From: Oscillospiraceae bacterium | GTDB taxonomy: Bacteria; Bacillota; Clostridia; Oscillospirales; Ruminococcaceae | NCBI GenBank assembly: GCA_902790675.1 | Contig: CADASU010000005.1 | Span: forward strand, 20,301 to 84,300 | Direction: 5' to 3' | Length of the DNA: 64,000 bases | Part shown: piece by piece, positions 1-64,000 of the stretch | Layout of the letters: each line of letters opens with the position of its first letter | How positions within the stretch are numbered: the first letter of the stretch is position 1 | Position numbers and translations under genes: made by a program | Notes under the pieces: generated by a model | Database searches by the model: none | The model's input: the letters and a program-made list of their open reading frames with translations, nothing else | What the model was told of the DNA's origin: nothing

Positions 1-472
1 CTGCCCACTCGCTGTCATACCCTCCACCTCTTATAACTACAGGCACAAGGGTATATTCTTCATTATTTGATTTTATTTTTTTATTAGCCGCAACAACACC
101 TACAGTATCAGATTCAGCTTTACGCTTATAGTCATCATTTTCTTCTATATCTTCAAAACCCAATTCTTCTAATGCTTGTTTTGCATTTTTAGCTTGATCA
201 GAATAATCTGACTTGCTTGCCGATTTGTTTGCAAAACCAGACAATTCTAAAGCCAAAGAAGCAGTAGCAAGTGAACCATCATATTCAAATGAACTTTTAC
301 TAAAATAATCATCATTATAAACTAATGGCAACCTTTTTGAGCTTGATTCCCCGCGCTGAACAGTAATGACTCTATTGCCGTCATAAGCTGAAACAAATAG
401 GCTCGGTGTTAAACAAGTAGCAACAGACAAAATTGCTGCAATCATTCTCTTAACATTTTTTAACATTTGCAT
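1..472 (-). CDS. Secreted protein, N-terminal part only (gene runs off the left edge); possibly class-3-lipase-like
   Basis: Not in the ORF track because it is truncated. My minus-strand translation from ATG 472 (or 466) reads MQMLKNVKRMIAAILSVATCLTPSLFVSAYDGNRVITVQRGESSSKRLPLVYNDDYFSKSSFEYDGSLATASLALELSGF... and stays open to base 1. The N-terminus is a hydrophobic signal peptide. The lipase-like idea is only a loose pattern impression. Confidence 0.5.
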   Translation of the reverse strand, partial: MQMLKNVKRMIAAILSVATCLTPSLFVSAYDGNRVITVQRGESSSKRLPLVYNDDYFSKSSFEYDGSLATASLALELSGFANKSASKSDYSDQAKNAKQALEELGFEDIEENDDYKRKAESDTVGVVAANKKIKSNNEEYTLVPVVIRGGGYDSEWA

Positions 473-666
473 ACACTTTTAATTCCTCTCATGTAATTGT
501 AACTATTTAAGATTTTCTGCTTACTATCAGAATATTATATACTTTTTTTGTTAATTATATAAGAACAAATTGTAAACTTTTTGTTAACAATAAGTGATAA
601 AAACAAAAAGTTCTTGCAATAAATGCAAAAACTCAAAAATAAAAATATAAAAAATAATAGTATTTA

Positions 667-930
667 CTACTCTTTAAAACCATTCTCAATTAACTCCACT
701 AAAGCCTCTAAAGCTGGTCTTTCGTCTATTCCATCAGCAATAATTTTAATAGGATTACCGCCTATAATACCCAACGACAAAACACCCAATAAACTCTTAG
801 CATTCACTTTTCTATTATCTTTTTCAACCCAAATTTCAGATTCAAATTCATTAGCCTTTTTTATAAAAAAAATAGCGGGTCTAGCATGTAAACCAACCTG
901 ATTTTGAACAGAAATCTCTTTAATACACAT
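667..930 (-). CDS. ptsH: HPr-family phosphocarrier protein
   Basis: GLHARPA motif with the phospho-His, and a KSLLGVLSLG region typical of HPr. Start moved to ATG 930, which lies 5 nt after AGAGGTG. Confidence 0.85.
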   Translation of the reverse strand: MCIKEISVQNQVGLHARPAIFFIKKANEFESEIWVEKDNRKVNAKSLLGVLSLGIIGGNPIKIIADGIDERPALEALVELIENGFKE

Positions 931-1015
931 ACACACACCTCTTGTTTTAATTAAAAAATAAACAATAAACGCAAAATCAATAAAAATAAAGACTCTATAT
1001 CATAAAATAAAACTT

Positions 1016-1702
1016 TTATTTCAACATATCTGGTCTTTTAAAACGCGTAACTTCAATTGCCTTTTCTTTTCGCCACTTCTTTATATTAGCATGATGCCCT
1101 GATAAAAGCACTTCTGGCACTTTTCTTTTATGCCAAACTTCCGGTCTAGTATATTGAGGATATTCTAACAATCCATCAAAATGACTCTCTTCTTCAAAAC
1201 ATTCCGAAGAAGATAAAACACCGGGCAACATTCTAACAACAGCATCTACTAAAACTAACGCAGACAATTCACCACCAGTTAACACATAATCGCCAATTGA
1301 AATCTCTTCATCTACTATTTCATCAATTACGCGCTGATCTATTCCTTCATAATGTCCACATATTAAAAACAACGACACGTCAAGTTTAGACAACTCCAGA
1401 GCTTTACTTTGAGTAAGTGTTGTTCCTTGGGGTGAAAGATAAATAACATTAACTTTTTTTTTTGATCTAATACCACATACATGTTCATAACACCTAAAGA
1501 TAGGTTCTGCTTGAATCAGCATTCCTCTTCCCCCTCCGTAAGGAGAGTCATCAACACGTCTATGTTTATCTAAAGTAAAATCACGTATATCATAAGTTTC
1601 AATTGAAACCAAGCCAGATTTTCTAGCTCTACCTAAAATGCTACAATTCAAAACAGCTTCGCACATATCAGGAAATAAAGTAGCAATGTCAATACTAATC
1701 AT
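1016..1702 (-). CDS. trmD: tRNA (guanine37-N1)-methyltransferase
   Basis: 228 aa with a TrmD-like sequence (GDYVLTGGELSALVLVDAVVRMLPGVL). It is the last gene of the conserved rpsP-KH-rimM-trmD operon. Confidence 0.93.
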   Translation of the reverse strand: MISIDIATLFPDMCEAVLNCSILGRARKSGLVSIETYDIRDFTLDKHRRVDDSPYGGGRGMLIQAEPIFRCYEHVCGIRSKKKVNVIYLSPQGTTLTQSKALELSKLDVSLFLICGHYEGIDQRVIDEIVDEEISIGDYVLTGGELSALVLVDAVVRMLPGVLSSSECFEEESHFDGLLEYPQYTRPEVWHKRKVPEVLLSGHHANIKKWRKEKAIEVTRFKRPDMLK

Positions 1703-2213
1703 AAAACAGTCCTTCTAATGGTCTTATATAAATTAAATTATTATCTAACTCTACATCAATTACAACATCATTTATAACCGGAATTAACCGTTCAACATTA
1801 TTATCATCAACAACTCTATAAACGTCATTGGCGCCAGGCTTAAAAACATCTACTACTTTTCCATAATAAACATCTTTATTATCAACATCATAAACACGCA
1901 TGTCAATTAAATCCTGAATAAAATACATACCGTCAGATAATACTATATCATTTCTATTTACATAAACAATTTTTCCAACTATCTCTTTTGCACATTCAAT
2001 AGAATCTATTCCCTCAAATTTAACTATAACCGCATTTTTCAAAATTTTAGCATTTTCAATATGTTTGAATGACTTACCTTCACAGTCAAAAAACAAATGC
2101 GACAATCCTGCTATAATTGAAGAATCATCGCACCAAGGCACTATTTTTACATCACCTTTAATTCCATGTGTTCTTACTATTCTTCCTATTTCCAAAAAAA
2201 TTTTTTTACTCAT
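1695..2213 (-). CDS. rimM: 16S rRNA processing protein RimM
   Basis: IGRIVRTHGIKGDVKI N-terminal pattern, operon context, and an 8-nt overlap with trmD. Confidence 0.9.
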   Translation of the reverse strand: MSKKIFLEIGRIVRTHGIKGDVKIVPWCDDSSIIAGLSHLFFDCEGKSFKHIENAKILKNAVIVKFEGIDSIECAKEIVGKIVYVNRNDIVLSDGMYFIQDLIDMRVYDVDNKDVYYGKVVDVFKPGANDVYRVVDDNNVERLIPVINDVVIDVELDNNLIYIRPLEGLFYD

Positions 2214-2262
2214 AAGTACAACTCACATTAAACATACACTAAAAAATTCTATATTCAAAGCA

Positions 2263-2496
2263 CTAATTTATCTCGACAATAACCCTGTTTCCTAATCTAT
2301 TTGCTGCTGCTCTCATAACAACCCTTATAGCTTTAGCTATCCTTCCTTGCTTGCCAATAACACGACCTTTATCTTCTGTTGCAACTTCAAGATGATATAC
2401 TATTATTCCGTCTTCATTAGGATCATCAACTATTACATTAACTGCTTCCTTATTTTCCACAAGTCCTTTAGCCATTTCAATTAATAAATCTTTCAT
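2263..2496 (-). CDS. KH-domain RNA-binding protein (YlqC/UPF0109 family)
   Basis: GRVIGKQGRIAKAIR GxxG KH loop, positioned between rpsP and rimM. Start trimmed to ATG 2496 behind GGAGGG. Confidence 0.85.
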   Translation of the reverse strand: MKDLLIEMAKGLVENKEAVNVIVDDPNEDGIIVYHLEVATEDKGRVIGKQGRIAKAIRVVMRAAANRLGNRVIVEIN

Positions 2497-2519
2497 TGTA
2501 AACCCTCCAAACATTAATA

Positions 2520-2759
2520 TTATATATTATTTTCTTTAAACAATCTTTTTACTGTATCTGTTGGCTTAGCTCCAGTACCAACCCAGTATTTTACCTTGTC
2601 AGCATCTATATTAAACATAGATTGTTTATTAGATGGATCATAAGTTCCAATTTCTTCGATAAATCTTCCATCACGTGAATATCTAGAATCTGCAACCACA
2701 ACCCTATAAAAGGGAGCCTTCTTTGCACCCATTCTTCTTAGTCTTATTTTTACAGCCAT
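2520..2759 (-). CDS. rpsP: 30S ribosomal protein S16
   Basis: Canonical N-terminus [26 protein letters not shown]. Confidence 0.95.
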
Positions 2760-2820
2760 TATTTTCCTCCTACAAAACTTTTTATTTTATATCATAAATA
2801 TGCTTTAAATCGTTTAATCA

Positions 2821-4161
2821 TTAGAACATTCCTAATCCAGAAAGCAAACGTTTTTTTCTACGTTTTCCACGTCCACCTAGCTGCTTAAACATTTTTTGCA
2901 TTTGTTCAAACTGCTTCAAAAGCTGATTAATATCAGTTACAGATGTTCCACTACCTGCAGCTATCCTTCTCTTTCGATGAGAATCTATAATAGATGGTTT
3001 TTCGCGCTCTTTATTAGTCATGGATAATATTATAGCTTGCATTTTTACTATTCTGCTTTCTCCGGTTTCAATGTCCTTGTCTTTGATTTTATTTGCAACT
3101 CCAGGGATCATAGACACAATATCTCTCACAGAACCCAGCTTCTTTATTTGATTCATCTGTTCTAAAAGGTCATTCATATCAAACTTATTATTTTTCATTT
3201 TTTTGGATATTTTTTCAACATCCTTAATTTTTATATTAGTTTCCGCTTTCTCTATAAGAGTTAAAACATCGCCCATTCCCAGTATTCTAGATGCCATTCT
3301 ATCCGGCTGAAATAATTCCAAATCACCAAGTTTTTCGCCTACTCCAACGAATTTTATTGGCTTACCAACAACATCTAAAATTGATAACGCTGCTCCACCT
3401 CTAGTATCTCCATCAAGCTTTGTTAATACCACTCCAGTTATATCAAGCTTCTTATCAAAAACCTCAGCAACATTAACTGCATCTTGACCAGTCATAGAGT
3501 CCACAACAAGCAATATTTCACTAGGACTTATACAGTTCTTGATATTCTGTAATTCAAACATAAGCTCGTCATCTACATGTAACCTACCAGCAGTGTCCAA
3601 AACAACAATATCATGCCCGTAATCTTTAGCATATTTTAAAGATTCCTTAGCAATAATAACCGGATCAGAGTTTCCCATCTCAAAAACATGAGCTCCAACT
3701 TGTTCTCCAACAATTTTCAACTGATCTATAGCAGCAGGCCTGTAAACATCACAAGCAACTAAAAGAGGTCTATGTCCTTTACCCATAAAATGCTTAGCTA
3801 TCTTTGCACAATGCGTTGTTTTACCACTTCCCTGCAACCCACACATCATAATAATACACGGCGGTTTAGAAGGAAAATGAATCACACTTCCCTCACTTCC
3901 CATCAAAGAAGTAAGCTCTTCATCTACTATTTTTATAACTTGCTGCCCAGGAGTTAAGCTATCAAGAACCACAGAACCAATCGAACGTTCAGTTAAACGA
4001 TCAACAAACCGTTTAACCACTTTGTAATTAACATCAGCTTCAAGCAAAGCTAACTTAATCTCACGCATCGCAACTTTAACGTCATTTTCAGTTAACTTTC
4101 CTTTAGACCGAAGCTTTTTAAAAACATTTGATAATTTTCCAGATAAACTTTCAAATACCAT
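2821..4161 (-). CDS. ffh: Signal recognition particle protein Ffh
   Basis: SRP54 GTPase motifs GLQGSGKTT, DTAGR and TKLDGD, plus a Met-rich C-terminal M domain. Start trimmed to MVFESLSGKL. Confidence 0.95.
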   Translation of the reverse strand: MVFESLSGKLSNVFKKLRSKGKLTENDVKVAMREIKLALLEADVNYKVVKRFVDRLTERSIGSVVLDSLTPGQQVIKIVDEELTSLMGSEGSVIHFPSKPPCIIMMCGLQGSGKTTHCAKIAKHFMGKGHRPLLVACDVYRPAAIDQLKIVGEQVGAHVFEMGNSDPVIIAKESLKYAKDYGHDIVVLDTAGRLHVDDELMFELQNIKNCISPSEILLVVDSMTGQDAVNVAEVFDKKLDITGVVLTKLDGDTRGGAALSILDVVGKPIKFVGVGEKLGDLELFQPDRMASRILGMGDVLTLIEKAETNIKIKDVEKISKKMKNNKFDMNDLLEQMNQIKKLGSVRDIVSMIPGVANKIKDKDIETGESRIVKMQAIILSMTNKEREKPSIIDSHRKRRIAAGSGTSVTDINQLLKQFEQMQKMFKQLGGRGKRRKKRLLSGLGMF

Positions 4162-4162
4162 T

Positions 4163-4510
4163 CTAATCCTCCGATCTCTCAATAATCTTATTAACTAGAT
4201 TATTTATTTGTGACAATTTTTCACAATCTTTAACAGGCAAATCATCAAGAATATCTAATATATCACAAGATAAAGATCGTACTTTCTCGTAAGTATGTTT
4301 CATCTTAAGTTTATCCTCAAACTCTAATAATAAAACTTCTGTCCTTTTTACATTGTCATGAATTCCCTGCCGAGTAATTCCAGTAATTTCTGAAATTTCA
4401 CTTAAAGATAAATCTTGATTATAATACATATCGGCGATGTTATATTGTGTTTTACTCAACAAAGAACCATAATAATCTAACAATATACCTATTTCTATAC
4501 TTTTACTCAA
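4163..4510 (-). CDS. ylxM: YlxM/UPF0122 putative HTH protein
   Basis: Small sigma-70-region-4-like HTH protein immediately upstream of ffh, which is conserved Firmicute synteny. Confidence 0.85.
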   Translation of the reverse strand: MSKSIEIGILLDYYGSLLSKTQYNIADMYYNQDLSLSEISEITGITRQGIHDNVKRTEVLLLEFEDKLKMKHTYEKVRSLSCDILDILDDLPVKDCEKLSQINNLVNKIIERSED

Positions 4511-4582
4511 TATAACACTACCTTTATGAAAACAAAAATATTACGACTCCCATTCACATTATACAATTACACAATAATATTG

Positions 4583-5398
4583 TCAAGATATTTTCTTGTC
4601 ACCATCATCACTTTTACGCAAGCTAGGAAATACCATACTTATATCATCTGCTAAATATTTGACAAATTCAGAAACTGAAGGCCTCATTTTATATACTCTA
4701 TCGGGGTCTGGATAGTACTTTTTTAAGCAGTCTATAGCCGTATCTCTCCACACAACTTCAATGGCATGTCTCATACATCTATCCACACTAGAATATGTAG
4801 TTTTATATCTCCTCGCTAAAATCCAATATATATCCCTAGTAATACATAAATGCGGATCTTCAATACACAACTCTATCGCATCTACAATGTACTTATGTCC
4901 CATTAAATGAAACATCATTCCCATTTTTTCCAGTCTTGTAGCAATTTTAAATCTTACTGATGAATATACATACTGTTTAAATACGGGAAAAATTGAAGCC
5001 ATAGAAAGACACCCATATACTTTTTTAATCCAGTCAATTACCAAATCATCACTATAATTTTTGCTGTTATAATCAAAAAATTTAGATATATTATGCACTT
5101 TAATATGTTCAACAAACCTGCTAGGTTCTAATTTCACAATAGTCAAAACATAAGGTGGATTGAATGAACAGTTATGTATTCTATATAACAAGTTCATAGC
5201 TTCACCTTGCTTCTCTTCTATCAATAAAACTACTATACAATTTCTATGATTAATCAAGAAATTTTTCATCTGCTCAAAACCCATATTTCTTATCCTAGTA
5301 ACAGATGTGTTTTTTAAACTGTGCAACTTACCAATTAAATTTCCGTTTTTTTCCGGATTATCCACCAAAAATAACAAATGATTTTTTCCAGAAACCAC
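4583..5398 (-). CDS. Spo0A C-terminal-domain protein with atypical (pseudo-)receiver N-terminus
   Basis: The C-terminal segment HLMGHKYIVDAIELCIEDPHLCITRDIYWILARRYKTTYSSVDRCMRHAIEVVWRD parallels the Spo0A DNA-binding domain signature (..KGY.YLR.AI...ITK.LYP.IA.K..TT.SRVERAIRHAIEVAW). The N-terminal half is receiver-sized but lacks recognisable DD and phospho-acceptor Asp motifs (VVLLIEEK where Spo0A has D-containing LDIIMP). Confidence 0.6.
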   Translation of the reverse strand: MVSGKNHLLFLVDNPEKNGNLIGKLHSLKNTSVTRIRNMGFEQMKNFLINHRNCIVVLLIEEKQGEAMNLLYRIHNCSFNPPYVLTIVKLEPSRFVEHIKVHNISKFFDYNSKNYSDDLVIDWIKKVYGCLSMASIFPVFKQYVYSSVRFKIATRLEKMGMMFHLMGHKYIVDAIELCIEDPHLCITRDIYWILARRYKTTYSSVDRCMRHAIEVVWRDTAIDCLKKYYPDPDRVYKMRPSVSEFVKYLADDISMVFPSLRKSDDGDKKIS

Positions 5399-5458
5399 AT
5401 CAATACCTCCACAACAAAACCAGCCACAAAGAACAAAAATTCATACAGCTAATACTGA

Positions 5459-6364
5459 TTATTTAACCATATTAGCAATTTCTTCAGCAAAATTATCAGA
5501 GCGCTTCTCTATTCCCTCACCTTTTTCTATTCTAACAAATTCAACTATTTCTATATTGCCTCCAAGATTTTTAGCCACATCGTTAGTATATTGAGATATT
5601 GTCAAATTACTATCTTTAACATACTGCTGATCGAGCAAACAAACTTCCTTATAAAATTTGTTAATCTTACCTTCAACAATTCTATCAGCTATATTATCGG
5701 GCTTACCTGAATTTATAACTTGCTGCTTTAAAATTTCTTTTTCCTTGTCTAAAACTTCAGCTGGAACTTGATCAGCATTTAAATACTGAGGACTTACAGC
5801 AGCAACTTGCATAGCAACATTTTTAGCATATTCATTAAATTCAGGCTTTCCGTCTAAATCAGTATTAAATTTAATCATTACGCCAATTGTTCCGCCGCCA
5901 TGAACATAAGTAGATAGACTACCTTCCATACGAACAAAACGACGTATCTGGATATTTTCACCTATAGATAATATCTTTTCTTGTAAAGCTTTCTCAACCG
6001 TCAAACCACCATTAGACATTTCCAAAGATTTTAGCTCCTCCAAATCTTTAGGATTTTTTTCTAATATAGTATCCGCAACAGAATTAACAAAATCTATAAA
6101 GTCGCTATTCTTAGCAACGAAGTCTGTTTCAGAGTTAACTTCAACAACAACTCCGACACCATTTTTAACTTTTGCAACAACAAGACCTTCTGCCGCAACC
6201 CTGCCTGCTTTTTTAGCTGCCTTTGCGATTCCCTTCTCACGAAGAATTTCTATTGCCTTTTCCATATCTCCATTAGCTTCAGACAAAGCATTTTTACAAT
6301 CCATCATTCCAACACCAGTTCTCTGGCGAAGCAACTGCACATCTTTTGCTGTAAATTCAGCCAT
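5459..6364 (-). CDS. tsf: Elongation factor Ts
   Basis: N-terminal UBA-like VQLLRQRTGVGMMDCKNAL, length 301 aa, downstream of rpsB. Confidence 0.95.
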   Translation of the reverse strand: MAEFTAKDVQLLRQRTGVGMMDCKNALSEANGDMEKAIEILREKGIAKAAKKAGRVAAEGLVVAKVKNGVGVVVEVNSETDFVAKNSDFIDFVNSVADTILEKNPKDLEELKSLEMSNGGLTVEKALQEKILSIGENIQIRRFVRMEGSLSTYVHGGGTIGVMIKFNTDLDGKPEFNEYAKNVAMQVAAVSPQYLNADQVPAEVLDKEKEILKQQVINSGKPDNIADRIVEGKINKFYKEVCLLDQQYVKDSNLTISQYTNDVAKNLGGNIEIVEFVRIEKGEGIEKRSDNFAEEIANMVK

Positions 6365-6406
6365 ATCAATTCCTCCAAAATAATATAAATTTTTTAAAAA
6401 TATAAT

Positions 6407-7186
6407 CTAGTCGATGTTTTCTTCTTGCTCATTATTTTCATGAATTTCTTCTTCAGCTACAGATGTCTCCGCAGAGCCTTCTTCCATAGCATCTTCACCT
6501 TCATCGCCTTGTTTAGCCGCCAAAACAGCATCTGCCATAACACTAGAAATCAATTTAACTGCTCTTATAGCATCGTCATTTCCTGGTATAACATAATCTA
6601 TTTCATCAGGATCGCAGTTGGTATCAACTATTGCAACTATCGGAATACCAAGTTTTTTTGCTTCAGCAACTGCAATTCTTTCCTTCTTAGGATCAATAAT
6701 GAATAAAGCTGAAGGCAATTTGTTCATATTTTTAATTCCGCCTAAGAATTTTTCCAATTTTTCTATCTCAAGATTAAGCTTCATAACTTCTTTTTTAGTT
6801 AGAAGATCAAAAGTTCCATCTTCCTTCATTTTATTTAATTGCTCAAGACGGTCTATGCGAGTGCGTATTGTTTTAAAGTTAGTCATCATTCCGCCCAACC
6901 AACGAGCATTTACATAGTGCATATTGCAACGCATAGCCTCTTCTTTTATGGATTCTCCTGCTTGTTTTTTTGTTCCAACAAACAAAATTTCTCCACCATC
7001 AGCAACCAATTTATTCACAAAATTGTATGCATGCTCCAACTCTTTAACTGTTTTTTGCAAATCAATAATATAAATTCCATTTCTTTCCGTAAAAATGTAG
7101 CGACTCATTTTTGGATTCCATCTTCTGGTTTGATGGCCAAAATGAACGCCTGCTTCTAACAATTGTTTCATAGATACTACTGACAT
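6407..7186 (-). CDS. rpsB: 30S ribosomal protein S2
   Basis: [19 protein letters not shown] signature with an acidic C-terminal tail. Confidence 0.95.
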
Positions 7187-7327
7187 TTTTTATACCTCCA
7201 TTTGGTTATACCTCCACATATTTTTTAATAATTAGACTATTTGCTTACAGCTCACCAAATCTAAATTAAATATGTGTGTGATTTAATATTTTTTACGTGC
7301 TACATATGAAAAGTGCAACACTTCTGA

Positions 7328-7356
7328 ATTATAACATATAATCCAAAATGTTGCAA
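7328..7356 (-). promoter_or_regulatory. Sigma-A-type promoter for rpsB-tsf
   Basis: The minus strand reads TTGCAA, a 17-nt spacer, then TATAAT (plus-strand coordinates 7351-7356 and 7328-7333). Confidence 0.55.
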
Positions 7357-7374
7357 ACAATTTTTTAATAAAAT

Positions 7375-8394
7375 TTAATTATAAAACCAAAATTTTTCAG
7401 ATTCATGTTTTACAGGACGACTCATTAAACTATTTAAAGCTTCCTCAATATTTCCATTTTCATATAAAACTTTATAAAGCTGTTCTGTTATAGGCATACA
7501 TACATTCTCTATTTTACCTAACTCATAAGCCGCTTTAGTTGCAAAATAGCCTTCAACCGTCATTCCAACTTCCTCCAAAGCCTCACTTGAACTTTTACCC
7601 TGGCCAATTAATATTCCTGCTCGTCTATTTCTACTATGCATACTTGTACATGTTACTATTAAATCACCAATGCCTGAAAGACCCGCAAAAGTTTGACTTT
7701 TAGCTCCCATAGCAACTCCAAGCCTTCCAATTTCAGTTATACCACGTGTCATTAATGCTGCTTTAGTATTATCTCCCAAACTAAGTCCATCACATATTCC
7801 TACAGCAAGTGCTATAATGTTTTTTAAAGCACCTCCAAGTTCTACACCAATCAAGTCTTCATTCACATACAATCTAAATATACTAGAATTTAACGCATCT
7901 TGAATTTTTTCAGCAACATTTATGTCTTTAGAAGCAGCAACAACTGTTGTTGGTATTTCACGAGCAATTTCTTCCGCATGAGACGGCCCAGATAGCGCAA
8001 CAAAAGGATGATCCTTTATTTCTTCACATATTACTTCCGACAATCTCTTTAAACTGCCTTGTTCTAAGCCTTTAGCAACATTAACAACAACAGCATCCTT
8101 TTTTATATAACCCGCCATTTTCTTTGCAACTTCTCTAACATAATTAGAAGCAACCGCAAAAATAACAATATCAGCACACAAAATATCCTGAGCCTTTGTT
8201 GTTAATTTAATAGATTCAGTATCTATAATAATACCCGGAAGACATTTTTTGTTTTCTTTATCTTTAATAATATTTTGAATTTCATCACTAACGGCTGACC
8301 ACAATATAACATTAAACTCATTATATCCATTAATTAACTTTGCTAAAGCTGTCCCAAAACTGCCTGCTCCTAAAACAGCAACATTTTTTTTCAC
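7375..8394 (-). CDS. gpsA: NAD(P)H-dependent glycerol-3-phosphate dehydrogenase
   Basis: VAVLGAGSFGTALA Rossmann motif and GpsA-like body, in der-plsY-gpsA synteny. Start moved to GTG 8394 (GAGGTG, 6 nt, GTG), which removes the overlap with plsY. Confidence 0.9.
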   Translation of the reverse strand: MKKNVAVLGAGSFGTALAKLINGYNEFNVILWSAVSDEIQNIIKDKENKKCLPGIIIDTESIKLTTKAQDILCADIVIFAVASNYVREVAKKMAGYIKKDAVVVNVAKGLEQGSLKRLSEVICEEIKDHPFVALSGPSHAEEIAREIPTTVVAASKDINVAEKIQDALNSSIFRLYVNEDLIGVELGGALKNIIALAVGICDGLSLGDNTKAALMTRGITEIGRLGVAMGAKSQTFAGLSGIGDLIVTCTSMHSRNRRAGILIGQGKSSSEALEEVGMTVEGYFATKAAYELGKIENVCMPITEQLYKVLYENGNIEEALNSLMSRPVKHESEKFWFYN

Positions 8395-8404
8395 TAAAAA
8401 CACC

Positions 8405-9049
8405 TCACATTTTAATTTTAGGCTCATTTCCACTTAATAGTCTTTTTATATTAGCCCTATGCATAAAAACTATTATTGAAGAAATAGTCAATGCAAAAAA
8501 TACACGTATAACAGAATCAATTAACGATTCACCAAGAATTAAACATTTAATAAGTGTAAATACTGGATATGTAAAAGCAGAGACTATCGAACTCAAAGAA
8601 ACTATCTTAGAAATAACAAAAATCAAAGCAAATATTAAAATAACACATAAAAACACTGTCAAATCAACAGCCAATAAAACTCCTGCAGAAACTGCAACTC
8701 CTTTTCCTCCTTTAAATTTATAAAATACTGGAAAAACGTGTCCAAGCAAAGCACATATTCCAATTAACCCACTAGCATAAATTGGTGATTCTATTTTAAA
8801 AAACAAAAAAAACAACAAATTACACACAATTATAGAAACAATGCCTTTAGCGAAATCACCAATAAATGTTATAATTGCCGGAATTTTTCCAAAATTTCTA
8901 AAAACATTGGTCATTCCAGCGTTATTGCTACCATAATTTCTTACATCCTTGCCATAAAAAGCACGCGAAATCAAAATAGCAAAATTTATGCTGCCCAACA
9001 AATAGGCAAAAACACAACATACTAAAACTATCAATAATTGAAATTGCAA
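8405..9049 (-). CDS. plsY: Glycerol-3-phosphate acyltransferase PlsY
   Basis: Polytopic membrane protein with LLGSINFAILISR, NAGMTNVFR and GGKGVA motifs. Confidence 0.9.
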   Translation of the reverse strand: MQFQLLIVLVCCVFAYLLGSINFAILISRAFYGKDVRNYGSNNAGMTNVFRNFGKIPAIITFIGDFAKGIVSIIVCNLLFFLFFKIESPIYASGLIGICALLGHVFPVFYKFKGGKGVAVSAGVLLAVDLTVFLCVILIFALIFVISKIVSLSSIVSAFTYPVFTLIKCLILGESLIDSVIRVFFALTISSIIVFMHRANIKRLLSGNEPKIKM

Positions 9050-9061
9050 AATAGTCGCTCC

Positions 9062-10387
9062 TTAATTTTCATTTTTACGCTCCCTAATAATAATTCTAAT
9101 TGGAGTCCCCTTAAATCCAAACGTCTCTCGAATTTGATTTTCCAAATATCTTTGATATGAAAAATGAAATAAATCCTTATTATTCACAAAAATAACAAAT
9201 GTTGGCGGTTTAGTAGAAGCTTGCGTAATATAATAAACTTTTAGTCTCTTTCCCTTATCTGAAGGAGGCTGAACCCTTGCTGTAGCATAAGAAAGCAATT
9301 CATTTAACGAACCTGTTGATATTCTTCTGCTATTTTGTTCATATGCCGAATCTATCAAACAATATAAATCTTTCAGTCTCTGACCTGTTTTAGCAGATAC
9401 ATATGCAAACAAAACATAGGACATAAAAGAAAAATCATTTTCCAATTTTTTATTAAATTCATTCATAGTATTCGAATCTTTTTCAACTAAGTCCCACTTA
9501 TTTAATACAACTATGCTAGCTTTTCCCTTTTCATGCGCATATCCAGCAATTTTAGAATCTTGCTCAGCAAAACCCTCTGTTGCATCTATTACTATAACAC
9601 ATACATCCGATCTATCTATTGCCATATGTGCACGCAAAACACTATAACGTTCAATGTTTTCTATGACTTTAGACTTTCTTCTTATTCCAGCAGTATCTAT
9701 AAAAGTATATTTTTTTCCACCATATTCAACTGGCATATCAACAGCATCTCTTGTGGTTCCCGCAACATTCGAAACAATGACTCTATTTTCTCCTGTTAGC
9801 ATATTAACTAACGATGATTTTCCAGCATTTGGCCTACCAACAATTGCAACCTTTATGCTATCATTACATAAATCATCACTATCATCTTCAGGAAAATAAG
9901 ATATAACCTTATCTAACAAATCCCCCAAACCATGTCCATGAACAGAAGAAATAGCAAAAGGTTCTCCTTGAGCCAAATTATAAAATTCATACAATTCCAT
10001 AGGAGGTTCTCCAACGGAATCACACTTATTAACACATAAAACTACAGGCTTATCAATTTTTTGCAGCATATTGGAAATTTCCATATCTGCAGAAGTAACT
10101 CCACTTCTCAAATCAACAACAAAAATCACAACATTCGCATTTAATATTGCAATCTCTGCCTGTTCCCTCATCTGCTCCAATATAGAATTATTTGTTTTAT
10201 TTTCAAATCCACCCGTATCTATCAAAGAAAAATTTACTCCACACCATTCACTTTCAGCATAAATTCTATCACGAGTAACTCCAGGCGTATCATCAACAAT
10301 AGACATTCTCTTGCCGACTATTTTGTTAAACAGCGTCGACTTTCCCACATTAGGCCTTCCTATTATAGCCACAATTGGCACAGACAT
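9062..10387 (-). CDS. der: Ribosome-associated GTPase Der/EngA
   Basis: Two tandem GTPase domains (GRPNVGKSTL and GRPNAGKSSL, DTGG/DTAG, NKCD/NKWD) plus a KH-like C-terminus. Start at the second ATG, 7 nt after AAGGAGG. Confidence 0.95.
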   Translation of the reverse strand: MSVPIVAIIGRPNVGKSTLFNKIVGKRMSIVDDTPGVTRDRIYAESEWCGVNFSLIDTGGFENKTNNSILEQMREQAEIAILNANVVIFVVDLRSGVTSADMEISNMLQKIDKPVVLCVNKCDSVGEPPMELYEFYNLAQGEPFAISSVHGHGLGDLLDKVISYFPEDDSDDLCNDSIKVAIVGRPNAGKSSLVNMLTGENRVIVSNVAGTTRDAVDMPVEYGGKKYTFIDTAGIRRKSKVIENIERYSVLRAHMAIDRSDVCVIVIDATEGFAEQDSKIAGYAHEKGKASIVVLNKWDLVEKDSNTMNEFNKKLENDFSFMSYVLFAYVSAKTGQRLKDLYCLIDSAYEQNSRRISTGSLNELLSYATARVQPPSDKGKRLKVYYITQASTKPPTFVIFVNNKDLFHFSYQRYLENQIRETFGFKGTPIRIIIRERKNEN

Positions 10388-10428
10388 AACCATGCCTCCT
10401 TAACAATACTATAAAAAATTTTTAAATA

Positions 10429-10457
10429 CAAAAATAGACGAGGAAAATAACCTCGTC
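10429..10457 (-). terminator. Rho-independent terminator after rpmF
   Basis: The minus strand shows GACGAGG, a 7-nt loop, CCTCGTC, then TATTTTTG. Confidence 0.6.
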
Positions 10458-10471
10458 CGAACTAATACCAA

Positions 10472-10654
10472 CTAAGCATCCTTTTCCACAATCTGAATAC
10501 CTTTGTAATAGCCACAATTTCCGCATACTCTATGAGGAGTTTTTAATCCTCCACATTTAGTGCATTTTGAAAAACTAGGCATACTCAATTTCCAAGAATT
10601 TGAACGCCTTTTATCACGCCTAGCTTTTGAAGTTTTTCTCTTTGGTACTGCCAC
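10472..10654 (-). CDS. rpmF: 50S ribosomal protein L32
   Basis: MAVPKRKTSKARRDKRRS N-terminus and a CxxC...CxxC zinc ribbon. Confidence 0.92.
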   Translation of the reverse strand: MAVPKRKTSKARRDKRRSNSWKLSMPSFSKCTKCGGLKTPHRVCGNCGYYKGIQIVEKDA

Positions 10655-10875
10655 TTTGCTGCGCCTCCCTTAAATTAGTAAAATCAAATATATCAAATAT
10701 AATAAACAAAATTTAATGTAAATAAACTTGACATACAAAAACACAAGAATAAAACTATTAAAGCAAAAAACAAGTCAACTACCAAATAAGTATATTACAA
10801 CTGAACAATTTTGTCAAGAATATATTCCAAAATAATCAATATAAATTTAATAACATTGAAACCAACTAAATAACC

Positions 10876-12213
10876 CTATTTCAACTTTTCCAAAAGTTTC
10901 TCACGCATATTTTCAAAGCCAGGTTTGCCCAACAAAGCAAACATATTTTTTTTATAATTTTCCACTCCAGGTTGATTGAATGGATTAACACCTAACAGAT
11001 ATCCAGAAATTGCACAAGCCTTCTCAAAAAAATATATCAAATATCCAACTTCATATTCATTAATTTCTGGCAACTCCAAGACAATATTAGGAACACCACC
11101 TTCAGTGTGTGCTAAAATAGTTCCCTCAAACGCTCTTCTGTTCACTTCGCTCATATTCTGGTTTGACAAAAAATTTAACCCGTCAAAATCATCTTCATCT
11201 TTGAAAATATAAAAATCTTTCCTTGGTTTTTTTATGTCCAAAACCGTTTCAAAAACAAATTTTGATCCATCTTGTATATATTGCCCCAGAGAATGAAGAT
11301 CTGTTGAAAATATAGCCGATGTAGGCAATATGCCCTTTCCATTCTTTCCTTCACTCTCTCCAAATAATTGCTTATACCATTCACTCATCATTGTCATAGA
11401 AGGTTCATAGGACACAAGCATCTCAACATGTTTTCCTTTATTATACAAAATATTACGTAAAGCCGCATATTTATAACAATCATTTTTTTCAATATCACAA
11501 TCTTTCAAAGCTTCATGAGCCGCCATAGCACCATCAACAAAACTGTCTATATCTAACCCAGCAACAGCTATTGGAAGCAAGCCAACAGCAGTCAAAACTG
11601 AAAATCTACCACCTACATCATTCGGAATTACAAACTGTTCATAATCATTTTTAACAGCTAATTCTTTCAATTTGCCCCTCTTAGCATCTGTTGTACAATA
11701 AATCCTGCGCTTTGCCCCATCTACACCATATTTTTTTTCCATTAACTTCTTAAAAACTCGAAATGCAATAGCAGGCTCTGTTGTTGTACCTGATTTAGAA
11801 ATAACATTAACAGAAATATCTTTACCCTCGCAGAGACTCAAAATTTCATTTAAATATGTAGAACTAATATTATTACCAACAAAATAAATCTTAGGCACAT
11901 CTTTTTGTAAAAGATTATGCATTTGAGAGTTCAAAGCCTCAATAACCGCTCTAGCACCAAGATAAGATCCGCCTATTCCTATCACAATTAAAGCATCAGA
12001 ATCTTGTTTTATTTTCTCAGAAGCCTTTTTTATTCTACTAAACTCTTCTTTATCATAATTAATTGGTAAATCCAACCATCCTAAAAATTCATTGCCCGCA
12101 CCTGTCTTTTTACTTAAAGCCTCATGAGCCGACTGAACCATAGGAAAAATTTCAAATAATTCATCACACGAAACAAATTTCTTAATATGGTTCGTGTTTA
12201 AAAAAACTGACAT
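10876..12213 (-). CDS. pgi: Glucose-6-phosphate isomerase
   Basis: Firmicute-type PGI of about 445 aa ([24 protein letters not shown]). Start trimmed to ATG 12213 after GGGGTG. Confidence 0.9.
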
Positions 12214-12346
12214 ATTAAACACCCCAGTTAAATTTACTAACATCCGCCCATATAATTCTACTTTAAATTCACAAAAAAATCAAGGCAAAAGTCAAATTTT
12301 ATATACACCAAACGCGTGCAAGTCCTTATAACTATTTATAATTTAA

Positions 12347-13513
12347 TTAAGAAATATTTTTATTTGACAAAAAGAAATCTTTTAACATTTCAACCATCAA
12401 AAATTTAAAATCCACTTTTTCAACGTCATCATCTACAACTATTTTACTTGAAAGCACTTCCTTCCCTTCCAACAAACATTTAACATTTCCAATACATCTG
12501 CCTTGTTCTGCTGGAGCTTCAATAAAATCATCTATTTCTAATTTGGTTTCAATTTTATTAGAATTATTTTTAGGCACTAAAACTGAACTAAGATTCGATT
12601 CAATTTTAATATCCGCAACATTTTTTTTGCCATTAACAACACTAATAGAATTTATATTCAAGCTAGATAAATCTGGAACTATCAATTTCCACCCTGAAAA
12701 ACCATAGTCCAACAATGCCCTACATGTATTAAATCTATCCTTAGATGTTTTAGATCCCATAGATACTGCAACTAATGTCATATTATCCCTTGTGGCAGTG
12801 CAGCACAAGCAGGACCCTGCATTATCCGTTGTTCCTGTTTTCAATCCATTACATCCTTCATAAAATCTTACCATTTTATTAGTATTAACTAATTCTACTT
12901 TTCCGTTTTTTAAACTGTCCATATATATTGAAGTATACTTAATAATCATAGAATGCTTAAGCAATTCCTTACCCAAAATAGAAATATCCCGAGCCGTAGA
13001 GAAGTGCCCATCAGCATCCAATCCAGAAGCATTGCAAAAATGACTATTGACCATACCTAATTCACTTGCCTTATCATTCATAAGACTAACAAAATTTTCT
13101 TCGCTTCCAGCTACATGTTCTGCAATTGCAACGGCCGCATCATTAGCAGAATTAACAGCCACAGCTTTTAATAAATCTTCAACTGACATTTGCTCTCCAG
13201 TATTCAACCAAATTTGCGATCCACCCATAGAATTAGCATGTTTACTCGCAGTAACCATATCTTGTAATGATATATCTCCTGCTTCTATTTTTTCAATCAA
13301 TAATAGCATTGTCATTATTTTTGTCATTGAAGCAGGTGGCATCTTCTCATCAGGATTTTTTTCAGTTAAAATTTTTCCGGTATTAGCTTCCATCAAAATA
13401 TATGAATTTGCTGGCAAATTACTTATATCTAAGTTTTCAGCTCTAACAGAAGCATAATTTACAAACACAAATAAAGATAAAATAAAAACACAGAAAAACT
13501 TTCTAAAAAGCAT
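12347..13513 (-). CDS. Serine-type D-Ala-D-Ala carboxypeptidase (peptidase S11, low-MW PBP)
   Basis: Signal peptide plus the S11 motifs SMTK (SxxK), SAN (SxN) and KTGT (KTG). Confidence 0.88.
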   Translation of the reverse strand: MLFRKFFCVFILSLFVFVNYASVRAENLDISNLPANSYILMEANTGKILTEKNPDEKMPPASMTKIMTMLLLIEKIEAGDISLQDMVTASKHANSMGGSQIWLNTGEQMSVEDLLKAVAVNSANDAAVAIAEHVAGSEENFVSLMNDKASELGMVNSHFCNASGLDADGHFSTARDISILGKELLKHSMIIKYTSIYMDSLKNGKVELVNTNKMVRFYEGCNGLKTGTTDNAGSCLCCTATRDNMTLVAVSMGSKTSKDRFNTCRALLDYGFSGWKLIVPDLSSLNINSISVVNGKKNVADIKIESNLSSVLVPKNNSNKIETKLEIDDFIEAPAEQGRCIGNVKCLLEGKEVLSSKIVVDDDVEKVDFKFLMVEMLKDFFLSNKNIS

Positions 13514-13614
13514 AAATGCACCTCTTAATTCATTAAGTCAATGCCATTTTATGCTAGCAATAAAAAAATATTCCTGAAATTTTTATCTATTCACTGATAT
13601 TATCATCAAGCACT

Positions 13615-14466
13615 TCATTTTTTCAACTTCAAAACATATGAAAACAAAAACATCAATATGAAAATTGACAAGAAAAAGTCTAAAGAAACTAAATCAGACA
13701 CATTCAAATAGTAATTTTTAGTAAGGCTAGTAGTAAAACTTAATATATATCTAGGCAAGGCACTACAAAAAATTAAGCAAACCGACAAAAAGCCAGTTAC
13801 AATCATATTTCTGTTTGTAGCCTTTGAGCAAAAACCTGTAAAGAATTTACTCATGCAAAACAAAAACATACAAATCGAGCATGATTTTAAAACATTCAGT
13901 GAATTTTCCTGAACAGAAAACATAATCATATTATTCAAAAATATGCTTATTAGCCTTATACACGCCCACAAAACCGGAAACAAAAGCAATATATTAGAAT
14001 AGCGCTCATTATCGCCAGACTTTCCTAATCTGAAAGATAAATATACAAATCCAACAGACAATAAAATATTAGCAATAAACAAGAAGATAGGAATATTCAT
14101 ATCTTTCACATCATAATTTTTCACATTAAATATAACAAAAAATGAATATAAAGCAGAAAATATAGCAACAAGAATCGACATAACTCTTAATAATACGTTG
14201 CTACTTAAATCAACTGCAATATCTTTAAAACACACAAATGAAATTACGAACAAAATTAATACTAATAGAATTATTCCACCAAAAAAGCAATAATTTAAGT
14301 AATCTGGGCCATTATAAAAACCTGTTCTATAATCCACAAAATTTATAATCTGATACGTTCTAACACTTACCAAAAACACCGTAAATATAAAGCAAACAAT
14401 TAAATTTGAAATCAAATAAAAATTTAATGACTTTTTCATTAGAATCACCCCTCCAAACAAAATCAT
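13615..14466 (-). CDS. Polytopic membrane protein, unknown function
   Basis: 283 aa with about 8 hydrophobic segments. Its start overlaps the stop of the upstream citrate synthase gene (ATGA). No family recognised. Confidence 0.5.
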   Translation of the reverse strand: MILFGGVILMKKSLNFYLISNLIVCFIFTVFLVSVRTYQIINFVDYRTGFYNGPDYLNYCFFGGIILLVLILFVISFVCFKDIAVDLSSNVLLRVMSILVAIFSALYSFFVIFNVKNYDVKDMNIPIFLFIANILLSVGFVYLSFRLGKSGDNERYSNILLLFPVLWACIRLISIFLNNMIMFSVQENSLNVLKSCSICMFLFCMSKFFTGFCSKATNRNMIVTGFLSVCLIFCSALPRYILSFTTSLTKNYYLNVSDLVSLDFFLSIFILMFLFSYVLKLKK

Positions 14467-15836
14467 CTTTCTGCCAATGGTTTATATGATATCTCCCTAG
14501 TAATAGACTTATAGGCAGGTCTAATAATTCTTCTGCCAGTTAATAATTCTTCCATTCTGTGCGCTGCCCATCCAGCTATTCTCGCAGTAGCAAATAACGG
14601 CGTATATAACTCAGGCGGTATTCCAAGCATTTGGTAAACTAAGCCAGAATACATATCAACATTTGACGATATAACTTTTTGAGTTTGTTTCTTTTCTGCA
14701 AAAACATGTGGTGACAATTTTTCAATATTTTCAATTAACTTAAACTGCGCCTCATATTCGGTTCCTTTAGCTAAACTCATTGCACATTTTTTCAATATAA
14801 CCGATCTTGGATCTGACTTCGTGTAAACCGCGTGGCCCATACCATATATTAAACCAGAACCATCTCCAGCTTTTTTATCTATTATTTTGCCCAAATATGA
14901 CTTAATCTCATCTAAATCTTCCCAATCACTAACGCCTTTTTGTATATCATTAAGCATAGACATCACTTTTCTATTAGCTCCACCATGCTTAGGCCCTTTC
15001 AACGCCCCTATAGCTCCTGCATACGCTGAATATGCATCAGTTCCCGTAGATGTTAAGCAACGACAGGTAAATGTGGAATTATTGCCGCCACCATGTTCGG
15101 CATGAAGCATAAGCATAATGTCGAGAAGGTGGGCCTCTTCAATTGTATATTTTCTATCTAAACGCAACGTAGATAAAATGCTTTGTGCAATACTTTCTTC
15201 AGGATTAATAGAATGTATAACCAAACTTTCCTTGTCGAAAGCTTTACATTTAGCATGATATGCAGAAATCATTATATTAGATAGCCTTGCTATAATTTCA
15301 ATTGCTTTTCTCAGCTCTTGCTCAATTGTTATAACATCAGCATATTCATCATAAGTATATAACGAAAGCAGCGACGACTGCATTTTATTCATTATATTTT
15401 TAGACGGCCTTTTTAATATAACATCTTCAATAAACCCATCAGGCAATTCTCTATACATTGCCAAAACGCCTTTAAAGTAATCTATTTCTTCTTTGCGAGG
15501 AAGCTCACCAAAAAGCAACAAATATATTACTTCCTCAAATCCAAATCTTTTTGTTTTAATGCAATCATTAACAATATCGTTTATGTTATAGCCTCTATAA
15601 ATCAGTCTGCCTTCTTCAGGCTTCTTTTCTCCCTCATCTATAACATATCCATGAACATTGCATATCAAAGTTAACCCTGCTAAAACTCCCGTTCCATCAG
15701 AATTTCTAAGCCCCCTTTTTACATCAAGAGTTGAATATAGGTCAGATTCTATATGATTATTTTTTTTAAATTCTCTACATAAAATATCTATAGCTTCTTT
15801 TTTTTTTGCGCTATAATTTGGTGTCTTTTTTTTCAT
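14463..15836 (-). CDS. Citrate synthase
   Basis: 457 aa with citrate synthase catalytic-region patterns LHAEHGGGNNSTF and GMGHAVY. Confidence 0.85.
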   Translation of the reverse strand: MKKKTPNYSAKKKEAIDILCREFKKNNHIESDLYSTLDVKRGLRNSDGTGVLAGLTLICNVHGYVIDEGEKKPEEGRLIYRGYNINDIVNDCIKTKRFGFEEVIYLLLFGELPRKEEIDYFKGVLAMYRELPDGFIEDVILKRPSKNIMNKMQSSLLSLYTYDEYADVITIEQELRKAIEIIARLSNIMISAYHAKCKAFDKESLVIHSINPEESIAQSILSTLRLDRKYTIEEAHLLDIMLMLHAEHGGGNNSTFTCRCLTSTGTDAYSAYAGAIGALKGPKHGGANRKVMSMLNDIQKGVSDWEDLDEIKSYLGKIIDKKAGDGSGLIYGMGHAVYTKSDPRSVILKKCAMSLAKGTEYEAQFKLIENIEKLSPHVFAEKKQTQKVISSNVDMYSGLVYQMLGIPPELYTPLFATARIAGWAAHRMEELLTGRRIIRPAYKSITREISYKPLAER

Positions 15837-16045
15837 TAACGTACCACTCCAAAACTAAATAAAAAATATTCATACTGAAATATAAAAATACGTATCATCT
15901 ATAACAGAAATTAATTATACAATATTATCCATTTAAAGTCAAGGAATCAAACTATCCAACAAAGCCAATATTATGCCAATAATACAAAATAAATATGCTG
16001 AGAAATAAATATTTAAAACTATAGAAAGGACTATTAAAATTTAAA

Positions 16046-16984
16046 ATGAAAAAAATAAAAATATTATCAATAATTTGCATTTTAGCAATCATTCCATTTA
16101 TTGGATGCATTTCCCTTAATAAAGAAACTACCCCACCCAATGAAAATCAGCTTACTAAAAACCTTCTGCAAGAAAAAGTTAAAATAATAGTAAATGATAA
16201 TATAAAAGAAACAACAATGGAAGAATATTTAATTGGGGTTATAGCTGCAGAAATATCACCAACATATCAAATCGAAGCAATAAAAGCTCAAATTATAGCC
16301 GCCCATACATATGCATTAAATAGATATGGAGAAACAGGGCCTTTTCCAACAAATCCTAATGTTTTTCAAGCATATATAAATAAAGAGCAACGACAAAACA
16401 AATATAAAAACAATTTTGAAAAATATGAAAAAATTTTCCAAGACGCTGTTAATAGCGTTGCAAACAAAATAATTACATACGACAATTTACCCATAAAGGC
16501 TGTTTTTCACCATATGTCTGCAGGGAAAACCGAAAACAGCAGTAACGTTTGGGGCGGATCAATTCCCTATTTAGTTGAGGCAGATAGCTCTGCTGAAACA
16601 AATTTACAAAGCTTTCATAAAACAATAACTATAAATATAAATGACCTATACAACACAATAAAAAAAGACTTTCCAGATGCAACAATATCAAATATAAAAC
16701 AAAATAATGTTAAAATATTATCGACATCCAAATCAGGCTATGTTACAAACATAAAAATTTTTAATATAGATCTACCCGGAACCAAATTAAGGTCCATATT
16801 AAAGCTACCTTCCACTAATTTTAGCATATCAATCGAAAACGACACTGTTATCTTTGACTGCAAAGGAAACGGCCATGGAGTAGGTATGAGTCAATGCGGA
16901 GCGAATGAATTAGCAAGTCAAGGAAAAAATCACGAAGAAATATTAAAACATTATTATAATGGAGTATCAATAACACTTTTATGA
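16046..16984 (+). CDS. spoIID: Stage II sporulation protein D (SpoIID/LytB domain)
   Basis: N-terminal TM segment, then [33 protein letters not shown] and [11 protein letters not shown], both typical of SpoIID. Confidence 0.85.
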
Positions 16985-19815
16985 TTATTATTTCTGAGCA
17001 TTTCTTTTAAATACTGCCCAGTATATGATTTTTTATTATCGGCAATTTGCTCTGGAGTTCCAGTTCCAACAATTTCTCCACCTTTGTCTCCACCATCAGG
17101 CCCAAGATCTATTATATAATCCGCCACCTTTATTACATCTAAATTATGTTCAATTAAAAGCACCGTATTTCCCAAATCAACCAATTTTTGTAATACACCA
17201 ATCAATTTTCTAACATCGTCTGTGTGAAGCCCCGTTGTAGGCTCATCTAAAATATACATAGTTTTTCCCGTCGATTTCTTTGAAAGTTCAGTTGCAAGTT
17301 TAACTCTCTGAGCTTCTCCTCCAGACAGTGTTGTCGCAGACTGGCCTAATTTAATATATCCCAATCCAACATCAGAAAGAGTCTGAAGTTTTCTTTTTAT
17401 TTTAGGATGGTGTTCAAAAAACAAAATGGCTTCTTCAACCGTCATATTTAAAACATCGTGTATATTTTTCTCTTTATATTTCACCCGCAAAGTTTCTCTA
17501 TTGTATCTTTTTCCCTTACAAACCTCACACGGCACAAAAACATCAGGCAAAAAATGCATTTCTATTTTTACAATACCGTCACCCTTACACTGCTCACATC
17601 TTCCTCCCTTAACATTAAAGCTAAATCTACCCGCGCTATATCCATACATTTTAGCATCACTTGTATTAGCAAATAGTTCTCGTATATCATTAAAAACTGA
17701 TGTATATGTTCCTGGATTAGACCTAGGAGTTCTTCCAATAGGACTTTGATCTATATCAATAACTTTATCTAAATTTTCAAGTCCTTTAACCTTTTTAAAT
17801 TTGCCCGCTTTAACTTTAGCTCTATTTAATTTAGCCGACAAATGCTTATGAATAATTCGATTCACAAGCGAACTCTTTCCAGAGCCCGAAACTCCCGTAA
17901 CACAAGTAAAAGTTCCTAAAGGAATTTTTACGTTAATATTTTTCAAATTATTTTCACTGCAACCAATAAATTCTAAAAATTTTCCATTTCCTTTCCTTCT
18001 TGCAGAAGGAATTTCTATAAGCTTTTTTCCACATAAATACTGAGCAGTTATAGATTTATCACAATTATACATTTCTTCAATTGGTCCGTTAAAAACAACT
18101 TCTCCTCCATGCACACCCGGTCCAGGGCCTATATCAACAACCCAATCAGAAGATTTTATAGTATCTTCATCATGTTCTACAACTATAAGAGTGTTTCCAA
18201 TATCTTTAAGTTTTTTCAATGTGTCTATCAATTTGTCATTATCTTTTTGATGCAGCCCAATAGAAGGCTCGTCCAATATATATAAAACACCAATTAATGA
18301 CGATCCTATCTGTGTTGCCAATCTAATGCGCTGACTTTCACCCCCAGATAAAGTTGCAGAGGCTCGAGATAATGTTAAATATTCCAAACCAACAGACTGC
18401 AAAAATTCCAATCTACCTTCTATTTCCTTTATTAATAAATCAGATATAAATTTTTCTCTATCTGTTAATTTCAAATCTCTTAAAAACTTAATTGAATCTT
18501 TTACGCTCATATTGGTAAATTCACTAATGTTTTTTCCGCCCACAGTTACGCTCAAAATTATCTCATTTAATCTATCTCCATTACACTCACTGCAAACAAC
18601 TTCATCCATATATTGAGAAATATCATTTTTAACCCATTCACTGTTGCTTTCTTTATATCTACGTTCTAAATTATTAACTATTCCTTCAAATGCTACATCA
18701 TATGTTCCATTAATATATTTAGTATTTCTAGAAATTTTTATTTTTTTTCCATTTGTTCCATATAGTAAAATTTTTTGAATTTTCTTCGGAAGCTCACAGT
18801 AAGGTGTATCTAAAGAAAAATTATATTCTTCCGACAAAGCTGTATAGTACATGTTAGCAATACTGTCCTTTTTACCATATGTCCATCCAGTGGCTGTAAT
18901 TGCTCCGTCTTTTATTGATAATTCTTCATTAGGCACAATTAATTCAGGATCTATCTTAGTAAACTTTCCAATTCCCATGCATGATTTGCAAGCTCCATAA
19001 GGATTATTAAAAGAAAACATTCGCGGAGTAAGTTCTTCAATAGACACACCATGCTCTGGACAAGCATAATCCTGAGAAAATAAAATATCATCTCCACCTT
19101 GTATACTGATAACAATAAGTCCATTAGTCAACTTAGAAACAATTTCTAAACTATCTGCCAATCTAGATCGTATTTTTTCTCCTACAATTAATCTATCCAC
19201 AACTATATCAATATTGTGTTTCTTGTTTTTTTCTAAGTCAACATCTTCGGAAAGATCATATAAAGTCCCGTCTATTCTTAATCGTATAAATCCATTTTGT
19301 CTAGCATCTTCAATTTCTTTAACATGCTTACCTTTTTTTCCGCGAACAATTGGCGCTAAAACTTGAATTTTTGTTTTTTCCGGCATCTCTAATATTTTGT
19401 CAACTATCTGGTCGATTGTTTGATGCACTATTTCTTTTCCACAAATCGGGCAATGGGGCACCCCTATTCTAGCATACAAAAGTCTTAAATAATCATATAT
19501 TTCAGTAACTGTTCCAACAGTAGATCGTGGATTTTTAGAAGTAGTTTTTTGATCGATAGAAATTGCGGGAGATAGTCCTTCAATATCATCTACATTAGGC
19601 TTTTCCATTTGTCCTAAAAATTGACGAGCATATGAAGATAAACTTTCCATATATCTTCTTTGTCCATCAGCAAATATCGTATCAAACGCCAATGAACTCT
19701 TTCCAGAGCCAGAAACACCAGTAAAAACAATCAACTTATCTCTAGGTATTTCTAAATTAATATCTTTTAAATTATTTTCTTTTGCTCCTTTTATTATTAT
19801 TTTATCCTTTGCCAT
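16954..19815 (-). CDS. uvrA: Excinuclease ABC subunit A
   Basis: Two ABC modules ([10 protein letters not shown] twice, LSGGE signatures) and CxxC zinc modules. Start trimmed to [11 protein letters not shown] (AGGAG upstream). Confidence 0.95.
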
Positions 19816-19828
19816 TTTGTAAAAACTC

Positions 19829-21811
19829 CTATTTTTTATCAATCAACTTTTTTAACTCGTCAATTTTATTTCGAATTTGAATTGCATATTCAAAGTCAAG
19901 CATTTGTGCAGCATCATTCATTTCAACAGAAAGCTTATCAATCAACTTTCTTATTTCCTGCTTGTCTGTTTTCTTATCATAGTTAATTTCATTTAATTTT
20001 TCCTTTTGAGATATTTCAATAACATCTCTAATTCCTTTTTTAATGGTTTTAGGCACTATACCGTGTTTTTTATTATAATTCATCTGAATATTTCGGCGTC
20101 TCAAAGTTTCAGTAATAGCTCTTGCCATAGAGCCCGTAACTTCATCAGCATATAAAATAACTTTTCCGTTTTGATTTCTAGCAGCCCTCCCTATTGTTTG
20201 AATCAAAGAAGTCTCTGACCGCAAAAATCCCTCTTTATCCGCATCTAAAATAGCTACAAGTGAAACTTCCGGTATATCTAAGCCCTCACGAAGCAAATTT
20301 ATTCCAATCAATACATCAAATTCACCCAATCTAAAATCTCGAATAATTTCCATTCTCTCCATAGTATCTATATCAGAATGCATATATTTACATTTTATAT
20401 CTACATTTTCAAAAAATTCAGACAAATCTTCAGCCATTTTTTTAGTTAGAGTTGTAATTAAAGTTCTCTCGCTTTTTTCTGCTCTAGTTTGTATTTCCGA
20501 AATTAAATCCTCAATTTGACCAGAAACTGGTCTAACTTCAATTTCGGGGTCCAAAAGTCCTGTAGGCCTAATAACCTGTTCAATCATAGCTTTACTATGA
20601 CTTTTTTCAAAATCACTTGGGGTTGCGCTTACGTAAACAACTTGATTTATTTTATCATAAAACTCATCAAAATTTAACGGCCTATTATCGTAAGCCGAAG
20701 GCAGGCGAAACCCAAAATCAACTAAAGTCTTTTTTCTAGCATGATCTCCTGCATACATCGCCCTAATTTGCGAAAGCATAACATGACTCTCATCAATAAA
20801 CATAAGAAAATCTTCAGGAAAATGGTCTAAAAGAGTATAAGGAATTGAACCAGGCATGCGTCTTGCTAAAATTCTAGAATAATTTTCTATTCCCTTACAA
20901 AAGCCTGTTTCTCTAAGCATTTCAATATCATACATAGTCCGCTGTCTTATTCTCTGCGCTTCAACCAACATTTCATTATCGTTAAAATACTTAATTCTAT
21001 CCTTCAGCTCAGATTCAATATCATTTATAGCAACGTTCAATTTATCTTGACTAACAATATAATGAGACGCCGGGAAAATAGCAACATGCGACACTCTTTC
21101 TTGGACATTTCCAGTTATTGCATTTATTGTGCTAATTCTATCAATTTCATCGCCAAAAAATTCAACTCTAACTGCACTATCTGAAGAATATGCAGGAAAT
21201 ATGTCAACAACATCACCATGCACTCTAAATTTATTACGACTAAAATTAATATCATTTCGCTCGTATTGAAGACTTACTAGTTGATTCAACAAATCGTCTC
21301 TATTTTTTTCCATATTTTGCCTTAAGCTTATAACCATACTACGATAATCTATAGGGCTACCTAAACTATATATACAAGACACACTTGCTACAATTATAAC
21401 ATCTCTTCTCTCAGAAAGCGCACATGTTGCAGAATGTCTAAGTTTATCAATTTCATCATTTATAGATGAGTCCTTTTCAATATACGTGTCAGTTGAAGGA
21501 ACATATGATTCAGGTTGATAATAATCATAATACGACACAAAGTATTCAACTGCATTGTTAGGAAAAAACTCTTTAAATTCACTGCATAATTGTGCAGCTA
21601 ATGTTTTATTATGAGCTAAAACAAGTGTTGGCCTGTTTAACTTTGCAATAACATTCGCCATAGTAAAAGTTTTTCCAGAACCAGTAACGCCAATTAACGT
21701 TTGTTCTCTATTCCCGCTACATATACTATCAACCAAAGCATCTATTGCTTGAGGCTGATCTCCAGTAGGTTTGTATTTAGACTTTAATTCAAACTTATCC
21801 AAAACAATCAC
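19829..21811 (-). CDS. uvrB: Excinuclease ABC subunit B
   Basis: [13 protein letters not shown] helicase motifs and a C-terminal UVR domain. Confidence 0.95.
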
Positions 21812-21864
21812 TTATTCCTTTTTAACTAAATAGGTTTCAAATAAAAGAAATATTAATTATTCCA

Positions 21865-22866
21865 TTAAGACAACGATTCATATACTTTTTTTAATTTATT
21901 ACCTATAATTTTAAAATCACGCTGTGTTGCAACATTATAACTATTTTCAGTAACATCCTTAAGTTTACCAGAAAAGAACAATTTAATTTTAGTTTCAAAT
22001 TCGTCTACATCTTTAGCTTTATAAACATTTTTACCGTCCTCTAACCACTCATCAAATATAGGAATATCTCTTACTATAGCGTTCTGTTTACAAGCACAAG
22101 CTTCTATTATAGGGATGCCTTCCGTTTCTTCTAATGTAGGAAACAAATATAAATCTGCTCCATTCATTGCCTCTTTTATTATATCCGGCGAAACATACCC
22201 TGCAAAAGTCAAATTACTAAGATGGGTTTTTACAGCTTTTCTAACTCGTCTGCCAGAAAAAATTAAAGGACTATATCCAAACCAAATAAACTTATATTGC
22301 GGAAGTCTTCTTGCTAGTTCAACAAAGTCTAAAATTCCTTTTCTAGCTATATATAGCCCTATTCCAAAAATAACTTTATCTTCATTTTTATATTTATACC
22401 TTTGTCTAAATTGTTTTCTCAGCCTATCATCATGTTGGAAAAATTCTAAATTTATACCGTTAGATATATCAACTATTTTTTTCTCTCTAAGTCCTTTATA
22501 TCCACTCAATATTTTTTTGGAATATGGCGTAGGAGTTATTATAATATCCCCCAAAGAATAACACTTTACAAGCCACCATTTAAATATTTTGGATGTTACC
22601 TTACTAAATACAAATCCATTTTTATAGTCTTCTTCAGTAGAATGCGCATGATATACAATTTTCTTTCCACATTTTTTTGCTTTTTTGGCAATAAAATATG
22701 ACTTTGGAAAATACGTATTTATATGTAAAATATAATAATCATCATTTTCGTTTAATGTATAATCAACTCCCGCTAAATCTAGTGCTTTGGTTTGATGTTT
22801 GATAGCTTTTCCCAGCCCAGATTTTCCTACTAATTTTTCATTTTCAGTGTATAACAATATTTTCAC
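21865..22866 (-). CDS. Glycosyltransferase, family 4 (GT-B fold)
   Basis: 333 aa with a C-terminal EETEGIPIIEA (E-x7-E-like) motif. The acceptor is unknown. Confidence 0.75.
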   Translation of the reverse strand: MKILLYTENEKLVGKSGLGKAIKHQTKALDLAGVDYTLNENDDYYILHINTYFPKSYFIAKKAKKCGKKIVYHAHSTEEDYKNGFVFSKVTSKIFKWWLVKCYSLGDIIITPTPYSKKILSGYKGLREKKIVDISNGINLEFFQHDDRLRKQFRQRYKYKNEDKVIFGIGLYIARKGILDFVELARRLPQYKFIWFGYSPLIFSGRRVRKAVKTHLSNLTFAGYVSPDIIKEAMNGADLYLFPTLEETEGIPIIEACACKQNAIVRDIPIFDEWLEDGKNVYKAKDVDEFETKIKLFFSGKLKDVTENSYNVATQRDFKIIGNKLKKVYESLS

Positions 22867-22922
22867 AATAAGACTCCTTTATAGACTATTTTATCAAAAT
22901 ATATAAACATAAATTCATATGC

Positions 22923-23606
22923 CTATATCAATATGCCATATTCTCTCATAGAAATAGATTCGCCATTTTTACCAAACACAAAATGGTCAACTAACGTCAT
23001 TTTTAAAATTTTTAATCCAGAAGCAATTTCTTGAGTTTTCACTTTATCTTGAATAGACGGCGTTGCAACACCATTAGGATGATTATGGGCCAAAACCAGT
23101 CTATCCACATTCCATCTCATAGCAAATTTAATTATTGAATCGCATGAAATGCTGACATTTTTTCTTTCTCCTTGAGCAATAAGCTCACAAGCAACAAATC
23201 TAGCAAAATCATCAATTCCAGCAACAAACAGCGCCTCATTAGTTCTCCCAACAAATTTTGCTTTTAAAAATTCTCTCCACTTGTCTGGTGTATCCATAGT
23301 TTCACCACTCTTGGCCATATCTTCACTATATAATCTAAAAACTTGCGGCAACTGTTTTAAAAGTATAGCAGCATGTTCACCTATTCCGTCAATTTGAATT
23401 AATAATTCATAAGGAGCATTAAGCACTCCAGCAATAGAACCAAAATTTTCTATTAAATCATGTGCTATTTTATTTGTATCGCGCTTCGGTATAGCGTAGA
23501 ACAACAATAATTCTAATACTTCATGTGGCTCAAAACTATCCAAACCGGTTTTCAAGAATCTATTTTTCATTCTACTCCTATGTCCTGCATGTGCATGTTG
23601 AGCCAA
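22923..23606 (-). CDS. radC: RadC-family JAB/MPN domain protein
   Basis: HhH-like N-terminus and LAHNHPNGVATPSIQD, a JAMM-type motif. Confidence 0.85.
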   Translation of the reverse strand: MAQHAHAGHRSRMKNRFLKTGLDSFEPHEVLELLLFYAIPKRDTNKIAHDLIENFGSIAGVLNAPYELLIQIDGIGEHAAILLKQLPQVFRLYSEDMAKSGETMDTPDKWREFLKAKFVGRTNEALFVAGIDDFARFVACELIAQGERKNVSISCDSIIKFAMRWNVDRLVLAHNHPNGVATPSIQDKVKTQEIASGLKILKMTLVDHFVFGKNGESISMREYGILI

Positions 23607-23745
23607 AATAAATCCTCCCCAACAAAATAATAATTATTACACCTGGTTATTATACTACACTAGATAATAAAAATCCAGACCTCATACTATAAACACACAA
23701 ATAGAAATTTTATTTGTTATATATTTATATAAGCTTACGCTAAGT

Positions 23746-23774
23746 TTGACTAAAAATTTTGTATATGTTAAAAT
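23746..23774 (+). promoter_or_regulatory. Sigma-A-type promoter for tyrS
   Basis: TTGACT (23746-23751), a 17-nt spacer, then TAAAAT (23769-23774). Confidence 0.55.
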
Positions 23775-23853
23775 CAAGTACAACAGCTATAGTAAAATAC
23801 AGAAAAATTGATAATATATAATATTTTATTAATATAAAAAAGGAGCCAAACTA

Positions 23854-25077
23854 ATGACAGTTTTTGAAGAATTAAAAAGGCGTGGTTTAATTGCACAAAC
23901 AACACACGAAGAAAAAATCAAACAAATATTAGAAAATGAGCAGTGCAAATTTTATATAGGATTCGACGCAACAGCTAACAGCCTGCATGTTGGCCATTTC
24001 TTGCAACTTATTGTTATGAAAAGGCTTCAGCAAGCTGGCCATATTCCAATAGTTCTGCTGGGAACGGGAACAACCATGGTTGGAGATCCAACCGGTAGAA
24101 CAGACATGCGTCAGATGCTCAGTGAAGATGAAATAAATAGTAATGCTAAGCGCTTTAAAGATCAAATTTCTAAGTTTATAGATTTTTCAGATAATAAAGC
24201 TATGTTTGTTCAAAATGGAAAGTGGCTTTTAAATTTGAACTATATAGAATTTTTGCGCAAAGTAGGTAGATATTTTTCAATAAACAAAATGTTAACTGCT
24301 GAATGCATTAAATCAAGAATGCAACATGGCTTGTCTTTCTTAGAATTCAACTATATGATAATGCAAAGCTACGACTTTTTAAAACTATATCAAGACTTTG
24401 ATTGTAAAATTCAATTAGGTGGCGATGATCAATGGAGCAACATCTTAGGTGGAATTGATTTAATACGAAGAGTTGAACAAAAAGAAGCATACGGCCTAAC
24501 TTTCACTCTTTTAACAACCAAAGACGGTAAAAAAATGGGTAAAACTCAAAAAGGTGCTTTATGGTTAGATCCTGACAAATGTCCTCCTTATGAATTTTTC
24601 CAATATTGGAGAAATGTTGATGATGCTGATGTAATAAAATGTTTAAAATTGCTAACATTCCTCCCTATTGATGAAATCGAAGCAATGGAACAATGGGAAG
24701 GCTCAAAACTGAACGAAGCTAAAGAAATATTAGCTTTTGAACTAACAAAAATGGTTCATGGAGAACAAGCAGCAAATGAATCACTTCAGACGGCTAAATC
24801 ACTGTTTTCTAATAAAACTGACGATGAAAATATGCCAACAACAAATCTTAGTGATTCCCATTTTGAAGGCGATAATATAGGCATTCTTAACATGCTAGTT
24901 ATATGTAATTTATGTAAATCAAACGGAGAAGCTAGGCGCTTAATTGTTCAAGGCGGCATAACAATTAACGGAGAAAAAATTATTGATCCTAAAACAACGC
25001 TAAATAAAAGCGAGCTTTTAAAAGGCATAACAATAAAAAAAGGAAAAAAAGTGTTTCATCGTGTAATATTAAAATAA
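23854..25077 (+). CDS. tyrS: Tyrosine--tRNA ligase
   Basis: HVGH (HIGH motif), KMGKT (KMSKS motif) and a C-terminal S4-like domain. Confidence 0.95.
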   Translation: MTVFEELKRRGLIAQTTHEEKIKQILENEQCKFYIGFDATANSLHVGHFLQLIVMKRLQQAGHIPIVLLGTGTTMVGDPTGRTDMRQMLSEDEINSNAKRFKDQISKFIDFSDNKAMFVQNGKWLLNLNYIEFLRKVGRYFSINKMLTAECIKSRMQHGLSFLEFNYMIMQSYDFLKLYQDFDCKIQLGGDDQWSNILGGIDLIRRVEQKEAYGLTFTLLTTKDGKKMGKTQKGALWLDPDKCPPYEFFQYWRNVDDADVIKCLKLLTFLPIDEIEAMEQWEGSKLNEAKEILAFELTKMVHGEQAANESLQTAKSLFSNKTDDENMPTTNLSDSHFEGDNIGILNMLVICNLCKSNGEARRLIVQGGITINGEKIIDPKTTLNKSELLKGITIKKGKKVFHRVILK

Positions 25078-25100
25078 TACTCAGTGTATTTTTATTTCAG

Positions 25101-25153
25101 AAAAAATAATCAACTAGAATATTGTTATATATACTCTAGTTGATTATAATTTT
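25101..25153. terminator. Bidirectional terminator between convergent tyrS and trxB
   Basis: Perfect 11-bp stem AATCAACTAGA (25108-25118) / TCTAGTTGATT (25135-25145), flanked by an A-run on the left and a T-rich tract on the right. Confidence 0.6.
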
Positions 25154-25168
25154 GTAATTGTATAATAT

Positions 25169-26083
25169 TTAATTTATATGGTTAATATATTCTGCAGCTG
25201 CTAAAGCAGCAATTGCTCCATCGGAAGCCGCTGTAACTAACTGACGAATTTTCTTGGTTCTAACATCCCCAGCAACAAATACGCCACAAGTCTTTGTTTC
25301 ACAGTCCTCACCCGCAACAATATATCCCTGTTCATCTAAATCTACCCATTTCGAAAATTCCCTACTATTTGGAATAGATCCAACGGCAACAAACAAACCA
25401 TTTAACGGTAAGCTTGTCTTTTCATTTGTGATAGTATCAGTCAAAATCACATTTTCCATTAAATTTTTTCCTTCTATACTGTCTACAACACTGTTTAACT
25501 TTAATGTTATATTTTTTCTCTGCTTCATAATCTTTACACTTCGTTCAGAAGCTCTAAATTCATTTCTCCTGTGTATAACATAAACATGTTTACATATATT
25601 AGACAAATATATAGCATCTTCTACAGCTGTATTTCCTCCACCAACTATTCCAACAATCTTATTCTTAAAGAATCTGCCATCACATGTTGCACAATAAGTA
25701 ACGCCTCTGCCTCTAAACTGTTCTTCACCCTTACAGCCTAATTCTCGTCTGCGAGTTCCCGTAGCAATAATAACTGCTTTTGAATTATATTCATTATTAT
25801 CTGTAATAATGGTTTTATTTTTTTGTTCCAGATCTATTTTACATATTTGTTCATTTTTTATATCAACACCTAAATCTACAGCTTGAGATTGTAATTTTTG
25901 AGAAAAATCTAATCCACTAATATTTTTAAAACCAGGATAATTGATTATATCAGGCGTATTTACTATTTGTCCCCCACACGTTTGATTTTCAATACACAAA
26001 ACCTTTAAACCAGAACAAGCAGCGTATATTGAAGCGGTTAATCCTGCAGTCCCTGCTCCCAGTATAATTAAATCATAATTCAT
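25169..26083 (-). CDS. trxB: Thioredoxin-disulfide reductase
   Basis: GAGTAGLTA FAD motif, redox-active CATCDG and GGGNTA NADPH motif. Confidence 0.9.
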   Translation of the reverse strand: MNYDLIILGAGTAGLTASIYAACSGLKVLCIENQTCGGQIVNTPDIINYPGFKNISGLDFSQKLQSQAVDLGVDIKNEQICKIDLEQKNKTIITDNNEYNSKAVIIATGTRRRELGCKGEEQFRGRGVTYCATCDGRFFKNKIVGIVGGGNTAVEDAIYLSNICKHVYVIHRRNEFRASERSVKIMKQRKNITLKLNSVVDSIEGKNLMENVILTDTITNEKTSLPLNGLFVAVGSIPNSREFSKWVDLDEQGYIVAGEDCETKTCGVFVAGDVRTKKIRQLVTAASDGAIAALAAAEYINHIN

Positions 26084-26199
26084 AGTTATTAGCCCTCCTA
26101 TCTACATGTAATATTACTATTAACATTATTGTACTCAATTTAACAAATATATTCAACCTTAAAAAAATACTACACATTAAAAACTATAGGAGTGATTGT

Positions 26200-26829
26200 A
26201 TGACAAAAAAACAAAAAATAAAAATAATAATTGAGCGCTTAAAACTTAGATATCCCAATGCATCATGTTCTTTAGAATATGACGAGCCATATAAACTATT
26301 AATTGCTACAAGACTAGCAGCACAATGTACAGATGCTAGAGTAAACATTGTAACTCAAAAGCTTTTTAAACAATATCCAACCATGAAACAACTGGCCAAT
26401 GCAAATGTAATAGACATTATCAACATAGTAAAACCTTGCGGACTTGGCAATACAAAAGGAAAAGACATAGTTAAAATTTGTAAACAATTAACGAGTCAAT
26501 TCGAAGGAAAAGTCCCAGATAATATGAACGACTTACTTTCACTATCTGGCGTTGGCAGAAAAACAGCAAATTTAATTTTAGGTGACATATATAAAAAGCC
26601 CGCTATAGTAACAGACACGCATCTTATTAGAATTTCCAATCGATTAGGATTGGTAGACGAAAAAAGCCCAAAAAAAATTGAACTAATACTTTTAAAAATA
26701 GTTCCACCAAAAGAAAGTTCAGATTTCTGCCACAGAATTGTTAACTTCGGAAGAGATGTCTGCACAGCTAGAAATCCTAAATGCAATAGCTGTGAACTTA
26801 AAGATGTTTGTACATTTTTTAATAGCTAA
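26200..26829 (+). CDS. nth: Endonuclease III
   Basis: HhH-GPD motif (LSGVGRKTANLIL) and C-terminal 4Fe-4S loop CTARNPKCNSCELKDVC. Confidence 0.9.
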   Translation: MTKKQKIKIIIERLKLRYPNASCSLEYDEPYKLLIATRLAAQCTDARVNIVTQKLFKQYPTMKQLANANVIDIINIVKPCGLGNTKGKDIVKICKQLTSQFEGKVPDNMNDLLSLSGVGRKTANLILGDIYKKPAIVTDTHLIRISNRLGLVDEKSPKKIELILLKIVPPKESSDFCHRIVNFGRDVCTARNPKCNSCELKDVCTFFNS

Positions 26830-26865
26830 ACGCACAAATGCTAATTATTTTGCATAAATATTAGT

Positions 26866-27585
26866 ATGGGTGGTGGTTATTTGAAGTCATACAGAAAAAA
26901 GAAAAAAAAACTATCCCATAAATTTATAATATTAGGGATATTATTTTTAATATTAGCTTTTTTTCTAGATGTTCGCACAAGACCAACTGTAATCAATATG
27001 TGTAACTACCATCTTGATCAATTTGCAACAACAAAAATAAATGAAGCAATTATGGAATCAATAAAAGAACTAAATTATAACTATGATGACTACACAACTA
27101 TACAAACTAGTCCAGACGGCAAAATATTAGCCATCCACTCAAATGCAAGGCAAATAACAAATATGCATACAAGCGTAATGAACAAAGTCGACCGTGCAAT
27201 TGAAAAATTTAACTCTCAAACAATAGACCTACATACAGGGTCACTTTCGGGGATAGTATGGCTTTCAGGACTGGGGCCCATTGTTTCAATAAAAGTAACT
27301 CCAAAAGGAAAAACCAGCTCAGAAATAGTAAGCATTTTAGAAGAAGCAGGCATTAATCAGACATTACATAAAATAAAGCTAAAAGTCGTTGCAAATATAG
27401 CGGGCTTCATTCCCGGATATTCAACAGAAATTCAAGCAAAATGCGAATATGTATTGGCAGAATCTTTAATTGTAGGATCCGTTCCCAACCACTATACTAA
27501 AATTATATCTAATGGAAAAGAAAGTGAATCAAATATGTATGCATACACAAATCCTAATTGCAACGATGATTCAAAAAACGAATAA
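26866..27585 (+). CDS. Sporulation protein YunB-like
   Basis: Basic N-terminus, a single TM segment, then a domain of about 190 aa whose layout (RPTVINMCNYHLDQFATTKINEAI...) recalls YunB. Call from memory only. Confidence 0.5.
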   Translation: MGGGYLKSYRKKKKKLSHKFIILGILFLILAFFLDVRTRPTVINMCNYHLDQFATTKINEAIMESIKELNYNYDDYTTIQTSPDGKILAIHSNARQITNMHTSVMNKVDRAIEKFNSQTIDLHTGSLSGIVWLSGLGPIVSIKVTPKGKTSSEIVSILEEAGINQTLHKIKLKVVANIAGFIPGYSTEIQAKCEYVLAESLIVGSVPNHYTKIISNGKESESNMYAYTNPNCNDDSKNE

Positions 27586-27591
27586 TATTTT

Positions 27592-29979
27592 CTACTTCAA
27601 TTTAGCGATTGTCACTCCATCTTCTCCCTCACCAAAAACTCCCAACCGTTTCTCACAAACACTAGGATGTTTCTTTAAATGGCTATTAATAGCTTTTCTT
27701 AAAACACCTGTTCCTTTGCCATGAATAATAGTTATATTTTCTATATTAGATAGAACACATTGATCTATAAAGCGATCTAGGGAGATTATTGCTTCTTCAA
27801 CATTTTGCCCACGCAAATCAATCTCTGTTGTAACACTTCTCTTAGACTTACTAACAATCGATTTTTTAACTCCAGAACGCTTTTTACTATTCTTACTTTT
27901 TTTAATAAGTCTTAAATTATCTAATGAAACTCTAACTTTCATTAAACCCATTCCAACAAGAACTTTTTCATTTTTGTCCGGCTCAGACAAAACTCTTCCC
28001 TTTTTGTTTATATCATAAATTAAAACATCATCGCCTATTTCTAGTTTTCTTGGCAAAGTATAGTCTTTATTTTTTCTACTGATGACCGGGTTTGCTTTTT
28101 CATATAAATTATCAACGCTGTTTTTCAAAATTGAATTTGTTCTCGAAATCAAATTATTAACATTATCTTTTTCTTTTTTCTTTTTTATTTCTTTTAGTTC
28201 TTCCAATATTCTATTAGACTCTATCCTAACACTATCTACAATATATCTTGCTTTATTTTGAGCATCATCTAAATCATTTTGAATTTTATTTTCTATTTTT
28301 TCTTGTTTTTCTTTAAGTTCACGCTTTATATTCTCAATTTTATTCATTTCTTCTCGCTGCACACATAAATTATTTTCATACTCTTTGCGCAACTTTTCAA
28401 GCTTATTAGCAATTTTAATAAAATCATTTTTCTGACTTGATAATAATCCTCTAGCTCTATCAATTAAATTATGTTTTAACCCTATTTTTTGAGATATTTC
28501 AAAAGCATTCGACTGCCCAGGAACACCTATCATAAGATTATAAGTCGGAGTAAGCGTATCTATATCAAACTCAAAACAAGCATTTTCTACATTATCATGT
28601 TCTAAGGCATACATTTTAAGCTCAGTATAGTGAGTTGTTGCAGCAAAACAAGCATTTTTGCTAAGTATATCCTCAATAATGGCAACTGCCAACGATGCTC
28701 CTTCTTCAGGGTCGGTCCCAGCTCCTAATTCGTCCATTAAAACCAATGACCTACTGTTCACTGTATCTAAAATAGAAACTATATTCAGCATATGCGAAGA
28801 AAATGTTGATAGAGAACTTTCTATGCTTTGTCCATCACCAATATCAACCAAAATATTATCAAAAACCGATATTTTACTGTTTTCAGCAACAGGAATTAAA
28901 AGCCCACACATAACCATCAAAGTCAACAGTCCCACAGTTTTTAGTGCAGCAGTCTTGCCCCCAGTATTAGGCCCTGTAATAATTAACCCTCTAAATTTAT
29001 CTCCAACTTCAATATCTATAGGGACAACTTTTTTACTATCTATAAGTGGATGTCTTGCCTTATTTAAACATATTTCACCATTATTGACTATTCGAGGTAA
29101 TGTTGCATTCATTTTTATAGCAAGTCTAGCTTTAGCAAATATCAAGTCTAAATTTAAAATGTTTTTATAATTACTTTTTATAACGTCCGAAAATTCCATA
29201 CATTTTTCAGTAAGTTTTTGTAAAATTGTCTTTATTTCTTCAGCTTCCATGGCCAACATAAGCCTTAAGTCATTATTGGCGTTTACAACAACATTAGGCT
29301 CAATAAAAATAGTTGATCCACTGGCAGACATATCGTGAACAAGCCCAGATATTCTGCCTTTATATTCAGCTTTCAATGGTATAACATACCTGCCATCTCG
29401 CACTGTAATTATATTATCTTGAAGATATTTTTGGCTGGAGCCTTTTGTTAAATGTTCTAAAATATTTCTAATTTTTTGTTGTTGTTTTCTTATTGAAGTT
29501 CTTACTCTTTTTAACTCATAACTAGCATCATCTGAAACATTGTCGTCAGATAAAATACTTTTAAATATTAACTTTTCTAATTCAGTGTTCTCAATCAAAT
29601 TTTCAAAATAAGACTTTAAACATTTACTATTTTCCTGCCCGTTTTCATAAAATTTTCTTAAAATTCTAGCTTGGCGAAAAATTAAACCTATATTTAAAAT
29701 TTCACGTTGATTCATAGATATTCCAGAAAAAGCACGTTTTAGCTCTATTTCAGGAGATGATATATTAGAAATTTCAGGATCCCCAAAACGACAAGTCATG
29801 ACAAAAGCTTCGTCTGTTTCACTGACAAGCTTCTTCACAACATGTTCTTCATAAGATGGAAACAAATTTAATACAAGATTTTTAGTGTCATCACAGCTTG
29901 TAAATTCCAAAAGCATCTCTAAAACTTTGTTTAGTTCTAACATATCGCAACTTTTTTTTAGACTATACATTTTTATCAC
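27592..29979 (-). CDS. mutS2: Endonuclease MutS2
   Basis: GPNTGGKT Walker A, DELGAGTD, a long coiled-coil and a C-terminal Smr domain (IDLRGQNVEEA...IIHGKGTGVLR). Confidence 0.92.
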   Translation of the reverse strand: MIKMYSLKKSCDMLELNKVLEMLLEFTSCDDTKNLVLNLFPSYEEHVVKKLVSETDEAFVMTCRFGDPEISNISSPEIELKRAFSGISMNQREILNIGLIFRQARILRKFYENGQENSKCLKSYFENLIENTELEKLIFKSILSDDNVSDDASYELKRVRTSIRKQQQKIRNILEHLTKGSSQKYLQDNIITVRDGRYVIPLKAEYKGRISGLVHDMSASGSTIFIEPNVVVNANNDLRLMLAMEAEEIKTILQKLTEKCMEFSDVIKSNYKNILNLDLIFAKARLAIKMNATLPRIVNNGEICLNKARHPLIDSKKVVPIDIEVGDKFRGLIITGPNTGGKTAALKTVGLLTLMVMCGLLIPVAENSKISVFDNILVDIGDGQSIESSLSTFSSHMLNIVSILDTVNSRSLVLMDELGAGTDPEEGASLAVAIIEDILSKNACFAATTHYTELKMYALEHDNVENACFEFDIDTLTPTYNLMIGVPGQSNAFEISQKIGLKHNLIDRARGLLSSQKNDFIKIANKLEKLRKEYENNLCVQREEMNKIENIKRELKEKQEKIENKIQNDLDDAQNKARYIVDSVRIESNRILEELKEIKKKKEKDNVNNLISRTNSILKNSVDNLYEKANPVISRKNKDYTLPRKLEIGDDVLIYDINKKGRVLSEPDKNEKVLVGMGLMKVRVSLDNLRLIKKSKNSKKRSGVKKSIVSKSKRSVTTEIDLRGQNVEEAIISLDRFIDQCVLSNIENITIIHGKGTGVLRKAINSHLKKHPSVCEKRLGVFGEGEDGVTIAKLK

Positions 29980-30734
29980 CCAAACTCACCAGTAAATTGA
30001 TGATATATTTTTAACGTAACGAGTTCTTTCTCAACATAAATCAAAATAATTTTTTCAACTAATTTTGAAAGAAAATCTAACTGACTTGCTTCAAGTTTAA
30101 ATTTAAAAATATCCTTATCGTCCTTATATATTATATATCTCATAGCATGAAGAACTGGCTTAGTAAGTTTAATTTCACCGCCATAGCTACTCTCTTTTAG
30201 ACAATCACCACAAACCAAAATTCCCTGAGCGGGAACATAAAACATATGTTTCTTTTCATAGTTACAGCAAACTTTACAACACACTAAATTTGGCATATAT
30301 CCAGAAAGTGATAATAGCCTTAATTCAAAAACACACTTTATAAATTTATTTTCATATACATTTTTTTGTAGAAGCCACAAAGAGTTCAAAAGTAAATTCA
30401 AATGCCTAGATGCCCGCTGCTTAGATGGCACTAATAAATATGTAAGTTCGCAAAAATATTGAGCAAGCGCCAACTTCTCTGGATCGTAACGTAAGTCAAA
30501 AAATTGTTCTATCGCCTCGGCAGAATCTATAACACAGCCATATCTTCCATCAAATACATTAAAATGATAATATCCCAAAACATTAATATTTCTAAAAACA
30601 CTTTTATTTACCTGCCCAAAAACACGCACTCTAGAATTTAAAAGACCTCTTTCGGGCGTCAACAAAGTTATATATTTTTGCTCATTGAGACAACTCCTCT
30701 GTTTTAGCACTATTCCTGTTGTCTTGAAATGCAT
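29976..30734 (-). CDS. recO: DNA repair protein RecO
   Basis: OB-fold N-terminus and Cys4 zinc motif (CCKVC...CGDC), in era-recO synteny. Start trimmed to MHFKTTG (AGGAG, 7 nt, ATG). Confidence 0.85.
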   Translation of the reverse strand: MHFKTTGIVLKQRSCLNEQKYITLLTPERGLLNSRVRVFGQVNKSVFRNINVLGYYHFNVFDGRYGCVIDSAEAIEQFFDLRYDPEKLALAQYFCELTYLLVPSKQRASRHLNLLLNSLWLLQKNVYENKFIKCVFELRLLSLSGYMPNLVCCKVCCNYEKKHMFYVPAQGILVCGDCLKESSYGGEIKLTKPVLHAMRYIIYKDDKDIFKFKLEASQLDFLSKLVEKIILIYVEKELVTLKIYHQFTGEFG

Positions 30735-30828
30735 TTTTATTCTCCTGTTCAATTTTACAATACTTTAAATAGTCTTTTACAAGTCCTGTTTGTTCAAAAA
30801 TCTCCCACTTCTGCTCCTTTTTGTCCAT
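30682..30828 (-). CDS. YqzL-like small protein (48 aa)
   Basis: Absent from the ORF track (too short). GAGGTG, 7 nt, then ATG 30828. It translates to MDKKEQKWEIFEQTGLVKDYLKYCKIEQENKNAFQDNRNSAKTEELSQ. The W..F..TG....YL..K pattern and the position between era and recO match Bacillus yqzL. The 3' end overlaps the recO start. Confidence 0.45.
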   Translation of the reverse strand: MDKKEQKWEIFEQTGLVKDYLKYCKIEQENKNAFQDNRNSAKTEELSQ

Positions 30829-30902
30829 AATTAATCACCTCTACAAATTATTATTAGTAAAAGATGAATGTTTTATACAACTAGAAAGTATCGACATCAA
30901 AA

Positions 30903-31796
30903 CTAATCGTCAACAGATAAGCCCAACATTTTTAAAATACTGCTTTGATTTTTCCAATTATCTTTAACCTTAACCCAACACTTCAAATTTACTTTGCACT
31001 TAAAAAATTTTTCCATATCTACCCTAGCTTGAGTAGCAATCTTTTTTAACATACTTCCATTTTTTCCAATGATTATTCCTTTGTGATTAAATCTATAGCA
31101 ATATATCAAACAATCTATATCTAAGCAGTTCTTTCTCTCTTTCATTTTTTCTGTAAAAACTGCTACACCATGAGGTATTTCATCACGAATGTTCAACAAT
31201 AACTTTTCTCTTAAAATTTCAGCAGCTAAAAATCGCTCCGATTTATCTGTAATCATATCATCAGGAAAAAAATGCTCACTTTCAATTTGATATTTTTTTA
31301 TTTCCAGCATCAAATCTGATATACCCTCATTAAACATCGCTGATATAGGAACTATTGCACTAAAATTATAAGCATTATTATATACATCAATCACTCTCAT
31401 TATATCTGTTTTATCAGCAACCAGATCTATTTTATTTATAGCCAAAATCACAGGCATATTTAGCAGTTTAAAGCGATTAATAAATTCTTCTTCTGCCTTA
31501 GCTATTTTAATTGTTGGCTCAACAACCATTAATACTAAATCAACATCATTAACACTGTTTTTTACTATTTTCGTCATGTTTTGTCCAAGCATATCCTTAG
31601 ATTTAAATAGCCCCGGCGTGTCTAAAAAAACATATTGTTCAAGACCATTTGTAACAACACCAACTATTCTATTCCTAGTTGTTTGAGGTCTATTAGACAC
31701 AATAGCTATTTTTTCGCCTACTAAACTATTAATAAGCGATGATTTTCCAACATTTGGTTTTCCAACTATAGCAACAAATGCCGTTGTTTTATTCAT
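30903..31796 (-). CDS. era: GTPase Era
   Basis: GKPNVGKSSL, DTPG and NKID motifs with a C-terminal KH domain. Confidence 0.95.
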   Translation of the reverse strand: MNKTTAFVAIVGKPNVGKSSLINSLVGEKIAIVSNRPQTTRNRIVGVVTNGLEQYVFLDTPGLFKSKDMLGQNMTKIVKNSVNDVDLVLMVVEPTIKIAKAEEEFINRFKLLNMPVILAINKIDLVADKTDIMRVIDVYNNAYNFSAIVPISAMFNEGISDLMLEIKKYQIESEHFFPDDMITDKSERFLAAEILREKLLLNIRDEIPHGVAVFTEKMKERKNCLDIDCLIYCYRFNHKGIIIGKNGSMLKKIATQARVDMEKFFKCKVNLKCWVKVKDNWKNQSSILKMLGLSVDD

Positions 31797-31822
31797 AATA
31801 TATCACACTTTACTAAAAAATA

Positions 31823-32365
31823 TTAAAATTTATTTTTATTTTTTGGAGTATAAATCTTAACCTTGTCAATTTTAGTTGATTTCTTAGGAATTTTAAGCTT
31901 AACCCCTTTAAAAACAAATAAAAAGCCACCAATTAATGACATCAAAAACAAACTAATAAGAAACGGATTGCTCCATATTTTCGAAAAAGCCTCTAATAAT
32001 CGATCTGGCTCACCAAACAAAATAGTGCCTACTATGATTGCAATAATTGCAACCACAAACACAGCTCCCGCTGCAACATCTTTAGCTATTCTAGCCAAAT
32101 TATGATATGCTGGAGAGCCCAAATTAACCAAAGTTTCAATAGATGTATTAATCATTTCACAAAGCAAAACAAACCCAATAGTAATAAACAACAAAATATA
32201 TTCGGTTCTGCTAAGCCCATATATTAATGCAAACAATAATATATTCACCGCTACAGCAAGGTGTATTCTCATGTTTCGTTCATTTCCTATACAATATACC
32301 ACACCTCTGATTGCATAAGAAAAGCTTTTTTTCAAGCTACGAAAATCACTCCAACTAATCTTCAT
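31823..32365 (-). CDS. dgkA: Diacylglycerol/undecaprenol kinase family membrane protein
   Basis: Prokaryotic DAGK pattern (FSYAIRG, E..NTSIE, AKD.AAGAV) with three or more TM segments, downstream of ybeY. Confidence 0.8.
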   Translation of the reverse strand: MKISWSDFRSLKKSFSYAIRGVVYCIGNERNMRIHLAVAVNILLFALIYGLSRTEYILLFITIGFVLLCEMINTSIETLVNLGSPAYHNLARIAKDVAAGAVFVVAIIAIIVGTILFGEPDRLLEAFSKIWSNPFLISLFLMSLIGGFLFVFKGVKLKIPKKSTKIDKVKIYTPKNKNKF

Positions 32366-32861
32366 CGTCTAAAATCACATATGTAGCATCACGAGTTAAA
32401 CCTATTTTACTCAAAACCGTTTCCTCCTTTTCACGCATACGAACAGCCTCAAGGCCGCCATTTTCATGATCATAATTTAATAAATGCAACATAGAATGAA
32501 CCGTCAAATATGATATTTCTCTAAAAATCGAGTGATTATATTCATAAGCTTGTTTGATTGCTTTTTCCAAAGAAATAACAATATCACCCAAAACAACAAC
32601 GCCATCAGCATTTTTTTTATATTTATTGCCTTCAAACATTTGAAATGACAAAACATCTGTTTCCATATCTTTATTTCTATACTCTGCATTTAATTTTTTT
32701 ATTTGATTATTATCTACAAAAGACACACTAACCTCAACATCATCATTAACTTGTTCCATTTGCAAAACAGCTTTACAACAACGTTTTATTAAAAGTCTCA
32801 TGCCAGTAGGAACTTTACAAATATTTTGATTATCATTAATTAAAACCTTAAGTTTACCCAA
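32355..32861 (-). CDS. ybeY: rRNA maturation endoribonuclease YbeY
   Basis: HSMLHLLNYDH metal-binding His motif, in phoH-ybeY-dgkA-era synteny. Confidence 0.9.
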   Translation of the reverse strand: MGKLKVLINDNQNICKVPTGMRLLIKRCCKAVLQMEQVNDDVEVSVSFVDNNQIKKLNAEYRNKDMETDVLSFQMFEGNKYKKNADGVVVLGDIVISLEKAIKQAYEYNHSIFREISYLTVHSMLHLLNYDHENGGLEAVRMREKEETVLSKIGLTRDATYVILDDED

Positions 32862-32864
32862 CGC

Positions 32865-33872
32865 TTAATTCTCACCTTTCCACTCTTCGCCTACAGAATC
32901 TATATTTACAATATTTTGACGATTTACATTGTGCTTATCATAAGCATTAACAATATCTTGAACTAATCTATGGCGAACAACATCTTCTTTCTTAAATTCA
33001 ACAAATTTTATTCCATCGATTCCCTTTAAAATCTTCTTTACTTCAACTAATCCAGATTTTTTATTTTTAGGCAAATCAATTTGAGTTATATCGCCAGTAA
33101 CAACAATTTTAGATCCAAATCCTAACCTTGTCAAAAACATTTTCATCTGTTCAGAAGTTGTATTTTGAGCTTCATCTAAAATTATGAAACTACTGTCCAA
33201 TGTTCTTCCTCTCATATAAGCCAGCGGAGCAATTTCTATATTTCCTCTATCTATATTTTTATTAAAGCTATCTGTTCCAATTATATCAAACAACGCATCA
33301 TATAGCGGCCTGAGATATGGATCGACTTTGCTCTGCAAATCTCCTGGCAAAAAACCTAAATTTTCTCCTGCTTCAATAGCTGGCCTAGTTAAAATAATTC
33401 TTTCCACTCTGCGCTCCCTAAACGCTTTAGCGGCCAACGCAACTGCCAAATATGTTTTTCCTGTTCCAGCTGGCCCTACTCCAAATGTTACAGTATTTTC
33501 ACGAATACATTTAACATATTGCTTTTGAGAGAATGTTTTTGTCACAATAGCTCTGCCTTTACTGGTAACAAAAACACATTCTTCAAACGAATCTTTTAAG
33601 ATATTAATGTTACCATTTTTTACATGAGTTATTATATATCTAATTTTCTTGTCGTCTAAAGTTTGATTATTTTTTAGAGAGTGTATCATAATTTCAATTA
33701 TTTTTTTCACATTTGACACATTATTAACCTCTCCAAATATTTTTATATTACCTCCCCTGCTAATGATGTCAACATTAAACTCTTTTTGAAGCAACTTCAT
33801 GTTTTCATCGAAACTACCAAACAAATCAGCAACATCCTGCAAATCATCTGTATTGATAGATTGCTCTAACAT
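32865..33872 (-). CDS. phoH: PhoH-like ATPase
   Basis: GPAGTGKTYLAVA Walker A and ILDEAQN Walker B. Confidence 0.9.
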   Translation of the reverse strand: MLEQSINTDDLQDVADLFGSFDENMKLLQKEFNVDIISRGGNIKIFGEVNNVSNVKKIIEIMIHSLKNNQTLDDKKIRYIITHVKNGNINILKDSFEECVFVTSKGRAIVTKTFSQKQYVKCIRENTVTFGVGPAGTGKTYLAVALAAKAFRERRVERIILTRPAIEAGENLGFLPGDLQSKVDPYLRPLYDALFDIIGTDSFNKNIDRGNIEIAPLAYMRGRTLDSSFIILDEAQNTTSEQMKMFLTRLGFGSKIVVTGDITQIDLPKNKKSGLVEVKKILKGIDGIKFVEFKKEDVVRHRLVQDIVNAYDKHNVNRQNIVNIDSVGEEWKGEN

Positions 33873-33999
33873 ATAAACTAATCTTCCCCCATTTTTACAT
33901 AATTTTAAGATAATTCAGAAACATTATGAAAACATCTCTGAAAAAACCAACTCGTTATATTATAACACAAAATATAAATAAACCAAAGTTTTTTAAATA

Positions 34000-35181
34000 T
34001 TATTTTATGTCAATATTATGTTTTTCACCTATTTGCTGTTCAACCATAAGCTTAGATTTTAAAATTACATCGTTTTCTGTTTCCTCATAAATATAATCAC
34101 GACATAGAATTTTACCACCAATTAGTTCTTTTATCTCCCAATTTTTTTGATCATTCATTAGCATTCTTTTTAATTGCCCTATATCATTTTGAATTTTTAC
34201 TTCATCATATATATCATAAATATCATGCTGCACAAAAATTGGCAATCTTATGCCAAATAGTTCAATTGGCTCAACATATTCACACGATTTTACAGCAGAT
34301 TCATCTGTTTTTTCAAAAGTGATTGGAATCTTAAAGCAAAATATTAACAAAGTTTTTTTGTCTTGCTTTTCACCTGTTTTTTGAGATCTTGCAACACATT
34401 TTGAACGTTTAAATTCGTTGTTTCTTTCCACTTTAGCAATTATTTTAGCATTTGCATGAGAATATATAACCTCATTGCTATTCTCGATCTCATGTACGCC
34501 GCTAACTAAAAGTTGATTTTTTGTAACAATATCTCCCGCTTTAACTAAAGTTAATCCCCCATATGGTTCAACAGATAAAATTTCTCCATCAAACGCAGCT
34601 ACTATATTACACGGCGTAGACTGATCTACAATATCTGGCTTATCCTTTGTTTCACTTACTTCTATAAAATACTTAGACGCTACTCTATTTATAGAAATCC
34701 ATGCTATTTGAGGAAATTCTCTTTTTAATTCGAATTCAATCTGACTTACATCAATGTTAAAAACTATGCTGCCTGAGTGCAAACCAAATTTATCACAAAC
34801 TCTAAATATTTGCTCATCTGACAACTGAACATTACCACTAACTTCAACTTCCCAAACAAAAAAATTTGAAACTCCCATTATGAATATAAATATAAATACT
34901 CCCAATATTATTCCGAGCCTAAATCTATATCTTTTTAATATAGATATAAAGCCACCTTCTCTACGCTTATTTACAAAGCAGCCCTTTAGTTCAGCCAATT
35001 TACATATGTATTTATAGTCTTTAGTTAAACATCTTGCAATTAAAACCCCATCTTTTTTGCTTATTTTCCATATTTCTTTTTTAGCCGCATAAAAAAAAGA
35101 CCCCGTATTTCCTTCGATGGAAAATTCACACCACCCCAATATCCATCTTAAAAAGAATATCACAAATTTTACCCCCTGCAA
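34000..35181 (-). CDS. yqfD: Sporulation protein YqfD
   Basis: About 390 aa with a central TM segment, directly downstream of and overlapping a YqfC-like gene, upstream of phoH as in Bacillus and Clostridia. Confidence 0.75.
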   Translation of the reverse strand: MQGVKFVIFFLRWILGWCEFSIEGNTGSFFYAAKKEIWKISKKDGVLIARCLTKDYKYICKLAELKGCFVNKRREGGFISILKRYRFRLGIILGVFIFIFIMGVSNFFVWEVEVSGNVQLSDEQIFRVCDKFGLHSGSIVFNIDVSQIEFELKREFPQIAWISINRVASKYFIEVSETKDKPDIVDQSTPCNIVAAFDGEILSVEPYGGLTLVKAGDIVTKNQLLVSGVHEIENSNEVIYSHANAKIIAKVERNNEFKRSKCVARSQKTGEKQDKKTLLIFCFKIPITFEKTDESAVKSCEYVEPIELFGIRLPIFVQHDIYDIYDEVKIQNDIGQLKRMLMNDQKNWEIKELIGGKILCRDYIYEETENDVILKSKLMVEQQIGEKHNIDIK

Positions 35182-35456
35182 TTTTCAAATTCTGTTGAAC
35201 ATATTTTCCCTTCTATTATCAAAGCATCTTCTGACATCTCACATATAACTAAATTAGTTCCCACTATACTCAATTTATTTTTTCCATTAGATATTCTCAC
35301 TATATTATCATCATATTCCAATATTTTACTATATCCATCAATAATTGCCTGTCGTCCTCCATATACAGTAAAATTCAAATCATTAGTTAAAATATCTGGC
35401 GAAAAATTTAAAAATTTCGAAACACTCCTACCAATGTTATTGATAATATCTGACAC
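35169..35456 (-). CDS. yqfC: Sporulation protein YqfC
   Basis: 95 aa. The Y..G...I.G...I.EY......I pattern and synteny with yqfD support the call. Confidence 0.75.
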   Translation of the reverse strand: MSDIINNIGRSVSKFLNFSPDILTNDLNFTVYGGRQAIIDGYSKILEYDDNIVRISNGKNKLSIVGTNLVICEMSEDALIIEGKICSTEFENCRG

Positions 35457-35551
35457 TTTTTTACCTCCCTAAACGAGATAATGCTGTTTTTAATTAATTT
35501 ATATTACAAAAACACAAAGCATATACATATTTTATCGGAGGAATATTTATT

Positions 35552-36634
35552 ATGAAATCAACATTAAAATTTGTAGAAGGAATTATATCCATATCAATAA
35601 TTGTTATAGTTCTAGTGTATTCAAAAATGATATCTAATCACATAAAAGAAGGATTAATTATCTGCTTGGATATATTAATCCCATCAATGTTTATATTTCT
35701 TGTTATATCAGATTTTTGCCAAAAAACAGGTGTTTTAGATTTAATATTAAAACCATTTAGTTATGTTTGTGGAAAATTATTTAAATTAGACTATTCACTA
35801 GGTCCAACATTACTTTTTAGTTTAATATGCGGATATCCAGCAGGCATTCATTTAATATCAGATCTTGTTTTAAAAAATAAAATTGACAAAAAAACAGCAA
35901 CACGAATGTTATATTTTTGTGTTAATTCAGGACCAGCATTCTTAATTGGTGGTATATCAATTCCAATATTTAACAACATACTTCCTGGAATAATCCTTTT
36001 CGTTTCACAAATTGCTTCTTTTTTCATAGTAGGAACACTTTGTTCCATTGGATCAAAACAAAAAACAGTGAATTTAATAAAATCAGAGTCTCAAAAAATA
36101 AATACTTTCATATCATCTGTAAAAAATGCTGTCCACTCAATGATTATAATATGTAGTTTTACTCTGTTCTTTTCCGGTATTATCGGTGTTTTAACTGAAC
36201 TAAATATATTTAATATCAAAGCCAATAAATATTTTATGTCATTTTTTACTGGTTTTATCGAAGTAACAAACGGTGTAATATGTTGTAAGCAAATAAGTGG
36301 ATTAGGTATGTTTTTAATACTATCATTTATTACATCTTTCGGCGGCATTTGTGTTCATTTTCAAATTAAGTCAATCGCCTCTAGAGCAAATATCCCATTT
36401 AACAAATTCTACTTGTGGAGAATAATATATTGCCTAATTAGTACCAATATATCATGCTATCTATTCACCAAAATCAAATTGCCAATAGACGTTTTTTCAA
36501 ATAATATATCTAGTAATAATATATCAACAAACAGTCCCATCTCCTCTTTTAGTTTAATAATTTTATCTGTTGCGCTATTGTGCTGCGATAAAAAAATTGA
36601 TATAATTAAAAAAGGTTTTAAACGCATAAAATGA
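35552..36634 (+). CDS. Integral membrane protein, YlbJ-like (nucleoside-recognition-type sporulation membrane protein)
   Basis: 360 aa and polytopic. The N-terminal region GLIICLDILIPSMFIFLVISDF resembles YlbJ/SpmA-type proteins. Weak call. Confidence 0.45.
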   Translation: MKSTLKFVEGIISISIIVIVLVYSKMISNHIKEGLIICLDILIPSMFIFLVISDFCQKTGVLDLILKPFSYVCGKLFKLDYSLGPTLLFSLICGYPAGIHLISDLVLKNKIDKKTATRMLYFCVNSGPAFLIGGISIPIFNNILPGIILFVSQIASFFIVGTLCSIGSKQKTVNLIKSESQKINTFISSVKNAVHSMIIICSFTLFFSGIIGVLTELNIFNIKANKYFMSFFTGFIEVTNGVICCKQISGLGMFLILSFITSFGGICVHFQIKSIASRANIPFNKFYLWRIIYCLISTNISCYLFTKIKLPIDVFSNNISSNNISTNSPISSFSLIILSVALLCCDKKIDIIKKGFKRIK

Positions 36635-36648
36635 AAGGGCGTTAATAA

Positions 36649-36861
36649 ATGAAAAATTTTTTTAATAAAAAAATTGCTCCATCATGCGAATATTGCCATA
36701 GGGGCAAAAAATGTTTAAATAACAATACAATATTGTGTTTAAAGCATGGAGTTGTTGAGTCATCTTATTACTGCAATAAATTTAGATATAATCCGCTAAA
36801 AAGAATTCCTAAAGTTTGTAATTATTCAACTAAATTTAAAAAAGATGATTTTACAATTTAA
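36649..36861 (+). CDS. Small Cys-rich protein (possible zinc ribbon), unknown function
   Basis: 70 aa with CEYCH...C...C..H...C spacing. No family recognised. Located just upstream of the dnaD-like gene. Confidence 0.4.
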   Translation: MKNFFNKKIAPSCEYCHRGKKCLNNNTILCLKHGVVESSYYCNKFRYNPLKRIPKVCNYSTKFKKDDFTI

Positions 36862-36900
36862 GTAACAAATTTAAGCTTATTAAGCTTAAGGAGAATTTAA

Positions 36901-37812
36901 ATGGAATATGAAATAAATCCTAAAAAAATCTGCAAACTTACAGTTCTGCCTTCAGAAATAAAAAAATATATCAATGAAGTAAGTGGTGAGTCTTTAAAAG
37001 TTTTACTAATGATTTTTAGTGAAGAAAATAATCTTAGTCCATATGAAATTGCAACTAAATTAGATTTAAATATTTCTCAAGTAGAAGATGCATTTAGATT
37101 TTGGAAGTCAAAAGAAATAATTAATATTTCTGAAAAAAATAATTCCTCTTTATCCGCTAAAAAGCCATCAGCATCTCAAATATCTTCTGAAGAATTAAAA
37201 GAAGCTAAAAAAGAAGATAAATATGTTAATATGCTTTTTAAGCAATCTGAACAATTATATTCTCGGCCTCTAAAACCAATGGAGAGAAGAACTCTTCTAT
37301 ACATATATGAATTTTATAATCTACCAATAGACGTTATTTTAATGGTTGTTGATTTTTGTATAAGATATAATAAACCTCCTAGGCAAATTCTATCCATATG
37401 TGAAAAAATGTCAGATAACAACATAACAACCCACGAACAAGCGGAAAAAGAAATTCAATTGTTAACAGAAAAATATAACATTGAAAGCCAAGTTCGCCAC
37501 TGTTTTGGTATATATGATAGAAAACTGTCTATGAATGAAAAAAATCTTATAAATAAATGGTTTGTGGATTACAATTTTAAAATAAACATGATACGATTAG
37601 CCTTTAATAGGTGTATTGACTCAATCGGAAAACTGTCATTTCAATATATAAATAAAATACTGTTAAATTGGAAAAAAGAAAATATTAAAACACCAGAAGA
37701 CATAGAAAAATTTGAAAACGGAAAAAACAAAGTCTCAAAATCAGTATCAAAAAACACCTCATATAATTTAGACGAATTACTAACAAAAAGTGGATTATTT
37801 ATTCCAGAATAA
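36901..37812 (+). CDS. DnaD-domain replication initiation/helicase-loading protein
   Basis: The central segment (LYSRPLKPMERRTLLYIYEFYNLPIDVILMVVDFCI...) has the shape of a DnaD/DnaB_2 repeat. Paired with a DnaC/DnaI-like ATPase. Confidence 0.65.
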   Translation: MEYEINPKKICKLTVLPSEIKKYINEVSGESLKVLLMIFSEENNLSPYEIATKLDLNISQVEDAFRFWKSKEIINISEKNNSSLSAKKPSASQISSEELKEAKKEDKYVNMLFKQSEQLYSRPLKPMERRTLLYIYEFYNLPIDVILMVVDFCIRYNKPPRQILSICEKMSDNNITTHEQAEKEIQLLTEKYNIESQVRHCFGIYDRKLSMNEKNLINKWFVDYNFKINMIRLAFNRCIDSIGKLSFQYINKILLNWKKENIKTPEDIEKFENGKNKVSKSVSKNTSYNLDELLTKSGLFIPE

Positions 37813-37832
37813 ATATTGTGAGGAATTAAAAT

Positions 37833-38849
37833 ATGTTAAGTAAAAAAGAAATATATAAACAAGCGTATAAAGAACTTGAACACAGAAGATTACAAAGACA
37901 ACTCAAAAGAAATAATAACTTAAAATTGGCTTCGTCTATTTGTCCTGAAATTAAAGCGCTATCTCTTAACCTTAGCAAAACGGCAATTAAACTATCTAAG
38001 TCTATTTTATCTAATTCAGCAAATCAGTCGGAAGCTATAAGAAAAATTCATGAAGAAAATATAAAAGCACAAAGCAAAATAAACAAGCTATTAATAAAAA
38101 ATAACTTGCCGCCAAACTTTCTATCTCCTCCACCTATTTGCTCAAAATGTGAAGATTTTGGATTCGTTGATAACAAAAAATGCTCGTGTTTAATTAAATT
38201 AGTTAAATCTATACTCACAAAGGACCTACAAAAAAGTTCCAATTTTTATGTAACAAGTTTTAAGGACTTTAATTTGGAATATTATCCTAAAGAGCATGAT
38301 AAAAAATATGGGATATCTCCATACGAACATATGTCCAACATTTTTAAAATCTGTAATAAATTTGCAGATGATTTTCCAAATTGTTCAGAAGGATTTGTTA
38401 TGTGTGGATTAACTGGTCTTGGAAAAACTCATTTATCTTTGGCAATTGCATCAGAGGTAATGTCAAAAGGATTTGCCGTCATATATTCAACTGCTTCTGA
38501 AATTACAAGAAAAATGTCGGATCGTTACTTTCACAATAAATCTAATAATGAAATAGATTATTTAAAATTAATAGTTGAGACTGATTTGTTTATATTAGAT
38601 GATTTAGGAACTGAATTCGATTCGACATTTAGCAAATCAGCAATATTCGACATAATTAATAGCAGAATTCCGCTAAATCGTCCCACAATAATAAACACTA
38701 ATCTATCTCCCCGTGATTTAGAAAAAAAGTACGGTGAAAGGATAGTGTCTCGAATATTTTCTACATTAAATACTTTGTCATTTAAAGGAACTGATAACAG
38801 AAAACACAACACAATTAAAAAGCTATCAATATATTACAAACACACATAA
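37833..38849 (+). CDS. DnaC/DnaI-type helicase loader ATPase
   Basis: N-terminal Cys cluster (CSKCEDFGF..KKCSC), then AAA+ motifs GLTGLGKTHL (Walker A) and LFILDDLG (Walker B). Confidence 0.75.
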   Translation: MLSKKEIYKQAYKELEHRRLQRQLKRNNNLKLASSICPEIKALSLNLSKTAIKLSKSILSNSANQSEAIRKIHEENIKAQSKINKLLIKNNLPPNFLSPPPICSKCEDFGFVDNKKCSCLIKLVKSILTKDLQKSSNFYVTSFKDFNLEYYPKEHDKKYGISPYEHMSNIFKICNKFADDFPNCSEGFVMCGLTGLGKTHLSLAIASEVMSKGFAVIYSTASEITRKMSDRYFHNKSNNEIDYLKLIVETDLFILDDLGTEFDSTFSKSAIFDIINSRIPLNRPTIINTNLSPRDLEKKYGERIVSRIFSTLNTLSFKGTDNRKHNTIKKLSIYYKHT

Positions 38850-38988
38850 AGTTTAGTTTGTTAACAAAATGTTTACTTTTTGTTAATTTTATGTTAACAT
38901 AAAAACTCAGCACTTAATTATAATTGTATAGAAGACATATTCTCAATGTCTTCTATCATTATTTTAATTTTAGAAAGGATTAATAAAC

Positions 38989-40059
38989 ATGAACAAAATT
39001 TCAAAAATTTTCTCATCATTTTGTGCATTAATGGTTTCCACAGCCTTTATTAGCACCTCCGTTTGTGCTGTCCAGCCAAACACTGCAGAATGTCAAAATT
39101 CTATAAATGTGGTTAAAAATCGAATACAACTATTTGAAAATCGTCTAAATGAATATCCTTACAATGCAAATGATTTAAATTCCATTAAATCTACATTTAA
39201 CAACACAAAAGACGAATTCAATAACGCGCAATCAAAATTGTTTTCGCTAGAATCAGATGAATTCTATACAAAATTATTGGAGTTTCATACAGACATCGAT
39301 GAAATAAACAATAGCTTAGACGAAAAATATGTACTAAATTTTAATGTTCAAAACAATAAAATAAATACACAACTGCTTAATGTAGTAAATTCAGATATAG
39401 ACAATTATAAAAGCAGCGTTAGCAATCGTCACAAAAAAGCTGAGCTACGCCAATTTAAAGCCAGAATATCTCAATTAAAATTTCGCATAGATTATTGTTT
39501 ATTTCATCTACAAAATGTAAAACGTAGACTAAGTTCAAATATGCTAGATGGCTTAAATCATAAAATTGATGATATTAGTGAAATGTTTAATTCAATTTTA
39601 AACAACATACATTCTAGCGCTAATAAATTAGATAATTTAGCTAATTTTCACCAAGAAATTAATCAGTCGCATGATTCAATTAATAGTTTAGAAAAAGACT
39701 TAGAAGCTATATCAAACGCAAGTGACCAGCAACTTCAAAAACAAGACATTATTCAAAGATTTTCAAATTTAACCATATACAATGCAAATACAACAGCACA
39801 ACAAATGAAAGAATTGGGCAAAAAAGCTGGCTACAATAATTGGCATTGGAAAGATCAACTAAATAATGTATATGTCTATAAAGATGTGGCTGACTTTGGG
39901 TCCGAATGTGCACAAAATTTTGTAAAAGGATTTAAAAGAGGGCGAAGAAAATTAATATATGATAATTTTTGCAGACAAAATAGAAGAAGCATAGGAAAAT
40001 ATATAGGAAGTAATGAAATTATAAGAGAAGATCCTGAAATAATATGTGATGTTCAATAA
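38989..40059 (+). CDS. Secreted coiled-coil-rich protein, unknown function
   Basis: Sec-type signal peptide (MNKISKIFSSFCALMVSTAFISTSVCA), an Asn/Lys/Gln-rich helical body, and a basic Cys-containing C-terminal region of about 90 aa. Confidence 0.55.
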   Translation: MNKISKIFSSFCALMVSTAFISTSVCAVQPNTAECQNSINVVKNRIQLFENRLNEYPYNANDLNSIKSTFNNTKDEFNNAQSKLFSLESDEFYTKLLEFHTDIDEINNSLDEKYVLNFNVQNNKINTQLLNVVNSDIDNYKSSVSNRHKKAELRQFKARISQLKFRIDYCLFHLQNVKRRLSSNMLDGLNHKIDDISEMFNSILNNIHSSANKLDNLANFHQEINQSHDSINSLEKDLEAISNASDQQLQKQDIIQRFSNLTIYNANTTAQQMKELGKKAGYNNWHWKDQLNNVYVYKDVADFGSECAQNFVKGFKRGRRKLIYDNFCRQNRRSIGKYIGSNEIIREDPEIICDVQ

Positions 40060-40075
40060 CAAATAAAAACAAAAA

Positions 40076-40116
40076 ATAGTTGACATGAATACACATGTCG
40101 ACTATTTTTTGTTTTT
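40076..40116 (+). terminator. Rho-independent terminator
   Basis: ATAGTTGACATG (40076-40087) pairs with CATGTCGACTAT (40094-40105) over 12 bp including one G-U, followed by TTTTTGTTTTT. Confidence 0.65.
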
Positions 40117-40175
40117 AAGAAACGATAATGTTTACGCTATCATACACATTAATGTTTTAAATAAATTTATTTCAC

Positions 40176-40205
40176 AACAAAAAAGGAGCTTCAACGAAAC
40201 TCCTT
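40176..40205 (-). terminator. Possible terminator after tRNA-Lys
   Basis: The minus strand shows AAGGAG, an 11-nt loop, CTCCTT, then TTTTGTTGT. The 6-bp stem is short. Confidence 0.4.
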
Positions 40206-40209
40206 AACT

Positions 40210-40285
40210 TGGTGAGCCACCGGAGATTCGAACTCCGGACCCTTTGATTAAAAGTCAAATGCTCTGCCAACTGAGCTAGTGGCTC
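40210..40285 (-). tRNA. tRNA-Lys (anticodon UUU), CCA encoded
   Basis: The reverse complement is GAGCCACTAGCTCAGTTGGCAGAGCATTTGACTTTTAATCAAAGGGTCCGGAGTTCGAATCTCCGGTGGCTCACCA. It folds as a cloverleaf with anticodon loop CT-TTT-AA and T-loop GTTCGAATC. Confidence 0.92.
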
Positions 40286-40310
40286 AAACATTCACCTGAC
40301 GACAGATATT

Positions 40311-40339
40311 ATTATATCAACTAAACACATATTTGTCAA
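40311..40339 (-). promoter_or_regulatory. Sigma-A-type promoter for tRNA-Lys
   Basis: The minus strand reads TTGACA, a 17-nt spacer, then TATAAT, about 25 nt upstream of the tRNA 5' end. Confidence 0.6.
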
Positions 40340-40358
40340 TAGTTTTTTTGCTTTTATT

Positions 40359-40727
40359 TTAACATAATTGTTCAAAATGTTTTCTCAATTTTTCATATGT
40401 TTCTTGACTAATAACATGTTCTATTCTACACGCATCTTCTTCCGCAATTTTATCAGGCACACCTAAAAATTTAAAACATTTTATTAAAAAACAATGCTTA
40501 TCATATATCTTTTCAGCAATTAATTTTCCCGATTCAGTTAATGTTATAAGTCCATCATCATCCACAACTATATATCCCGCTTTTTTTAATATTGAAACAG
40601 CTCTAGAAACACTAGGTTTAGAAAATGACAACTTATTAGCTATATCTACCGACCTAATATAGCCTCTTTCTTTACTTAAAATAAGCATAACTTCAAGATA
40701 ATTTTCACCCGACTCGTGAAGTTTCAT
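40359..40727 (-). CDS. DtxR/MntR-family metal-dependent transcriptional regulator
   Basis: SGENYLEVMLIL...VDIANKLSFSKPSVSRAVSILKKAGYI winged-helix region plus a metal-binding/dimerisation domain. Start trimmed to MKLHESGENYLE. Confidence 0.8.
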   Translation of the reverse strand: MKLHESGENYLEVMLILSKERGYIRSVDIANKLSFSKPSVSRAVSILKKAGYIVVDDDGLITLTESGKLIAEKIYDKHCFLIKCFKFLGVPDKIAEEDACRIEHVISQETYEKLRKHFEQLC

Positions 40728-40892
40728 ATCCACACCCGCCTTAAACATTCTAAATTAATATTATGATTAATGCTAATTTTATCATTATATTAATAAAATC
40801 TCAACTATATTTAAAAATATATGGTTTTTTTTACAATATAAATATGTTAAAATATTTAGGTATGTTTTATAAAAGCACAATTTTAAATATGA

Positions 40893-42899
<2,007 letters not shown>

Positions 42900-42921
42900 T
42901 ATATATTCAAGGAGGAATAAT

Positions 42922-43191
42922 ATGAATATAGATATGATTCATCTAGCAAAATTATGTAAAATTAAAATAGACAACAAGCTCTCTGAAAAAATAAAAAACG
43001 ACATTAGCAAAATATTAAAAAGCGTGGAAGACCTACCAAACTTTGATAAAAATGAAAGTTTTTTTGACCCAAATAATATCATGACTTTACGCGATGATGT
43101 AGCAAAGCAAGAATTTACCCGAGATGATATTTTAAAAAATGCACCTAAAGTAAAAGCAGGGTGTGCTGTTGTTCCTAAAGAAATTGACTAG
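42922..43191 (+). CDS. gatC: Glu/Asp-tRNA amidotransferase subunit C
   Basis: 89 aa, first gene of the gatCAB operon. Confidence 0.85.
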   Translation: MNIDMIHLAKLCKIKIDNKLSEKIKNDISKILKSVEDLPNFDKNESFFDPNNIMTLRDDVAKQEFTRDDILKNAPKVKAGCAVVPKEID

Positions 43192-43206
43192 AAAGGAAAT
43201 ACTAAT

Positions 43207-44670
43207 ATGAATCTTTATGAAATGTCTGCAACCAAACTATCTAAAATGATTAAATCAAAAGAAATTTCAGCATTGGAATTAACAAACAGTATCTTTTCAA
43301 GAATTAATTCTGTTGAGCCAAAAATACAATCATATGTAACATTATGCGAGGAAGATGCTATTAAAACAGCTAAATTAGTCGACGAAAAAATATCTAAAGG
43401 TGAGAAAACTTCCCCGTTAGCTGGAATTCCAATAGGAATTAAAGACAATATTTGTACTAAAAACATATTAACTACTTGTTCTTCTAAAATGCTTCACAAC
43501 TTTATTCCTCCATATGACGCAACAGTTATTAAAAAATTAAAAAATGCAAACGCCGTAATAACAGGAAAATTAAACATGGACGAATTTGCAATGGGCTCTT
43601 CAACCGAAACATCATACTTTAAAACAACAACAAATCCATATAATACCAACTGCGTTCCGGGGGGAAGCTCTGGCGGAAGCGCAGCTTCAGTTGCTGCAGG
43701 AGAAGCTATTATGTCTTTAGGGTCAGACACAGGAGGGTCTATCCGTCAACCAGCTTCCTACTGCGGCGTTGTTGGCCTAAAACCAACATATGGATCTATA
43801 TCCAGATATGGCCTGATAGCATTCGCTTCTTCATTGGATCAAATTGGCCCAATTACTAAATCTGTTGACGACTCCGCTCTTTTGTATTCAATAATCAGCG
43901 GACAAGACCCCCTAGATGCAACTAGCCGAAAAGTTAATCATATAGATTGGGACTATAATTTTTCAGATATTTCAATGATAAAAGGTCTGAAAATTGCCGT
44001 TCCCGAAGAGTATTTTAGCGATCAGATAGATGATGATATAAAAGAAGCTGTTTTCAATGTAATAAAAATGCTAGAAAAAAATGGAGCCAAAATTTCAAAA
44101 ATATCTCTCCCAAGCACCCCTCATGCCTTAAGTGCCTATTACATAATTTCTTCTGCAGAAGCATCATCTAATTTAGCTAGATATGATGGTGTACATTATG
44201 GTTATCGATCCGAAAATTACTCCACGTTAACTGAAATGTATGAAAACACCAGAACAGAGGGCTTTGGAAATGAAGTTAAAGCAAGAATAATGCTTGGAAC
44301 GTACATTTTATCGTCAGGATATTATGACACATATTATAAACGTGCGAAGTTACTGCAAAGCAAAATAATTTCTGAATTTCAAGAAACATTTAAAGAATAT
44401 GATGTTATTTTAACTCCAACCGTTCCAACTCCCCCATTTCCTATTGGCGCTGAAATAAACGACGCTACTAAAATGCATTCGAATGATATGAACACTGTTG
44501 CATCTAACATATCTGGTATACCTGCAATAAGTTTGCCATGCTGTCTTAACAAAGACGCTCTTCCAATAGGATTTCAATTAATGTGTAATCATTTTGAAGA
44601 AGAGAAACTATTTAAAATTGCAAAATGTTGTGAATTATTAATTGGCAATATAAAATTACCAAATATTTAA
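43207..44670 (+). CDS. gatA: Glu/Asp-tRNA amidotransferase subunit A
   Basis: Amidase signature GGSSGGSAASVAAG...GSDTGGSIRQPA. Confidence 0.95.
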   Translation: MNLYEMSATKLSKMIKSKEISALELTNSIFSRINSVEPKIQSYVTLCEEDAIKTAKLVDEKISKGEKTSPLAGIPIGIKDNICTKNILTTCSSKMLHNFIPPYDATVIKKLKNANAVITGKLNMDEFAMGSSTETSYFKTTTNPYNTNCVPGGSSGGSAASVAAGEAIMSLGSDTGGSIRQPASYCGVVGLKPTYGSISRYGLIAFASSLDQIGPITKSVDDSALLYSIISGQDPLDATSRKVNHIDWDYNFSDISMIKGLKIAVPEEYFSDQIDDDIKEAVFNVIKMLEKNGAKISKISLPSTPHALSAYYIISSAEASSNLARYDGVHYGYRSENYSTLTEMYENTRTEGFGNEVKARIMLGTYILSSGYYDTYYKRAKLLQSKIISEFQETFKEYDVILTPTVPTPPFPIGAEINDATKMHSNDMNTVASNISGIPAISLPCCLNKDALPIGFQLMCNHFEEEKLFKIAKCCELLIGNIKLPNI

Positions 44671-44689
44671 AATCGGAGGTAGATATTAA

Positions 44690-46129
44690 ATGTCAAATAA
44701 ATATGACCTAGTTGTAGGACTAGAAATACACGCTGAACTGTCTACAAATTCTAAAATATATTGTTCATGTAAAAACGAATTCGGCCTTGAAGTAAACTCA
44801 GTTTGCTGCCCCGTTTGCACAGGTATGCCTGGAACACTGCCAACATTAAACAAAAAAGTTGTAGAATATGCAATTAAAATGGGTTTAGCAACAAATTGCA
44901 AAATAAATCAAATATCTAAGCAAGACAGAAAAAATTACTTTTATCCCGATTTACCCAAAGCCTATCAAATTTCTCAATCAGATATCCCACTATGCGAAAA
45001 CGGTTATTTGGATATATTACTTGAAAACAGCAAAACAAAGCGCATAGGAATAACCCGAATACATATTGAAGAAGATGCAGGAAAGTTGCTTAAAACCGAT
45101 AAATTTGATGTCACGTTAATAGATTTTAACAGATGTGGTGTTCCCTTAATAGAAATTGTTTCCGAGCCAGACATAAGATCAATTGAAGAAGCAAAAGCAT
45201 ATTTAGAAACAATTAAATCCTATTTAACGTATTTAAACATATCCGATGCAAAAATGCAGGAAGGTTCCATAAGATGCGACGTTAATGTTTCTGTTAAACC
45301 AAAGTCAGAAAAAAATCTTGGAACAAGATGTGAAATGAAAAATGTAAATACTTTTAGTGGAGCACTTAAAGCTATAGAATATGAATATCAAAGACAAATA
45401 GACATACTAGAGTCTGGCGGAACCATTAAGCAAGAAACCAGAAAATGGGATGAAAAATCGTCCAAAACAATTGCTATACGCTCTAAAGAAAATGCCCAAG
45501 ATTATAGATATTTTCCTGAACCTGATTTGAGAAACATATCAGTAGATGACAAAACTATTCAAAAAATATTTAGCGAAATTCCAGAAATGCCAAACCATAA
45601 AGCCATTAGGTATATAAATAACTTTAAACTTCCTCAAGCTGATGCAAAATTAATCGCTAATCATATTCAAAGAGCAACTTTATTTGAGAAGACATATGAA
45701 CTAAATAAAAATTTAGATGTAAAAATGATTGCAAATTGGATTTTAACCACAATTTCTGAACAGGTTAATAAAACATCTAAAAACTATTTAGAAGTAATTA
45801 CTCCAGAAAATTTAAGCAAAATAATATCATATATACAAAATGGCCATATTTCAACTTCATCAGGCAAAAAAATATTTAAACAAATCGTGTCAGACAATTC
45901 TAAGTCCATTGATCAATTAATTAAAGACTTGGGGCTAGAACAAATTTCTAATGCTGATGAGCTAGAAAATATAGTAATTAAAGTTTTAAAAGAAAATGAA
46001 AAGTCTATAAATGATTATAAAAATGGAAAAACAAACGCATTTGGATATTTAGTTGGACAATGTATGAAAGCTACAAAAGGAAAAGGAAATCCATCAATCA
46101 TAAAGGATACTATAAAAAAGCATATTTAA
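44690..46129 (+). CDS. gatB: Glu/Asp-tRNA amidotransferase subunit B
   Basis: N-terminal VVGLEIHAEL and CPVCTGMPGTLP, 479 aa. Confidence 0.95.
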   Translation: MSNKYDLVVGLEIHAELSTNSKIYCSCKNEFGLEVNSVCCPVCTGMPGTLPTLNKKVVEYAIKMGLATNCKINQISKQDRKNYFYPDLPKAYQISQSDIPLCENGYLDILLENSKTKRIGITRIHIEEDAGKLLKTDKFDVTLIDFNRCGVPLIEIVSEPDIRSIEEAKAYLETIKSYLTYLNISDAKMQEGSIRCDVNVSVKPKSEKNLGTRCEMKNVNTFSGALKAIEYEYQRQIDILESGGTIKQETRKWDEKSSKTIAIRSKENAQDYRYFPEPDLRNISVDDKTIQKIFSEIPEMPNHKAIRYINNFKLPQADAKLIANHIQRATLFEKTYELNKNLDVKMIANWILTTISEQVNKTSKNYLEVITPENLSKIISYIQNGHISTSSGKKIFKQIVSDNSKSIDQLIKDLGLEQISNADELENIVIKVLKENEKSINDYKNGKTNAFGYLVGQCMKATKGKGNPSIIKDTIKKHI

Positions 46130-46183
46130 AATCATAATTAATAATAATCAAAATACAAATTATAAAAAAATAAAACATAATAC

Positions 46184-46212
46184 TTGCAAATAAAAATAAT
46201 ATATGTTATACT
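46184..46212 (+). promoter_or_regulatory. Sigma-A-type promoter for SRP RNA
   Basis: TTGCAA (46184-46189), a 17-nt spacer, then TATACT (46207-46212). Confidence 0.55.
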
Positions 46213-46239
46213 AACTTCATGTTGGTTATAATTTTGTAT

Positions 46240-46365
46240 TTTGAGATGTGGGCATTTAGGCTCTGTGCGAGCGAGCTCTATGAACCATGTCAGGCAGGGA
46301 ACTGAGCAGCATTAAGTAGATGACTTCACTGCGTCATAGAATTACCTGAGTGTTCACATGTGAGA
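46240..46365 (+). ncRNA. ffs: Small SRP RNA (4.5S/scRNA); ends approximate
   Basis: The conserved helix-8 core GTCAGGCAGGGAACTGAGCAGC matches the bacterial consensus GTCAGGTCCGGAAGGAAGCAGC, with CAG-GGAA-CTG forming the tetraloop. It is closed by TCTATGA (46278-46284) / TCATAGA (46334-46340) and ATGTGGGCA (46246-46254) / TGTTCACAT (46351-46359). It lies immediately upstream of dnaX, as in Bacillus. Confidence 0.72.
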
Positions 46366-46421
46366 TTATAAAATTAGTCTTTTTACAGCATATAGCAGAT
46401 GTTTTGGAGGTATCATTTTAC

Positions 46422-47996
46422 ATGTATGTTGCTCTTTACAGAAAATGGCGACCAAAAATGTTTGATGATGTTGTGTCTCAGACGCATATTACATCTACTC
46501 TAAAAAATGAAATAAAAAACCAAAGGATAGCTCATGCATATCTTTTTACGGGCTCTAGAGGCACTGGAAAAACAACTTGTGCTAAAATATTTTCTAAGGC
46601 TATAAATTGTTTAAACAATAAAAGCGGTGAGCCTTGTTGTGAATGTTCAGTGTGCAAGGGGCTAGATAGTGGCAATATTTTAGATGTTATAGAGATAGAT
46701 GGTGCTAGTAATAATAGCGTGAGTGATGTTAGGCTGCTCAGAGATGAGGCAAATTTCGTTCCAAATTCTTGCCGCTATCGTGTATATATCATAGACGAAG
46801 CTCATATGCTGTCTGCTAGCGCTTTTAATGCTCTTTTAAAAATAATGGAAGAGCCTCCCAGATATGTGGTGTTTATTCTGGCAACAACTGAGATTCACAA
46901 AATACCTCTGACTATACTTTCTAGATGTCAGCGCTTTGACTTCAAGAGAATTGATACCAGGGACATTCAAGATAGACTAGTTCATATCTCTACCACAGAA
47001 AATTTTAAATTATCTCAAGAGGCTGCGCATGCAATTGCTAGATTGTCAGATGGCTCTATGCGTGATGCAATTTCTGTTTTAGATCAGTGTACATCTATTA
47101 CCAATGATGTAACCATAGAAACCGTTAATGGTATTTTAGGCTTAATAGATAAAGCATACATTTTAAAATTACACGATAGCATTCTAAATAAAGATGCGTC
47201 AGGAGCTATTAAAGTTGTTGATTCATTATATCAAAATTCAGTTGATATTCAATATCTTTGCTCCGAGTTGATTAGGTTTTACCGCGAAATAATGCTTTCT
47301 TTAGTTTTAGACTCAAATTCATATCAGTCTATAAGCTCTAGTGAATTTTCCAACATAACTAAGCAAGCTGCATCAGGTGATTTGAATTTATCGAGTCTCT
47401 TAAGATATTTAGATCTACTTCAAAATTGCTCTGAAGATCTTAAAAGTTCGTCTAACAAACGTTTGCGATTTGAAGTTTGCATTTTAAAATTGTGTTTACA
47501 TTCTTCGAATGATGTGTTTTCTAAACTTAATGTGGCCAATAGCGTTAGTAACAAAATTTCGGATAGTAAAAACTGCCAAAGTTCTTATAATACCACTGCT
47601 CTGCTTAGTGATATTGATAATATAAACAGAGAAAAACCTATAAAACATGATAATCAAGAATTAAAGTCATCTAAAAACTTTGTTCCATTAAATAGCTGGC
47701 AGGATATTTTAAATGATATTCGTGATAAAGACACAAATGGCATGTTATTTGGATTTTTGGTTGGATCTCAAGCTTTTGCTGTTGAAGATAAATTGTATAT
47801 AAATTCTAAAAATTCTATCGTTGCTGAAAAAATATTAGAAAAAAAATCGTTTATAAGTGATATAATAAAATCTAGAACAGGAAAAAACTATCGCATATTT
47901 TTAAAAAAGGCAGCGACTGTTGAAGATGCTAAAAATAAACTTCAAGATTTTTTAATATCAGCTGAAAATGCTGGAATAACAATTGACGAAGAATAA
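46422..47996 (+). CDS. dnaX: DNA polymerase III subunit gamma/tau
   Basis: YRKWRP, GSRGTGKTT, IIDEAHMLS and a Cys zinc module (CCECSVC). Start moved to ATG 46422 (GGAGG 11 nt upstream), because the track start at 46350 lies inside the SRP RNA. Confidence 0.9.
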   Translation: MYVALYRKWRPKMFDDVVSQTHITSTLKNEIKNQRIAHAYLFTGSRGTGKTTCAKIFSKAINCLNNKSGEPCCECSVCKGLDSGNILDVIEIDGASNNSVSDVRLLRDEANFVPNSCRYRVYIIDEAHMLSASAFNALLKIMEEPPRYVVFILATTEIHKIPLTILSRCQRFDFKRIDTRDIQDRLVHISTTENFKLSQEAAHAIARLSDGSMRDAISVLDQCTSITNDVTIETVNGILGLIDKAYILKLHDSILNKDASGAIKVVDSLYQNSVDIQYLCSELIRFYREIMLSLVLDSNSYQSISSSEFSNITKQAASGDLNLSSLLRYLDLLQNCSEDLKSSSNKRLRFEVCILKLCLHSSNDVFSKLNVANSVSNKISDSKNCQSSYNTTALLSDIDNINREKPIKHDNQELKSSKNFVPLNSWQDILNDIRDKDTNGMLFGFLVGSQAFAVEDKLYINSKNSIVAEKILEKKSFISDIIKSRTGKNYRIFLKKAATVEDAKNKLQDFLISAENAGITIDEE

Positions 47997-48031
47997 AATT
48001 TATATTAAAATTGAAATAGGAGATGATTATT

Positions 48032-48370
48032 ATGAAATCAAGATTACCCAATAATTACAATAATAAACAAAATGATATGACAGAAAAATTGCAAAATATA
48101 CAAGCAAAAATGCAAGAGAAAACATCTGAAATTGAAAAGATGACTTTCCCTGCTCAATCTGGTGGTGGAGCTGTTGAAGCAGTTGTTATGGGTGACAAAA
48201 GTGTGCACTCATTAAATATTAATCCGGATGTTGTGTCAGCTGATGACATCGAAATGCTTCAAGATTTAATCATTAGTGCCATTAACGAAGCTTTAAATAA
48301 AGTTGACAAATATACTGATGAAGAGATAAATAAGATAACGAAGGGCTTATCTGTTCCTGGGTTATTTTAA
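48032..48370 (+). CDS. ybaB: Nucleoid-associated protein YbaB/EbfC
   Basis: About 110 aa with GGGAVEAVVMGDKSVHSLNINPDVV and DLIISAINEAL, in dnaX-ybaB-recR synteny. The start (48023 or 48032) is uncertain. Confidence 0.85.
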   Translation: MKSRLPNNYNNKQNDMTEKLQNIQAKMQEKTSEIEKMTFPAQSGGGAVEAVVMGDKSVHSLNINPDVVSADDIEMLQDLIISAINEALNKVDKYTDEEINKITKGLSVPGLF

Positions 48371-48373
48371 ATT

Positions 48374-48973
48374 ATGAATGGAGAATCAATTACTCTAAAG
48401 AAATTAGCAGAGCAATTTGCTTCTCTGCCAGGAATTGGCCGTAAATCAGCCTGGCGACTTGCATTTCACATGCTTACATTGGATAAACATCAAATTGAAA
48501 ATTTTACTGATGTTTTGTTAGATGCTCACAAGAATATACACAAATGCTCAGTATGTCAAAATTTGACTGACTTAACAACATGTGAAATATGCTTAGATAA
48601 ATCCAGAGCTTCTGATATTATTTGTGTTGTAGAGGAGCCTAGAGATGTGATCATCTTAGAAAAGTCTAACAGTTTTAGTGGATTATATCATGTTTTACAT
48701 GGGTTAATATCTCCTTTAGATGGTATTGGTCCAGATAATTTAACAATTAAAAGCTTAATACACAGAGTAAATACTACCAAAGTTAAAGAAGTTATATTAG
48801 CTACAAGTCCAACAATAGAAGGTGAAGCTACTGCGATGTATATATCTAAATTAATAAAGCCTATGGGAGTAACAGTTTCTCGCATTGCCTATGGTATGCC
48901 AGTTGGCGGAGAATTAAAATATGTGGACGAAATAACAATTTCTAAAGCTATAGAAAATCGAAACAGATTATAA
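48374..48973 (+). CDS. recR: Recombination protein RecR
   Basis: HhH N-terminus (LPGIGRKSAWRLAFH), C4 zinc finger (CSVCQN...CEIC) and a Toprim domain. Confidence 0.95.
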   Translation: MNGESITLKKLAEQFASLPGIGRKSAWRLAFHMLTLDKHQIENFTDVLLDAHKNIHKCSVCQNLTDLTTCEICLDKSRASDIICVVEEPRDVIILEKSNSFSGLYHVLHGLISPLDGIGPDNLTIKSLIHRVNTTKVKEVILATSPTIEGEATAMYISKLIKPMGVTVSRIAYGMPVGGELKYVDEITISKAIENRNRL

Positions 48974-49000
48974 TTACAGAAAGAGCTAAAGGCTGTTATT

Positions 49001-49471
49001 ATGCAAAACAAATCAAGAAAAATAATTTCTTTAAATAGAAAAGCCAAACATGACTATATAATTGAAAAATCTTATGAAGCTGGTATTGAACTTTTTGGTA
49101 CTGAAGTTAAGTCTATAAGACAAGGAAATATCACGTTAAAAGATGCATATTGTATGATAGATAATGGCCAAATTTATTTGTTTAATATGCATATCAAGCC
49201 TTATGAACATGGCAATATATTTAACAGAGATCCTGTTCGTAAAAGAAAATTATTGTTGCACAAAAAAGAAATTTTAAATTTACACAATGTTGTTAAACGT
49301 CAAGGATATTCTATAATTCCTTTATCTGCTTATTTTGCCAAATCTAAAGTTAAAATTGAAATAGGCCTTTGTAGAGGTAAAAAACTGTATGATAAAAGAG
49401 CTTCAATTGCCGCCAGAGATGCTAATAGGCAAATTGAACGAGAATTAAAGCAAAAATCAAATTATTATTAA
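49001..49471 (+). CDS. smpB: SsrA-binding protein
   Basis: NRKAKHDY, GTEVKS and KRKLLLHKKE motifs. The tmRNA starts 2 nt downstream. Confidence 0.95.
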   Translation: MQNKSRKIISLNRKAKHDYIIEKSYEAGIELFGTEVKSIRQGNITLKDAYCMIDNGQIYLFNMHIKPYEHGNIFNRDPVRKRKLLLHKKEILNLHNVVKRQGYSIIPLSAYFAKSKVKIEIGLCRGKKLYDKRASIAARDANRQIERELKQKSNYY

Positions 49472-49472
49472 A

Positions 49473-49862
49473 GGGGGCGTAAGGGATTCGACGGGAATGA
49501 AAGTGTATGATAAGCGAGTAGAGGAGATGCCACCTCTATAAAAGGCATATTTAAATTTTAAATGCAAAAAATAATGCAAGTATAGGCTTTGTTAACAGCA
49601 AAGCTCTTTTGGCAGCTTAATTAATTTTGCCAAGGTTGTATTCTAGTTTTGCTGCGAACTGAATTCAACTTCATTTGATTTTAGCAGTAAACAGTTCATG
49701 GAATATCTCAGTTCTTTGAACAGTGAATTAATGAGATACTCTATTTTATCGGTTTGCTTTTTGTCTATATAATATGAGGAATTTCTAACAATAAGCTACA
49801 CTCGTAGAAAGTTATACATACTCACTTTTCGGACAGGGGTTCAACTCCCCTCGCCTCCACCA
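49473..49862 (+). ncRNA. ssrA: tmRNA (SsrA)
   Basis: The 5' end GGGGGCGTAAGGGATTCGACGGG and the 3' end GGACAGGGGTTCAACTCCCCTCGCCTCCACCA form the tRNA-like domain. The internal reading frame GCA AAA AAT AAT GCA AGT ATA GGC TTT GTT AAC AGC AAA GCT CTT TTG GCA GCT TAA gives the tag AKNNASIGFVNSKALLAA, but the resume codon is not certain. Confidence 0.92.
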
Positions 49863-49882
49863 CTAGAACATGTAAAAATTTT

Positions 49883-49921
49883 AAGGCTTCCTGAGTTCAT
49901 ATTTTTCAGGAAGCCTTTTTC
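49883..49921 (+). terminator. Rho-independent terminator of ssrA
   Basis: Perfect 12-bp stem AAGGCTTCCTGA (49883-49894) / TCAGGAAGCCTT (49906-49917) followed by TTT. Confidence 0.8.
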
Positions 49922-50024
49922 TGCTATTTATCCAAATTAAATAATTAAATTTATCAATTTTTATTACAATTCAGCTTATGATAATCATACAAAAACATAT
50001 AATTTTTATTTTAAATATGTTGTA

Positions 50025-51394
50025 TTAACTATTCATAAATTTTTTAATTTTATCTTCATATCCTCCTTTAAAAAATGCACATGTTGACTCATCTTTTCCG
50101 TAGAAATCTCCAGTACCCGCAAAAGCAATAACTCTACAATGTCCACCTCCACATTTTTCCCTATATTCGCAATTTCTACATTCTTTATTTCTGTCAAACA
50201 AATCTTGAACGGTTGTCAATACTGTGCTTAAATAATTAGATTTTGTCAATATATCTTTTAACTTCATATTTTTTAAATTTTCAAAATTCATGTTATATTT
50301 TTTTGCATATCCATTCCAACCGTTACATGGCAAAACTTGTCCATCAGGAGCAATGAAAATTTCATCTCTCGTGCGCCAGCAAGCTACCTGTTTAGAAAAA
50401 TCTGAAGTTTCATTACACTTTAGTGGAACAATGGACAAAATATTTGCTTGATTATCGGCAAAGCAAAAGTCTTTTAAATAAAATGCTACGTTCCAATTTT
50501 TTTCTTGTGTGCATAAAGTAAATCTATGTAAGCATCATAGCAATCTTCATATGATAAAGCTTTATTTTCCTCCGGAAGTAGACTCCATCGTAATGTCTCA
50601 GCAGTTCTATATACTTCAACTTGAGTAACGCCCATATTATTCATAAGTTCAACTGTGTCGTTAAGAACATGAATATTACCTTGGTGTATACAACATACAG
50701 CTATAACATAAAAATCATTTTCCACTAACATCTTTATTGCATTTAACGCATCTTTTTCTGCACCATCTACTCCTCTCATCCAATTATGATATCCTATGCC
50801 ATCAAAACTAACACTAAATGATGGCTTTATGTTTCTTTTTATTATTTCATCAATAAATTCTTTGGTTATAAGTGAACCATTTGTGTTTATGGAAGCAATT
50901 TTAACATTTCTTTTTAATAATTCATCCACAATGTCAAAAAAGTCATTTCTAAGAAGTGGCTCTCCACCTGTAAAAATAACTCTTTCTATTCCACAGTCTG
51001 CTATTTGATTAGCTATATCCAAACAGTCTTCAAGTGGTAGTTCATCGTTCCTGTTTTCACCATCAGATGCCATAAAACAATGTCGACATTTGTAGTTACA
51101 TCTTTCTGTAAGTCCCCACCTAACTTGATGAAAATACCTATTATTAAAAAATTTATATTGTTGATTTGTTTCTAATTTCTTACCTTCTTCGTTCAAATGA
51201 ATAATATTTGCGTTTAATAATTGTTTAATAACATCATTATTTTCCAAATCATGGTTTCCATCACATTTCTTTAATATGTCAAACTCTTCTAAATCTAAAG
51301 TTCTTACTGATGCATTTTTGTTAATATTAAATAAAACTCTTGGAATTCTCAACCAGCCTCTAAGACCTAATTACCTATTTAATAATAATTTCAT
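50025..51394 (-). pseudogene. Radical SAM/SPASM peptide-maturase gene, interrupted (in-frame TAA at codon 8 and a frameshift at an A7 run); may be a pseudogene, a sequencing artefact or a recoded gene
   Basis: Track ORF 50486-51352 carries the radical SAM core CNYKCRHC (CxxxCxxC) and a GGEPLL-type segment. Track ORF 50025-50438 carries a Cys-rich SPASM-type tail (CRNCEYREKCGGGHC; 8 Cys in total). The two frames are joined by one extra A in the A7 run (plus-strand T7 at 50497-50503), giving ...LLYAHKKKNWNVAFYLKDFCFADNQANILSIVPLKCNE.... Upstream, a strong SD (GGAGGG, 5 nt) precedes ATG 51394, giving MKLLLNR-TAA(51371-51373)-LGLRGW-(TTG 51352)RIPRVLFNINKNASVRTLDLEEFDILKKCDG, all in one frame. 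Confidence 0.6.
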
Positions 51395-51471
51395 AACAGC
51401 CCTCCATTACTCAACATATTAAATTATATGTACTATAAATAATATATATCTTATGTCTATTTTTGCCAAAT

Positions 51472-51500
51472 AATATAAAGGTTTTATCTATTTTTGTCAA
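51472..51500 (-). promoter_or_regulatory. Sigma-A-type promoter for the radical SAM gene
   Basis: The minus strand reads TTGACA (plus 51495-51500), a 17-nt spacer, then TATATT (plus 51472-51477). Confidence 0.5.
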
Positions 51501-51648
51501 CATATTTACAATATTTCATATTAATTTATAAATATAACGATAAAATTAATTACTTTTAAAGTTATTTTGTTTGATGTAAAATTACTTCACATCTATAATC
51601 AAAAATTGGTCAAAAACGTGTACTTATATATTTCCTAATAAAGCACAT

Positions 51649-51692
51649 CAAAAAATTACCCTTCATCAACAATTGCTTTAATGAAGGGTAAT
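51649..51692 (-). terminator. Rho-independent terminator of the KS-KS'-DH-ACP operon
   Basis: Perfect 12-bp stem ATTACCCTTCAT (51655-51666) / ATGAAGGGTAAT (51681-51692). On the minus strand it is followed by TTTTT. Confidence 0.7.
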
Positions 51693-51764
51693 TTAAAACC
51701 ACATACATCTATTGTAAAAAAACACCCAAACTTATATTTGCTTAATATTATTTATTAAAGATTA

Positions 51765-52004
51765 TTATTTCTTGTTACTCTCAATTATATTAACTATGTC
51801 TTCAATTGTTCTAAGCTCAGAAATTTTTTCAGGCTCAACAACAACATTAAATTTTCCTTCAACCATTCCAAATACTTCAAGTATGTTTAAAGAATCCAAG
51901 CCTACTTCCTCCAGAAGATTTGCATCTCTTGGAATATCATCGGTATCCTTCCCAGTAATCTTGCTTAACTCTTCCCTAACCATTTTTTCAGTATCATTCA
52001 TCAC
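51765..52004 (-). CDS. Acyl carrier protein (cluster-dedicated)
   Basis: 79 aa and acidic, with a GLDSLNILE phosphopantetheine attachment motif (DSL). Confidence 0.82.
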   Translation of the reverse strand: MMNDTEKMVREELSKITGKDTDDIPRDANLLEEVGLDSLNILEVFGMVEGKFNVVVEPEKISELRTIEDIVNIIESNKK

Positions 52005-52036
52005 AAAAGCCTCCTTAATTTTAAAATAATTATTAT

Positions 52037-52450
52037 TTATTTTATTACTATAGTTAGCTCTGCTTCAGCTGCCATGACATTATCAACATACGTAGAACAA
52101 TCTGCTCTTAAAACTCTAAAAGAGTCCTTTATAACTTCCATTTTAACCGATATTAAATCACAAGGCAACACTAATTTTTTGAATTTTACGTTTTGCATTT
52201 CTGCAACAACAGGAATTCCGTCTATTTTTCTAGTATACCCAACAAAAGCTGCGGTAAGTTGAGCCATAATCTCACAGAGAATAGATCCTGGTACAATTTT
52301 TTTATAAGGATAATGCCCATCCAAAAAAAACTCATTTCCTTTAACTTTATATATACCCTCAGCACAAGTTCCATCTATACTAACAATTTCATCCAACAAT
52401 AACATACTATTTCTATGAGGAATTAATTTTTTTAAATCAAACTCCTTCAT
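52037..52450 (-). CDS. FabZ-like 3-hydroxyacyl-ACP dehydratase (hot-dog fold)
   Basis: LIPHRNSMLLLDEIV and GHYPYKKIVPGSILCEIMAQ match the FabZ patterns LPHR.P.LLVD and GHFP..P.mPGVL..EA.AQ. Confidence 0.82.
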   Translation of the reverse strand: MKEFDLKKLIPHRNSMLLLDEIVSIDGTCAEGIYKVKGNEFFLDGHYPYKKIVPGSILCEIMAQLTAAFVGYTRKIDGIPVVAEMQNVKFKKLVLPCDLISVKMEVIKDSFRVLRADCSTYVDNVMAAEAELTIVIK

Positions 52451-52452
52451 AA

Positions 52453-53385
52453 TTAATTAGCGCCTCCTGTCAATTGTATCGCAGAAACAAAACCTCCAGC
52501 ATCCCCACAAATGATTAAACTATCTTTAGTCAACTTATTTTTATAATTTGACAAGCATCTTCCAAGATCAATAATAGGAGTTATTGAAAACATATTTTTG
52601 TTAATTAATGGCTGAACTTCTATATCGTCCTTTTCCAGCTGATTTAATATATCGTTTGCTATGTCAAAATCTCCAGACAAATAAATATCAACTGCTTTCA
52701 AGTCAGCGTCAAAAGCTTTCTCCAATGAACAAATACACTCTTTTGCACTAACATGACCTAAATATCTTGAATAACAATTTTTAATATAACAAATAGGCTG
52801 CTGCTCTGATTTTTCTTTTTCATAACTATTTATAAAAACAATAGAAGAACCTATTTCTTCTGTAGCACAAGCCAATATCTGAGTTGAATTTTTATATTTT
52901 ATATTATAGTAAGCATCTATAATCGCATTCAAGCCAGAATGAACCCCTTCAGATAGCGCATAAACTTTACCTCTAAATTGATTCCAAATGCACAATCTAC
53001 TTACAACAGCATTTCCAACAGTATTTGTAAAAGACGTAGGATTTACAAAATTAGCACCCTTTTCTTCAATTGACAAATTAAATTCAGCAGAAGGATAAAT
53101 AGCAGAAGAATAGCTTCCTGCTATTACTGACAAATTATGTCGATCTATGTCATCAAACATTCCCTTATCCTCAGCCAATTTCGCTGCTGCTTCTAAGGTT
53201 AGCGATTGCCTGTCCACAAGTCGCGTGTTTAAATTTCCCAATGACTGCGTCAATTTCTCTATTGAGCAAAAGTTTATATTTCCAGATTTTTCATTTACTT
53301 TTCTTACAAAATCATGTGTCTGCATGTAATTAAATCCAAAGTCTTCGATATAATAAAAAGCTGAATAAATTGCAATTTTCTCCAT
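52453..53385 (-). CDS. Ketosynthase-like protein lacking the catalytic Cys/His/His (chain-length-factor-like partner)
   Basis: 310 aa. The region DRHNLSVIAGSYSS...FVNPTSFTNTVGNAVVSRLCIWNQFRGKVYALSEGVHSGLNAIIDAY aligns by eye to the KS N-terminal domain, but the active-site Cys position is SEG and no HGTGT or GH.LG motifs are present. It is translationally coupled on both sides (gaps of 4 and 2 nt). Confidence 0.55.
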   Translation of the reverse strand: MEKIAIYSAFYYIEDFGFNYMQTHDFVRKVNEKSGNINFCSIEKLTQSLGNLNTRLVDRQSLTLEAAAKLAEDKGMFDDIDRHNLSVIAGSYSSAIYPSAEFNLSIEEKGANFVNPTSFTNTVGNAVVSRLCIWNQFRGKVYALSEGVHSGLNAIIDAYYNIKYKNSTQILACATEEIGSSIVFINSYEKEKSEQQPICYIKNCYSRYLGHVSAKECICSLEKAFDADLKAVDIYLSGDFDIANDILNQLEKDDIEVQPLINKNMFSITPIIDLGRCLSNYKNKLTKDSLIICGDAGGFVSAIQLTGGAN

Positions 53386-53389
53386 TTTA

Positions 53390-54640
53390 TCATACCTCCT
53401 TGTATCTAGAAATAACTAAGCTTGAATTATTTCCACCAAACGCAAAAGAGTTTGAAAGTATATTATCTATTTTCATTTCTCGGCTAACATTAGGAACACA
53501 ATCTACTGGACAATCTTCATCTGGTTCTTCGAAGTTAGCTGTTGGAGTAATCATATTATTTTGAATCATTAAAACACAAGCAACTGCCTCAATAGCTGCT
53601 GACGCTCCTAATGAATGCCCTATCATAGACTTTATAGAACTAACCGGAGGAATCTTATCTCCAAATACAGAGCATATTGCTTTGGACTCTATTTTGTCAT
53701 TCAATTTTGTACCCGTGCCGTGCGCAGAAATATAATCTATATCTTCAGGAGAAATTTGTGATTTTTGTAAAGCTTCTTTCATTGAAGAAATTGGTCCTGA
53801 TGAGTCTGGTCTTGGTGCTGTAATGTGGTAGGCATCTATGCTTAAACCATATCCTTTAATTTCTCCATATATATGTGCTTTTCTCCTTAAGGCTGATTCC
53901 AAATCTTCCAAGATTAAAATTCCACAGCCTTCACTTACAACCAAACCTTTTCGATTTTTATCAAAAGGTCTACACACGTCACTAGTAAGAGAAAGTAATC
54001 TATTAAACCCAATTAAAGCAGTTAGTGAAAAAGAATCCACTCCACCCACTATGGCTACTTGGGCATCACCATGTTTTATCCTATCATATCCCCAGCCTAT
54101 CGAATAGTTTCCTGCTGCACAAGCATTCAAAAAAAGACGTGATTCCATATTTTTAAAATTAAAATATTTACAAACTGTAGATAGAATATCTCCAGGATAT
54201 AAATTTTTAATAGCATTATTACATAAATTCTGATCTTTACTTTGCAATAAATTTTGAAACAAATTATAATTTATTTGATAATCTGCTTTTTGTGAGCTCT
54301 TACCCATGGTACTTCCTAAAGAAATTACCATTTTATTGCTTATATCATCTAGGTTTAGTTTACTATCTTCTAACGCCATATTAATCGACTTTATTGTCAT
54401 CTTTTCCGATCTATCTATTTCCGCAAATTTTATGCCATTTCGATCTGCTAAATAATGCGATTTGTTAAAGTCTTTGATTTCTCCAGATATTTTAACCCTT
54501 AAGTCATTAAAAGAATCGAAAGAAGTTGGCCCAGTAAAAACTTTACCATTTGATATATTTTCCCAAAAGGCATCCTTTCCAATGCTTCCCGGCGCCATGA
54601 CTTCAATACCAGTTACTACAACTCGATTCAAACTATTCAC
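53390..54640 (-). CDS. Beta-ketoacyl-ACP synthase (FabF/KAS II-like)
   Basis: RVVVTGIEVMAPG N-terminus, NACAAG active-site Cys, AHGTGT and GHSLGASA His motifs, NSFAFGGNNSSL C-terminus. The start is ambiguous (GTG 54640 or TTG 54631). A 6-codon mini-ORF (ATG AAA AAA GAG GGT GAA TAG) with its own GGAGGA overlaps the start. Confidence 0.85.
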   Translation of the reverse strand: MNSLNRVVVTGIEVMAPGSIGKDAFWENISNGKVFTGPTSFDSFNDLRVKISGEIKDFNKSHYLADRNGIKFAEIDRSEKMTIKSINMALEDSKLNLDDISNKMVISLGSTMGKSSQKADYQINYNLFQNLLQSKDQNLCNNAIKNLYPGDILSTVCKYFNFKNMESRLFLNACAAGNYSIGWGYDRIKHGDAQVAIVGGVDSFSLTALIGFNRLLSLTSDVCRPFDKNRKGLVVSEGCGILILEDLESALRRKAHIYGEIKGYGLSIDAYHITAPRPDSSGPISSMKEALQKSQISPEDIDYISAHGTGTKLNDKIESKAICSVFGDKIPPVSSIKSMIGHSLGASAAIEAVACVLMIQNNMITPTANFEEPDEDCPVDCVPNVSREMKIDNILSNSFAFGGNNSSLVISRYKEV

Positions 54641-54692
54641 CCTCTTTTTTCATAATTTATGTAAATCCTCCATTTTTAAAGCTACTGTAAAC

Positions 54693-54721
54693 ATTTTAAG
54701 CATTATTTTTATATAAGTCAA
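54693..54721 (-). promoter_or_regulatory. Sigma-A-type promoter for the KS operon
   Basis: The minus strand reads TTGACT (plus 54716-54721), a 17-nt spacer, then TAAAAT (plus 54693-54698). Confidence 0.55.
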
Positions 54722-54755
54722 GTAAAAACAATATATTTCGATAATTATGTACTAA

Positions 54756-54784
54756 TTGAAAATAAATTATTATAGTGTTATAAT
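54756..54784 (+). promoter_or_regulatory. Sigma-A-type promoter for fabG-like/GNAT genes (divergent from the KS promoter)
   Basis: TTGAAA (54756-54761), a 17-nt spacer ending in TGT, then TATAAT (54779-54784). Confidence 0.55.
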
Positions 54785-54818
54785 TTACTAAAATATAAAT
54801 AGGAGGTTGTAGAAAAGT

Positions 54819-55559
54819 ATGTCAAGATTAGATGGTAAAATAGCTGTTGTTACTGGTGGATCTAGAGGTATTGGAAAAGCTATTTGCTTAAAATTAGCTG
54901 AACATGGAGCCAATGTTTCTTTTGTTTATGCCAACAATAAAGAAAAAGCTGATTCTACTATTAAAGAATTGTCTAATTTTAATAATGATGGTTCAGCTTA
55001 CAAATGCGATGTGGCTGACGATTTAGCAGTAAAAGACCTAGTAAACAAAATAATAGGCAAATACGGAAAAATAGATATACTAGTAAATAATGCGGGCATT
55101 ACAGATGATAAGTTAGCTTTCAATATGGACTATAATTGTTTTAACAAAGTTATTCAAACTAATTTATTAGGCACTTTTAATATGATACACCACTGCTATA
55201 TGAATTTTATAAAAAATAATGGCGGAAGAATAATAAATATATCATCCGTGGTTGGCCTAAATGGAAATATAGGACAATCTAACTATGCAGCCTCTAAAGC
55301 CGGAATAATTGGTTTAACTAAATCTATAGCAAAAGAACTTGGTCGCAAAAATGTAACATGTAATGTAGTAGCACCAGGTTTTATAGAAACCGAAATGACA
55401 AGTAGTTTAAAAAATCCAGACAATATTCTACGTAACATACCCTTAAATAGATTTGGATCAGCTGAAGATGTTGCTGATGCTGCTTTATTTCTTGCTTCAG
55501 ATGAAGCTAAATATATAACAGGTTCAATTATAAAAGTTGATGGTGGATTAATTTTATAA
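54819..55559 (+). CDS. 3-oxoacyl-ACP reductase (FabG-like SDR)
   Basis: VVTGGSRGIGKAI, NNAGIT and the YAASKAG (YxxxK) catalytic motif; 246 aa. Confidence 0.85.
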   Translation: MSRLDGKIAVVTGGSRGIGKAICLKLAEHGANVSFVYANNKEKADSTIKELSNFNNDGSAYKCDVADDLAVKDLVNKIIGKYGKIDILVNNAGITDDKLAFNMDYNCFNKVIQTNLLGTFNMIHHCYMNFIKNNGGRIINISSVVGLNGNIGQSNYAASKAGIIGLTKSIAKELGRKNVTCNVVAPGFIETEMTSSLKNPDNILRNIPLNRFGSAEDVADAALFLASDEAKYITGSIIKVDGGLIL

Positions 55560-55609
55560 AAATTCAACTCTTAATTTTTAATATTTATTAACTTAAAGGG
55601 GGAATATAC

Positions 55610-56494
55610 TTGATTAAAATATCTAAAATTTGCACAAAAGACGATATTGCTTTGTTTAAACGCTTTATAAATGAATATATACCTTTTTCTGATGACAGTT
55701 TATGGCTTGGCGCCACTATTAACGGAATTCCATGTGGAGTCTTATTTGCAGATATTATAAGTGAAGATTCTAAAATTGGGGATATACAATTTTTATTTGT
55801 ACATCCTATAACAAGACGTATGGGTGTAGCTACAAAACTTTTAAATACATTTATTGAAGAAGCAAAAAAATTAAAGTGTAAAAAAGTTATTATTAAATCT
55901 GTAAAAGATATGAAAACAATAAATGAAATAAGTCCTTTTTTTAAAAATTACGGATTTGATCCTGTAGAAATTGAAGCAAATATTTATACTATTACACCCC
56001 AATATTTTCATGAGAGTGGTAAAATTGAAGAATTTGCCAATAGAAAAATAATAATTCCCCCAAATATAAAGATATATCCATCAGATGAAATAGATAAAAG
56101 TTTACTTGATTCTTTAAAAGCAAAAAGCGATATAGATTATTTAAAAATATACGATCCTTTTCCAGAAAATGATAAATTTAAATTAAAGCACATTAATACG
56201 CTTTTTGCAGTTTACAATTCCAATGAAATAGTAGGCTGGATGGTGGGCTTAGACGCATTTGGAGAATCTATTTATTATAAAACGCTCTTTGTAAAAGAAA
56301 AATATAGACATTTATATTTAGGATTAATTTTGCAAAACATGTGCTTAAAGAATCATATGACAAAATATCTCGATAGGTCTGTACTTCTGGGTATATCTAT
56401 AAGGAATGATCGTGCTTTAAAATTCTTTTCAATATATTCTAAGGGAATAAATAAAGATATAAATTACGAATTTAATTTTACCAAAAATTTATAA
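55610..56494 (+). CDS. Two-domain GNAT-family acyltransferase (candidate peptide N-acyltransferase)
   Basis: The N-terminal domain has a classic GNAT motif A, IQFLFVHPITRRMGVATKLLNTFIEEAKKLKCKKVII...FFKNYGF. The C-terminal half repeats a GNAT-like pattern (VGWMVGLD...LFVKEKYRHLYLGLILQNMCL...ALKFFS). TTG start after AAGGGGGA. Confidence 0.65.
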   Translation: MIKISKICTKDDIALFKRFINEYIPFSDDSLWLGATINGIPCGVLFADIISEDSKIGDIQFLFVHPITRRMGVATKLLNTFIEEAKKLKCKKVIIKSVKDMKTINEISPFFKNYGFDPVEIEANIYTITPQYFHESGKIEEFANRKIIIPPNIKIYPSDEIDKSLLDSLKAKSDIDYLKIYDPFPENDKFKLKHINTLFAVYNSNEIVGWMVGLDAFGESIYYKTLFVKEKYRHLYLGLILQNMCLKNHMTKYLDRSVLLGISIRNDRALKFFSIYSKGINKDINYEFNFTKNL

Positions 56495-56735
56495 AATCAT
56501 TTCAACAAAAACTATCAACTCATATTGCTTTTTGTCCACAATATATTATATATATATATTAGTAAGTTATTTGTTCATGTTTTGTGCATATAATGTTTTT
56601 ATAAGTCATTAGTGAATACGGAATACTATCTATAACATAAAAAAGCAAAAACATGTAAAACTATAGATCAATTTAAAAAATCAATAATATTTGTTAATAT
56701 AATTTTAATAATTTTATGAAATTATTAAAATTATA

Positions 56736-56765
56736 TTGACTTATATTGTTTATTTAGTATATAAT
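56736..56765 (+). promoter_or_regulatory. Sigma-A-type promoter for precursor genes
   Basis: TTGACT (56736-56741), an 18-nt spacer, then TATAAT (56760-56765). It is followed by a short inverted repeat ATTGATGGG-TTTA-CTCATCAAT. Confidence 0.55.
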
Positions 56766-56850
56766 ATATATTGATGGGTTTACTCATCAATGTGTATGCA
56801 ACTAGTGTTTTTTATCAACAATTAATGAACGTGAAAAGGGGAGATTATCT

Positions 56851-57132
56851 ATGACATTTAAGGAATTTTTAGAAAAACGCCCAGAAGACGTTAAAAAAGC
56901 AAAAGCATGCAAAACTATAGAGGAATTTAAAAAAATGGTAGATGGCTTTGGAATTTCTTATAAAGGAGATGCCGAGCTGCACGAAGCATTTGATATTGTT
57001 AAAAACAAATTATCAAATGAAGATTTAGATAATGTTGCAGGTGGCGCTTCTTACAAGCATAGAGGAGATCATGTGTATTACAACAAATTCAACAGCGATG
57101 TAATCACTGAGGGTACAGGTAAAAAAATATAA
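56851..57132 (+). CDS. RiPP precursor peptide 1, Nif11-like leader with double-glycine site
   Basis: 93 aa. The 65-aa leader is MTFKEFLEKRPEDVKKAKACKTIEEFKKMVDGFGISYKGDAELHEAFDIVKNKLSNEDLDNVAGG. It parallels the Nif11-type leader layout (..L.AF..K...D..L...LKA......v.iAK.aGF.It..eL....LSDeELE.VAGG). The core is ASYKHRGDHVYYNKFNSDVITEGTGKKI. Good RBS (AAGGGGAG, 7 nt). Confidence 0.78.
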   Translation: MTFKEFLEKRPEDVKKAKACKTIEEFKKMVDGFGISYKGDAELHEAFDIVKNKLSNEDLDNVAGGASYKHRGDHVYYNKFNSDVITEGTGKKI

Positions 57133-57190
57133 TAAATTTAAAAATTGAAACTAATAAGAAACATTAGATTGCATTTGGTCTCACGGAAAA

Positions 57191-57232
57191 CATAAGCCAG
57201 CTGCTGACTGCGAAATCAACAGCTGGCTTATG
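57191..57232 (+). promoter_or_regulatory. GC-rich stem-loop between the two precursor genes
   Basis: Perfect 13-bp stem CATAAGCCAGCTG (57191-57203) / CAGCTGGCTTATG (57220-57232) with a 16-nt loop. No T-run follows on the plus strand. Confidence 0.5.
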
Positions 57233-57367
57233 TGCAAAAAAACAACCAGTATATTTTCAACCCAATTTTAAACACCTTTATCTTTTTACAAATCCAATAA
57301 ATGGAGTTATTCTTCATGCTGTTGCTGTATGAAAAATAAAAAACGTAAAGAAAAGGAGGAATTCTTT

Positions 57368-57655
57368 ATGACGTTTAAAGAGTTTTTAGAAAAACGCCCA
57401 GAGGACGTAAAAAAAGCAAAAGCATGCAAAAATCTAGATGAGTTCAAAAAAATGGTAGATGGCTTTGGAATTTCTTATAAAGGAGATTCTGAATTACAAC
57501 AAGCATATGATTTGATTAAAAATAGCCAAAACCAGTTGTCAGACGATGACTTAAATAATGTTGCAGGTGGCGCTAGACTTCATAGAAAAGGAAGCGCGTT
57601 TCACAATAAAGACACCGGCGAAACCATAACTTTAGATTCAGGTAAAAAAGTATAA
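57368..57655 (+). CDS. RiPP precursor peptide 2, Nif11-like leader with double-glycine site
   Basis: 95 aa from ATG 57368 (AAAGGAGGA, 7 nt). The track start at 57329 adds an unlikely MKNKKRKEKEEFF extension that covers the RBS. The leader is MTFKEFLEKRPEDVKKAKACKNLDEFKKMVDGFGISYKGDSELQQAYDLIKNSQNQLSDDDLNNVAGG. The core is ARLHRKGSAFHNKDTGETITLDSGKKV. Confidence 0.78.
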   Translation: MTFKEFLEKRPEDVKKAKACKNLDEFKKMVDGFGISYKGDSELQQAYDLIKNSQNQLSDDDLNNVAGGARLHRKGSAFHNKDTGETITLDSGKKV

Positions 57656-57710
57656 TAATTTTAAAAATAAAGACAAACAAAGAAACTCTACGTTGCATTT
57701 GTTTCTTTGA

Positions 57711-57753
57711 AAAAAATTAGTTGTTGACTATTTTGTCAACAACTAATTTTTTT
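57711..57753 (+). terminator. Rho-independent terminator after precursor 2
   Basis: AAAAAATTAGTTGTTGAC (57711-57728), loop TATTTT, GTCAACAACTAATTTTTT (57735-57752). The stem is perfect and runs into a T tract. Confidence 0.8.
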
Positions 57754-58072
57754 CATAAGTTGCCAACAAAACAAAGTTCTTAATGTTTTTTAGTCTGATA
57801 TAATAAGATCAGTTGTTATAACTGCACATAAAAAATTTTGAGAATGTATTTACAAACTGCAAAAACATGATTTATCTTTATGTATTGTTTTAAAATAAAT
57901 ATATATCAATTCATTATAATCTAAATTTTTTAATAAAATTATTATTTGACGAATTATCTGGCGTTTGTAAATATAAACATTATTAAACACAAAAAATATA
58001 TCTATATGTACAATAAAACTAAAAAATTAAACTTTTCTTGCATACATTACTTAAAAAGCCTATTATTAAATC

Positions 58073-58122
58073 ATTAGTTATTATTTCATATCCATGTTTA
58101 TTAGTATGAAATAATAACTAAT
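58073..58122. repeat. Perfect 18-bp inverted repeat just upstream of dtd
   Basis: ATTAGTTATTATTTCATA (58073-58090), a 14-nt spacer, then TATGAAATAATAACTAAT (58105-58122). Confidence 0.7.
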
Positions 58123-58148
58123 AGTTTAACAATTGAAGGAGTTTTAAT

Positions 58149-58586
58149 ATGAAATTAGTTATTCAGCGTGTAAGCAAAGCTAGTGTAAAAGTAAATGATA
58201 AAGAAATATCAAAAATAGGAAAAGGATATTTAGTGTTAATTGGAGTAAATAATACAGATACAAAGTCCAATGCTGACTATTTAATTAATAAACTCATAAA
58301 ATTAAGACTTTTTGAAGATGAGAATGAAAAACTAAATTTATCACTAAAAGATATAAATGGTGAATTACTTTTAGTTTCACAATTTACACTCTATGCTGAC
58401 TGCTCACATGGAAATAGACCATCTTTCAAAGAAGCTGCCAAAGCATCTTATGCAAAAGATATATATGACTATTTTGTAGAGCAGTGCAAAAATATACTTC
58501 CTGTTGTTAAAGAAGGAATTTTTGGCAGTAACATGGAAATAAATTTAGTAAACGATGGACCTGTTACAATAATTATAGAAAAATAA
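58149..58586 (+). CDS. dtd: D-aminoacyl-tRNA deacylase
   Basis: MKLVIQRV N-terminus, SQFTLYAD and NDGPVT motifs; 145 aa. Confidence 0.9.
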   Translation: MKLVIQRVSKASVKVNDKEISKIGKGYLVLIGVNNTDTKSNADYLINKLIKLRLFEDENEKLNLSLKDINGELLLVSQFTLYADCSHGNRPSFKEAAKASYAKDIYDYFVEQCKNILPVVKEGIFGSNMEINLVNDGPVTIIIEK

Positions 58587-58988
58587 AAAATTAGTAAATG
58601 CTAAAGCTTCCCTTTTTCCGCGATAATTTAAACAGAGCATCTTAATTTGGCAATGTGCTGCTGTGCCGAATTTAACATAACATGTTCATAATTAAGTAGC
58701 TCTTTAATCATTTAAAAATATCTCCCCCCTACTTTTTTGTAGATAAAATAATAACTTTATTAAAAAATATGTTAGTTGTTTTTACATAAAAATCAGTCTG
58801 TTCATAAGCATCTTCAATAGTAGCGTCTTAGAAATTAATTTTTTGCAATTAAATGTTAACATAATTTTTTCAAAAAATTCATAATTTGTTTACAATTGCA
58901 TGATAATATACCTATGTTTATTATATAAATTGTTTTATGCTATTATACTGGTATTATTTTAAAATTGTTCAGCTTACGCAAGTTTTTA

Positions 58989-59010
58989 TTTCTTACAAAA
59001 TTGTAAGAAA
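58989..59010. promoter_or_regulatory. 22-bp palindrome (candidate operator) upstream of the toxin-like gene
   Basis: TTTCTTACAA-AA-TTGTAAGAAA, two perfect 10-bp arms. A third related half-site ATGTAAGATA lies about 20 nt downstream. Confidence 0.4.
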
Positions 59011-59102
59011 ACACAAAATAATGTAAGATAATAACATAGCATTTGTGATAACATTTTAATATAATAAATGTAATTTTATATATTTAAAGGAGAAAATTTA
59101 AA

Positions 59103-60875
59103 ATGAAAAGAAAAATAATAACAAAATTTTTATCAACCACACTAGTAGCAACATCTATTTTTTCTACTAGCTTAACTTTACCAGCTAGCGCAAACGATGC
59201 AACGTTTAGACTGATTTTTTCTAGCTACATGGATGATATTAATAATAGTTTTTCGGAGAAGAATCCAAAAAGCGGTCTCACCACAAACCGGATTGATGAT
59301 TCATTAATAAAAGAATTTAAAGATGTGATGGATAACATGGTTAAAAATTACAATGATGCAAGTGATTATTGTACAGACGATATAGATGCTAAGAAAAAAT
59401 TTAACGACATTAAAAAAGAATGTTCGAAGAATGAATTAATCCAACTTCTACAACAAAAGATTACTGACGATACAAATATTATATCCGATAATTTTAAAAA
59501 CACTTTCAAACAATTTATTAAACAAATATTTGATGCTGCATCATGTTTTATTAATAAAAGCCAATATAGAAAAGAAATTACAATAAAACGCCAAGTTCGC
59601 AAAGACGAGATATCTTTTGATGAAAAAAAATTAAAAAAAATATTTAATAAAGAAAAACTTAAAAACAAGTTAGATGAAAATGTCATTGCATACATGAAAA
59701 ACTTTGTAGCCCAGTCAAAGAAATCCATCCCATTAAATGAAGATGACACTGAAGAAATAAAAAAAGTTGTAGCCCCGGTAAAGAATTTAACAAATTCCAC
59801 CCAATCAAATAAAGATGATACTGCAGAAACAATAATTTATTACTTTAAAGAAAGGGGCAATTTACCTGAGCAGATTAAAAATGCAATAAATGATGAAACC
59901 GATAAAAAAACGATTAATAAAACAATTAAAAGACTAAAAACCAAAAAAATGGTCAAAGACGGTTATATAGATGAAAAAGAATATATTGTTAATTATTCCG
60001 TAGCAATACAATTTTTAACCGATTGTCTTAATATATTAAAGTCAAATGGTAGAATCGATTTGTATGACTACACTATTTCAAATAAAGAATATAATGATAT
60101 ATTAAATAAACACTTTAGAGATGCTTGCGTTGACTCCGAACTAATAAAAAATCATGATGATAACATAGATGGTTTAAACGCCGACATCAAAATAAAATCT
60201 AAAGTAGATAGCACATCTATCGACGATAGTGACGATAGTAAAGAACATATCGAGTTAGATGATAAAATTACTGCTTCAAAAGATGTCTTACAACACATTT
60301 TTGTTGGAGATGACATTTTGGAACAATCCACCGCCACCCTATCAACCGGCCATACTAACTATTCTATACCTGCTTTAAATGATATTGCAAATAAAAATTA
60401 TGAAAAAATGCAAAAATTTTCTAATAATAACTCCTTATCTAAGATTTTTATGTTATCTACAGGACTTGATGCTAGTAAATTGAACACTGAAAAAGTAGAA
60501 GGCATTAACACTCCCTTAAATAAAGATAATTTAAGTAAAAAATACTCATATGCCTGTTTGGGCAGGTTTTGGGGAACAAATAAAGGAATATTTCCCGAGA
60601 AGTGGACATGGACAAAAATTAGTGACGCCATTAGTAATATTCTAACATCAAATAATCTTGAATACACCAAAGAAAAGATAGATGAAAAAAATAACGTATA
60701 TAGATATGCATGCTTTTATGGAACATATGAAGAAGTTCCCATCGTAGTTTTTGTTAATTTAACTGATAAATCACTTGTTACAGCTTATCCATTATCTAAA
60801 GATGGCTTTGACAATAATAAAAAAGCAGCTTTAGGTAACAAAAATATTAAGCCTAAAAATCACAAAAAATCTTAA
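59103..60875 (+). CDS. Secreted protein with C-terminal bacterial-EndoU-like RNase toxin domain (putative)
   Basis: Sec signal peptide ending ASA-ND. The C-terminal region has LQHIFVGDD....STGH ... NKGIFPEKWTWTKISDAISNILTS ... EEVPIVVFVNLTDKSLVTAYPLS. This resembles the EndoU_bacteria pattern HIL.GD..GGGH...GK..FP..WS..KI...I......G..I.VV.....I.TAYP, but with about 90 extra residues between the GH and FP..W blocks. Confidence 0.5.
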   Translation: MKRKIITKFLSTTLVATSIFSTSLTLPASANDATFRLIFSSYMDDINNSFSEKNPKSGLTTNRIDDSLIKEFKDVMDNMVKNYNDASDYCTDDIDAKKKFNDIKKECSKNELIQLLQQKITDDTNIISDNFKNTFKQFIKQIFDAASCFINKSQYRKEITIKRQVRKDEISFDEKKLKKIFNKEKLKNKLDENVIAYMKNFVAQSKKSIPLNEDDTEEIKKVVAPVKNLTNSTQSNKDDTAETIIYYFKERGNLPEQIKNAINDETDKKTINKTIKRLKTKKMVKDGYIDEKEYIVNYSVAIQFLTDCLNILKSNGRIDLYDYTISNKEYNDILNKHFRDACVDSELIKNHDDNIDGLNADIKIKSKVDSTSIDDSDDSKEHIELDDKITASKDVLQHIFVGDDILEQSTATLSTGHTNYSIPALNDIANKNYEKMQKFSNNNSLSKIFMLSTGLDASKLNTEKVEGINTPLNKDNLSKKYSYACLGRFWGTNKGIFPEKWTWTKISDAISNILTSNNLEYTKEKIDEKNNVYRYACFYGTYEEVPIVVFVNLTDKSLVTAYPLSKDGFDNNKKAALGNKNIKPKNHKKS

Positions 60876-60939
60876 ATTAACAATATTGACATATTAAACT
60901 AACTATGGTACAATATGCGATAGCGTGGAGGTTTGGTTA

Positions 60940-61347
60940 ATGTATTCAAATGTGTCTTATTGTAGTTGCAATGATCAACTAAAAGGAAATTTGTACCAGT
61001 TATGGAGTTTTCAAAATGAAGGAATTACTCCAAGATGGCAGGCTGCATATAGTAATATGCATGATGAGTTTATTAAAGCTTTGTCTTCTGATGTAGATGC
61101 CGCTATTTCATTTTTTGGCGTTTTGAATCTTGATAGTGAAGTAGACGCTTTTGCTATCCACTTTGTAGATGAAATTATTAGCAATTTTAAAACAAAAGAA
61201 GAAAAGGAAAAATTTACAAAATGTATTAATGAACTGAGTAAGAAATATTCCGATAGTCCATATGTTAACTGGAATGTTTTTCGCTTCTATAGTGCTATGC
61301 ACGCCATAGAAGAGTTAAACACAGATGGTGAAGATAATTATGATTGA
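60940..61347 (+). CDS. Small acidic cytoplasmic protein, putative cognate immunity protein
   Basis: 135 aa from ATG 60940 (GGAGG, 8 nt), 64 nt after the toxin-like gene and on the same strand. No signal peptide and no family recognised. Confidence 0.35.
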   Translation: MYSNVSYCSCNDQLKGNLYQLWSFQNEGITPRWQAAYSNMHDEFIKALSSDVDAAISFFGVLNLDSEVDAFAIHFVDEIISNFKTKEEKEKFTKCINELSKKYSDSPYVNWNVFRFYSAMHAIEELNTDGEDNYD

Positions 61348-61371
61348 TAAATTTTCGACTAATTAAAGCAT

Positions 61372-61399
61372 AAAAGCAGCCTTTTAATGGCTGCTTTTT
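61372..61399. terminator. Bidirectional terminator (immunity-like gene / spoIIIAH)
   Basis: AAAAGCAGCC, loop TTTTAAT, GGCTGCTTTTT. It overlaps the spoIIIAH stop codon. Confidence 0.65.
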
Positions 61400-61955
61400 A
61401 CTGTATGGGTGTTATTACTATATTTGACGCGCTTACTCCGGTAGTGCTTACTATGATATCCTTTATCTGAGAAGCTTGCTGTGCATTCATATCTTTAACC
61501 TTAACCGTAACATTAACTCTATCAGCTTCAACATATGCAACACAGTCTTCAAATCCTTTGGCCTTGACTTGATTTTCAATTGAAGTTTCTTGCTCGTTCA
61601 TTTCTGTAATTTTTAATACTTGTGCTGTAGCATTCGCTCTTTGATCACTAGATATTTCAGAAGATGATAATAATTTATTAATGTCTTCTGCTGCTTCGTC
61701 ATGAGAATTTTTCTTATCTAAACGAGCTTGGGTGAAATAATCATTAATTTTAGGGGTGGACACAAGTTCTGCTTCTCCATAATTTTGAGCGGAACTCGTC
61801 TGAGTTTTTCCAGTTCCCAAAACATCCATAACACTTATTGCCCCATCATCTCCAACTGAAAATTGCCAATTTAAATAAACTGCTATTCCCAAAATAAGAA
61901 CTAAAGATGATAATATAATTTGTCTTTTTCCGATTATTAAATTAATTTTTTTCAC
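61398..61955 (-). CDS. spoIIIAH: Stage III sporulation protein AH
   Basis: N-terminal TM segment, a Q/E-rich linker and a C-terminal YscJ/FliF-like domain. It is the last gene of the spoIIIA operon order AE-AF-AG-AH. Confidence 0.8.
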   Translation of the reverse strand: MKKINLIIGKRQIILSSLVLILGIAVYLNWQFSVGDDGAISVMDVLGTGKTQTSSAQNYGEAELVSTPKINDYFTQARLDKKNSHDEAAEDINKLLSSSEISSDQRANATAQVLKITEMNEQETSIENQVKAKGFEDCVAYVEADRVNVTVKVKDMNAQQASQIKDIIVSTTGVSASNIVITPIQ

Positions 61956-61967
61956 AAAACTCTCCCC

Positions 61968-62537
61968 CTATTTATTTTTAGCTGTTTGTTTCTTTACCAC
62001 AGACACCCTGCTGGTTTTTATATTTAAAGACTTAGTAACTGCATCAGTGACTCTTTTTACTATAACACTATTATCCGCCCCCTCACAAACTACAACCACC
62101 CCCTTAACTGTTGGTTCTTTCTGCGTTACTATTAGCGCTTGCTTTCCACTTGACCCATCTATAATCACTACATCATGCTGAGTGTCATTCCTGTTTGTAG
62201 ATTTACCTGAAAGATTTTCATTGCTATCTGATGTCTTTCTTTCCGAATTAGCATACACATTTTCTATGCCATTCTCCAGAGTAATTACAACTTCCGAACT
62301 CCCCACCCCATCAATTTGAGATATCATAGAGTTTATCTTTTTTTCTAATTGTGATACATATGCTTCTGCTGTAACATTTATATTTTTTGAACTACCGTTT
62401 TCATTTTTTCCATCTGAATTTTTTGGAATTAATGTTGATGTGGCAATAAGCAATATTCCAACCATTCCTATAATAATTATATATTTTGTCTTATCCTTAG
62501 AAGCCATTAATTTATCTATATACTTTTTTAATTCCAT
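61968..62537 (-). CDS. spoIIIAG: Stage III sporulation protein AG
   Basis: N-terminal TM segment and a C-terminal VKGVVVVCEGADNSVIVKRVTDAVTKSLNI pattern typical of SpoIIIAG. Confidence 0.8.
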   Translation of the reverse strand: MELKKYIDKLMASKDKTKYIIIIGMVGILLIATSTLIPKNSDGKNENGSSKNINVTAEAYVSQLEKKINSMISQIDGVGSSEVVITLENGIENVYANSERKTSDSNENLSGKSTNRNDTQHDVVIIDGSSGKQALIVTQKEPTVKGVVVVCEGADNSVIVKRVTDAVTKSLNIKTSRVSVVKKQTAKNK

Positions 62538-62552
62538 GTATTATCACCTTTT

Positions 62553-63005
62553 TTACTGATAATAAAGTATTTTTGGGTTTAATCCCGTTTCTTTCTCAAC
62601 TAGTTGTTTTATATTATTAACATCATAATTTTTAGATTTAGGAATTTTTAAATATATGTCTGTATCCAACGAGTTATTTTTATTAATATCTATGCTTATG
62701 TCCACACAATTATAACCATTTTTCATTAAAACAATTTTTAAAGCGTTTTTTAATTTTTGCTCATCTATCTTATTAAAATTATCATTATAATATTCTGGTG
62801 ATTGAAGCTTTTTATTTATTTTATCAAAACAATTTACTGAATTTAAACAATTGAAATTTTTCATAAGCGGCATAGCTAAAGAGCTAACTAAAAATAAATT
62901 TAAAATTAGTTTCATAATTTTTTTCATGCTTCCACTAGGAATTAACATATAAAAAATCGTTCCACAAATCATGGACACGCATATACACAAAATCCATTCA
63001 TGCAA
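62553..63005 (-). CDS. spoIIIAF: Stage III sporulation protein AF
   Basis: Two N-terminal TM segments (..MLIPSGSMKKIMKLILNLFLV..), size and operon position. Confidence 0.72.
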   Translation of the reverse strand: MHEWILCICVSMICGTIFYMLIPSGSMKKIMKLILNLFLVSSLAMPLMKNFNCLNSVNCFDKINKKLQSPEYYNDNFNKIDEQKLKNALKIVLMKNGYNCVDISIDINKNNSLDTDIYLKIPKSKNYDVNNIKQLVEKETGLNPKILYYQ

Positions 63006-63018
63006 TGTTTTTCTCCCC

Positions 63019-64000
63019 TTAACCTGCAGACATATTAATCATTATTGATGTTGTGGATATTATTAAAATTCCGTAACAAATTAAAAATGCAAACAAAATT
63101 GAAAAACAGTCTTTAACTGCAATCATCATATTAGCAATAAATGACATGTTTAAAACTTTAGCAAATCCCACAATTAAAGAAATTGTGAAAATAAAAAAAA
63201 TGACCATCAAAATGGGTGGCAGCAATGTTACAATACAAACTATTATTCCAAATCCGCCAACTGCAGATTTGATTAATAATAAACAGCTTAAAATCGATGA
63301 TAGAGCATCTCCAAGAGCTCCACCAACAATTGGAATAAAGCTACTAGACAAAAATTTGGCTGTCTTTAAACCTATGCTATCAGTAGAAACAGCAATAGAA
63401 TTTTGTAATGTAAAAAGGCCTATAAATATAGTAACAAGCAATGATAATATAAAAATTACAGTCTTTTTTATCGAAGATATTATCCCAGAAATGTTAATTG
63501 ATTCATTAAAGCTTCCAACAACAGATAGTGCTAAAAATATTCCTATGGCAGGTAATAAAATATCCACAATAAAAAAAGATAAAATTTGTGCCACCATAAA
63601 AATCGTTGTGCTATATCCTAAAGAACTTGCCGAGCCACCTGAAACTGCAATAACTCCACTAAATATTGGAATAAAGCAAAGCATAAAATTACCAAATGCC
63701 TTTATCACTTTAGAAATATTTGTCATGCATTCAATTATTGGCATAATAATTATCCCACAAATGCATATTGATGTAATTACACTAAGCAATCCATTAAAGC
63801 TTGTGTTTGGAATTGTGGTTTTCATTCCATCGAATAATGCACAAATTAAAATTATGACAAAACAACCCGCAAAAGAAAAAAATGGTTTTTTTATTATATC
63901 AGCAACTTTACTAAATAAATATTCAAAAAATGTATTTATGGAAAATCCTTGCAAATCAGACGGCTTTGAAGAAGTAATTCCTACTTTTTGTAAATCATCC
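63019..64000 (-). CDS. spoIIIAE: Stage III sporulation protein AE (5' end beyond the window)
   Basis: Polytopic membrane protein. The reading frame stays open upstream of the track start (...DDLQKVGITSSKPSDLQGFSINTFFEYLF), so the track 'M' at 63954 is an internal TTG and the gene is truncated by the window edge. Confidence 0.8.
   Translation of the reverse strand, partial: DDLQKVGITSSKPSDLQGFSINTFFEYLFSKVADIIKKPFFSFAGCFVIILICALFDGMKTTIPNTSFNGLLSVITSICICGIIIMPIIECMTNISKVIKAFGNFMLCFIPIFSGVIAVSGGSASSLGYSTTIFMVAQILSFFIVDILLPAIGIFLALSVVGSFNESINISGIISSIKKTVIFILSLLVTIFIGLFTLQNSIAVSTDSIGLKTAKFLSSSFIPIVGGALGDALSSILSCLLLIKSAVGGFGIIVCIVTLLPPILMVIFFIFTISLIVGFAKVLNMSFIANMMIAVKDCFSILFAFLICYGILIISTTSIMINMSAG

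Follow-up and report, generated by a model that had tools for sequence, protein, structure and literature searches.

The locus lies in a 64,000-nucleotide stretch of DNA (hereafter the window) from a low-GC spore-forming bacterium, where a compact gene cluster is bounded by the tmRNA gene ssrA on one side and by dtd on the other (Table 1). A first-pass annotation of this DNA had placed there two paralogous precursor-like ORFs of 93 and 95 aa, a radical SAM (rSAM) gene, a two-domain GNAT, an operon running from a ketosynthase (KS) through a KS-like gene and a dehydratase (DH) to an ACP, and a divergent FabG-like reductase (KR) followed by the GNAT. Using the ORF list and domain profile searches, we recovered every gene at its position and with its domains, together with the operon gaps of 4, 2 and 32 nt and a terminator belonging to the operon itself. 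The same gene set is repeated in related contigs, with GNAT identities of 38-85%, and the arrangement is therefore not a product of chance.

Table 1. Features of the cluster and its flanks (window positions)
Feature	Position	Strand	Particulars
tmRNA	49473-49862		flank
rSAM/SPASM peptide-maturase-like gene, frameshift-inactivated	50025-51352	-	two ORFs representing one split gene
Intrinsic terminator	51653-51694	-	17-bp hairpin and T-run after the ACP gene, closing the KS-to-ACP operon; RNA fold -21.3 kcal/mol
ACP, dedicated, 79 aa	51765-52004	-	PF00550 E = 2.6e-12; DSL serine; best ACP model 44.5 bits, below cut-off of 66
FabZ-like 3-hydroxyacyl-ACP dehydratase, 137 aa	52037-52450	-	PF07977 E = 9.8e-19; FabZ NF000582 93.9 bits, below cut-off of 113
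Cys-less KS-like protein, shortened, 310 aa	52453-53385	-	PF00109 E = 9.5e-7; FabF model E = 1.2e-8
KS, 413-416 aa	53390-54640	-	start at 54640 (GTG) or 54631 (TTG); PF00109 and PF02801; Cys-His-His
Divergent promoter region, KS operon / KR-GNAT genes	54693-54784		promoter-like sites 54721-54693(-) and 54756-54784(+); 10/12 and 11/12 consensus matches only
FabG-like 3-ketoacyl-ACP reductase (KR), 246 aa	54819-55559	+	TIGR01830 E = 8.9e-91, 303.8 bits against cut-off of 297.75; PF13561, PF00106; divergent from KS operon
Tandem-GNAT acyltransferase, 294 aa	55610-56494	+	PF00583 E = 7.3e-14; CoA P-loop RRMGVA in N-terminal half only
Promoter-like site TTGACT-18-TATAAT	56736-56765	+	upstream of first precursor gene; 11/12, consensus match only
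Precursor peptide 1, 93 aa	56851-57132	+	leader end ...LSNEDLDNVAGG; core ASYKHRGDHVYYNKFNSDVITEGTGKKI; TIGR03798 E = 6.1e-4, 20.0 bits
Precursor peptide 2, 95 aa	57368-57655	+	leader end ...LSDDDLNNVAGG; core ARLHRKGSAFHNKDTGETITLDSGKKV; TIGR03798 E = 6.9e-5, 23.0 bits
Terminator after precursor genes	57717-57753	+	perfect 12-bp hairpin (57717-57728 / 57735-57746), then T7; RNA fold -27.8 kcal/mol
dtd	58149-58586		flank; ORF; ortholog in contig L011 is PF02580

Both small genes carry a strong RBS, and the upstream ATG at 57329 that precedes precursor 2 is unused by its homologs. Comparison across the precursor family, which comprises 64 clusters of nearly all ~95 aa, revealed a highly conserved leader of ~65 aa followed by a variable core. 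The last residues of the leader form a canonical double-glycine motif, LSxxDLxxV[AS]GG (LSxxDLxxVAGG in both window precursors). Of the earlier assignment to Nif11-type leaders ending in GG, the conserved leader and the double glycine stand, whereas the Nif11 matches themselves are weak and fall below the curated TIGR03798 cut-off of 32.3 bits; this model was matched by 37 of 55 family members, all under the cut-off, and a CTB bacteriocin model by 35 of 55. The window cores (27-28 aa) are Cys-free, as had been noted before, rich in Lys and terminated by GKK[IV]. Similarly, cores of the family are almost Cys-free with 16.6% Lys and begin with small residues or Lys; GKK plus 0-3 residues closes 33 of the 43 long cores, and a Lys occupies core position 1 or 2 in all nine short ones (K first in eight, SKK in one). 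With their conserved leader, variable core, GG motif and leader-model matches, these ORFs look like RiPP precursors.

The AlphaFold2 model of the GNAT (pLDDT 88.4) displayed a tandem-GNAT fold, and its best Foldseek matches were tandem GNATs (VipF, the clavulanic-acid tandem GNAT and MshD), which bears out the two-domain assignment. The selidamide enzyme NpuN is described with this same architecture, being a VipF-like tandem GNAT with the P-loop in the N-terminal half only, and it places an acyl group on Lys1 of its Nif11-type precursor (PMC13060382). An exhaustive HMMER search at E ≤ 1e-30 returned 18 family representatives, making this a tiny family of 18 clusters among 5.8 billion (5.8e9) proteins. 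Of the 13 GNAT lineages inspected, 12 have one to three precursor genes directly behind the GNAT (those named are the window with L011 and L012, L001, L002, L003, L004, L006, L007 with L013, L009, L014 with L015, L016 with L017, and L018), and the GNAT is the only enzyme found beside the precursors in almost all loci. The first-pass annotation had proposed to judge its idea by whether the small ORFs are conserved with the enzymes and whether the GNAT groups with housekeeping acetyltransferases; this pairing and the small size of the family show conserved ORFs and a GNAT set apart from the housekeeping enzymes.

The KS retains the ACAAG Cys and two His residues (motif ACAAGNYSIG) and scored 356 bits with the FabF model TIGR03150 against a cut-off of 493.75. 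Its best PDB matches were 9s5h_B (E = 2.9e-101) and then the polyene ketosynthase chain 6kxd_A (E = 1.1e-83), both ranking above FabF. The motif ACAAGNYS[IV]G is common to the locus KS and to 6kxd_A, which we take to be Iga11 of the ishigamide polyene pathway. The KS-like protein has a Val at the nucleophile position, as does 9s5h_C, which its family profile matches (E = 4.5e-15), and it is kept beside the KS in seven aligned loci. An hhalign comparison of the 310-aa protein with its KS partner gave no significant match, and the profile matches are weak (E from 1e-7 to 1e-15), so that we regard it as a candidate chain-length-factor-type partner of the KS. The dehydratase shows the GHYP...PG...E motif with catalytic His and Glu and matches FabZ entries of the PDB, and its orthologs in relatives have precomputed ApeI/ApeP-like Pfam matches.

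Seven lineages have the KS, KS-like, DH, ACP and KR genes next to the GNAT-precursor pair, in three gene orders. In L016, the genes from KS through AccA and GNAT to the precursors share one strand with short gaps, and an eighth lineage on a short contig (L004) shows only the end of an acetyl-CoA carboxylase (ACC) beside the GNAT. Relatives' clusters additionally carry FabD, ACC, biotin ligase and BioY; FabD and ACC are absent from the window version, which must therefore borrow both from a separate FAS. Enoyl reductase and FabH are absent from every cluster version examined, and hence the cassette does not form a housekeeping FAS. For want of an enoyl reductase, the chain that it makes is probably unsaturated and polyene-like rather than an ordinary fatty acid, although enoyl reduction by FabI or FabK of the host could instead make it saturated. 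The cluster also contains no thioesterase or other off-loading enzyme, which leaves the GNAT as the only candidate for chain release.

Together, these results suggest that the cluster directs biosynthesis of a ribosomal lipopeptide, namely a selidamide-like Lys-acylated peptide whose lipid comes from a dedicated type II PKS-like gene set, a reading to which we give a probability of roughly 0.55. Most likely, the products would be small secreted peptides carrying a lipid chain from the cluster's own lipid-synthesis genes. The lipid-RiPP hybrid proposed earlier thus gains support, having withstood each refutation test that could be run in silico. Such a pathway would represent a rare variation on ribosomal lipopeptide biosynthesis, and we found no description in the literature of a lipid-tailed ribosomal peptide variant of this make-up.

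In the proposed scheme, two ~95-aa precursors with a Nif11-like leader, a double-glycine export/cleavage motif and a Lys-rich core would be translated, a step documented by the genes themselves. Gene content suggests that the KS, KS-like, KR, DH and ACP proteins would then assemble malonyl units iteratively into an acyl chain; these units would be provided in the window by the host FabD and ACC and in relatives by enzymes of their own. With the enoyl reductase missing from all cluster versions, this chain would probably retain alpha,beta-unsaturation and take the form of a conjugated polyenoyl group or, at the least, of an enoyl or 3-hydroxy acyl group. Given its nearly invariant co-occurrence with the precursors, the GNAT may recognise the leader and move the acyl group from an ACP or CoA thioester to the epsilon-amine of a core Lys, following the mode of the selidamide N-acyltransferases, which place acyl groups on Lys side chains. 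The conserved C-terminal GKK would be the best acylation-site candidate, with Lys1 or Lys2 taking this place in the short-core subtype. An rSAM/SPASM enzyme would add a further modification in the window's clade, and the frameshift here predicts a product without it. No leader peptidase or ABC exporter was found in any locus or in the 64-kb window, where all ORFs of at least 590 aa were scanned; a peptidase-containing ABC transporter encoded elsewhere would presumably cut the leader at GG and export the lipopeptide.

That the KS and ACP genes are an ordinary fatty-acid synthase beside unrelated bacteriocin genes is hardly credible, even though the KR exceeds the FabG equivalog cut-off and relatives' clusters include FabD and ACC genes: besides the missing enoyl reductase and FabH and the window's lack of FabD and ACC, the partner KS has no Cys, the KS, DH and ACP stay under the FabF, FabZ and ACP equivalog cut-offs, and the gene set was seen only beside the rare GNAT-precursor pair. 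The earlier concern that the set might be the organism's only FAS is answered by the same evidence, as it does not amount to a complete one. A more serious, if still unlikely, alternative is that two chemically independent pathways are co-located, the GNAT only acetylating the peptides and the cassette producing something else, either a polyene or an uncommon lipid (for example a pigment or a membrane lipid). GNATs acetylate peptides from acetyl-CoA in several RiPP classes, and KS/CLF/KR/DH/ACP-type cassettes are known elsewhere as sources of free polyene lipids (aryl polyenes, granadaene). The GNAT has a canonical CoA-binding P-loop, and its best family matches are acetyltransferases. Moreover, three or four lineages have GNAT and precursors without lipid genes nearby (in L007, L013 and L014 the pair stands without any other cluster gene), so the cassette is not strictly required by the GNAT, for which acetyl- or acyl-CoA could serve as donor. 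Nevertheless, independence does not readily explain why cassette and pair are neighbours in seven lineages with three different gene orders, including the same-strand arrangement of L016, and the cassette lacks genes of its own (for a thioesterase, an acyltransferase or a lipid head group) with which to release or use its chain.

Two other readings concern the fate of the peptide. In all characterised RiPP/PKS-FAS hybrids (goadvionins, lipolanthines and lipoavitides), acylation takes place at the N-terminus once the leader has been removed (PMC13647313), and the donor used by GdvG is ACP-bound (10.1101/2023.10.25.564083). By such goadvionin- or lipoavitide-type logic, the leader would be cut first and the GNAT would acylate the free alpha-amine of the core with an ACP-bound chain, for which the small residues or Lys at the family's core N-termini would be suitable. 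We consider this improbable, since no other part of the precursor is conserved as strongly as the leader and since the GNAT is its near-constant companion, which argues for leader-dependent recognition before cleavage; the cluster also encodes no protease, and the GKK tail and the short-core Lys1/Lys2 resemble selidamide-type sites, which are Lys side chains (PMC8784127). Alternatively, the ~95-aa products could stay in the cell or forespore, uncleaved and unexported, and act there as small lipid-modified proteins with a possible link to sporulation. Consistent with this, no locus encodes a protease or exporter, and loci adjoin sporulation genes in five genomic contexts (spoIIIA, spoIIID, spoIIR, spoIVA/sipL and M23 peptidase), but with about 20 genes per 20-kb view of a spore-forming bacterium's genome, one such neighbour per locus is by our estimate not clearly above chance. 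The textbook double-glycine secretion/cleavage motif, the bacteriocin and Nif11 leader-model matches, and the multiple paralogs with divergent cores typical of secreted RiPPs make an intracellular role very doubtful.

Returning to the selidamide-like reading, its rSAM/SPASM component is, as judged by comparison among loci, accessory and restricted to the window's clade. The rSAM gene with a SPASM tail reported earlier is present with both domains, but it lies outside the conserved core and is frameshifted here. Its ORFs correspond to an rSAM core with the CNYKCRHC motif and an N-terminal extension of ~75 aa (50486-51352(-); PF04055, E = 1.5e-22) and to the SPASM part (50025-50438(-); PF13186, E = 4.5e-10; TIGR04085, 40.3 bits against a cut-off of 27); no NCBIfam equivalog cut-off was reached. 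The break is a -1 frameshift caused by a 1-nt deletion, with A7 at 50497-50503 in the window against A8 in the intact ortholog of L001, which reads ...YAHKKKNWNVAF... across the site. Intact orthologs measure 456 aa (L001) and 440 aa (L003), the copy in L002 is decayed, and the identical frameshift recurs in L011, an independent metagenome assembly.

The ORF map and the Pfam and NCBIfam scans bore out every element of the gene list in the first-pass annotation, which had read this region from the sequence alone as a candidate lipid-RiPP hybrid locus: an rSAM/SPASM gene, a lipid cassette encoding a ketosynthase (KS), a KS-like protein, a FabZ-like dehydratase (DH), an ACP and a FabG-like reductase (KR), a GNAT, and two precursor genes. 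In the ORF map the KS, KS-like, DH and ACP genes are separated by gaps of 4, 2 and 32 nt. Downstream of the ACP gene there is a terminator hairpin of 17 bp, and 3′ of precursor gene 2 a perfect hairpin precedes a T7 run. A 108-aa reading of precursor 2 was rejected, since homologs and the RBS favor the start at 57368. Between the two precursor genes (57195-57232) there is a strong 14-bp hairpin (−26.7 kcal/mol), followed by an A-run and not a T-run, which may serve to stabilize or process the mRNA, so that precursor 1 transcripts reach a higher stoichiometry.

Features of the locus, with positions in the window
Feature	Position	Strand	Remarks
SPASM ORF, same gene as rSAM core	50025-50438	minus	PF13186, TIGR04085 above cut-offs
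rSAM core ORF	50486-51352	minus	PF04055 E=1.5e-22, CNYKCRHC motif
ACP	51765-52004	minus	
FabZ-like dehydratase	52037-52450	minus	
KS-like protein, 310 aa	52453-53385	minus	
KS	53390-54640	minus	
FabG-like KR	54819-55559	plus	divergent from KS operon
GNAT	55610-56494	plus	
Precursor gene 1, 93 aa	56851-57132	plus	strong RBS
Precursor gene 2, 95 aa	57368-57655	plus	strong RBS

The locus is flanked by smpB and tmRNA on one side and by dtd on the other, and the remaining window encodes core housekeeping functions (UvrAB, MutS2, LigA, GatAB, Ffh, Der, Era, Tsf, TrxB, SpoIID and the spoIIIA genes), with no fab genes elsewhere in the 64 kb and no C39/ABC exporter. The GC content of the island (29.5%, against 30.6% for the window) matches its flanks and thus gives no sign of recent horizontal transfer. 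The tmRNA was the sole match in an Rfam scan of positions 49000-59200, and therefore no riboswitch or leader RNA is indicated in that interval.

The GNAT belongs to a very small family, with 18 clusters among 5.8 billion proteins (9 in the first search). An exhaustive HMMER search of 1.84 billion representatives gave 18 at E<=1e-30, beyond which lies a broader halo of tandem GNATs of ~290-300 aa (194 at 1e-10). The precursor family comprises 64 clusters, nearly all of ~95 aa. The association of small ORFs and enzymes put forward in the first-pass annotation was recovered in related genomes: among the 13 GNAT lineages inspected (one at 33% identity, the others at 38-100%), the GNAT is directly followed in 12 by one to three precursor homologs, and in seven lineages the lipid enzymes are found together with both. 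The most distant lineage (L010, 33%) has no precursor on its 3.5-kb contig. A scan of JGI metagenomes added one further locus (L018), while an alignment scan of GTDB species representatives with the GNAT returned only L005, an irrelevant single-domain match at 30% identity, and a search of a plasmid collection gave no match. Public assemblies with members of the family include GCA_978016555.1, GCA_045543505.1 and GCA_944380725.1.

Three architectures were seen. Type C loci (the window, L001, L003, L011 and L012, and L002 with a decayed rSAM gene) carry the rSAM gene and an ACP-DH-KS-like-KS block divergent from KR-GNAT-precursors. Type A/A′ loci (L016, L017, L004, L006 and L018), in two gene orders, hold (BioY), KR, KS, KS-like, DH, ACP, FabD, biotin ligase, BCCP, an AccC-AccD fusion, AccA, the GNAT and the precursors; in L016, all genes from KS through the precursors are on one strand. 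Type B loci (L007, L008, L013, L014, L015 and probably L009) consist of the GNAT and 2-3 precursors only, L013 being from a Hadza gut metagenome. Since the GNAT-precursor pair is present across architectures and stands alone in type B, it constitutes the minimal functional unit, to which the lipid cassette is frequently added in tight linkage. No protease or exporter gene was found in any family locus examined. In L006, the precursor gene is immediately followed by an IS110-family transposase (L006:11548-12726), located at the cluster edge.

The precursors have a helical leader of ~65 aa, which is their most conserved part, reads MT[FL]KEFLEK.P....A..C...EFK....G......L..A...vK....LS.D.L..V[AS]GG and ends in a double-glycine motif (LSxxDLxxV[AS]GG), followed by variable cores of 14-30 aa; each locus has 1-3 paralogous copies. 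Against TIGR03798, the model of the Nif11 leader, the window precursors scored 20.0 and 23.0 bits (cut-off 32.3). This model was matched at E<=0.01 by 37 of 55 family members (best E 3.6e-5), all below the cut-off, the highest score being ~24 bits against 32.3. The CTB bacteriocin model was matched by 35 of the 55 precursors, again all below cut-off, and PF07862 (Nif11) by one of 55. As every match to the leader models is sub-threshold, we call the precursors Nif11-like and do not count them as scored members; judged from these profile matches, the family is a distant sister of the TIGR03798 Nif11-leader precursors. The Nif11 leaders of the first-pass annotation were therefore upheld in their long leader, GG end, variable core and paralogs, and fell short at the TIGR03798 cut-off. 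The same long helical GG-ending leader, with paralogs of divergent cores, is found in Nif11-leader precursors such as the prochlorosins, and in both cases the exporter gene may lie at another site of the genome.

Two types of core were distinguished. Long cores (n = 43, 26-30 aa, both window cores among them) are almost free of Cys, contain 16.6% Lys and share the pattern ...N...G....T...GKKx, with GKK plus 0-3 residues ending 33 of the 43. In all nine short cores, Lys occupies core position 1 or 2 (K comes first in eight, and one begins with SKK). In L002, the first precursor gene is reduced to a remnant (L002:9601-9744) that covers only leader residues 3-52 and is located between the GNAT and the remaining precursor, and the latter has a short Lys-first core (KNDSVTNNNYGKGSSSQTTT), not a GKK-tailed long core.

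The AlphaFold2 model of the GNAT, obtained from a 17-sequence alignment (pLDDT 88.4), is matched best in the PDB by tandem GNATs, namely VipF, the clavulanic-acid tandem GNAT, a Clostridium glucosamine N-acetyltransferase and MshD. Only the N-terminal half has the CoA P-loop (RRMGVA). Some distant full-length relatives (P0113, P0114, P0121, P0132 and P0226) are fusions, with DUF7005, SAM methyltransferase and DUF4915 as partners. One distant GNAT is fused to a type I PKS loading region consisting of AMP-binding (fatty-acyl-AMP-ligase-like), KS and AT domains, which is another link of this GNAT type to lipid or polyketide chemistry.

Within the cassette, the KS has a Cys-His-His triad and the motifs ACAAG, SAHGTGT and GHSLGA. 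Its best PDB match is chain B of 9S5H (2.9e-101), an unpublished KS/KS-like heterocomplex, followed by 6kxd_A (1.1e-83) and then FabF (~1e-82), the margin between the last two being small (285 vs 279 bits). The motif ACAAGNYS[IV]G is common to the KS, 6kxd_A and 9s5h_B, and 6kxd_A (PDB 6KXD) we take to be Iga11 of the ishigamide polyene pathway. The KS-like partner is divergent and shortened (PF00109, 9.5e-7), is strictly conserved beside the KS, and has Val at the nucleophile (Cys) position, as in 9s5h_C, which its family profile matches at 4.5e-15. Homology of the partner to KS appears only as weak HMM matches (E 1e-7 to 1e-15), the hhalign comparison of the two families was not significant, and the single-sequence AF2 model has a pLDDT of 34.7; the HMM matches weakly suggest a chain-length factor (CLF)-type subunit. 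Chains B and C of PDB 9S5H/9S5I are the closest known homologs of both the KS and its Cys-less partner, and no paper on these entries was found in the literature.

Scores fell below the equivalog cut-offs for FabF (356 vs 493.75), FabZ (93.9 vs 113) and ACP (44.5 vs 66), and the KR alone passed (FabG, 303.8 vs 297.75). FabH, enoyl reductase (ER), FabD and ACC are absent from the window locus, and neither ER nor FabH occurs in any cluster version, L006, L016 and L018 included, even where the cluster has its own FabD, ACC, biotin ligase and BioY. Since the cluster has no ER, the chain is probably not fully reduced; by analogy with the Iga, APE and granadaene systems, whose enzyme sets build polyenes, it would be a conjugated polyene, or at least an enoyl or 3-hydroxy acyl group. 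No thioesterase or other release enzyme is encoded in the cassette, which leaves the GNAT as the only candidate for off-loading.

The rSAM gene shows the CxxxCxxC motif as CNYKCRHC, and its SPASM domain scores above the cut-offs (TIGR04085, 40.3 vs 27; PF13186, 40.1 vs 21.5). The two rSAM ORFs of the window are one gene split by a −1 frameshift in an A-run (50497-50503, minus strand), which is A7 in the window and A8 in L001. Orthologs with an intact frame, of 456 aa (L001) and 440 aa (L003), have the sequence ...YAHKKKNWNVAFYLKDF..., and the window version ends in ...YAHKKKIGT and a stop. The identical frameshift occurs in L011, an independent metagenome assembly, so that a sequencing artefact is unlikely. 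The gene is otherwise intact apart from this single A8-to-A7 change, and the homopolymer frameshift could be a case of phase variation. In L002 (L002:3622-4642) the gene is badly decayed, in three out-of-frame pieces with a deletion of ~110 aa, and the loci of more distant relatives have no rSAM at all. Together, these results indicate that the rSAM/SPASM gene is a clade-specific accessory under relaxed selection that is being lost repeatedly within the clade of the window, and that it is not part of the core system. The rSAM/SPASM gene of the first-pass annotation is thus present with the domains it named, albeit frameshifted here and accessory to the family.

In common with rSAM/SPASM RiPP maturases (PqqE, SkfB, StsB, WgkB and XyeB-type cyclophane formers), the window rSAM adjoins precursor genes and combines the CxxxCxxC motif with a full SPASM domain, and its rSAM core is preceded by an N-terminal extension of ~75-85 aa, placed where those enzymes carry a peptide-binding domain. 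Unlike them, it is a pseudogene, is accessory in its family and reaches no named equivalog model in NCBIfam. Sacti- or ranthipeptide chemistry was rejected because the cores are free of Cys. Six of the 55 precursors weakly match TIGR04495, the model of XyeA cyclophane triceptide precursors (best E=2.7e-4), and the cores of the rSAM-bearing clade contain aromatic-x-Lys triplets (YNK, HNK, YSK) resembling three-residue cyclophane motifs; both may be regarded as a speculative lead to the rSAM chemistry.

Compared to known systems, the locus is closest to two groups of ribosomal lipopeptides. In the selidamides (kamptornamide, phaeornamide and nostolysamides, made with KspN, PhaN and NpuN), a Nif11 or NHLP precursor with a GG site lies beside a GNAT that attaches a fatty acyl group to the side chain of Lys or Orn, and our family has the corresponding arrangement, with the GNAT directly upstream of Nif11-like precursors. 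Selidamide cores show an enrichment of Lys and Arg at their termini (PMC8784127). NpuN (WP_012412981.1) is a predicted tandem GNAT with a P-loop in the N-terminal domain only and resembles VipF (PMC13060382); its acceptor for long acyl groups is the Lys1 residue of a Nif11-type precursor (PMC13060382; PMC8784127; PMC13647313). The window GNAT is like NpuN in its architecture (tandem, N-terminal P-loop, VipF-like). In characterized selidamide clusters the acyl group comes from primary metabolism, whereas the present locus has a dedicated KS/KS-like/DH/ACP/KR cassette. Those clusters also encode a lanthionine synthetase, alone or together with an arginase, and in most cases an ABC transporter; the locus has no LanM, arginase or transporter, and its cores are Cys-free. 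The selidamide hosts are a cyanobacterium or a proteobacterium, and the window host is an anaerobic spore-former.

Goadvionins, lipolanthines and lipoavitides, like our locus, combine a ribosomal precursor with their own PKS/FAS enzymes and a joining GNAT, and the goadvionin GNAT, GdvG, uses an ACP-bound acyl donor. Their peptides contain an avionin or AviMeCys built from Cys, Ser and Thr, and are N-terminally acylated after leader removal. The corresponding machinery (LanKC- or HopA1-type enzymes and a decarboxylase) is absent from the locus, whose cores lack Cys. Goadvionin-type lipid machinery is of type I PKS/FAS or FabH-based type in Actinobacteria hosts, in contrast to the KS/CLF-like type II set, Cys-free cores and Nif11-like leader seen here, where acylation is probably on Lys. 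The system is thus like the selidamides in its leader, tandem GNAT and Lys-rich core termini, and like goadvionins and lipoavitides in its cluster-encoded lipid supply, and it lacks defining features of both the selidamides and the actinobacterial PKS-FAS hybrids.

The cassette itself resembles highly reducing (polyene) type II PKS systems (ishigamide Iga11/Iga12, aryl-polyene ApeO/ApeC, 9S5H/9S5I) in pairing a Cys-His-His KS with a Cys-less partner and in having discrete KR, DH and ACP without ER, as found in the window, L006, L016 and L018. The partner is ~400 aa in those systems but only ~310 aa in the window, and they off-load to an amino acid, lipid or aryl starter, where the acceptor here would be a ribosomal peptide. 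Within the Firmicutes, FAS-like discrete enzymes without ER build a polyene in the granadaene (cyl) pathway of group B Streptococcus, and the N-acyltransferase CylE links it to the amine of ornithine; the cyl operon has its own ABC transporter and a glycosyltransferase. Granadaene differs from the present case in that its acceptor is a free amino acid rather than a ribosomal peptide and in its acyltransferase.

From the observed gene content, motifs, fold and co-occurrence we infer the acyl donor, acceptor site, chain nature, cleavage and export as follows. Once the precursor is made, the KS/KS-like/KR/DH set would build an unsaturated acyl-ACP. [quoted passage not shown] The rSAM, where intact, would add a further modification (it is inactive in the window genome), and a C39-ABC transporter encoded elsewhere would cleave at GG and export the product. 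We give this five-step mechanism as a whole a probability of about 0.55.

As the type B loci show, the GNAT is able to act without the cassette; this weakens the mechanism, as do the lack of a protease or exporter in all loci and the weak CLF assignment. The type B loci agree with a GNAT that acetylates independently, the cassette making a separate lipid; set against the GNAT as sole candidate for off-loading, we consider this unlikely. Equally improbable to us is N-terminal acylation after leader cleavage, the mode of the goadvionin group, since the GKK tails and the Lys1/2 of short cores look like sites for acylation of a Lys side chain. It is less plausible still that the products are uncleaved small lipoproteins linked to sporulation, a reading that stands beside both the chromosomal neighborhoods of the loci and the double-glycine end of the leader. 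The idea that the cassette is a housekeeping type II FAS was rejected and carries almost no weight, given an incomplete set with no ER or FabH in any version and a KS, DH and ACP under their equivalog cut-offs; the contrary reading in the first-pass annotation was kept.

The combination of Nif11, GNAT and KS/CLF had no description in the literature searched, one 2025 RiPP-lipopeptide review lying outside it. We tentatively raise the possibility of a previously undescribed class of ribosomal lipopeptides, in which a conjugated polyene or other non-reduced chain is made by a KS/short-CLF type II PKS and Lys-linked by a leader-guided tandem GNAT. If so, its hosts would be anaerobic, spore-forming, partly gut-associated Firmicutes, a private ACP would carry the chain, some members would have their own malonyl-CoA supply, and the acceptor would be a conserved Cys-free ~27-aa peptide with a beta-hairpin-like pattern (...N...G....T...GKK). 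No RiPP-polyene hybrid would precede it, and outside Actinobacteria it would be the first RiPP/type II PKS hybrid. Only a small number of ribosomal lipopeptides are known (selidamides, lipolanthines, goadvionins, lipoavitides and a few others), and they are sought after because a gene-encoded peptide with a selective acyltransferase lends itself to engineering far more readily than an NRPS. The family would merge selidamide-type leader-guided acylation with a cluster-encoded lipid supply in ~7.7 kb, and the missing ER predicts an unusual, possibly polyene, chain. Some of its loci are from human-gut metagenomes, the source organisms being anaerobic spore-formers. The tiny GNAT family and the ~95-aa precursors with recognizable leader and GKK tail offer a genome-mining handle, and the lipopeptide prediction is open to a check through heterologous expression with mass spectrometry. 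The locus is a well-defined and testable natural-product lead and not a categorically new biological principle.

Sporulation genes are located no more than a few kb from family loci in five different chromosomal settings: the spoIIIA genes in the window (61398-63954), SpoIIID in L007/L013, SpoIIR in L016, an M23 peptidase in L014, and a polysaccharide deacetylase, SpoIVA and SipL in L018 (L018:11645-15592). This proximity might reflect sporulation-linked expression, or might be due to chance in spore-former genomes; were the lipopeptide reading correct, deployment around sporulation would be possible. Downstream of dtd, the window also encodes a 590-aa protein with an N-terminal signal-peptide-like segment (59103-60875) followed by a 140-aa ORF (60925-61347), both without a Pfam match. 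This gene pair is kept at the same place in L001, L002 and L011, and is possibly a secreted toxin with an immunity-type partner.

Follow-up and report, generated by a model that had tools for sequence, protein, structure and literature searches.

Organization of the radical SAM/SPASM gene region

The analyzed stretch of DNA (64 kb, referred to as the window) carries on its minus strand, at 50025–51394, the parts of a radical SAM (rSAM)/SPASM maturase gene, which was assigned by Pfam and by intact orthologs and is probably a pseudogene. A GGAGGG Shine–Dalgarno (SD) sequence (51400–51405, minus strand) lies 5 nt upstream of the ATG at 51394–51392, which it was proposed to serve in an earlier note on this DNA; it is conserved in the orthologous loci L001, L002, and L086. 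Codons 1 to 7 encode MKLLLNR, and codon 8 is an in-frame TAA (51371–51373), the first of two lesions. Beyond this stop codon, the same frame reads LGLRGWLRIPRVL..., contains the radical SAM cluster motif CNYKCRHC (CX3CX2C; 51077–51100), which is kept in the truncated product, and runs through AAG AAA AAA ATT GGA ACG TAG, the premature TAG at 50486–50488 closing the core frame (…AHKKKIGT). The second lesion is located in the run of seven A (plus-strand T7, 50497–50503). Both lesions were already described in the earlier note and are present at these positions in the minus-strand reading.

The frame encoding the SPASM tail (50025–50534, minus strand) is open from 50534 through the A7 run to its TAA at 50025–50027. 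The addition of one A to the run fuses both frames (...AHKKKNWNVAFYLKDFCFADNQ...) into a reading of 456 codons. A repaired product of about 455 amino acids had been expected; the normal size of a single maturase was confirmed, and the exact length is 456 amino acids. In the repaired protein, Pfam detected both Radical_SAM (PF04055, 80.6 bits, cut-off 29.5) and SPASM (PF13186, 36.2 bits, cut-off 21.5). The cysteines C99, C103, and C106 of the radical SAM motif and C339, C357, C406, C409, C415, C420, and C439 of the SPASM domain are invariant in the family alignments. The codons of the seven auxiliary-cluster cysteines (50381–50079) are all located past the frameshift. Thus, the SPASM domain is encoded in the window, but out of frame downstream of the TAG at 50486–50488; the repaired reading and the orthologs P0001 and P0123 alone have it joined to the rSAM core in one frame. 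Public gene callers annotate two open reading frames (ORFs) at this locus, one of 288 amino acids ("radical SAM") and one of 137 amino acids ("SPASM"). The only in-frame restart candidate after the TAA is a TTG (51350–51352, minus strand), which is preceded by AGAGG at a distance of 4 nt. Initiation there would give the 288-amino acid product, lacking the conserved 16 N-terminal residues.

Two promoter-like sequences, TTGACA-17-TATATT (51500–51472) and TTGGCA-17-TATATT (51469–51441), precede the rSAM gene on the minus strand; they were found by a consensus scan only, in a region that is conserved in L001. A terminator-like hairpin followed by a T-run (51653–51694, minus strand) is located after the neighboring acyl carrier protein (ACP) gene and separates the fatty acid synthase (FAS)-like operon from the rSAM gene. 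The operon comprises intact minus-strand genes for the ACP (51765–52001, called product of 78 amino acids), a FabZ/ApeI-like dehydratase (DH; 52037–52450), a ketosynthase-like protein/chain length factor (KS-like/CLF; 52453–53385), and a ketosynthase (KS; 53390–54631). On the plus strand, a FabG ketoreductase (54819–55559) and a GNAT acyltransferase of 294 amino acids (55610–56494; Pfam 52.5 bits, cut-off 20.7), both intact, are followed by two Nif11-like precursor genes (56851–57132 and 57368–57655), which are part of the same cluster at a distance of approximately 5.5 kb from the rSAM gene. The leaders of both precursors end with NVAGG, and the cores contain neither cysteine nor tryptophan and end with GKK[I/V]. 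The precursors score 20 to 23 bits with the Nif11 leader model TIGR03798, which is below the cut-off of 32.3. The FAS-like, FabG, GNAT, and precursor genes are equal in length to their L085 and L002 counterparts, and their dN/dS ratios are low (0.07 to 0.22 for the FAS-like genes). A scan of the adjacent genes revealed no lanthionine or avionin enzymes, arginase, peptidase, or transporter.

Downstream of the rSAM gene, the tmRNA gene (49473–49862) and smpB-recR-ybaB-dnaX are located. Genes for SpoIIIA proteins, YqfD, and YabP are present in the host, whose GatB is approximately 62% identical to proteins of named Oscillospiraceae and Paludicola. The host, which is represented in cattle rumen assemblies, is therefore a spore former of the Clostridia that has not been cultured.

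Intact orthologs and the ancestral state

A homologue search covering approximately 5.8 billion proteins yielded 164 homologues. The closest one, P0001 (locus L001), comprises 456 amino acids and is 95% identical on the amino acid level over the full length. A second intact protein of 456 amino acids, P0123 (locus L085; NCBI assembly GCA_978016555.1), belongs to the same 90% cluster. The window gene and the gene of L001 and L085 share 95% amino acid and approximately 94% nucleotide identity. Both orthologs begin with MKLLLNTQLGLRGWL…, and at the junction both read AHKKKNWNVAFYLKDF, which is exactly the repaired reading of the window. The proposal that the SPASM frame is open through the run and that one extra A fuses the two frames is therefore matched residue for residue by intact proteins.

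On the nucleotide level, the codon 8 region is AAT ACG CAA TTA in L001 and L085 versus AAT AGG TAA TTA in the window, and the run region is AAG AAA AAA AAT TGG (A8) in both sister loci versus A7 in the window. Codon 8 is a sense codon in all orthologous loci compared, namely CAA (Gln) in L001, L085, L091, and L092, CAG in L002, and AAG in L086. The A-run is limited to the clade of the window, L001, and L085 and is missing from more distant orthologs, which read AAGAAGAACAAT (L002), AAAAAGAAAAAT (L091), AAAAACAGAGAT (L086), and AGAGACAGAAAC (L092) at this site. In L002, the gene starts after the N-terminal segment, which is not in frame there, whereas the body of the gene is otherwise intact. 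The comparison of A8 with A7 and of a sense codon with TAA, which had been suggested as a check, gave a clear result: since the intact sister orthologs carry CAA and A8, the lesions of the window are derived and correspond to a nonsense change by a C>T transition and a 1-nt deletion. The opposite case, in which orthologs encode two separate proteins at these positions, was not found; approximately 90 homologues with identities down to 28% are all encoded by a single ORF and comprise roughly 450 to 550 amino acids.

Additional scans of contig collections did not extend this set of sister sequences. The matches listed from a family-pattern scan of genome contigs, which used back-translated patterns of generic rSAM motifs, were relatives with at most 30% identity from rumen Clostridiales, Lachnospiraceae, and Butyrivibrio, and no sister genome was among them. 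In the JGI metagenome contigs, neither a pattern accepting A7 or A8 nor a 28-mer shared without change by the window, L001, and L002 gave a match.

The N-terminal segment

The motif hxLxxxxxLRGW opens nearly all of the approximately 90 homologues. The gene call for P0004 begins at an internal ATG, but a TTG start codon with a GGAGGG lies in frame and restores the N-terminal segment. Because this segment is in frame and conserved across the family, codons 1 to 16 are part of the protein. Codons 1 to 7 as a leader mini-ORF with reinitiation downstream, one of the readings offered earlier, are therefore rejected; the segment MKLLLNxQLGLRGW lies within the protein in the approximately 90 homologues. 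In the AlphaFold model of P0001 (mean pLDDT 85.8), residues 1 to 67 are predicted to form a confident N-terminal beta/alpha domain, of which residues 2 to 5 and 9 to 14 represent two strands (pLDDT >90). This domain is cut by the TAA in the window. The best PDB match for the whole fold identified by Foldseek was SuiB (TM 0.61–0.64), followed by PqqE, SkfB, CteB, and anSME. The suggestion that the residues after the TAA represent the N-terminal peptide-binding region fits the predicted structure and the match to SuiB. According to the model, a restart at TTG 51352 would remove both N-terminal strands. Since L002 lacks the in-frame segment and has an intact gene body, an N-terminal loss alone might be tolerated.

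Age of the lesions and selection

The dN/dS ratio of the rSAM gene was 0.16 for the window versus L085 and 0.21 for L085 versus L002, which indicates that the gene was functional until recently. The window copy keeps all residues that are invariant in the family alignment and, in conjunction with the purifying dN/dS, this argues for a recent inactivation. The changes on the single branches were polarized by simple parsimony, for which L002 served as the outgroup. The rSAM gene was assigned seven non-synonymous and eight synonymous changes on the window branch, compared to a ratio of 3:28 for the KS, CLF, and DH genes taken together (Fisher p = 0.008; small counts). On the L085 branch, the ratios of 6:11 and 6:16, respectively, showed no contrast (p = 0.73). 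The branch counts, small as they are, suggest that the rSAM gene may be under relaxed constraint on the window branch.

Alternative explanations for the two lesions

A loss of the gene is the reading favored here; four others were considered. The first of them accepts the lesions as real and assumes a leaky rescue, in which the addition of an extra A during transcription or a −1 slip of the ribosome restores some enzyme from the TTG 51352 start. The sequence KKKNWNV of the orthologs would result exactly from one −1 slip or one extra A, the putative start codon is preceded by AGAGG, and the start in L002 likewise lies downstream of the N-terminal segment. A frameshifted gene can be rescued by slippage on an A/T run, and runs of 8 nt give productive slippage in some IS elements (Baranov et al., 2005; PMC1088944). 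However, selection against slippage is typically seen from approximately 9 nt and occasionally at 8 nt (PMC1088944), while the run of the window comprises just 7 nt. The run is not conserved in the orthologs, and the 121 nt around and after it (50400–50520) show no stimulatory RNA structure (z = +0.49 compared to shuffled sequences). With a short run, no downstream structure, and a two-frame arrangement that is not conserved, there is no indication of programmed −1 frameshifting or slippage. In addition, the rescued product would still lack the family-conserved N-terminal strands. A leaky rescue is therefore considered improbable. Equally improbable is a related idea, in which the A8/A7 run acts as a mutational or slippage dimmer of the tailoring step in a new lipopeptide pathway of the rumen, so that strains of the same species would make the rSAM-modified or the unmodified acyl-peptide and the A7 allele would give trace amounts of full-length enzyme by slippage and initiation at TTG 51352.

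The second alternative is an artefact of sequencing or assembly, with A8 and CAA in the true genome and an intact gene. Homopolymer length is a classic source of error, and the earlier note had listed such an error as one option. Three contigs, whose DNA was read over 3.3 to 12.9 kb, are 100% identical to the window including both lesions. These are a contig of ENA ERZ1029115 (12.9 kb), a STEW19 rumen scaffold of ENA ERZ28614353 (7.5 kb), and a contig of the Logan single-run assembly of ERR3275112 (3.3 kb). The assemblies differ in input and pipeline, but their independence is partial, as the lesion-bearing contigs may derive from one rumen study (ERZ10291xx, STEW19, ERR3275112) or overlapping reads. 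Furthermore, the exact 288-amino acid product is recorded on seven contigs and the exact 137-amino acid product on seven to eight (NCBI, ENA, and Logan). The codon 8 lesion is a substitution, not an indel, so that a homopolymer error cannot explain it. None of the other A/T runs of at least 7 nt breaks a frame, although 86 such runs are found inside long ORFs of the window. Finally, the intact allele occurs on a haplotype that diverges by approximately 5 to 6% and not on the window haplotype. An artefact thus appears very unlikely.

A homopolymer scan for abutting long frames in the 64 kb gave five sites, of which only the rSAM site is a real split. Of the remaining four sites, two are antisense to genes and two represent overlapping neighbors (YabP/YqfD and UvrB/UvrA). 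Adjacent ORF pairs were also considered as split genes and rejected, since Pfam assigned distinct families to the partners of YabP/YqfD, UvrB/UvrA, DagK/YbeY, PlsY/GpsA, and YlxM/Ffh. An alternative genetic code was rejected as well. All three stop codons end genes of normal length in the window (32 TAA, 10 TAG, and 8 TGA), and the rSAM gene itself is terminated by TAA; hence, recoding is not at issue.

The third alternative, phase variation, proposes a reversible switch, by which slippage between A8 and A7 toggles the tailoring enzyme on and off in the population. Both run lengths are found in related lineages of one sample series (ERZ1029114 and ERZ1029115). A run of 7 to 8 nt is short for a contingency locus. 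The A8 and A7 haplotypes differ at approximately 5 to 6% of the bases and are not variants of one clone. All contigs of the window haplotype that were read carry A7 and are otherwise identical to the window, while A8 is confined to the divergent haplotype. The A7 allele also harbors the TAA at codon 8, which cannot be reversed by slippage. With divergent haplotypes and a nonsense codon on the A7 allele, a reversible switch is very unlikely. Phase-variable or programmed slippage, as raised earlier, gains no support from the single-ORF orthologs either.

The least probable explanation is a functional split enzyme assembled from a separate 288-amino acid core and a 137-amino acid SPASM piece: both pieces are annotated by gene callers and the break falls between barrel and SPASM domain, but none of the approximately 90 homologues is split like this, the closest relatives are fused, and no ATG is present in the SPASM frame, whose earliest start codon, TTG 50438, has no SD sequence and, if used, would leave out another 32 codons (48 in total) of the linker between the domains downstream of the frameshift.

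A probable recent pseudogene in an otherwise intact cluster

Among the options named in the earlier note, a decaying pseudogene in a cluster with intact acylation genes is favored, as the lesions are derived in comparison to the intact orthologs and are seen in three assemblies. The locus most probably represents a genuine pseudogene, formed very recently from the gene for a SuiB-like radical SAM/SPASM peptide maturase, in a cluster of the ribosomal lipopeptide type (probability roughly 0.85). The recent ancestor possessed a single gene of 456 codons, in which codon 8 was CAA and codons 299 to 301 held the A8 run. In the lineage of the window, a C>T transition generated the TAA, and one A was lost from the run, presumably by replication slippage in the homopolymer. 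At present, the maximum product would be the 288-amino acid fragment starting at TTG 51352. It should keep the CX3CX2C SAM cluster and lack the two N-terminal beta-strands bearing LRGW as well as the whole SPASM domain with its seven cysteines. Such a fragment should be unable to modify the precursor. Because the FAS-like genes, the GNAT gene, and the precursor genes are intact, acylation of a peptide may continue in this strain, and the product would then lack the modification introduced by the rSAM enzyme.

For annotation and genome mining, the called ORFs of 288 and 137 amino acids should be regarded as pieces of one probably dead gene, and a fully tailored product should not be expected from the window copy of the cluster. 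The allele suited to heterologous expression is the intact P0123 in GCA_978016555.1 (or P0001). It is routine biology for an accessory gene to acquire a homopolymer frameshift and a nonsense codon; the pair of alleles with and without a presumably functional rSAM gene in otherwise near-identical clusters would be a convenient natural knockout, which could show the action of an uncharacterized SuiB-like enzyme on Nif11-type cores that are free of cysteine.

Comparison with known systems

Homopolymer-frameshift pseudogenes and genes rescued by slippage (PMC1088944) likewise contain a 1-nt change in an A-run that results in two overlapping frames, which can be repaired by one A. In contrast to the window with its 7-nt run, productive slippage is documented at 8 to 9 nt. 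The window adds an unrelated nonsense lesion, and its run and two-ORF arrangement are not conserved.

With SuiB, the maturase introducing the Lys-Trp cross-link of streptide (PDB 5V1T), the repaired protein and its orthologs share a three-part architecture consisting of a putative N-terminal domain of the peptide-binding type, a radical SAM barrel with CX3CX2C, and a SPASM domain with seven cysteines. The Foldseek match extends over approximately 480 columns, but the sequence identity is only 16 to 20%. No NCBIfam equivalog cut-off was reached by the maturase (best 119 bits compared to 500). As in SuiB-type systems, the rSAM gene is accompanied by candidate precursor genes with a GG-type leader. 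Unlike SuiB and the related RiPP rSAM/SPASM enzymes CteB, SkfB, PqqE, and anSME, the window gene is broken.

The surrounding cluster, as judged from its genes, resembles the pathways of ribosomal lipopeptides. Selidamides are formed with a GNAT and Nif11/NHLP precursors (PMC8784127), and the window similarly harbors a GNAT gene beside putative Nif11-like precursors with lysine-rich core ends. Goadvionins and lipoavitides depend on dedicated PKS/FAS genes and a GNAT (bioRxiv 10.1101/2023.10.25.564083), and the window also contains dedicated genes of the fatty acid/polyketide type with their own ACP. It differs from the known ribosomal lipopeptide clusters in possessing KS/CLF/FabZ/ACP/FabG instead of FabH-type or type I PKS genes, in its firmicute rumen host, and in the additional SuiB-like rSAM gene.

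Lesions in the cluster of a more distant relative

A syntenic cluster was found in a relative farther off (locus L002, Logan SRR28154260), whose radical SAM (rSAM) protein shares 77% amino acid identity. This cluster carries two separate lesions, at L002:5419-5500 and L002:1784-1915. The N-terminal MKLLLNKQLGLRGW of the rSAM protein is out of frame with the body through a 1-nt insertion, and the body restarts at a new ATG (MPRVL). The fabG gene is split into 43-aa and 217-aa pieces by a 2-nt deletion. Independent decay of the cluster may be under way in several lineages, or the lesions may be errors in the single L002 assembly.

Divergence and genomic boundary of the cluster

The window and the sister-lineage locus with the intact rSAM allele (L085, GCA_978016555.1) are approximately 94% identical over the cluster. 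Synteny stops at 49862-49883 in the window and at L085:11513, approximately 20 nt or less from the 3' terminus of the tmRNA gene. Past this point, L085 contains amine-oxidase, GtrA, and glycosyltransferase genes, and ssrA-smpB-recR is replaced. The break resembles a rearrangement, or an island at a tmRNA site.

The two precursor genes of the window (56851-57132 and 57368-57655) are paralogues with approximately 77% nucleotide identity and were compared with the L085 precursor genes (L085:3535-4479). The YKH and YYxK motifs are common to the first precursor of the window and both L085 precursors; they are lost in the second precursor of the window, whose core is ARLHRKGSAFHNKDTGETITLDSGKKV. Between the window and L085, the dS of the second precursor is 0.75. 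Compared with its neighbours, the GNAT acyltransferase (55610-56494) shows a far higher rate of protein evolution, with a dN/dS of 0.34 against L085 and 0.68 against L002; its dS against L002 is oddly low (0.27).

Upstream of the rSAM gene, promoter-like elements occur as tandem near-duplicates (51432-51500, minus strand). They read TTGACAAAAATAGATAAAAC… and TTGGCAAAAATAGACATAAG…, both with a 17-nt spacer and TATATT, and could represent a repeated operator or promoter. The interval from dtd to the spoIIIA operon holds two ORFs, of 590 aa (59103-60875) and 140 aa (60925-61347). No Pfam match was obtained for either of them or for the 536-aa L085 counterpart.

rSAM homologues in other genomic contexts

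The orthologue P0004 (L086:144-3318, 66% identical) is flanked by a methyltransferase and an alpha/beta hydrolase. FAS and GNAT genes are absent from its 5.3-kb contig, which indicates that the rSAM enzyme is not tied to the lipopeptide context. Upstream of the homologue P0007 (L089:8379-9973 and L090, 38% identical) are four precursor-like genes (86-123 aa) encoding GG-type leaders and Cys-rich cores, and a CspB/S8 peptidase follows these genes. The position of P0007 beside Cys-rich precursor-like genes indicates that the same enzyme family serves Cys-rich precursors elsewhere and Cys-free cores in the window.

What the first reader, a model, noticed from the sequence alone, without database searches (positions are those of the whole stretch)
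51765..55559. Minimal private acyl-chain machinery without enoyl reductase, acyltransferase or thioesterase
Seen in the sequence: the locus has a catalytically complete KAS II-like KS and a KS-like partner with no Cys/His/His triad. It also has a FabZ-like DH, an ACP and a FabG-like KR. I found no FabI/FabK/FabL-type ER, no FabD and no FabH.

Established knowledge: KS plus an inactive KS-like partner is the arrangement of type II PKS KS-alpha/CLF pairs and of aryl-polyene-type clusters. KR plus DH without ER gives unsaturated or polyene (or 3-hydroxy) chains.

Inference: the chain handed to the peptide may be an unsaturated or short polyene acyl group rather than an ordinary saturated fatty acid, with malonyl loading borrowed from primary metabolism.
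Basis: partly seen in the sequence, partly recalled or inferred. Interest (0 to 1): 0.6.

Follow-up and report, generated by a model that had tools for sequence, protein, structure and literature searches.

The report
Private ER-less acyl synthase feeding lipopeptide
An uncultured gut Clostridium carries a small dedicated polyketide-like fatty-chain factory, without the enzyme that would saturate the chain, next to an acyltransferase and two ribosomal peptide precursors; this points to an undescribed kind of lipidated peptide, probably with an unsaturated lipid tail.

Summary
Window 51765-55559 encodes an ACP, a FabZ-like DH, a 310-aa KS-like protein, a FabF-like KS and a FabG-like KR. All are intact and under purifying selection.

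The KS keeps Cys-His-His. The KS-like protein has Val at the Cys position and its family has no invariant His. Its model folds like type II PKS chain-length factors, not like FabH. Both proteins hit PDB 9s5h best, very probably the anammox KS/CLF-like FabF heterodimer, which primes by decarboxylating malonyl-ACP.

No ER, FabH or TE lies in cis in this locus, 11 family loci, three sister loci or three cassettes. Most relatives do carry their own FabD, biotin ligase and acetyl-CoA carboxylase, so the "minimal" set here is a lineage-specific reduction.

A tandem GNAT and Nif11-type GG-leader precursors accompany the set here. The sister KS clade sits in LanM/GNAT/Nif11 clusters.

Best reading: an ER-less KS/CLF synthase makes an enoyl or polyenoyl-ACP that the GNAT transfers to the peptide. 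The product chemistry is inferred, not shown. I rate this a new variant of known kinds.

The parts
53390..54640 (-). KS: FabF-like ketosynthase with an intact Cys174-His307-His342 triad (numbering of the 416-aa ORF). The true start is probably the TTG at 54631.
   Evidence: Both Pfam ketoacyl-synt domains match. The fabF model TIGR03150 scores 356 bits, below its 493.75 cut-off. The triad is invariant in 10 orthologues. Best PDB hits are 9s5h_B at 342.7 bits and Iga11 at 284.8 bits. In the tree it falls in the KS/CLF-type clade, apart from two Firmicute FabFs.
52453..53385 (-). KSL: a truncated (310 aa), triad-less, chain-length-factor-like partner of the KS. Its start lies 4 nt after the KS stop.
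   Evidence: Val148 sits at the Cys position, by HMM alignment to PDB ketosynthases. That position is never Cys in 26 family members. The family has no invariant His. The AF2 model has pLDDT 86. The Foldseek top hits are the CLFs AntE and Iga12 at TMq 0.70-0.73, with FabH at 0.51-0.57. Best PDB sequence hit is 9s5h_C at E 2.5e-20. Only 6 representative clusters reach E<=1e-30 among 1.84 billion proteins.
52037..52450 (-). DH: FabZ-like 3-hydroxyacyl-ACP dehydratase.
   Evidence: Pfam FabA match at E 1e-18. The FabZ model NF000582 scores 93.9 bits, below its 113 cut-off. The GHYP histidine and E..AQ glutamate motifs are kept in the orthologues. Orthologues carry precomputed ApeI-like/ApeP-like hits.
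51765..52004 (-). Dedicated acyl carrier protein.
   Evidence: PP-binding match at E 2.6e-12. It scores below every AcpP equivalog cut-off, at best 44.5 against 66 bits. The DSL serine is present in all 10 orthologues.
51653..51694 (-). Terminator-like hairpin with a 17-bp stem, closing the KS-KSL-DH-ACP operon.
   Evidence: Consensus scan only.
54693..54784 (.). Divergent promoter-like sites: one on the minus strand for the KS operon, one on the plus strand for KR and GNAT.
   Evidence: Consensus scan only: 54721-54693(-) matches 10 of 12 positions; 54756-54784(+) matches 11 of 12 and has an extended TG.
54819..55559 (+). KR: FabG-type 3-oxoacyl-ACP reductase (Ser142/Tyr156/Lys160, YxxxK).
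   Evidence: TIGR01830 scores 303.8 bits against a 297.75 cut-off. The motifs are listed.
55610..56494 (+). Tandem-GNAT acyltransferase, the probable off-loading enzyme that moves the chain from acyl-ACP to the peptide.
   Evidence: Pfam GNAT hits. The AF2 model has pLDDT 84, and the Foldseek top hits are tandem GNATs 2wpw, 7q3a and MshD. It is present in 9 of 12 distinct family loci and in the sister clade.
56851..57132 (+). Precursor peptide A1: Nif11-like leader, GG motif, Cys-free cationic core ending in GKKI.
   Evidence: TIGR03798 gives E 6e-4, below threshold. A promoter-like site lies at 56736-56765. RNA contig depth is very high in a pig-gut metatranscriptome.
57368..57655 (+). Precursor peptide A2: a paralogue of A1 whose core ends in GKKV.
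   Evidence: (TIGR03798 E 5e-5).
50025..51352 (-). rSAM/SPASM gene split by a frameshift in an A7 run (50497-50503). It is a neighbour and is not part of the acyl machinery.
   Evidence: The two ORFs lie in different frames. The gene is fragmented in L006/L007. It is absent from the pig-gut strain, which has a joint from 50157 to 51650. It is absent from all other family loci. A terminator lies between the ACP gene and it.

Best explanation
The five genes form a dedicated type II synthase of the KS/chain-length-factor kind that has no enoyl reductase.

Proposed mechanism:
1. The active KS pairs with the truncated, catalytically dead KS-like protein.
2. The heterodimer primes itself by decarboxylating malonyl-ACP, so no FabH is needed. 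It then extends the chain on the private ACP.
3. After each condensation the FabG-type KR and the FabZ-type DH convert the 3-keto group to a trans-2-enoyl group.
4. No ER belongs to the system, so the double bonds stay. The product is a 2-enoyl or conjugated polyenoyl-ACP of unknown length.
5. The adjacent tandem GNAT takes the acyl-ACP directly, so no thioesterase is needed. It N-acylates the core of the two Nif11-type precursors, most likely at the conserved C-terminal GKK lysines or at the new N-terminus.
6. In this lineage malonyl-ACP must come from the cell's own ACC and FabD, because the FabD-BPL-BCCP-AccCD-AccA block found in most relatives is missing.

Shown here: gene content, catalytic residues, the fold of the partner protein, the phylogenetic position, conservation of the ER-less design, purifying selection, and transcription of the precursors.

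Inferred: the heterodimer, self-priming, the unsaturated product, acyl-ACP as the donor, and the acylation site.
For: Catalytic state:
- The KS triad is invariant.
- The KSL never has Cys at the nucleophile position and has no invariant His.

Relation to KS/CLF systems:
- The KSL model is closest to the CLFs AntE and Iga12.
- Both proteins hit 9s5h best. The positions Cys170/His303/His340 of 9s5h_B sit exactly 5 residues above the Cys165/His298/His335 given for B. fulgida amxFabF2, and 9s5i carries an ACP chain. That heterodimer decarboxylates malonyl-ACP and forms acetoacetyl-ACP only when both subunits are present (bioRxiv 10.64898/2026.05.19.726425).
- In the sister clade the KS is fused to a domain homologous to KSL residues 14-185 (E 3e-16). 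This is Rosetta-stone support for a physical pair.
- In the KS tree the family is monophyletic. Its sister (support 100/99) is the fused-KS clade. Next come KS-KSL-ACP-DH-KR cassettes, then 9s5h_B and Iga11. All are separated from BsFabF and 5sxo FabF with support 100/100.

No ER, FabH or TE in cis:
- None is found in 12 distinct family loci, three sister-clade loci, or the L015, L016 and L020 cassettes.
- This holds even though nine loci carry their own FabD, biotin ligase, BCCP, AccC-AccD and AccA, two of them also BioY, and L012/L013 carry FabD, AccA and a short AccD-like gene.

Selection and expression:
- dN/dS between the window and L006 is 0.13 for KS, 0.15 for KSL, 0.08 for DH, 0.13 for ACP and 0.22 for KR. 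The housekeeping gene dtd gives 0.16.
- A tandem GNAT and Nif11-like GG precursors are adjacent.
- Sister-clade loci combine LanM, GNAT, several Nif11 precursors, ACP, KR, KS and DH.
- Precursor RNA contigs reach depths of 1.5e4 to 1e5, against about 70-150 for the rest of that genome, in a pig-gut metatranscriptome of a closely related strain.

Precedent: GdvG uses only ACP-bound acyl groups, as quoted in 10.1101/2023.10.25.564083 and PMC8784127.
Against: - No product is known for any member of the family.
- The organism very probably has housekeeping FAS II, because it needs FabD and ACC in trans. A housekeeping FabK or FabI could therefore reduce the enoyl intermediates.
- There is only one DH. 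Aryl-polyene systems use an ApeI/ApeP pair.
- KR, DH and KS are FabG/FabZ/FabF-like in sequence. The KS scores almost the same against Iga11 (285 bits) and B. subtilis FabF (279 bits).
- The closest solved relative, the anammox pair, belongs to a fatty-acid pathway and not a polyene pathway, and it favoured C6-C8 probes.
- Three family loci (L009, L017/18, L019) lack the GNAT and precursors, and L011-L013 have the GNAT but no detectable precursor. The chain therefore may have other acceptors.
- RNA depth over the biosynthetic genes is not above the genome baseline in the one metatranscriptome examined.
- The tree has only two FabF references.
Confidence: 0.58

Rival explanations
1. The architecture and peptide target are the same, but the chain ends up saturated or mostly saturated. 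The cell's housekeeping enoyl-ACP reductase (FabK or FabI) acts in trans on the private ACP. The cassette would then only set chain length and channel an ordinary fatty acyl group to the GNAT, as in selidamides.
For: - The window lineage must already borrow FabD and ACC from the host. They are absent here but present in relatives, and the genes remain under purifying selection.
- KR, DH and KS are FabG/FabZ/FabF-like.
- Characterised selidamides carry saturated or 3-hydroxy C10-C16 acyl groups (PMC8784127).
- The closest solved KS/CLF pair works in a fatty-acid pathway.
Against: - Versions of the cassette that bring their own ACC, biotin ligase, FabD and even BioY never bring an ER (12 family loci).
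- The sister clade and the more distant KS-KSL-ACP-DH-KR cassettes also lack an ER.
- From my own knowledge, not tested here: ER-less KS/CLF cassettes such as ishigamide and aryl polyenes give polyenes even in hosts that possess FabI.
Confidence: 0.24
2. The KS-KSL-DH-ACP-KR set, with FabD and ACC in relatives, is a lineage-specific general lipid synthase. It would make, for example, an unusual membrane or pigment lipid in otherwise fatty-acid-auxotrophic gut Clostridia. The GNAT and peptides would be neighbours recruited in some genomes or unrelated to it.
For: - L009, L017/18 and L019 have the full set plus FabD, BPL, BCCP, AccCD and AccA (with BioY in L019) but no GNAT or precursor within 10 kb.
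- L019 has a DegV (FakB-type) gene and a TetR gene just upstream.
- The gene set equals a fab/acc regulon minus FabH and FabK.
Against: - The loci without a GNAT nest inside the GNAT-bearing crown of the KS tree, so loss is the simpler reading.
- The sister clade is also tied to GNAT, Nif11 and LanM.
- The family is rare and sits in different chromosomal contexts. There are 25 KSL clusters at 90% identity among 5.8 billion proteins, and 6 at 50% identity with E<=1e-30.
- ACP, KS and DH fall below the housekeeping equivalog cut-offs.
- The window lineage has no FabD or ACC in cis, so the set cannot be the sole FAS there.
Confidence: 0.1
3. The locus in this window is a decaying relic. It has lost FabD and ACC, its neighbouring rSAM gene is broken, no GG-leader peptidase or exporter is nearby, and no product is made.
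For: - The rSAM/SPASM gene is frameshifted and is fragmented in L006/7.
- One precursor copy is degraded in L006.
- No FabD, ACC or C39 ABC exporter lies in the window.
Against: - All five synthase genes, the GNAT and both precursors are intact.
- dN/dS is 0.08-0.22, like the housekeeping gene dtd.
- The same gene set is intact in a pig-gut strain that lacks the rSAM gene altogether, and its precursors are among the most abundant RNA contigs laid.
Confidence: 0.05

Closest known systems
Highly reducing type II PKS of ishigamide biosynthesis (Iga10 ACP, Iga11 KS, Iga12 CLF, Iga13 KR, Iga16 DH; PDB 6kxd/e/f)
   Same: - It has the same five-part set: an active KS, a triad-less partner, an ACP, a FabG-like KR and a hot-dog DH, with no ER.
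- Iga11 is the second-best PDB hit of the KS at 284.8 bits.
- Iga12 is among the top fold matches of the KSL.
- That the product is a polyene is from my own knowledge of that system.
   Different: - It comes from an actinomycete, and sequence identity is modest.
- The KSL here is about 50 residues shorter than the modelled Iga12.
- The chain there goes to a small-molecule amide rather than a ribosomal peptide.
- There is no GNAT or precursor context.
Anammox ladderane-cluster FabF heterodimer amxFabF2/amxFabFmut (bioRxiv 10.64898/2026.05.19.726425; very probably PDB 9s5h/9s5i)
   Same: - It is the best solved relative of both subunits: 342.7 bits for the KS and E 2.5e-20 for the KSL.
- The inactive subunit has Val at the Cys position, as the window KSL does.
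- The F-x-N-T-V-x-N-A-x-x-S-R motif is shared.
- The heterodimer is needed for malonyl-ACP decarboxylation and priming. This explains a system without FabH.
- Its gene cluster also has its own ACP and FabZ.
   Different: - amxFabFmut is full length (412 aa) and the match covers only the N-terminal half of the KSL.
- The DH and ACP here are not specifically close to amxFabZ or amxACP.
- The products there are membrane ladderane lipids of Planctomycetes, with no link to a peptide.
- The identity of 9s5h with that work is my deduction from residue numbering and chain content. It is not stated in the paper.
Selidamides (kamptornamide, phaeornamide, nostolysamides; PMC8784127)
   Same: - They are ribosomal precursors with Nif11/NHLP-type leaders and a GG motif.
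- A GNAT-superfamily maturase puts a fatty acyl group on a Lys or Orn side chain.
- The sister clade here has the LanM + GNAT + Nif11 layout of the npu cluster.
   Different: - Selidamide acyl groups come from primary metabolism; here the cluster has its own synthase.
- There is no LanM or arginase here, and the cores are Cys-free.
- The profile search of the GNAT family returned 19 proteins, all of about 290-320 aa except one fragment; the two that carry source names are unnamed GNATs from a Bacillota MAG and a JGI sample. No named selidamide GNAT appeared.
Goadvionins (GdvG) and lipolanthines
   Same: - They are RiPP/polyketide hybrids in which a cluster-encoded synthase builds the acyl chain.
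- A GNAT (GdvG) transfers the chain from an ACP, so no thioesterase is needed (as quoted).
   Different: - They are actinobacterial.
- The chain is a long chain made by a different synthase type.
- The peptides contain avionin and are acylated at the N-terminus.
Lipoavitides (10.1101/2023.10.25.564083)
   Same: The RiPP cluster contains discrete, non-modular FAS-type enzymes that make the acyl unit, and a GNAT-clade acyltransferase attaches it.
   Different: - Initiation is by FabH (KAS III), giving a short branched C7 unit handled as CoA thioesters.
- There is no KS/CLF pair.
- The source is Streptomyces.
Aryl-polyene (APE) clusters and the granadaene cyl operon (comparison from my own knowledge; APE KS structure 6qsp)
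   Same: - They use FAS-like discrete enzymes without an ER to make polyenes.
- APE uses a KS/CLF pair (ApeO/ApeC).
- Granadaene is a Firmicute polyene amide-linked to a basic amino acid.
   Different: - ApeO is a distant hit at 153.8 bits.
- Missing here are the second DH, the aryl-starter enzymes, the lipid-anchoring and export genes, the glycosyltransferase and a CylE-type enzyme.

Membership tests
Type II PKS-like KS/CLF system (highly reducing type) | Active ketosynthase with a Cys-His-His triad | tested here: met
   C174, H307 and H342 are invariant in 10 orthologues. They align with the triad of 9s5h_B, Iga11 and BsFabF.
Type II PKS-like KS/CLF system (highly reducing type) | A KS homologue lacking the catalytic Cys (CLF), encoded adjacent to the KS | tested here: met
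   Val148 is at the Cys position, and that position is never Cys in 26 sequences. The family has no invariant His. The gene starts 4 nt after the KS stop. The fold is closest to the CLFs AntE and Iga12.
Type II PKS-like KS/CLF system (highly reducing type) | KS and CLF form a heterodimer | not testable with these tools
   Support is indirect only. The sister-clade KS is fused to a KSL-like half-domain. The homologous anammox pair co-purifies and is active only as a pair.
Type II PKS-like KS/CLF system (highly reducing type) | Dedicated ACP, KR and DH, with no ER in the cluster | tested here: met
   An ER is absent from all 12 family loci, 3 sister loci and 3 further cassettes.
Type II PKS-like KS/CLF system (highly reducing type) | Polyene or unsaturated product | not testable with these tools
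   No product is known. This needs reconstitution and mass spectrometry.
Housekeeping bacterial FAS II | FabH initiator, FabD and an enoyl reductase in the system | tested here: not met
   None is in the locus or in the 64-kb window. The rest of the genome could not be searched.
Housekeeping bacterial FAS II | Components reach the NCBIfam equivalog cut-offs for FabF, FabZ and AcpP | tested here: not met
   FabF scores 356.4 against 493.75 bits. FabZ scores 93.9 against 113. The ACP scores 44.5 against 66. Only the KR passes, as FabG, at 303.8 against 297.75.
FabH (KAS III) as the identity of the KS-like ORF | Cys-His-Asn triad | tested here: not met
   The family has no invariant His. Its only invariant Cys (C132) is not at the nucleophile elbow. 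FabH structures match less well than CLFs, at TMq 0.51-0.57 against 0.70-0.73.
Selidamide-type RiPP lipopeptides | Nif11/NHLP-type precursor with a GG cleavage motif | tested here: inconclusive
   TIGR03798 gives E from 5e-5 to 0.09 in six precursors, all below the 32.3-bit cut-off. The GG motif is invariant and the leader is conserved.
Selidamide-type RiPP lipopeptides | GNAT maturase homologous to KspN/PhaN/NpuN that acylates a Lys or Orn side chain | not tested
   A tandem-GNAT fold is confirmed. No reference sequences were at hand, and the profile search returned no named selidamide GNAT.
Selidamide-type RiPP lipopeptides | Acyl group drawn from primary metabolism; lanthionine macrocycle | tested here: not met
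   The locus has its own synthase. There is no LanM, and the cores have no Cys.
Aryl-polyene (APE) cluster | ApeI/ApeP DH pair, aryl-starter activation, and lipid-anchoring and export genes | tested here: not met
   There is a single DH, and none of the other genes is in the locus. ApeO is a distant hit.

The most novel reading that the evidence does not exclude
This would be a new class of ribosomal lipopeptide from gut and rumen Clostridia. A cluster-encoded, ER-less KS/CLF synthase would build a conjugated polyenoyl chain, and a tandem GNAT would transfer it from the ACP to lysines of a Cys-free Nif11-type core. The KS/CLF pair belongs to the same FabF-derived lineage as the anammox ladderane pair. 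In most members the cluster even carries its own acetyl-CoA carboxylase and biotin ligase. A sister clade would make polyenoyl-lanthipeptides. Such polyene-peptide amides could be pigmented and membrane-active, by analogy with granadaene.
Probability: 0.4. Interest if true: 0.8.

Novelty: new variant of a known kind. Interest (0 to 1): 0.62.

Why it matters
Known ribosomal lipopeptides get their lipid in one of three ways. Selidamides borrow ordinary fatty acids. Goadvionins and lipolanthines use large PKS/FAS-type machinery. Lipoavitides use a FabH-based short-chain route.

A discrete KS/CLF cassette without an ER that feeds a GNAT would be a fourth route. It would probably give unsaturated tails, and it occurs in anaerobic gut bacteria, where almost no lipopeptides are known. 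The precursors are very highly transcribed in a pig-gut sample, so the product may be abundant in vivo.

The family also extends the newly described 'chain-length factor in a FabF-type system' beyond anammox bacteria. It offers a compact gene set (five synthase genes, one GNAT, one short precursor) for engineering defined lipopeptides.

Tried and rejected
Tools and searches that gave nothing:
The key test, whether a housekeeping fab/acc set lies elsewhere in the genome, could not be run. The earlier-findings index held notes for this window only.
- A MAFFT alignment of KS with KSL (A1) misplaced the active-site region. The hhalign comparison of the two families found nothing usable. I mapped the Cys position from HMM alignments to PDB ketosynthases instead.
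- A text search for '9S5H' found nothing relevant. I deduced the identity of that entry indirectly.
- Literature searches found no description of this cluster type.
- A sequence search of the GNAT against the PDB gave only weak single-domain hits.

Hypotheses rejected:
- KSL as FabH. It has no triad and its fold is closer to CLFs.
- The rSAM/SPASM gene as part of the acyl system, or as a ladderane-like chain cyclase. It is frameshifted here, fragmented in L006/7, absent from the pig-gut strain and from all other loci, and lies behind a terminator.

Evidence I did not use:
- RNA contig depth over the biosynthetic genes is 70, which equals the genome baseline of 73-149. It is therefore not evidence for their expression. 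Only the precursor signal is.

Limits:
- The KS tree has only two housekeeping FabF references, taken from PDB alignments.

Full report
**Setting**

The window is a low-GC (about 30%) chromosome of a spore-forming Clostridia-type organism. It carries trmD, ffh, tsf, rpsB, plsY, uvrAB, mutS2, era, ligA, gatAB, dnaX, recR and spoIIIA genes. The stretch is held almost completely (0.99 of the sampled words) by a bovine gut metagenome run, and partly by other bovine and pig gut runs.

The finding lies in an island between smpB/tmRNA (tmRNA at 49473-49862) and dtd (58149-58586).

**The observation**

| Gene | Coordinates | Evidence |
|---|---|---|
| ACP | 51765-52004(-) | PP-binding, DSL serine |
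| DH | 52037-52450(-) | FabZ-like |
| KS-like (KSL) | 52453-53385(-) | 310 aa; only a weak N-terminal ketoacyl-synt match |
| KS | 53390-54640(-) | FabF-like; both KS domains |
| KR | 54819-55559(+) | passes the FabG equivalog cut-off; YxxxK motif, so not FabI/FabL-type |

- KS, KSL and DH are separated by only 2-4 nt. A 17-bp-stem terminator-like hairpin follows the ACP gene. Promoter-like sites face both ways in the 178-bp KS/KR spacer.
- In 10 orthologues the KS residues C174, H307, H342 and K337 are invariant.
- The ACP serine, the DH His and Glu motifs and the KR motifs are kept.
- I read all ORFs of 150 aa or more in the 64 kb. None looks like an enoyl reductase, FabD, FabH or a thioesterase.

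**What the KS-like protein is**

- HMM alignments of the KSL family (26 sequences) to solved ketosynthases put Val148, in the motif SEGV[H/N]SG, at the place of the nucleophilic Cys.
- Across the family this position is V, L, A, I, E or K (P in the fused domain of the sister clade), never C. No His is invariant anywhere. There is therefore neither a Cys-His-His nor a FabH-type Cys-His-Asn triad.
- An AlphaFold model (pLDDT 86) matches best the chain-length-factor subunits AntE (6smp/6smo) and Iga12 (6kxf_B), at TMq 0.70-0.73. FabH structures match less well, at 0.51-0.57.
- An exhaustive profile search of 1.84 billion representative proteins finds only 6 clusters at E<=1e-30. Seventy-seven reach 1e-10; those listed below the family mostly match only the N-terminal half. 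The short KSL is a rare family.

**Closest solved relatives**

- Both proteins hit the same PDB entry best. The KS hits 9s5h_B at 342.7 bits. The KSL family hits 9s5h_C at E 2.5e-20.
- 9s5h is not named in any paper I could search. A 2026 preprint describes the anammox ladderane-cluster FabF2/FabFmut heterodimer.
- The triad numbering it gives for Brocadia fulgida (Cys165, His298, His335) is exactly 5 below the positions I read in 9s5h_B (170, 303, 340). Its inactive subunit has Cys replaced by Val, as 9s5h_C does. 9s5i contains an ACP chain, matching the preprint's ACP complex.
- I therefore take 9s5h to be that heterodimer. This is a deduction.
- That pair is active only together. It decarboxylates malonyl-ACP and makes acetoacetyl-ACP, so it primes without FabH.
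- The next-best KS hit is Iga11, the ketosynthase of the ER-less, polyene-forming ishigamide system, at 284.8 bits. B. subtilis FabF follows closely at 278.9 bits. ActKS (196), ApeO (154) and FabB (149) are far lower.

**Relatives and their gene neighbourhoods**

The KSL has 25 homologue clusters among 5.8 billion proteins. I collected 12 distinct family loci, all from gut or rumen Clostridia, including Clostridium sp. CAG:557 and an Acutalibacteraceae MAG.

| Feature | Distribution among the 12 family loci |
|---|---|
| KR, KS-KSL-DH-ACP | all |
| FabD, biotin-protein ligase, BCCP, fused AccC-AccD, AccA | all except the window lineage (window, L006/7); L012/13 carry only FabD, AccA and a short AccD-like gene; BioY also in L001 and L019 |
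| ER, FabH, thioesterase | none |
| Tandem GNAT | 9 of 12 |
| Nif11-like precursors | 6 of 12 (HMM scan) |

- The set in the window is therefore a reduced version, not the full design.
- The chromosomal contexts differ from locus to locus.

**Phylogeny**

I built a KS tree with references taken from PDB alignments.

- The family is monophyletic.
- Its sister, with support 100/99, is a clade of about 600-aa ketosynthases. Their C-terminal extension is homologous to KSL residues 14-185 (E 3e-16). This natural KS-KSL fusion argues that the two proteins work as a pair.
- All three sister loci I looked at (L014, L021, L022) combine ACP, KR, the fused KS and an ApeI/ApeP-like DH with a class II lanthipeptide synthetase, a 307-aa GNAT homologous to the window's (family HMM E 3e-41), DUF7005, a sigma factor and several Nif11 precursors. 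Again there is no ER.
- Further out are KS-KSL-ACP-DH-KR cassettes. One lies inside a Paenibacillus trans-AT PKS/NRPS cluster. Then come 9s5h_B and Iga11.
- The two Firmicute FabFs are separated from all of these with support 100/100.
- The three family loci without a GNAT nest within the GNAT-bearing crown, so loss is the simpler reading.

**Is the window's copy alive?**

- Against the 85%-identical locus L006, dN/dS is 0.13 (KS), 0.15 (KSL), 0.08 (DH), 0.13 (ACP) and 0.22 (KR). The housekeeping gene dtd gives 0.16. The GNAT is at 0.52.
- A pig-gut strain has the same genes intact.
- In a metatranscriptome from the same study the precursor region reaches contig depths of 1.5e4 to 1e5. The tmRNA-bearing contig is at 2519, and both the synthase genes and ordinary housekeeping genes are at 70-150.
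- The precursors are therefore strongly transcribed. The depth over the synthase genes is no more than baseline and proves nothing.

**The neighbouring rSAM/SPASM gene**

- It is split by a frameshift in an A7 run (50497-50503).
- It is in pieces in L006/7.
- It is missing from the pig-gut strain, which has a joint from 50157 to 51650, and from every other locus.
- It lies behind the operon's terminator.
- It is not part of the acyl machinery.

**Mechanism proposed**

1. KS and KSL form a KS/CLF-type heterodimer that primes by decarboxylating malonyl-ACP and elongates on the private ACP.
2. KR and DH process each round to the 2-enoyl stage.
3. Without an ER the double bonds remain.
4. The tandem GNAT (fold confirmed) takes the acyl-ACP directly, as GdvG does in goadvionin biosynthesis (quoted). 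It acylates the precursor core.
5. The cores' only conserved feature besides the GG site is a C-terminal G-K-K motif.
6. Malonyl-ACP must be supplied in trans in this lineage.

The strongest argument that the missing ER is design rather than borrowing is this: cassettes that bring their own carboxylase, biotin ligase and malonyl transacylase still never bring an ER.

The main weakness is that the window's organism very probably has housekeeping FAS II, whose ER might act in trans. No product is known. The length of the chain cannot be predicted.

**Comparison with the known, and verdict**

- In function the set is closest to highly reducing type II PKSs (ishigamide).
- In sequence it is closest to the anammox FabF heterodimer.
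- In context it is closest to the GNAT-dependent RiPP lipopeptides: selidamides, goadvionins and lipoavitides (PMC8784127; 10.1101/2023.10.25.564083).
- It fails the tests for housekeeping FAS II, FabH, APE clusters and strict selidamide membership.
- I found no paper describing a KS/CLF cassette coupled to a RiPP.
This is a new variant of known kinds, of moderate to high interest.

Noticed in passing
window 50025-51352 (A7 run at 50497-50503): The rSAM (288 aa) and SPASM (137 aa) ORFs are one gene split by a single-base frameshift in a homopolymer. Reading one more A joins the frames. The source run's own contigs show the same letters, but that is the same data and not an independent check.
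   Followed up: partly
window 50157-51650: A closely related pig-gut strain (run X6 for DNA, X7 for RNA) lacks this 1.5-kb rSAM/SPASM segment entirely. In that strain 41 other letters join the tmRNA side to the ACP side.
   Followed up: partly
window 56686-57700: Precursor-gene RNA contigs in a pig-gut metatranscriptome have word depths of 1.5e4 to 1e5. That is about 100-1000 times the depth of the rest of that genome and above the tmRNA-bearing contig (2519). A promoter-like site matching 11 of 12 positions lies at 56736-56765.
   Followed up: partly
window 55710-55905 (GNAT residues 34-99): In the pig-gut strain this 194-nt segment of the GNAT is replaced by 194 unlike letters. GNAT dN/dS against L006 is 0.52, against 0.08-0.22 for the synthase genes. 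The N-terminal GNAT half may be diversifying along with the peptide cores.
   Followed up: no
window 49863-58148: The precursors have GG-type leaders, but there is no C39-peptidase ABC exporter, immunity gene or regulator in the island or elsewhere in the 64 kb.
   Followed up: no
L014 8927-21848; L021 1-12707; L022 8991-21797: The sister cluster type combines LanM, a 307-aa GNAT, DUF7005, an ECF-type sigma factor, several Nif11 precursors, ACP, KR, a KS fused to half a CLF, and a DH. L014 and L022 also have a YcaO. It looks like an undescribed lipo-lanthipeptide family with its own ER-less synthase.
   Followed up: partly
L008 16865-17414; L003 16951-17487; L010 15283-16482: Further small ORFs with GG-type leaders lie just downstream of AccA, or a few kb away, in several family loci. 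L010 has four in tandem. They are unrelated in sequence to the Nif11-like precursors.
   Followed up: no
L019 6742-8386: A TetR-family regulator gene and a DegV (FakB-type fatty-acid-binding) gene sit directly upstream of the KR in a locus that lacks the GNAT. This hints at a link to lipid uptake or handling.
   Followed up: no
window 59103-61347: A 590-aa protein with a signal peptide and a following 140-aa ORF have no Pfam match at E<=0.01. Another first-stage note reads them as a toxin/immunity pair.
   Followed up: no
L006 12900-20933: In the closest relative, the DNA beyond the rSAM remnants holds type I restriction-modification genes and MobC/NikA-like genes. In the window that side is the tmRNA gene. 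The locus lies at a mobile-DNA junction.
   Followed up: no

Follow-up and report, generated by a model that had tools for sequence, protein, structure and literature searches.

Two small tandem genes (A and B) in a 64,000-nucleotide stretch of clostridial DNA, hereafter the window, share nearly identical first portions and differ in their last portions. The same locus holds genes for a tandem GNAT acyltransferase, for a set of lipid-forming enzymes and for a radical SAM/SPASM (rSAM/SPASM) protein (Table 1). We asked what kind of product these genes specify and which of the neighbouring enzymes would act on it. The most likely answer is that A and B are precursor genes for a type of ribosomally made lipopeptide that has not been described before, in an uncultured anaerobe that forms spores.

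Table 1. Features of the precursor locus, in window coordinates.
Feature	Position	Strand	Details
rSAM/SPASM pseudogene	50025..51394	-	alignment with intact 456-aa L002 orthologue
Acyl carrier protein (ACP)	51765..52004	-	DSL motif; housekeeping ACP model scores under cutoffs
FabZ/ApeI-ApeP-like dehydratase (DH)	52037..52450	-	FabZ model scores under cutoffs
CLF-like partner	52453..53385	-	310 aa; N-terminal ketoacyl-synthase domain match only
Ketosynthase (KS)	53390..54640	-	Cys-His-His motifs NACAAG, HGTGT, GHSLGA
3-oxoacyl-ACP reductase (FabG-type KR)	54819..55559	+	TIGR01830 303.8 bits, above cutoff 297.75
Tandem GNAT acyltransferase	55610..56494	+	294 aa; Pfam GNAT matches
Relic of third precursor copy	56639..56686	+	encodes leader fragment KKAKTCKTIDQFKKSI
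Promoter-like site	56736..56765	+	TTGACT-18-TATAAT, 11/12 consensus matches only; ~85 nt upstream of gene A
Precursor gene A	56851..57132	+	93 aa; leader 56851-57045, core 57046-57129; doubled stop (TAATAA)
Conserved 3' UTR element	57133..57178 (A); counterpart 57656-57701 (B)	+	35/46 nt identical
GC-rich hairpin after gene A	57190..57233	+	no U-tract; homologous to gene B terminator
Precursor gene B	57368..57655	+	95 aa; leader 57368-57571, core 57572-57652
Terminator hairpin with U-run after gene B	57709..57754	+	conserved in L002 and L003

Each gene encodes a leader, of 65 aa in A and 68 aa in B, that ends in Gly-Gly (57040-57045 and 57566-57571, respectively), followed by a short core. Both cores (ASYKHRGDHVYYNKFNSDVITEGTGKKI in A and ARLHRKGSAFHNKDTGETITLDSGKKV in B) contain no Cys, and Cys-dependent thioethers are therefore excluded for them, as the first-pass annotation had concluded. 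Gene B is served by the RBS GAAAAGGAGG at 57350-57359, and its start is placed at 57368 because all homologues begin MTFKEF; a longer 108-aa ORF from the ATG at 57329 is unlikely on the same grounds. Identical copies of the gene A protein were found on 7 contigs, and orthologues of gene B were found at 77-89% identity.

The contrast between leader and core, also described in that annotation, held up when A and B were aligned: 52/65 leader residues (80%) are identical, compared to 10/27 core residues (37%; Fisher p = 1.5e-4). The synonymous distance is nearly the same in both parts (dS 0.59 in the leader and 0.61 in the core), whereas dN/dS is 0.16 in the leader and 0.91 in the core. As dS is equal in leader and core, the contrast between them reflects selection rather than mosaic origin, and recombination was rejected as its source, with purifying selection on the leader and near-neutral or diversifying evolution in the core.

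The Nif11 leader model TIGR03798 aligned to gene A (E = 6e-4, 20.0 bits) and gene B (E = 5e-5, 23.4 bits) over positions 7-68 of its 68 positions, ending exactly at the Gly-Gly, with scores that lie under the curated cutoff of 32.3 bits. Weak matches to the same model are present in 13/19 relatives, and a Pfam scan of A and B gave no match. A total of 36 family members were found; the Gly-Gly is invariant among the 19 that were aligned, and the family profile also recovers P0058, a protein bearing Pfam Nif11. Judged from sequence, the leaders of A and B are divergent Nif11-like RiPP leaders that fall under the NCBIfam cutoff, and their Gly-Gly end and the variable core among paralogues are those of a Nif11-type family. 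The reading of the two genes as tandem precursor paralogs of a RiPP-type family, with a Nif11-like leader, a GG site and hypervariable cores, is thus borne out. Additionally, strong leader conservation beside variable cores suggests that some enzyme of the cluster reads the leader. Some family members (on related contigs, which carry L-numbers: L010/L011 and L016/L017) are orphans surrounded by housekeeping genes, where no GNAT cluster lies within 10 kb, and L014 carries three distant tandem paralogues; scattered orphan precursors that are served in trans are usual in Nif11-type families.

Across the 36 homologues, counted without regard to kinship and with Lys making up 16% of core residues, 34 have a Lys within the first seven core residues (the two exceptions being P0014 and P0044), 19 have it immediately after the Gly-Gly, and 26 have a Lys within the final three residues. 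In most members, a small Ala or a Lys comes first after the Gly-Gly. The cores are hydrophilic and cationic, with a mean GRAVY of -1.36 and a mean net charge of +2.1 (-1.0 to -1.07 is the GRAVY for A and B), and such cores would not act on membranes as peptides without a lipid. Several positions that had been taken as conserved between A and B proved narrower in distribution. The H-R/K-G patch and its His are not conserved among the 36 homologues, and only a subgroup with long cores retains the aromatic-x-N/S...G/N...V/I stretch and the C-terminal GKK. Acylation of Lys by the GNAT, which had been proposed for the NK and GKK lysines, would be the modification best backed by precedent; those particular residues, however, are missing in the short-core members, which the same GNAT family serves. 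The shared candidate site for acylation is the N-proximal Lys.

Homologous sets of precursors and enzymes exist elsewhere, so that the absence of such pairs, which would have counted against the first-pass reading, does not apply. On every contig of a close relative that is long enough (L002, L003 and L021), the precursor follows immediately downstream of FabG-GNAT and lies opposite KS-CLF-DH-ACP; the L005 and L007 contigs break off inside the precursor. The pairing of leader-bearing precursor and GNAT is also kept in L008, where the precursor adjoins a GNAT of 48% identity and an ACC carboxyltransferase lies upstream on a short contig, and in L012, a different genomic setting, where it adjoins a GNAT of 41% identity that is accompanied by KR, KS, CLF, DH and ACP. 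The adjacency of GNAT and precursor therefore spans a range from 94% nucleotide identity to 41% GNAT identity. Between the window and L002, the KS, CLF, DH, ACP, KR and GNAT genes show dN/dS values of 0.07-0.34, indicating purifying selection; FabG is split in L007. The GC content of the cluster (29.3%) does not differ from that of its flanks, and an att-like repeat of the tmRNA 3' end, a mark of integrated islands, was not found.

The GNAT itself is a tandem protein, with a canonical P-loop (RRMGVA) in its N-terminal half and a degenerate one (RHLYLG) in its C-terminal half. Its AF2 model, built from a 70-sequence alignment, has a pLDDT of 94, and the top Foldseek matches of this model are likewise tandem GNATs: VipF, MAB_4324, the clavulanate-pathway tandem GNAT and MshD. 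By sequence it also weakly matches the N-alpha-acetyltransferases RimI and Naa50/Naa30, at a generic GNAT level (E 1e-6 to 1e-2). Close relatives are rare, numbering only 9 among 5.8e9 proteins, and the wider set comprises 242 representatives at E<=1e-3 and 11 at E<=1e-30. A scan of the GTDB species genomes gave no match with the single GNAT sequence and one unrelated partial match (30% identity) with an 8-sequence alignment; with no true relative among these genomes, the lineage is absent from the species representatives. Three short partial matches were all that a JGI metagenome scan returned, and tblastn against plasmids gave no match.

The first-pass annotation had referred to ACP and KS genes. 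These are present, but the set is not that of plain fatty acid synthesis; it consists of KS, a CLF-like partner, KR, DH and ACP, without an enoyl reductase (ER). The KS scores 356 against the fabF model, under its cutoff of 493.75, and its best PDB matches are 9s5h_B (E 3e-101) and then Iga11 (6kxd; E 1e-83). The CLF-like protein is very divergent and has no recognisable catalytic-triad motifs, and its best PDB match, 9s5h_C, is the other chain of the heterodimer entry to which 9s5h_B belongs. A triad KS beside a triad-less partner, accompanied by KR, DH and ACP but by no ER, matches the gene layout of highly reducing type II PKSs, and the type II systems for ishigamide and aryl polyenes are built on the same plan (PMC8358021). 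A scan of the cluster and of 30 further window ORFs (four of at least 650 aa and 26 more) turned up no ER, and the acyl chain is therefore probably unsaturated or polyene-like. A housekeeping ER acting in trans could nonetheless give a saturated chain here, by analogy with housekeeping FabI, which acts in trans for cispentacin (PMC10698177). The same scan of the cluster and the 30 ORFs revealed no C39 peptidase/ABC exporter, PPTase or malonyl transferase.

The rSAM/SPASM gene is broken in the window by a nonsense change in codon 8 (CAA to TAA, 51373-51371) and by a frameshift that shortens a run of A8 to A7 (50503-50497). An assembly error was rejected as the source of the frameshift, as the split products were found on 7 contigs from three sources and a second lesion is present. 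The gene is part of the ancestral cluster: L002, L007 and P0210 have it intact, the L003 copy has been shattered independently, and L004-6 retain just the final 43 codons. No characterised rSAM family fits the intact orthologue, which reaches no curated cutoff, with StsB and PapB family models scoring far under theirs, and no chemistry can therefore be assigned to it. An extension of ~85 aa ahead of the CxxxCxxC motif resembles, by eye, a PqqD-like segment for peptide recognition and has no significant Pfam match. Cores of the form A[AS]YKH..YYNK..GKK (type-A) were seen solely alongside an intact enzyme (L002, twice) or one just broken (the window), and the lineage that lacks it carries other cores, an association that rests on three lineages.

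From the anatomy, homologies, conservation and state of the genes observed here, we infer the following route. Each peptide consists of a 65-68-aa Nif11-like leader up to the Gly-Gly and then a short, very hydrophilic, cationic, Cys-free core. The KS/CLF-like pair, KR, DH and ACP would assemble an acyl chain on the ACP, probably unsaturated or polyene-like, and the tandem GNAT would pass this chain to the epsilon-amine of an N-proximal Lys (Lys4 in A, Lys6 in B) before the leader comes off. Release of the lipopeptide would then fall to a Gly-Gly-specific peptidase/exporter whose gene would lie elsewhere, and the rSAM/SPASM protein would be an optional tailoring enzyme in relatives that is inactive in this genome. 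We put the probability that the GNAT moves an ACP-bound, probably unsaturated acyl group onto a Lys near the core N-terminus of the leader-bearing peptide at roughly 0.55. More tentatively, the family may represent a class of linear, Cys-free clostridial lipopeptides in which a leader-guided tandem GNAT places a type II PKS polyene on Lys, and in which an unclassified rSAM/SPASM enzyme adds a further, Cys-independent modification to YYNK-type cores in those relatives where it is intact.

The acyl group might instead be joined to the peptide N-terminus, with the leader cut first and the GNAT then acylating the alpha-amine of Ala1 (Lys1 in relatives). The characterised RiPP pathways that pair a PKS/FAS of their own with a GNAT, those of goadvionin (GdvG) and lipoavitide (LpvE), acylate the N-terminus, and both the small Ala or Lys that follows the Gly-Gly and the matches of the GNAT to N-alpha-acetyltransferases are compatible with such a route. 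We nevertheless regard it as unlikely, since those matches are generic to GNATs, neither the cluster nor the window ORFs scanned encode a protease, and the conserved leader beside variable cores suggests a cluster enzyme that reads it. Moreover, Gly-Gly leaders of this type are normally cut by an exporter-linked C39 peptidase during export, and this would leave no free N-terminus in the cytoplasm for an ACP-dependent enzyme. It would also be surprising if A and B were unmodified or merely cleaved double-glycine bacteriocins or signals, with the GNAT and PKS-like genes making a separate lipid. The orphans, the L014 paralogues, and the promoter-like site and terminator that the precursors have of their own fit that possibility, as does the fact that aryl-polyene-type clusters normally yield non-peptide lipids. 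It is at odds with a GNAT-precursor adjacency that is kept down to 41% GNAT identity and in the setting of L012, and orphans are, as noted, commonplace in Nif11-type families. Class II double-glycine bacteriocins, furthermore, have GG leaders of ~15-30 aa, amphiphilic or hydrophobic cores, and adjacent immunity and exporter genes, whereas A and B have leaders of 65-68 aa, extremely hydrophilic cores (GRAVY ~-1.0) and no adjoining immunity or transporter genes.

The first-pass annotation had considered that a SPASM enzyme would be the maturase of the cores, making Cys-independent C-C or C-O crosslinks or epimerising residues at aromatic, His or Lys positions. The ancestral place of the gene in the cluster, its seemingly PqqD-like extension and the restriction of type-A cores to lineages with an intact or just-broken enzyme agree with this, but the enzyme carries two lesions on 7 contigs here, and it is shattered or reduced in two other lineages in which the rest of the cluster is kept. 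As it is dead and repeatedly lost while the other genes remain under purifying selection, it cannot be the core maturase in this genome, and we give very little credence to it as the key enzyme of the family. Its match to no curated family and the small number of lineages behind the core-type association weaken the case further, and the enzyme might act on the lipid rather than the peptide, given that the ladderane cluster also pairs rSAM enzymes with a KS/CLF-like pair. That the whole locus is a decaying remnant without a current product is scarcely credible. The rSAM pseudogene, the relic third precursor, the split FabG of L007 and a core dN/dS of ~0.9 could all be read as decay; six other genes and both precursors are intact, however, the low dN/dS of the enzymes and leader points to constraint, and RBS, promoter-like and terminator elements are kept.

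Lysine acylation of a leader-bearing peptide has its closest precedent in the selidamides (kamptornamide, phaeornamide and nostolysamides; PMC8784127, PMC13060382), in which a Nif11/NHLP-type leader ending in Gly-Gly and a GNAT maturase are likewise encoded in one cluster. The selidamide enzyme NpuN, predicted to be a tandem GNAT whose P-loop sits in the N-terminal domain, acylates Lys1 of a precursor with a Nif11 leader and a GG site (PMC13060382); the GNAT described here has the same architecture. In selidamides the acyl group goes onto the side chain of a Lys or Orn at core position 1 or close to it, with the leader bound, as is proposed here by analogy, their core termini are Lys/Arg-enriched (PMC8784127) like those of the present family, and some of their clusters also contain no protease and transporter genes. 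They differ in that no lanthionine synthetase and no Cys, and hence no macrocycle, are present here, in that their acyl group comes from primary metabolism rather than from the dedicated KS/CLF-like/KR/DH/ACP set proposed here, and in the host, which here is a low-GC spore former.

A cluster-encoded PKS/FAS that makes the acyl group and a GNAT that joins it to the peptide are features of goadvionins, lipolanthines (microvionin) and lipoavitides, and the goadvionin GNAT provides a RiPP-pathway example that takes an ACP-bound acyl donor (PMC8784127). The same division of labour is predicted here, where KS, CLF-like, DH, ACP, KR and GNAT genes adjoin. Those products, in contrast, are actinobacterial class III lanthipeptides/avionins that are N-terminally acylated after leader removal, with an acyl group from a type I PKS/FAS or a FabH-based FAS instead of a KS-CLF pair; the present cluster encodes no lanthionine synthetase or LanKC-type enzyme, and its cores are Cys-free. 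The lipid genes most resemble those of ishigamide (Iga10-13/16) and aryl polyenes (ApeO-ApeC) (PMC8358021), with a triad KS, an inactive CLF-like partner, ACP, KR and DH and no ER; among solved structures, Iga11 ranks second as a match to the KS, and the DH matches ApeI/ApeP-like Pfam families. The polyenes of those systems are free or lipid-anchored rather than peptide-bound, and their CLF proteins differ from the 310-aa, very divergent one found here. As in Nif11 families such as the prochlorosins, there are several paralogues with a conserved long leader and fast-diverging cores, some of them scattered, although no promiscuous lanthionine synthetase accompanies them and the leader scores under the TIGR03798 cutoff. 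The proximity of an rSAM/SPASM gene to small precursor genes recalls sactipeptides and ranthipeptides, from which the locus differs in its Cys-free cores, its rSAM pseudogene and the lack of any family cutoff reached.

Ribosomal lipopeptides are sought as gene-encoded alternatives, open to engineering, to daptomycin, polymyxin and other non-ribosomal drugs. To our knowledge, few natural RiPP routes to lipopeptides are known, namely those of selidamides, lipolanthines, goadvionins and lipoavitides, and few of the RiPP lipopeptides characterised so far come from uncultured anaerobic spore formers. If the proposed route is correct, it would be a compact one without a macrocyclase, yielding a linear cationic peptide plus a lipid from its own five-gene, type II PKS-like lipid factory, and its leader would tolerate very different cores, a property needed for libraries. 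If the chain is indeed a polyene on Lys, this would be the first RiPP/type II PKS hybrid, and a clostridial class would have its founding example here. The rSAM gene, in addition, has been lost repeatedly in nature, which offers a ready comparison of products with and without the tailoring step.

Nucleotide similarity between A and B had been reported to continue for ~55 nt beyond both stop codons; it is real, but it extends for ~46 nt, and the duplicated unit comprises this stretch of 3' UTR together with a hairpin. The score of this element was reached by 1/2000 shuffles and by 0/2948 random 120-mers of the window, and the element is kept in both L002 orthologues, where a homologous hairpin then follows. 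Upstream, A and B resemble each other only around the RBS, a similarity that is not significant when taken alone. The hairpins after A and B show paired changes on both arms, and the surrounding regions fold at -29.7 kcal/mol (57133-57245, z -4.95) and -33.2 kcal/mol (57656-57765, z -6.35), respectively. The third-copy relic, which tblastn also finds, is identical to gene A 56892-56934 at 39/43 nt, and a fuller pseudogene precursor occupies the same relative position in L003 (9601-9790). Judging by these relics, precursor copies are born and lost in this family.

The tandem genes A and B each encode a leader ending in Gly-Gly (GG) followed by a short core, ASYKHRGDHVYYNKFNSDVITEGTGKKI in A and ARLHRKGSAFHNKDTGETITLDSGKKV in B. 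The GG codons lie at 57040-57045 and 57566-57571, respectively, where the first-pass annotation had placed them, and each core contains 0 Cys, as it had claimed. A 108-aa ORF for gene B, starting from an upstream ATG (57329), was rejected because MTFKEF is the start in every homologue. The drop in similarity noticed at the GG site was borne out by counting, the leaders being identical at 52/65 positions and the cores at 10/27 (p = 1.5e-4, Fisher test). As dS between A and B is equal in leader (0.59) and core (0.61), the two halves are of the same age, and selection alone accounts for the contrast in dN/dS (0.16 in the leader vs 0.91 in the core).

Features of the precursor genes and the adjoining lipid cluster
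Feature	Position	Strand	Remarks
tmRNA	49473-49862		leftmost, adjoins cluster
Radical SAM/SPASM gene	50025-51394	-	split
ACP	51765-52004
Dehydratase (DH)	52037-52450		FabZ/ApeI-ApeP-like
Ketosynthase-like protein (CLF-like)	52453-53385		310 aa, without catalytic motifs
Ketosynthase (KS)	53390-54640		motifs NACAAG, HGTGT, GHSLGA
FabG-type ketoreductase (KR)	54819-55559		divergent from KS side
GNAT	55610-56494		294 aa, divergent from KS side, then precursors
Relic of third precursor copy	56639-56686		48 nt, between GNAT and gene A, leader fragment KKAKTCKTIDQFKKSI
Promoter-like site			upstream of precursor genes, their own
Precursor gene A	56851-57132	+	93 aa, ORF listing and region reading
Hairpin after gene A	57190-57233		no U-run
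RBS of gene B	57350-57359	+	GAAAAGGAGG, upstream of B start
Precursor gene B	57368-57655	+	95 aa, ORF listing and region reading
Hairpin after gene B	57709-57754		classical terminator with U-run

The similarity reported beyond both stop codons is real (35/46 nt identical, a score reached by 1/2000 shuffles and 0/2948 random 120-mers of the window) but shorter than the roughly 55 nt first estimated, and the element is also present in both orthologous precursor copies of L002, a related locus. The hairpins that follow this element after A and B are homologous, both arms having changed in step so that pairing is preserved; that of gene A is the copy whose U-run was lost, and might serve read-through into B or transcript stabilisation. 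A fuller pseudogene precursor copy with in-frame stops occupies the same relative position in locus L003 (9601-9790) as the relic in the window, and the two together indicate turnover of the precursor array, with copies gained and lost.

Protein searches across 5.8 billion clusters returned 16 and then 35 related peptides. For both window peptides, the sole meaningful NCBIfam match was the Nif11-like leader model TIGR03798, aligned over model positions 7-68 of 68 and stopping at GG, with scores (20 and 23 bits) below the cutoff of 32.3, so that formal membership is not reached; matches were equally weak in 13/19 relatives. These full-span but sub-cutoff alignments, together with the retrieval by a profile of the precursor family of P0058, a protein bearing a Pfam Nif11 domain, lead us to call the leader of A and B a Nif11-like, divergent one. 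The leader is nearly invariant across the family alignment, and the cores (n = 36, search matches plus extra copies read from fetched loci) form two groups: long (~27-28 aa), sharing an aromatic-x-N/S-x-x-G/N-x-x-V/I stretch, and short (12-20 aa), with abundant Gly, Asn and Ser. All are very hydrophilic and cationic (mean GRAVY -1.36, mean net charge +2.1), and 31/36 lack Cys. Lys accounts for 16% of core residues, lies no more than 7 residues from GG in 34/36 cores and directly follows it in 19/36, figures uncorrected for kinship. Conserved core Lys residues had been proposed from the two window peptides, along with an alignment of homologues; run on the family, that alignment left only the early Lys common to long and short cores, the GKK end being confined to most long cores.

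Among the enzymes of the lipid module, only FabG met the cutoff of its housekeeping model, and the sub-cutoff scores of KS, DH and ACP are in keeping with a role in specialised metabolism and not in primary metabolism. A heterodimeric KS pair is supported by the solved structures that match best, chain B of PDB 9S5H for KS and chain C for its CLF-like partner; the second-best match of KS was Iga11, the KS of the highly reducing type II PKS that makes ishigamide. The 9S5H heterodimer may be the FabF2/FabFmut pair of the anammox ladderane cluster, which also joins KS/CLF-like and radical SAM (rSAM) genes (bioRxiv 10.64898/2026.05.19.726425). Polyene-forming systems combine KS, CLF, ACP, KR and DH without an enoyl reductase (ER) (PMC8358021), and the window cluster has the same layout as these highly reducing type II PKSs, likewise with no ER. 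By analogy with FabI, the housekeeping ER that works in trans for cispentacin (PMC10698177), a housekeeping ER might do so here, which is a real caveat. No C39-peptidase exporter, ER, malonyl transferase or PPTase was found among the 30 other window ORFs scanned; four had no Pfam match, and all with a match were housekeeping or sporulation genes. In locus L008 (1-1888), a GNAT 48% identical to that of the window is immediately preceded by acetyl-CoA carboxylase carboxyltransferase genes, which hint at a dedicated malonyl-CoA supply.

The GNAT is rare: 9 close relatives turned up in 5.8e9 clusters, and when 1.84e9 representatives were searched exhaustively with HMMER, 242 matched at E<=1e-3, of which 11 reached E<=1e-30, with lengths mostly of ~290-300 aa. 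Its AF2 model (70-sequence alignment, pLDDT 94) was closest in the PDB, by Foldseek, to the tandem-repeat GNATs VipF, MAB_4324, the clavulanate-pathway tandem GNAT, MshD and a clostridial glucosamine N-acetyltransferase. The canonical R-x-x-G-x-A pyrophosphate-binding loop is found only in the N-terminal half (RRMGVA; RHLYLG in the C-terminal half). This architecture matches that of NpuN, the selidamide acyltransferase, predicted to consist of tandem GNAT domains of which the N-terminal one bears the P-loop; NpuN acylates Lys1 of NpuA, a peptide with a Nif11 leader and GG site (PMC13060382, 2026 preprint).

Homologous precursor-enzyme pairs, on which the first-pass proposal of tandem RiPP-like precursors depended, exist in L002, L003, L008, L012/L013 and L021. 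L001 is a separate metagenome contig identical to the window. L002 is 94% identical over the cluster; its gene order is unchanged, it has two precursors, and its rSAM (456 aa) is intact. The KS-CLF-DH-ACP / KR-GNAT block is common to L003, L007 and L004-6/L021, the last being one lineage (99.3% nucleotide identity). L012/L013, whose source organism is more distantly related (GNAT 41% identical) and whose chromosomal setting is different, retain GNAT, KR, KS, CLF, DH and ACP with two adjoining precursors and a third 5 kb off (L012 10001-10306). In L007 (8963-9701), FabG is split into 43 + 217 aa, which could be assembly error or decay.

Relative to the L002 orthologue (3109-4479), the window rSAM carries a CAA->TAA stop at codon 8, close behind a well-placed RBS and start codon (ATG), and a frameshift from the loss of one base in an A8 run (A8->A7). 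Assembly error is unlikely because both split products were found on 7 contigs from three sources (NCBI, ENA, Logan). Loss in the window is recent, since dN/dS of the fragments against L002 is still 0.15-0.22. The rSAM of L003 (3619-4642) has two frameshifts and an internal deletion, that of L004-6 is reduced to its last 43 codons (L004 5871-6002), and intact copies occur in L002, L007 and the related protein P0210; the gene has thus been inactivated independently at least three times, in the window and at least two other lineages. As the intact enzyme scored above cutoff for none of the curated rSAM families, its chemistry is not inferable. Cores of type A (A[AS]YKH..YYNK..GKK) were seen only alongside an intact (L002) or just-broken (window) rSAM, a weak association across three lineages. 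The rSAM-deleted lineage (L021 1895-2770) has an unusual 44-aa core with Cys as its first residue (P0014) beside one of type B (P0003). In L003, a serine-recombinase-like ORF in high-GC DNA (1936-3318) adjoins what is left of the shattered rSAM, suggesting that a mobile element inserted at this end of the cluster.

We propose, with a probability of about 0.55, that A and B are precursors lipidated by the GNAT on an early core Lys with an ACP-bound chain. The KS/CLF-like pair, KR, DH and ACP would build a probably unsaturated acyl chain on the ACP; the N-terminal half of the GNAT would take the acyl-phosphopantetheine and move the chain to Lys4 (A) or Lys6 (B) of the leader-bound precursor, and a Gly-Gly peptidase/exporter encoded elsewhere would then free a cationic lipopeptide. 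Acylation could instead fall on the N-terminus of the peptides, but this is unlikely: GG leaders are normally removed during export, when any ACP-dependent step in the cytoplasm is over; conservation is far stronger in the leader than in the cores, even though the rSAM, the one enzyme from which a recognition domain would be expected, is often absent; and the early Lys is the only feature that long and short cores share. By inference, each of these points favours the side chain over the alpha-amine.

It is also improbable that the peptides remain unmodified beside an unrelated lipid cluster. Orphan family members do stand among housekeeping genes in L010/L011 (L010 2143-2427) and L016/L017 (L016 8865-9140), more than 10 kb from any GNAT cluster seen, and three distant paralogues lie in tandem in L014 (8206-9290); a precursor follows the GNAT on every related contig reaching far enough, directly downstream in L008. 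A pathway centred on the rSAM, the type-A cores notwithstanding, is very unlikely given its repeated inactivation, the enzyme being dispensable for whatever holds the remaining cluster under selection. Least probable is that the whole locus is decaying, as its broken rSAM and precursor relic might suggest; dN/dS between the window and L002 is 0.07-0.34 for KS, CLF, DH, ACP, KR and GNAT.

With lipidation by the GNAT, the cluster would work most like a selidamide, the two having in common the type of leader, the GNAT architecture and termini rich in Lys; selidamide-type clusters have Lys/Arg-enriched core termini, and some are missing protease/transporter genes (PMC8784127). Its dedicated acyl-ACP supply resembles that of goadvionins and lipoavitides. 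It lacks a defining feature of each of the three, having no lanthionine/avionin machinery and no Cys in its cores, and for lipid synthesis it has a type II module built on KS-CLF, neither type I PKS nor FabH-based. It would belong with the GNAT-lipidated RiPPs as a variant and, if so, offers a compact, macrocycle-free route that is naturally core-tolerant. Literature searches on the combination of Nif11 leader, GNAT and type II ketosynthase in RiPP lipopeptides gave only the selidamide and related papers cited and reviews.

At the left edge of the cluster (49473-49883), nucleotide homology to L002 starts ~20 nt past the tmRNA 3' end, and neither an att-like repeat nor a GC anomaly was found there. 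The left flank of L002 differs (GtrA-like protein, amine oxidase), and the right flank is the same (dtd, spoIIIA). Downstream of the precursors, a 590-aa protein (59103-60875, +) carries a signal peptide and lacks a firm Pfam match; its C-terminus weakly matches bacterial EndoU nuclease (E 0.03). It is followed by a 140-aa ORF without a match (60925-61347, +). The two may be a secreted toxin/immunity pair; in L002 and L003, too, the cluster is flanked by counterparts.
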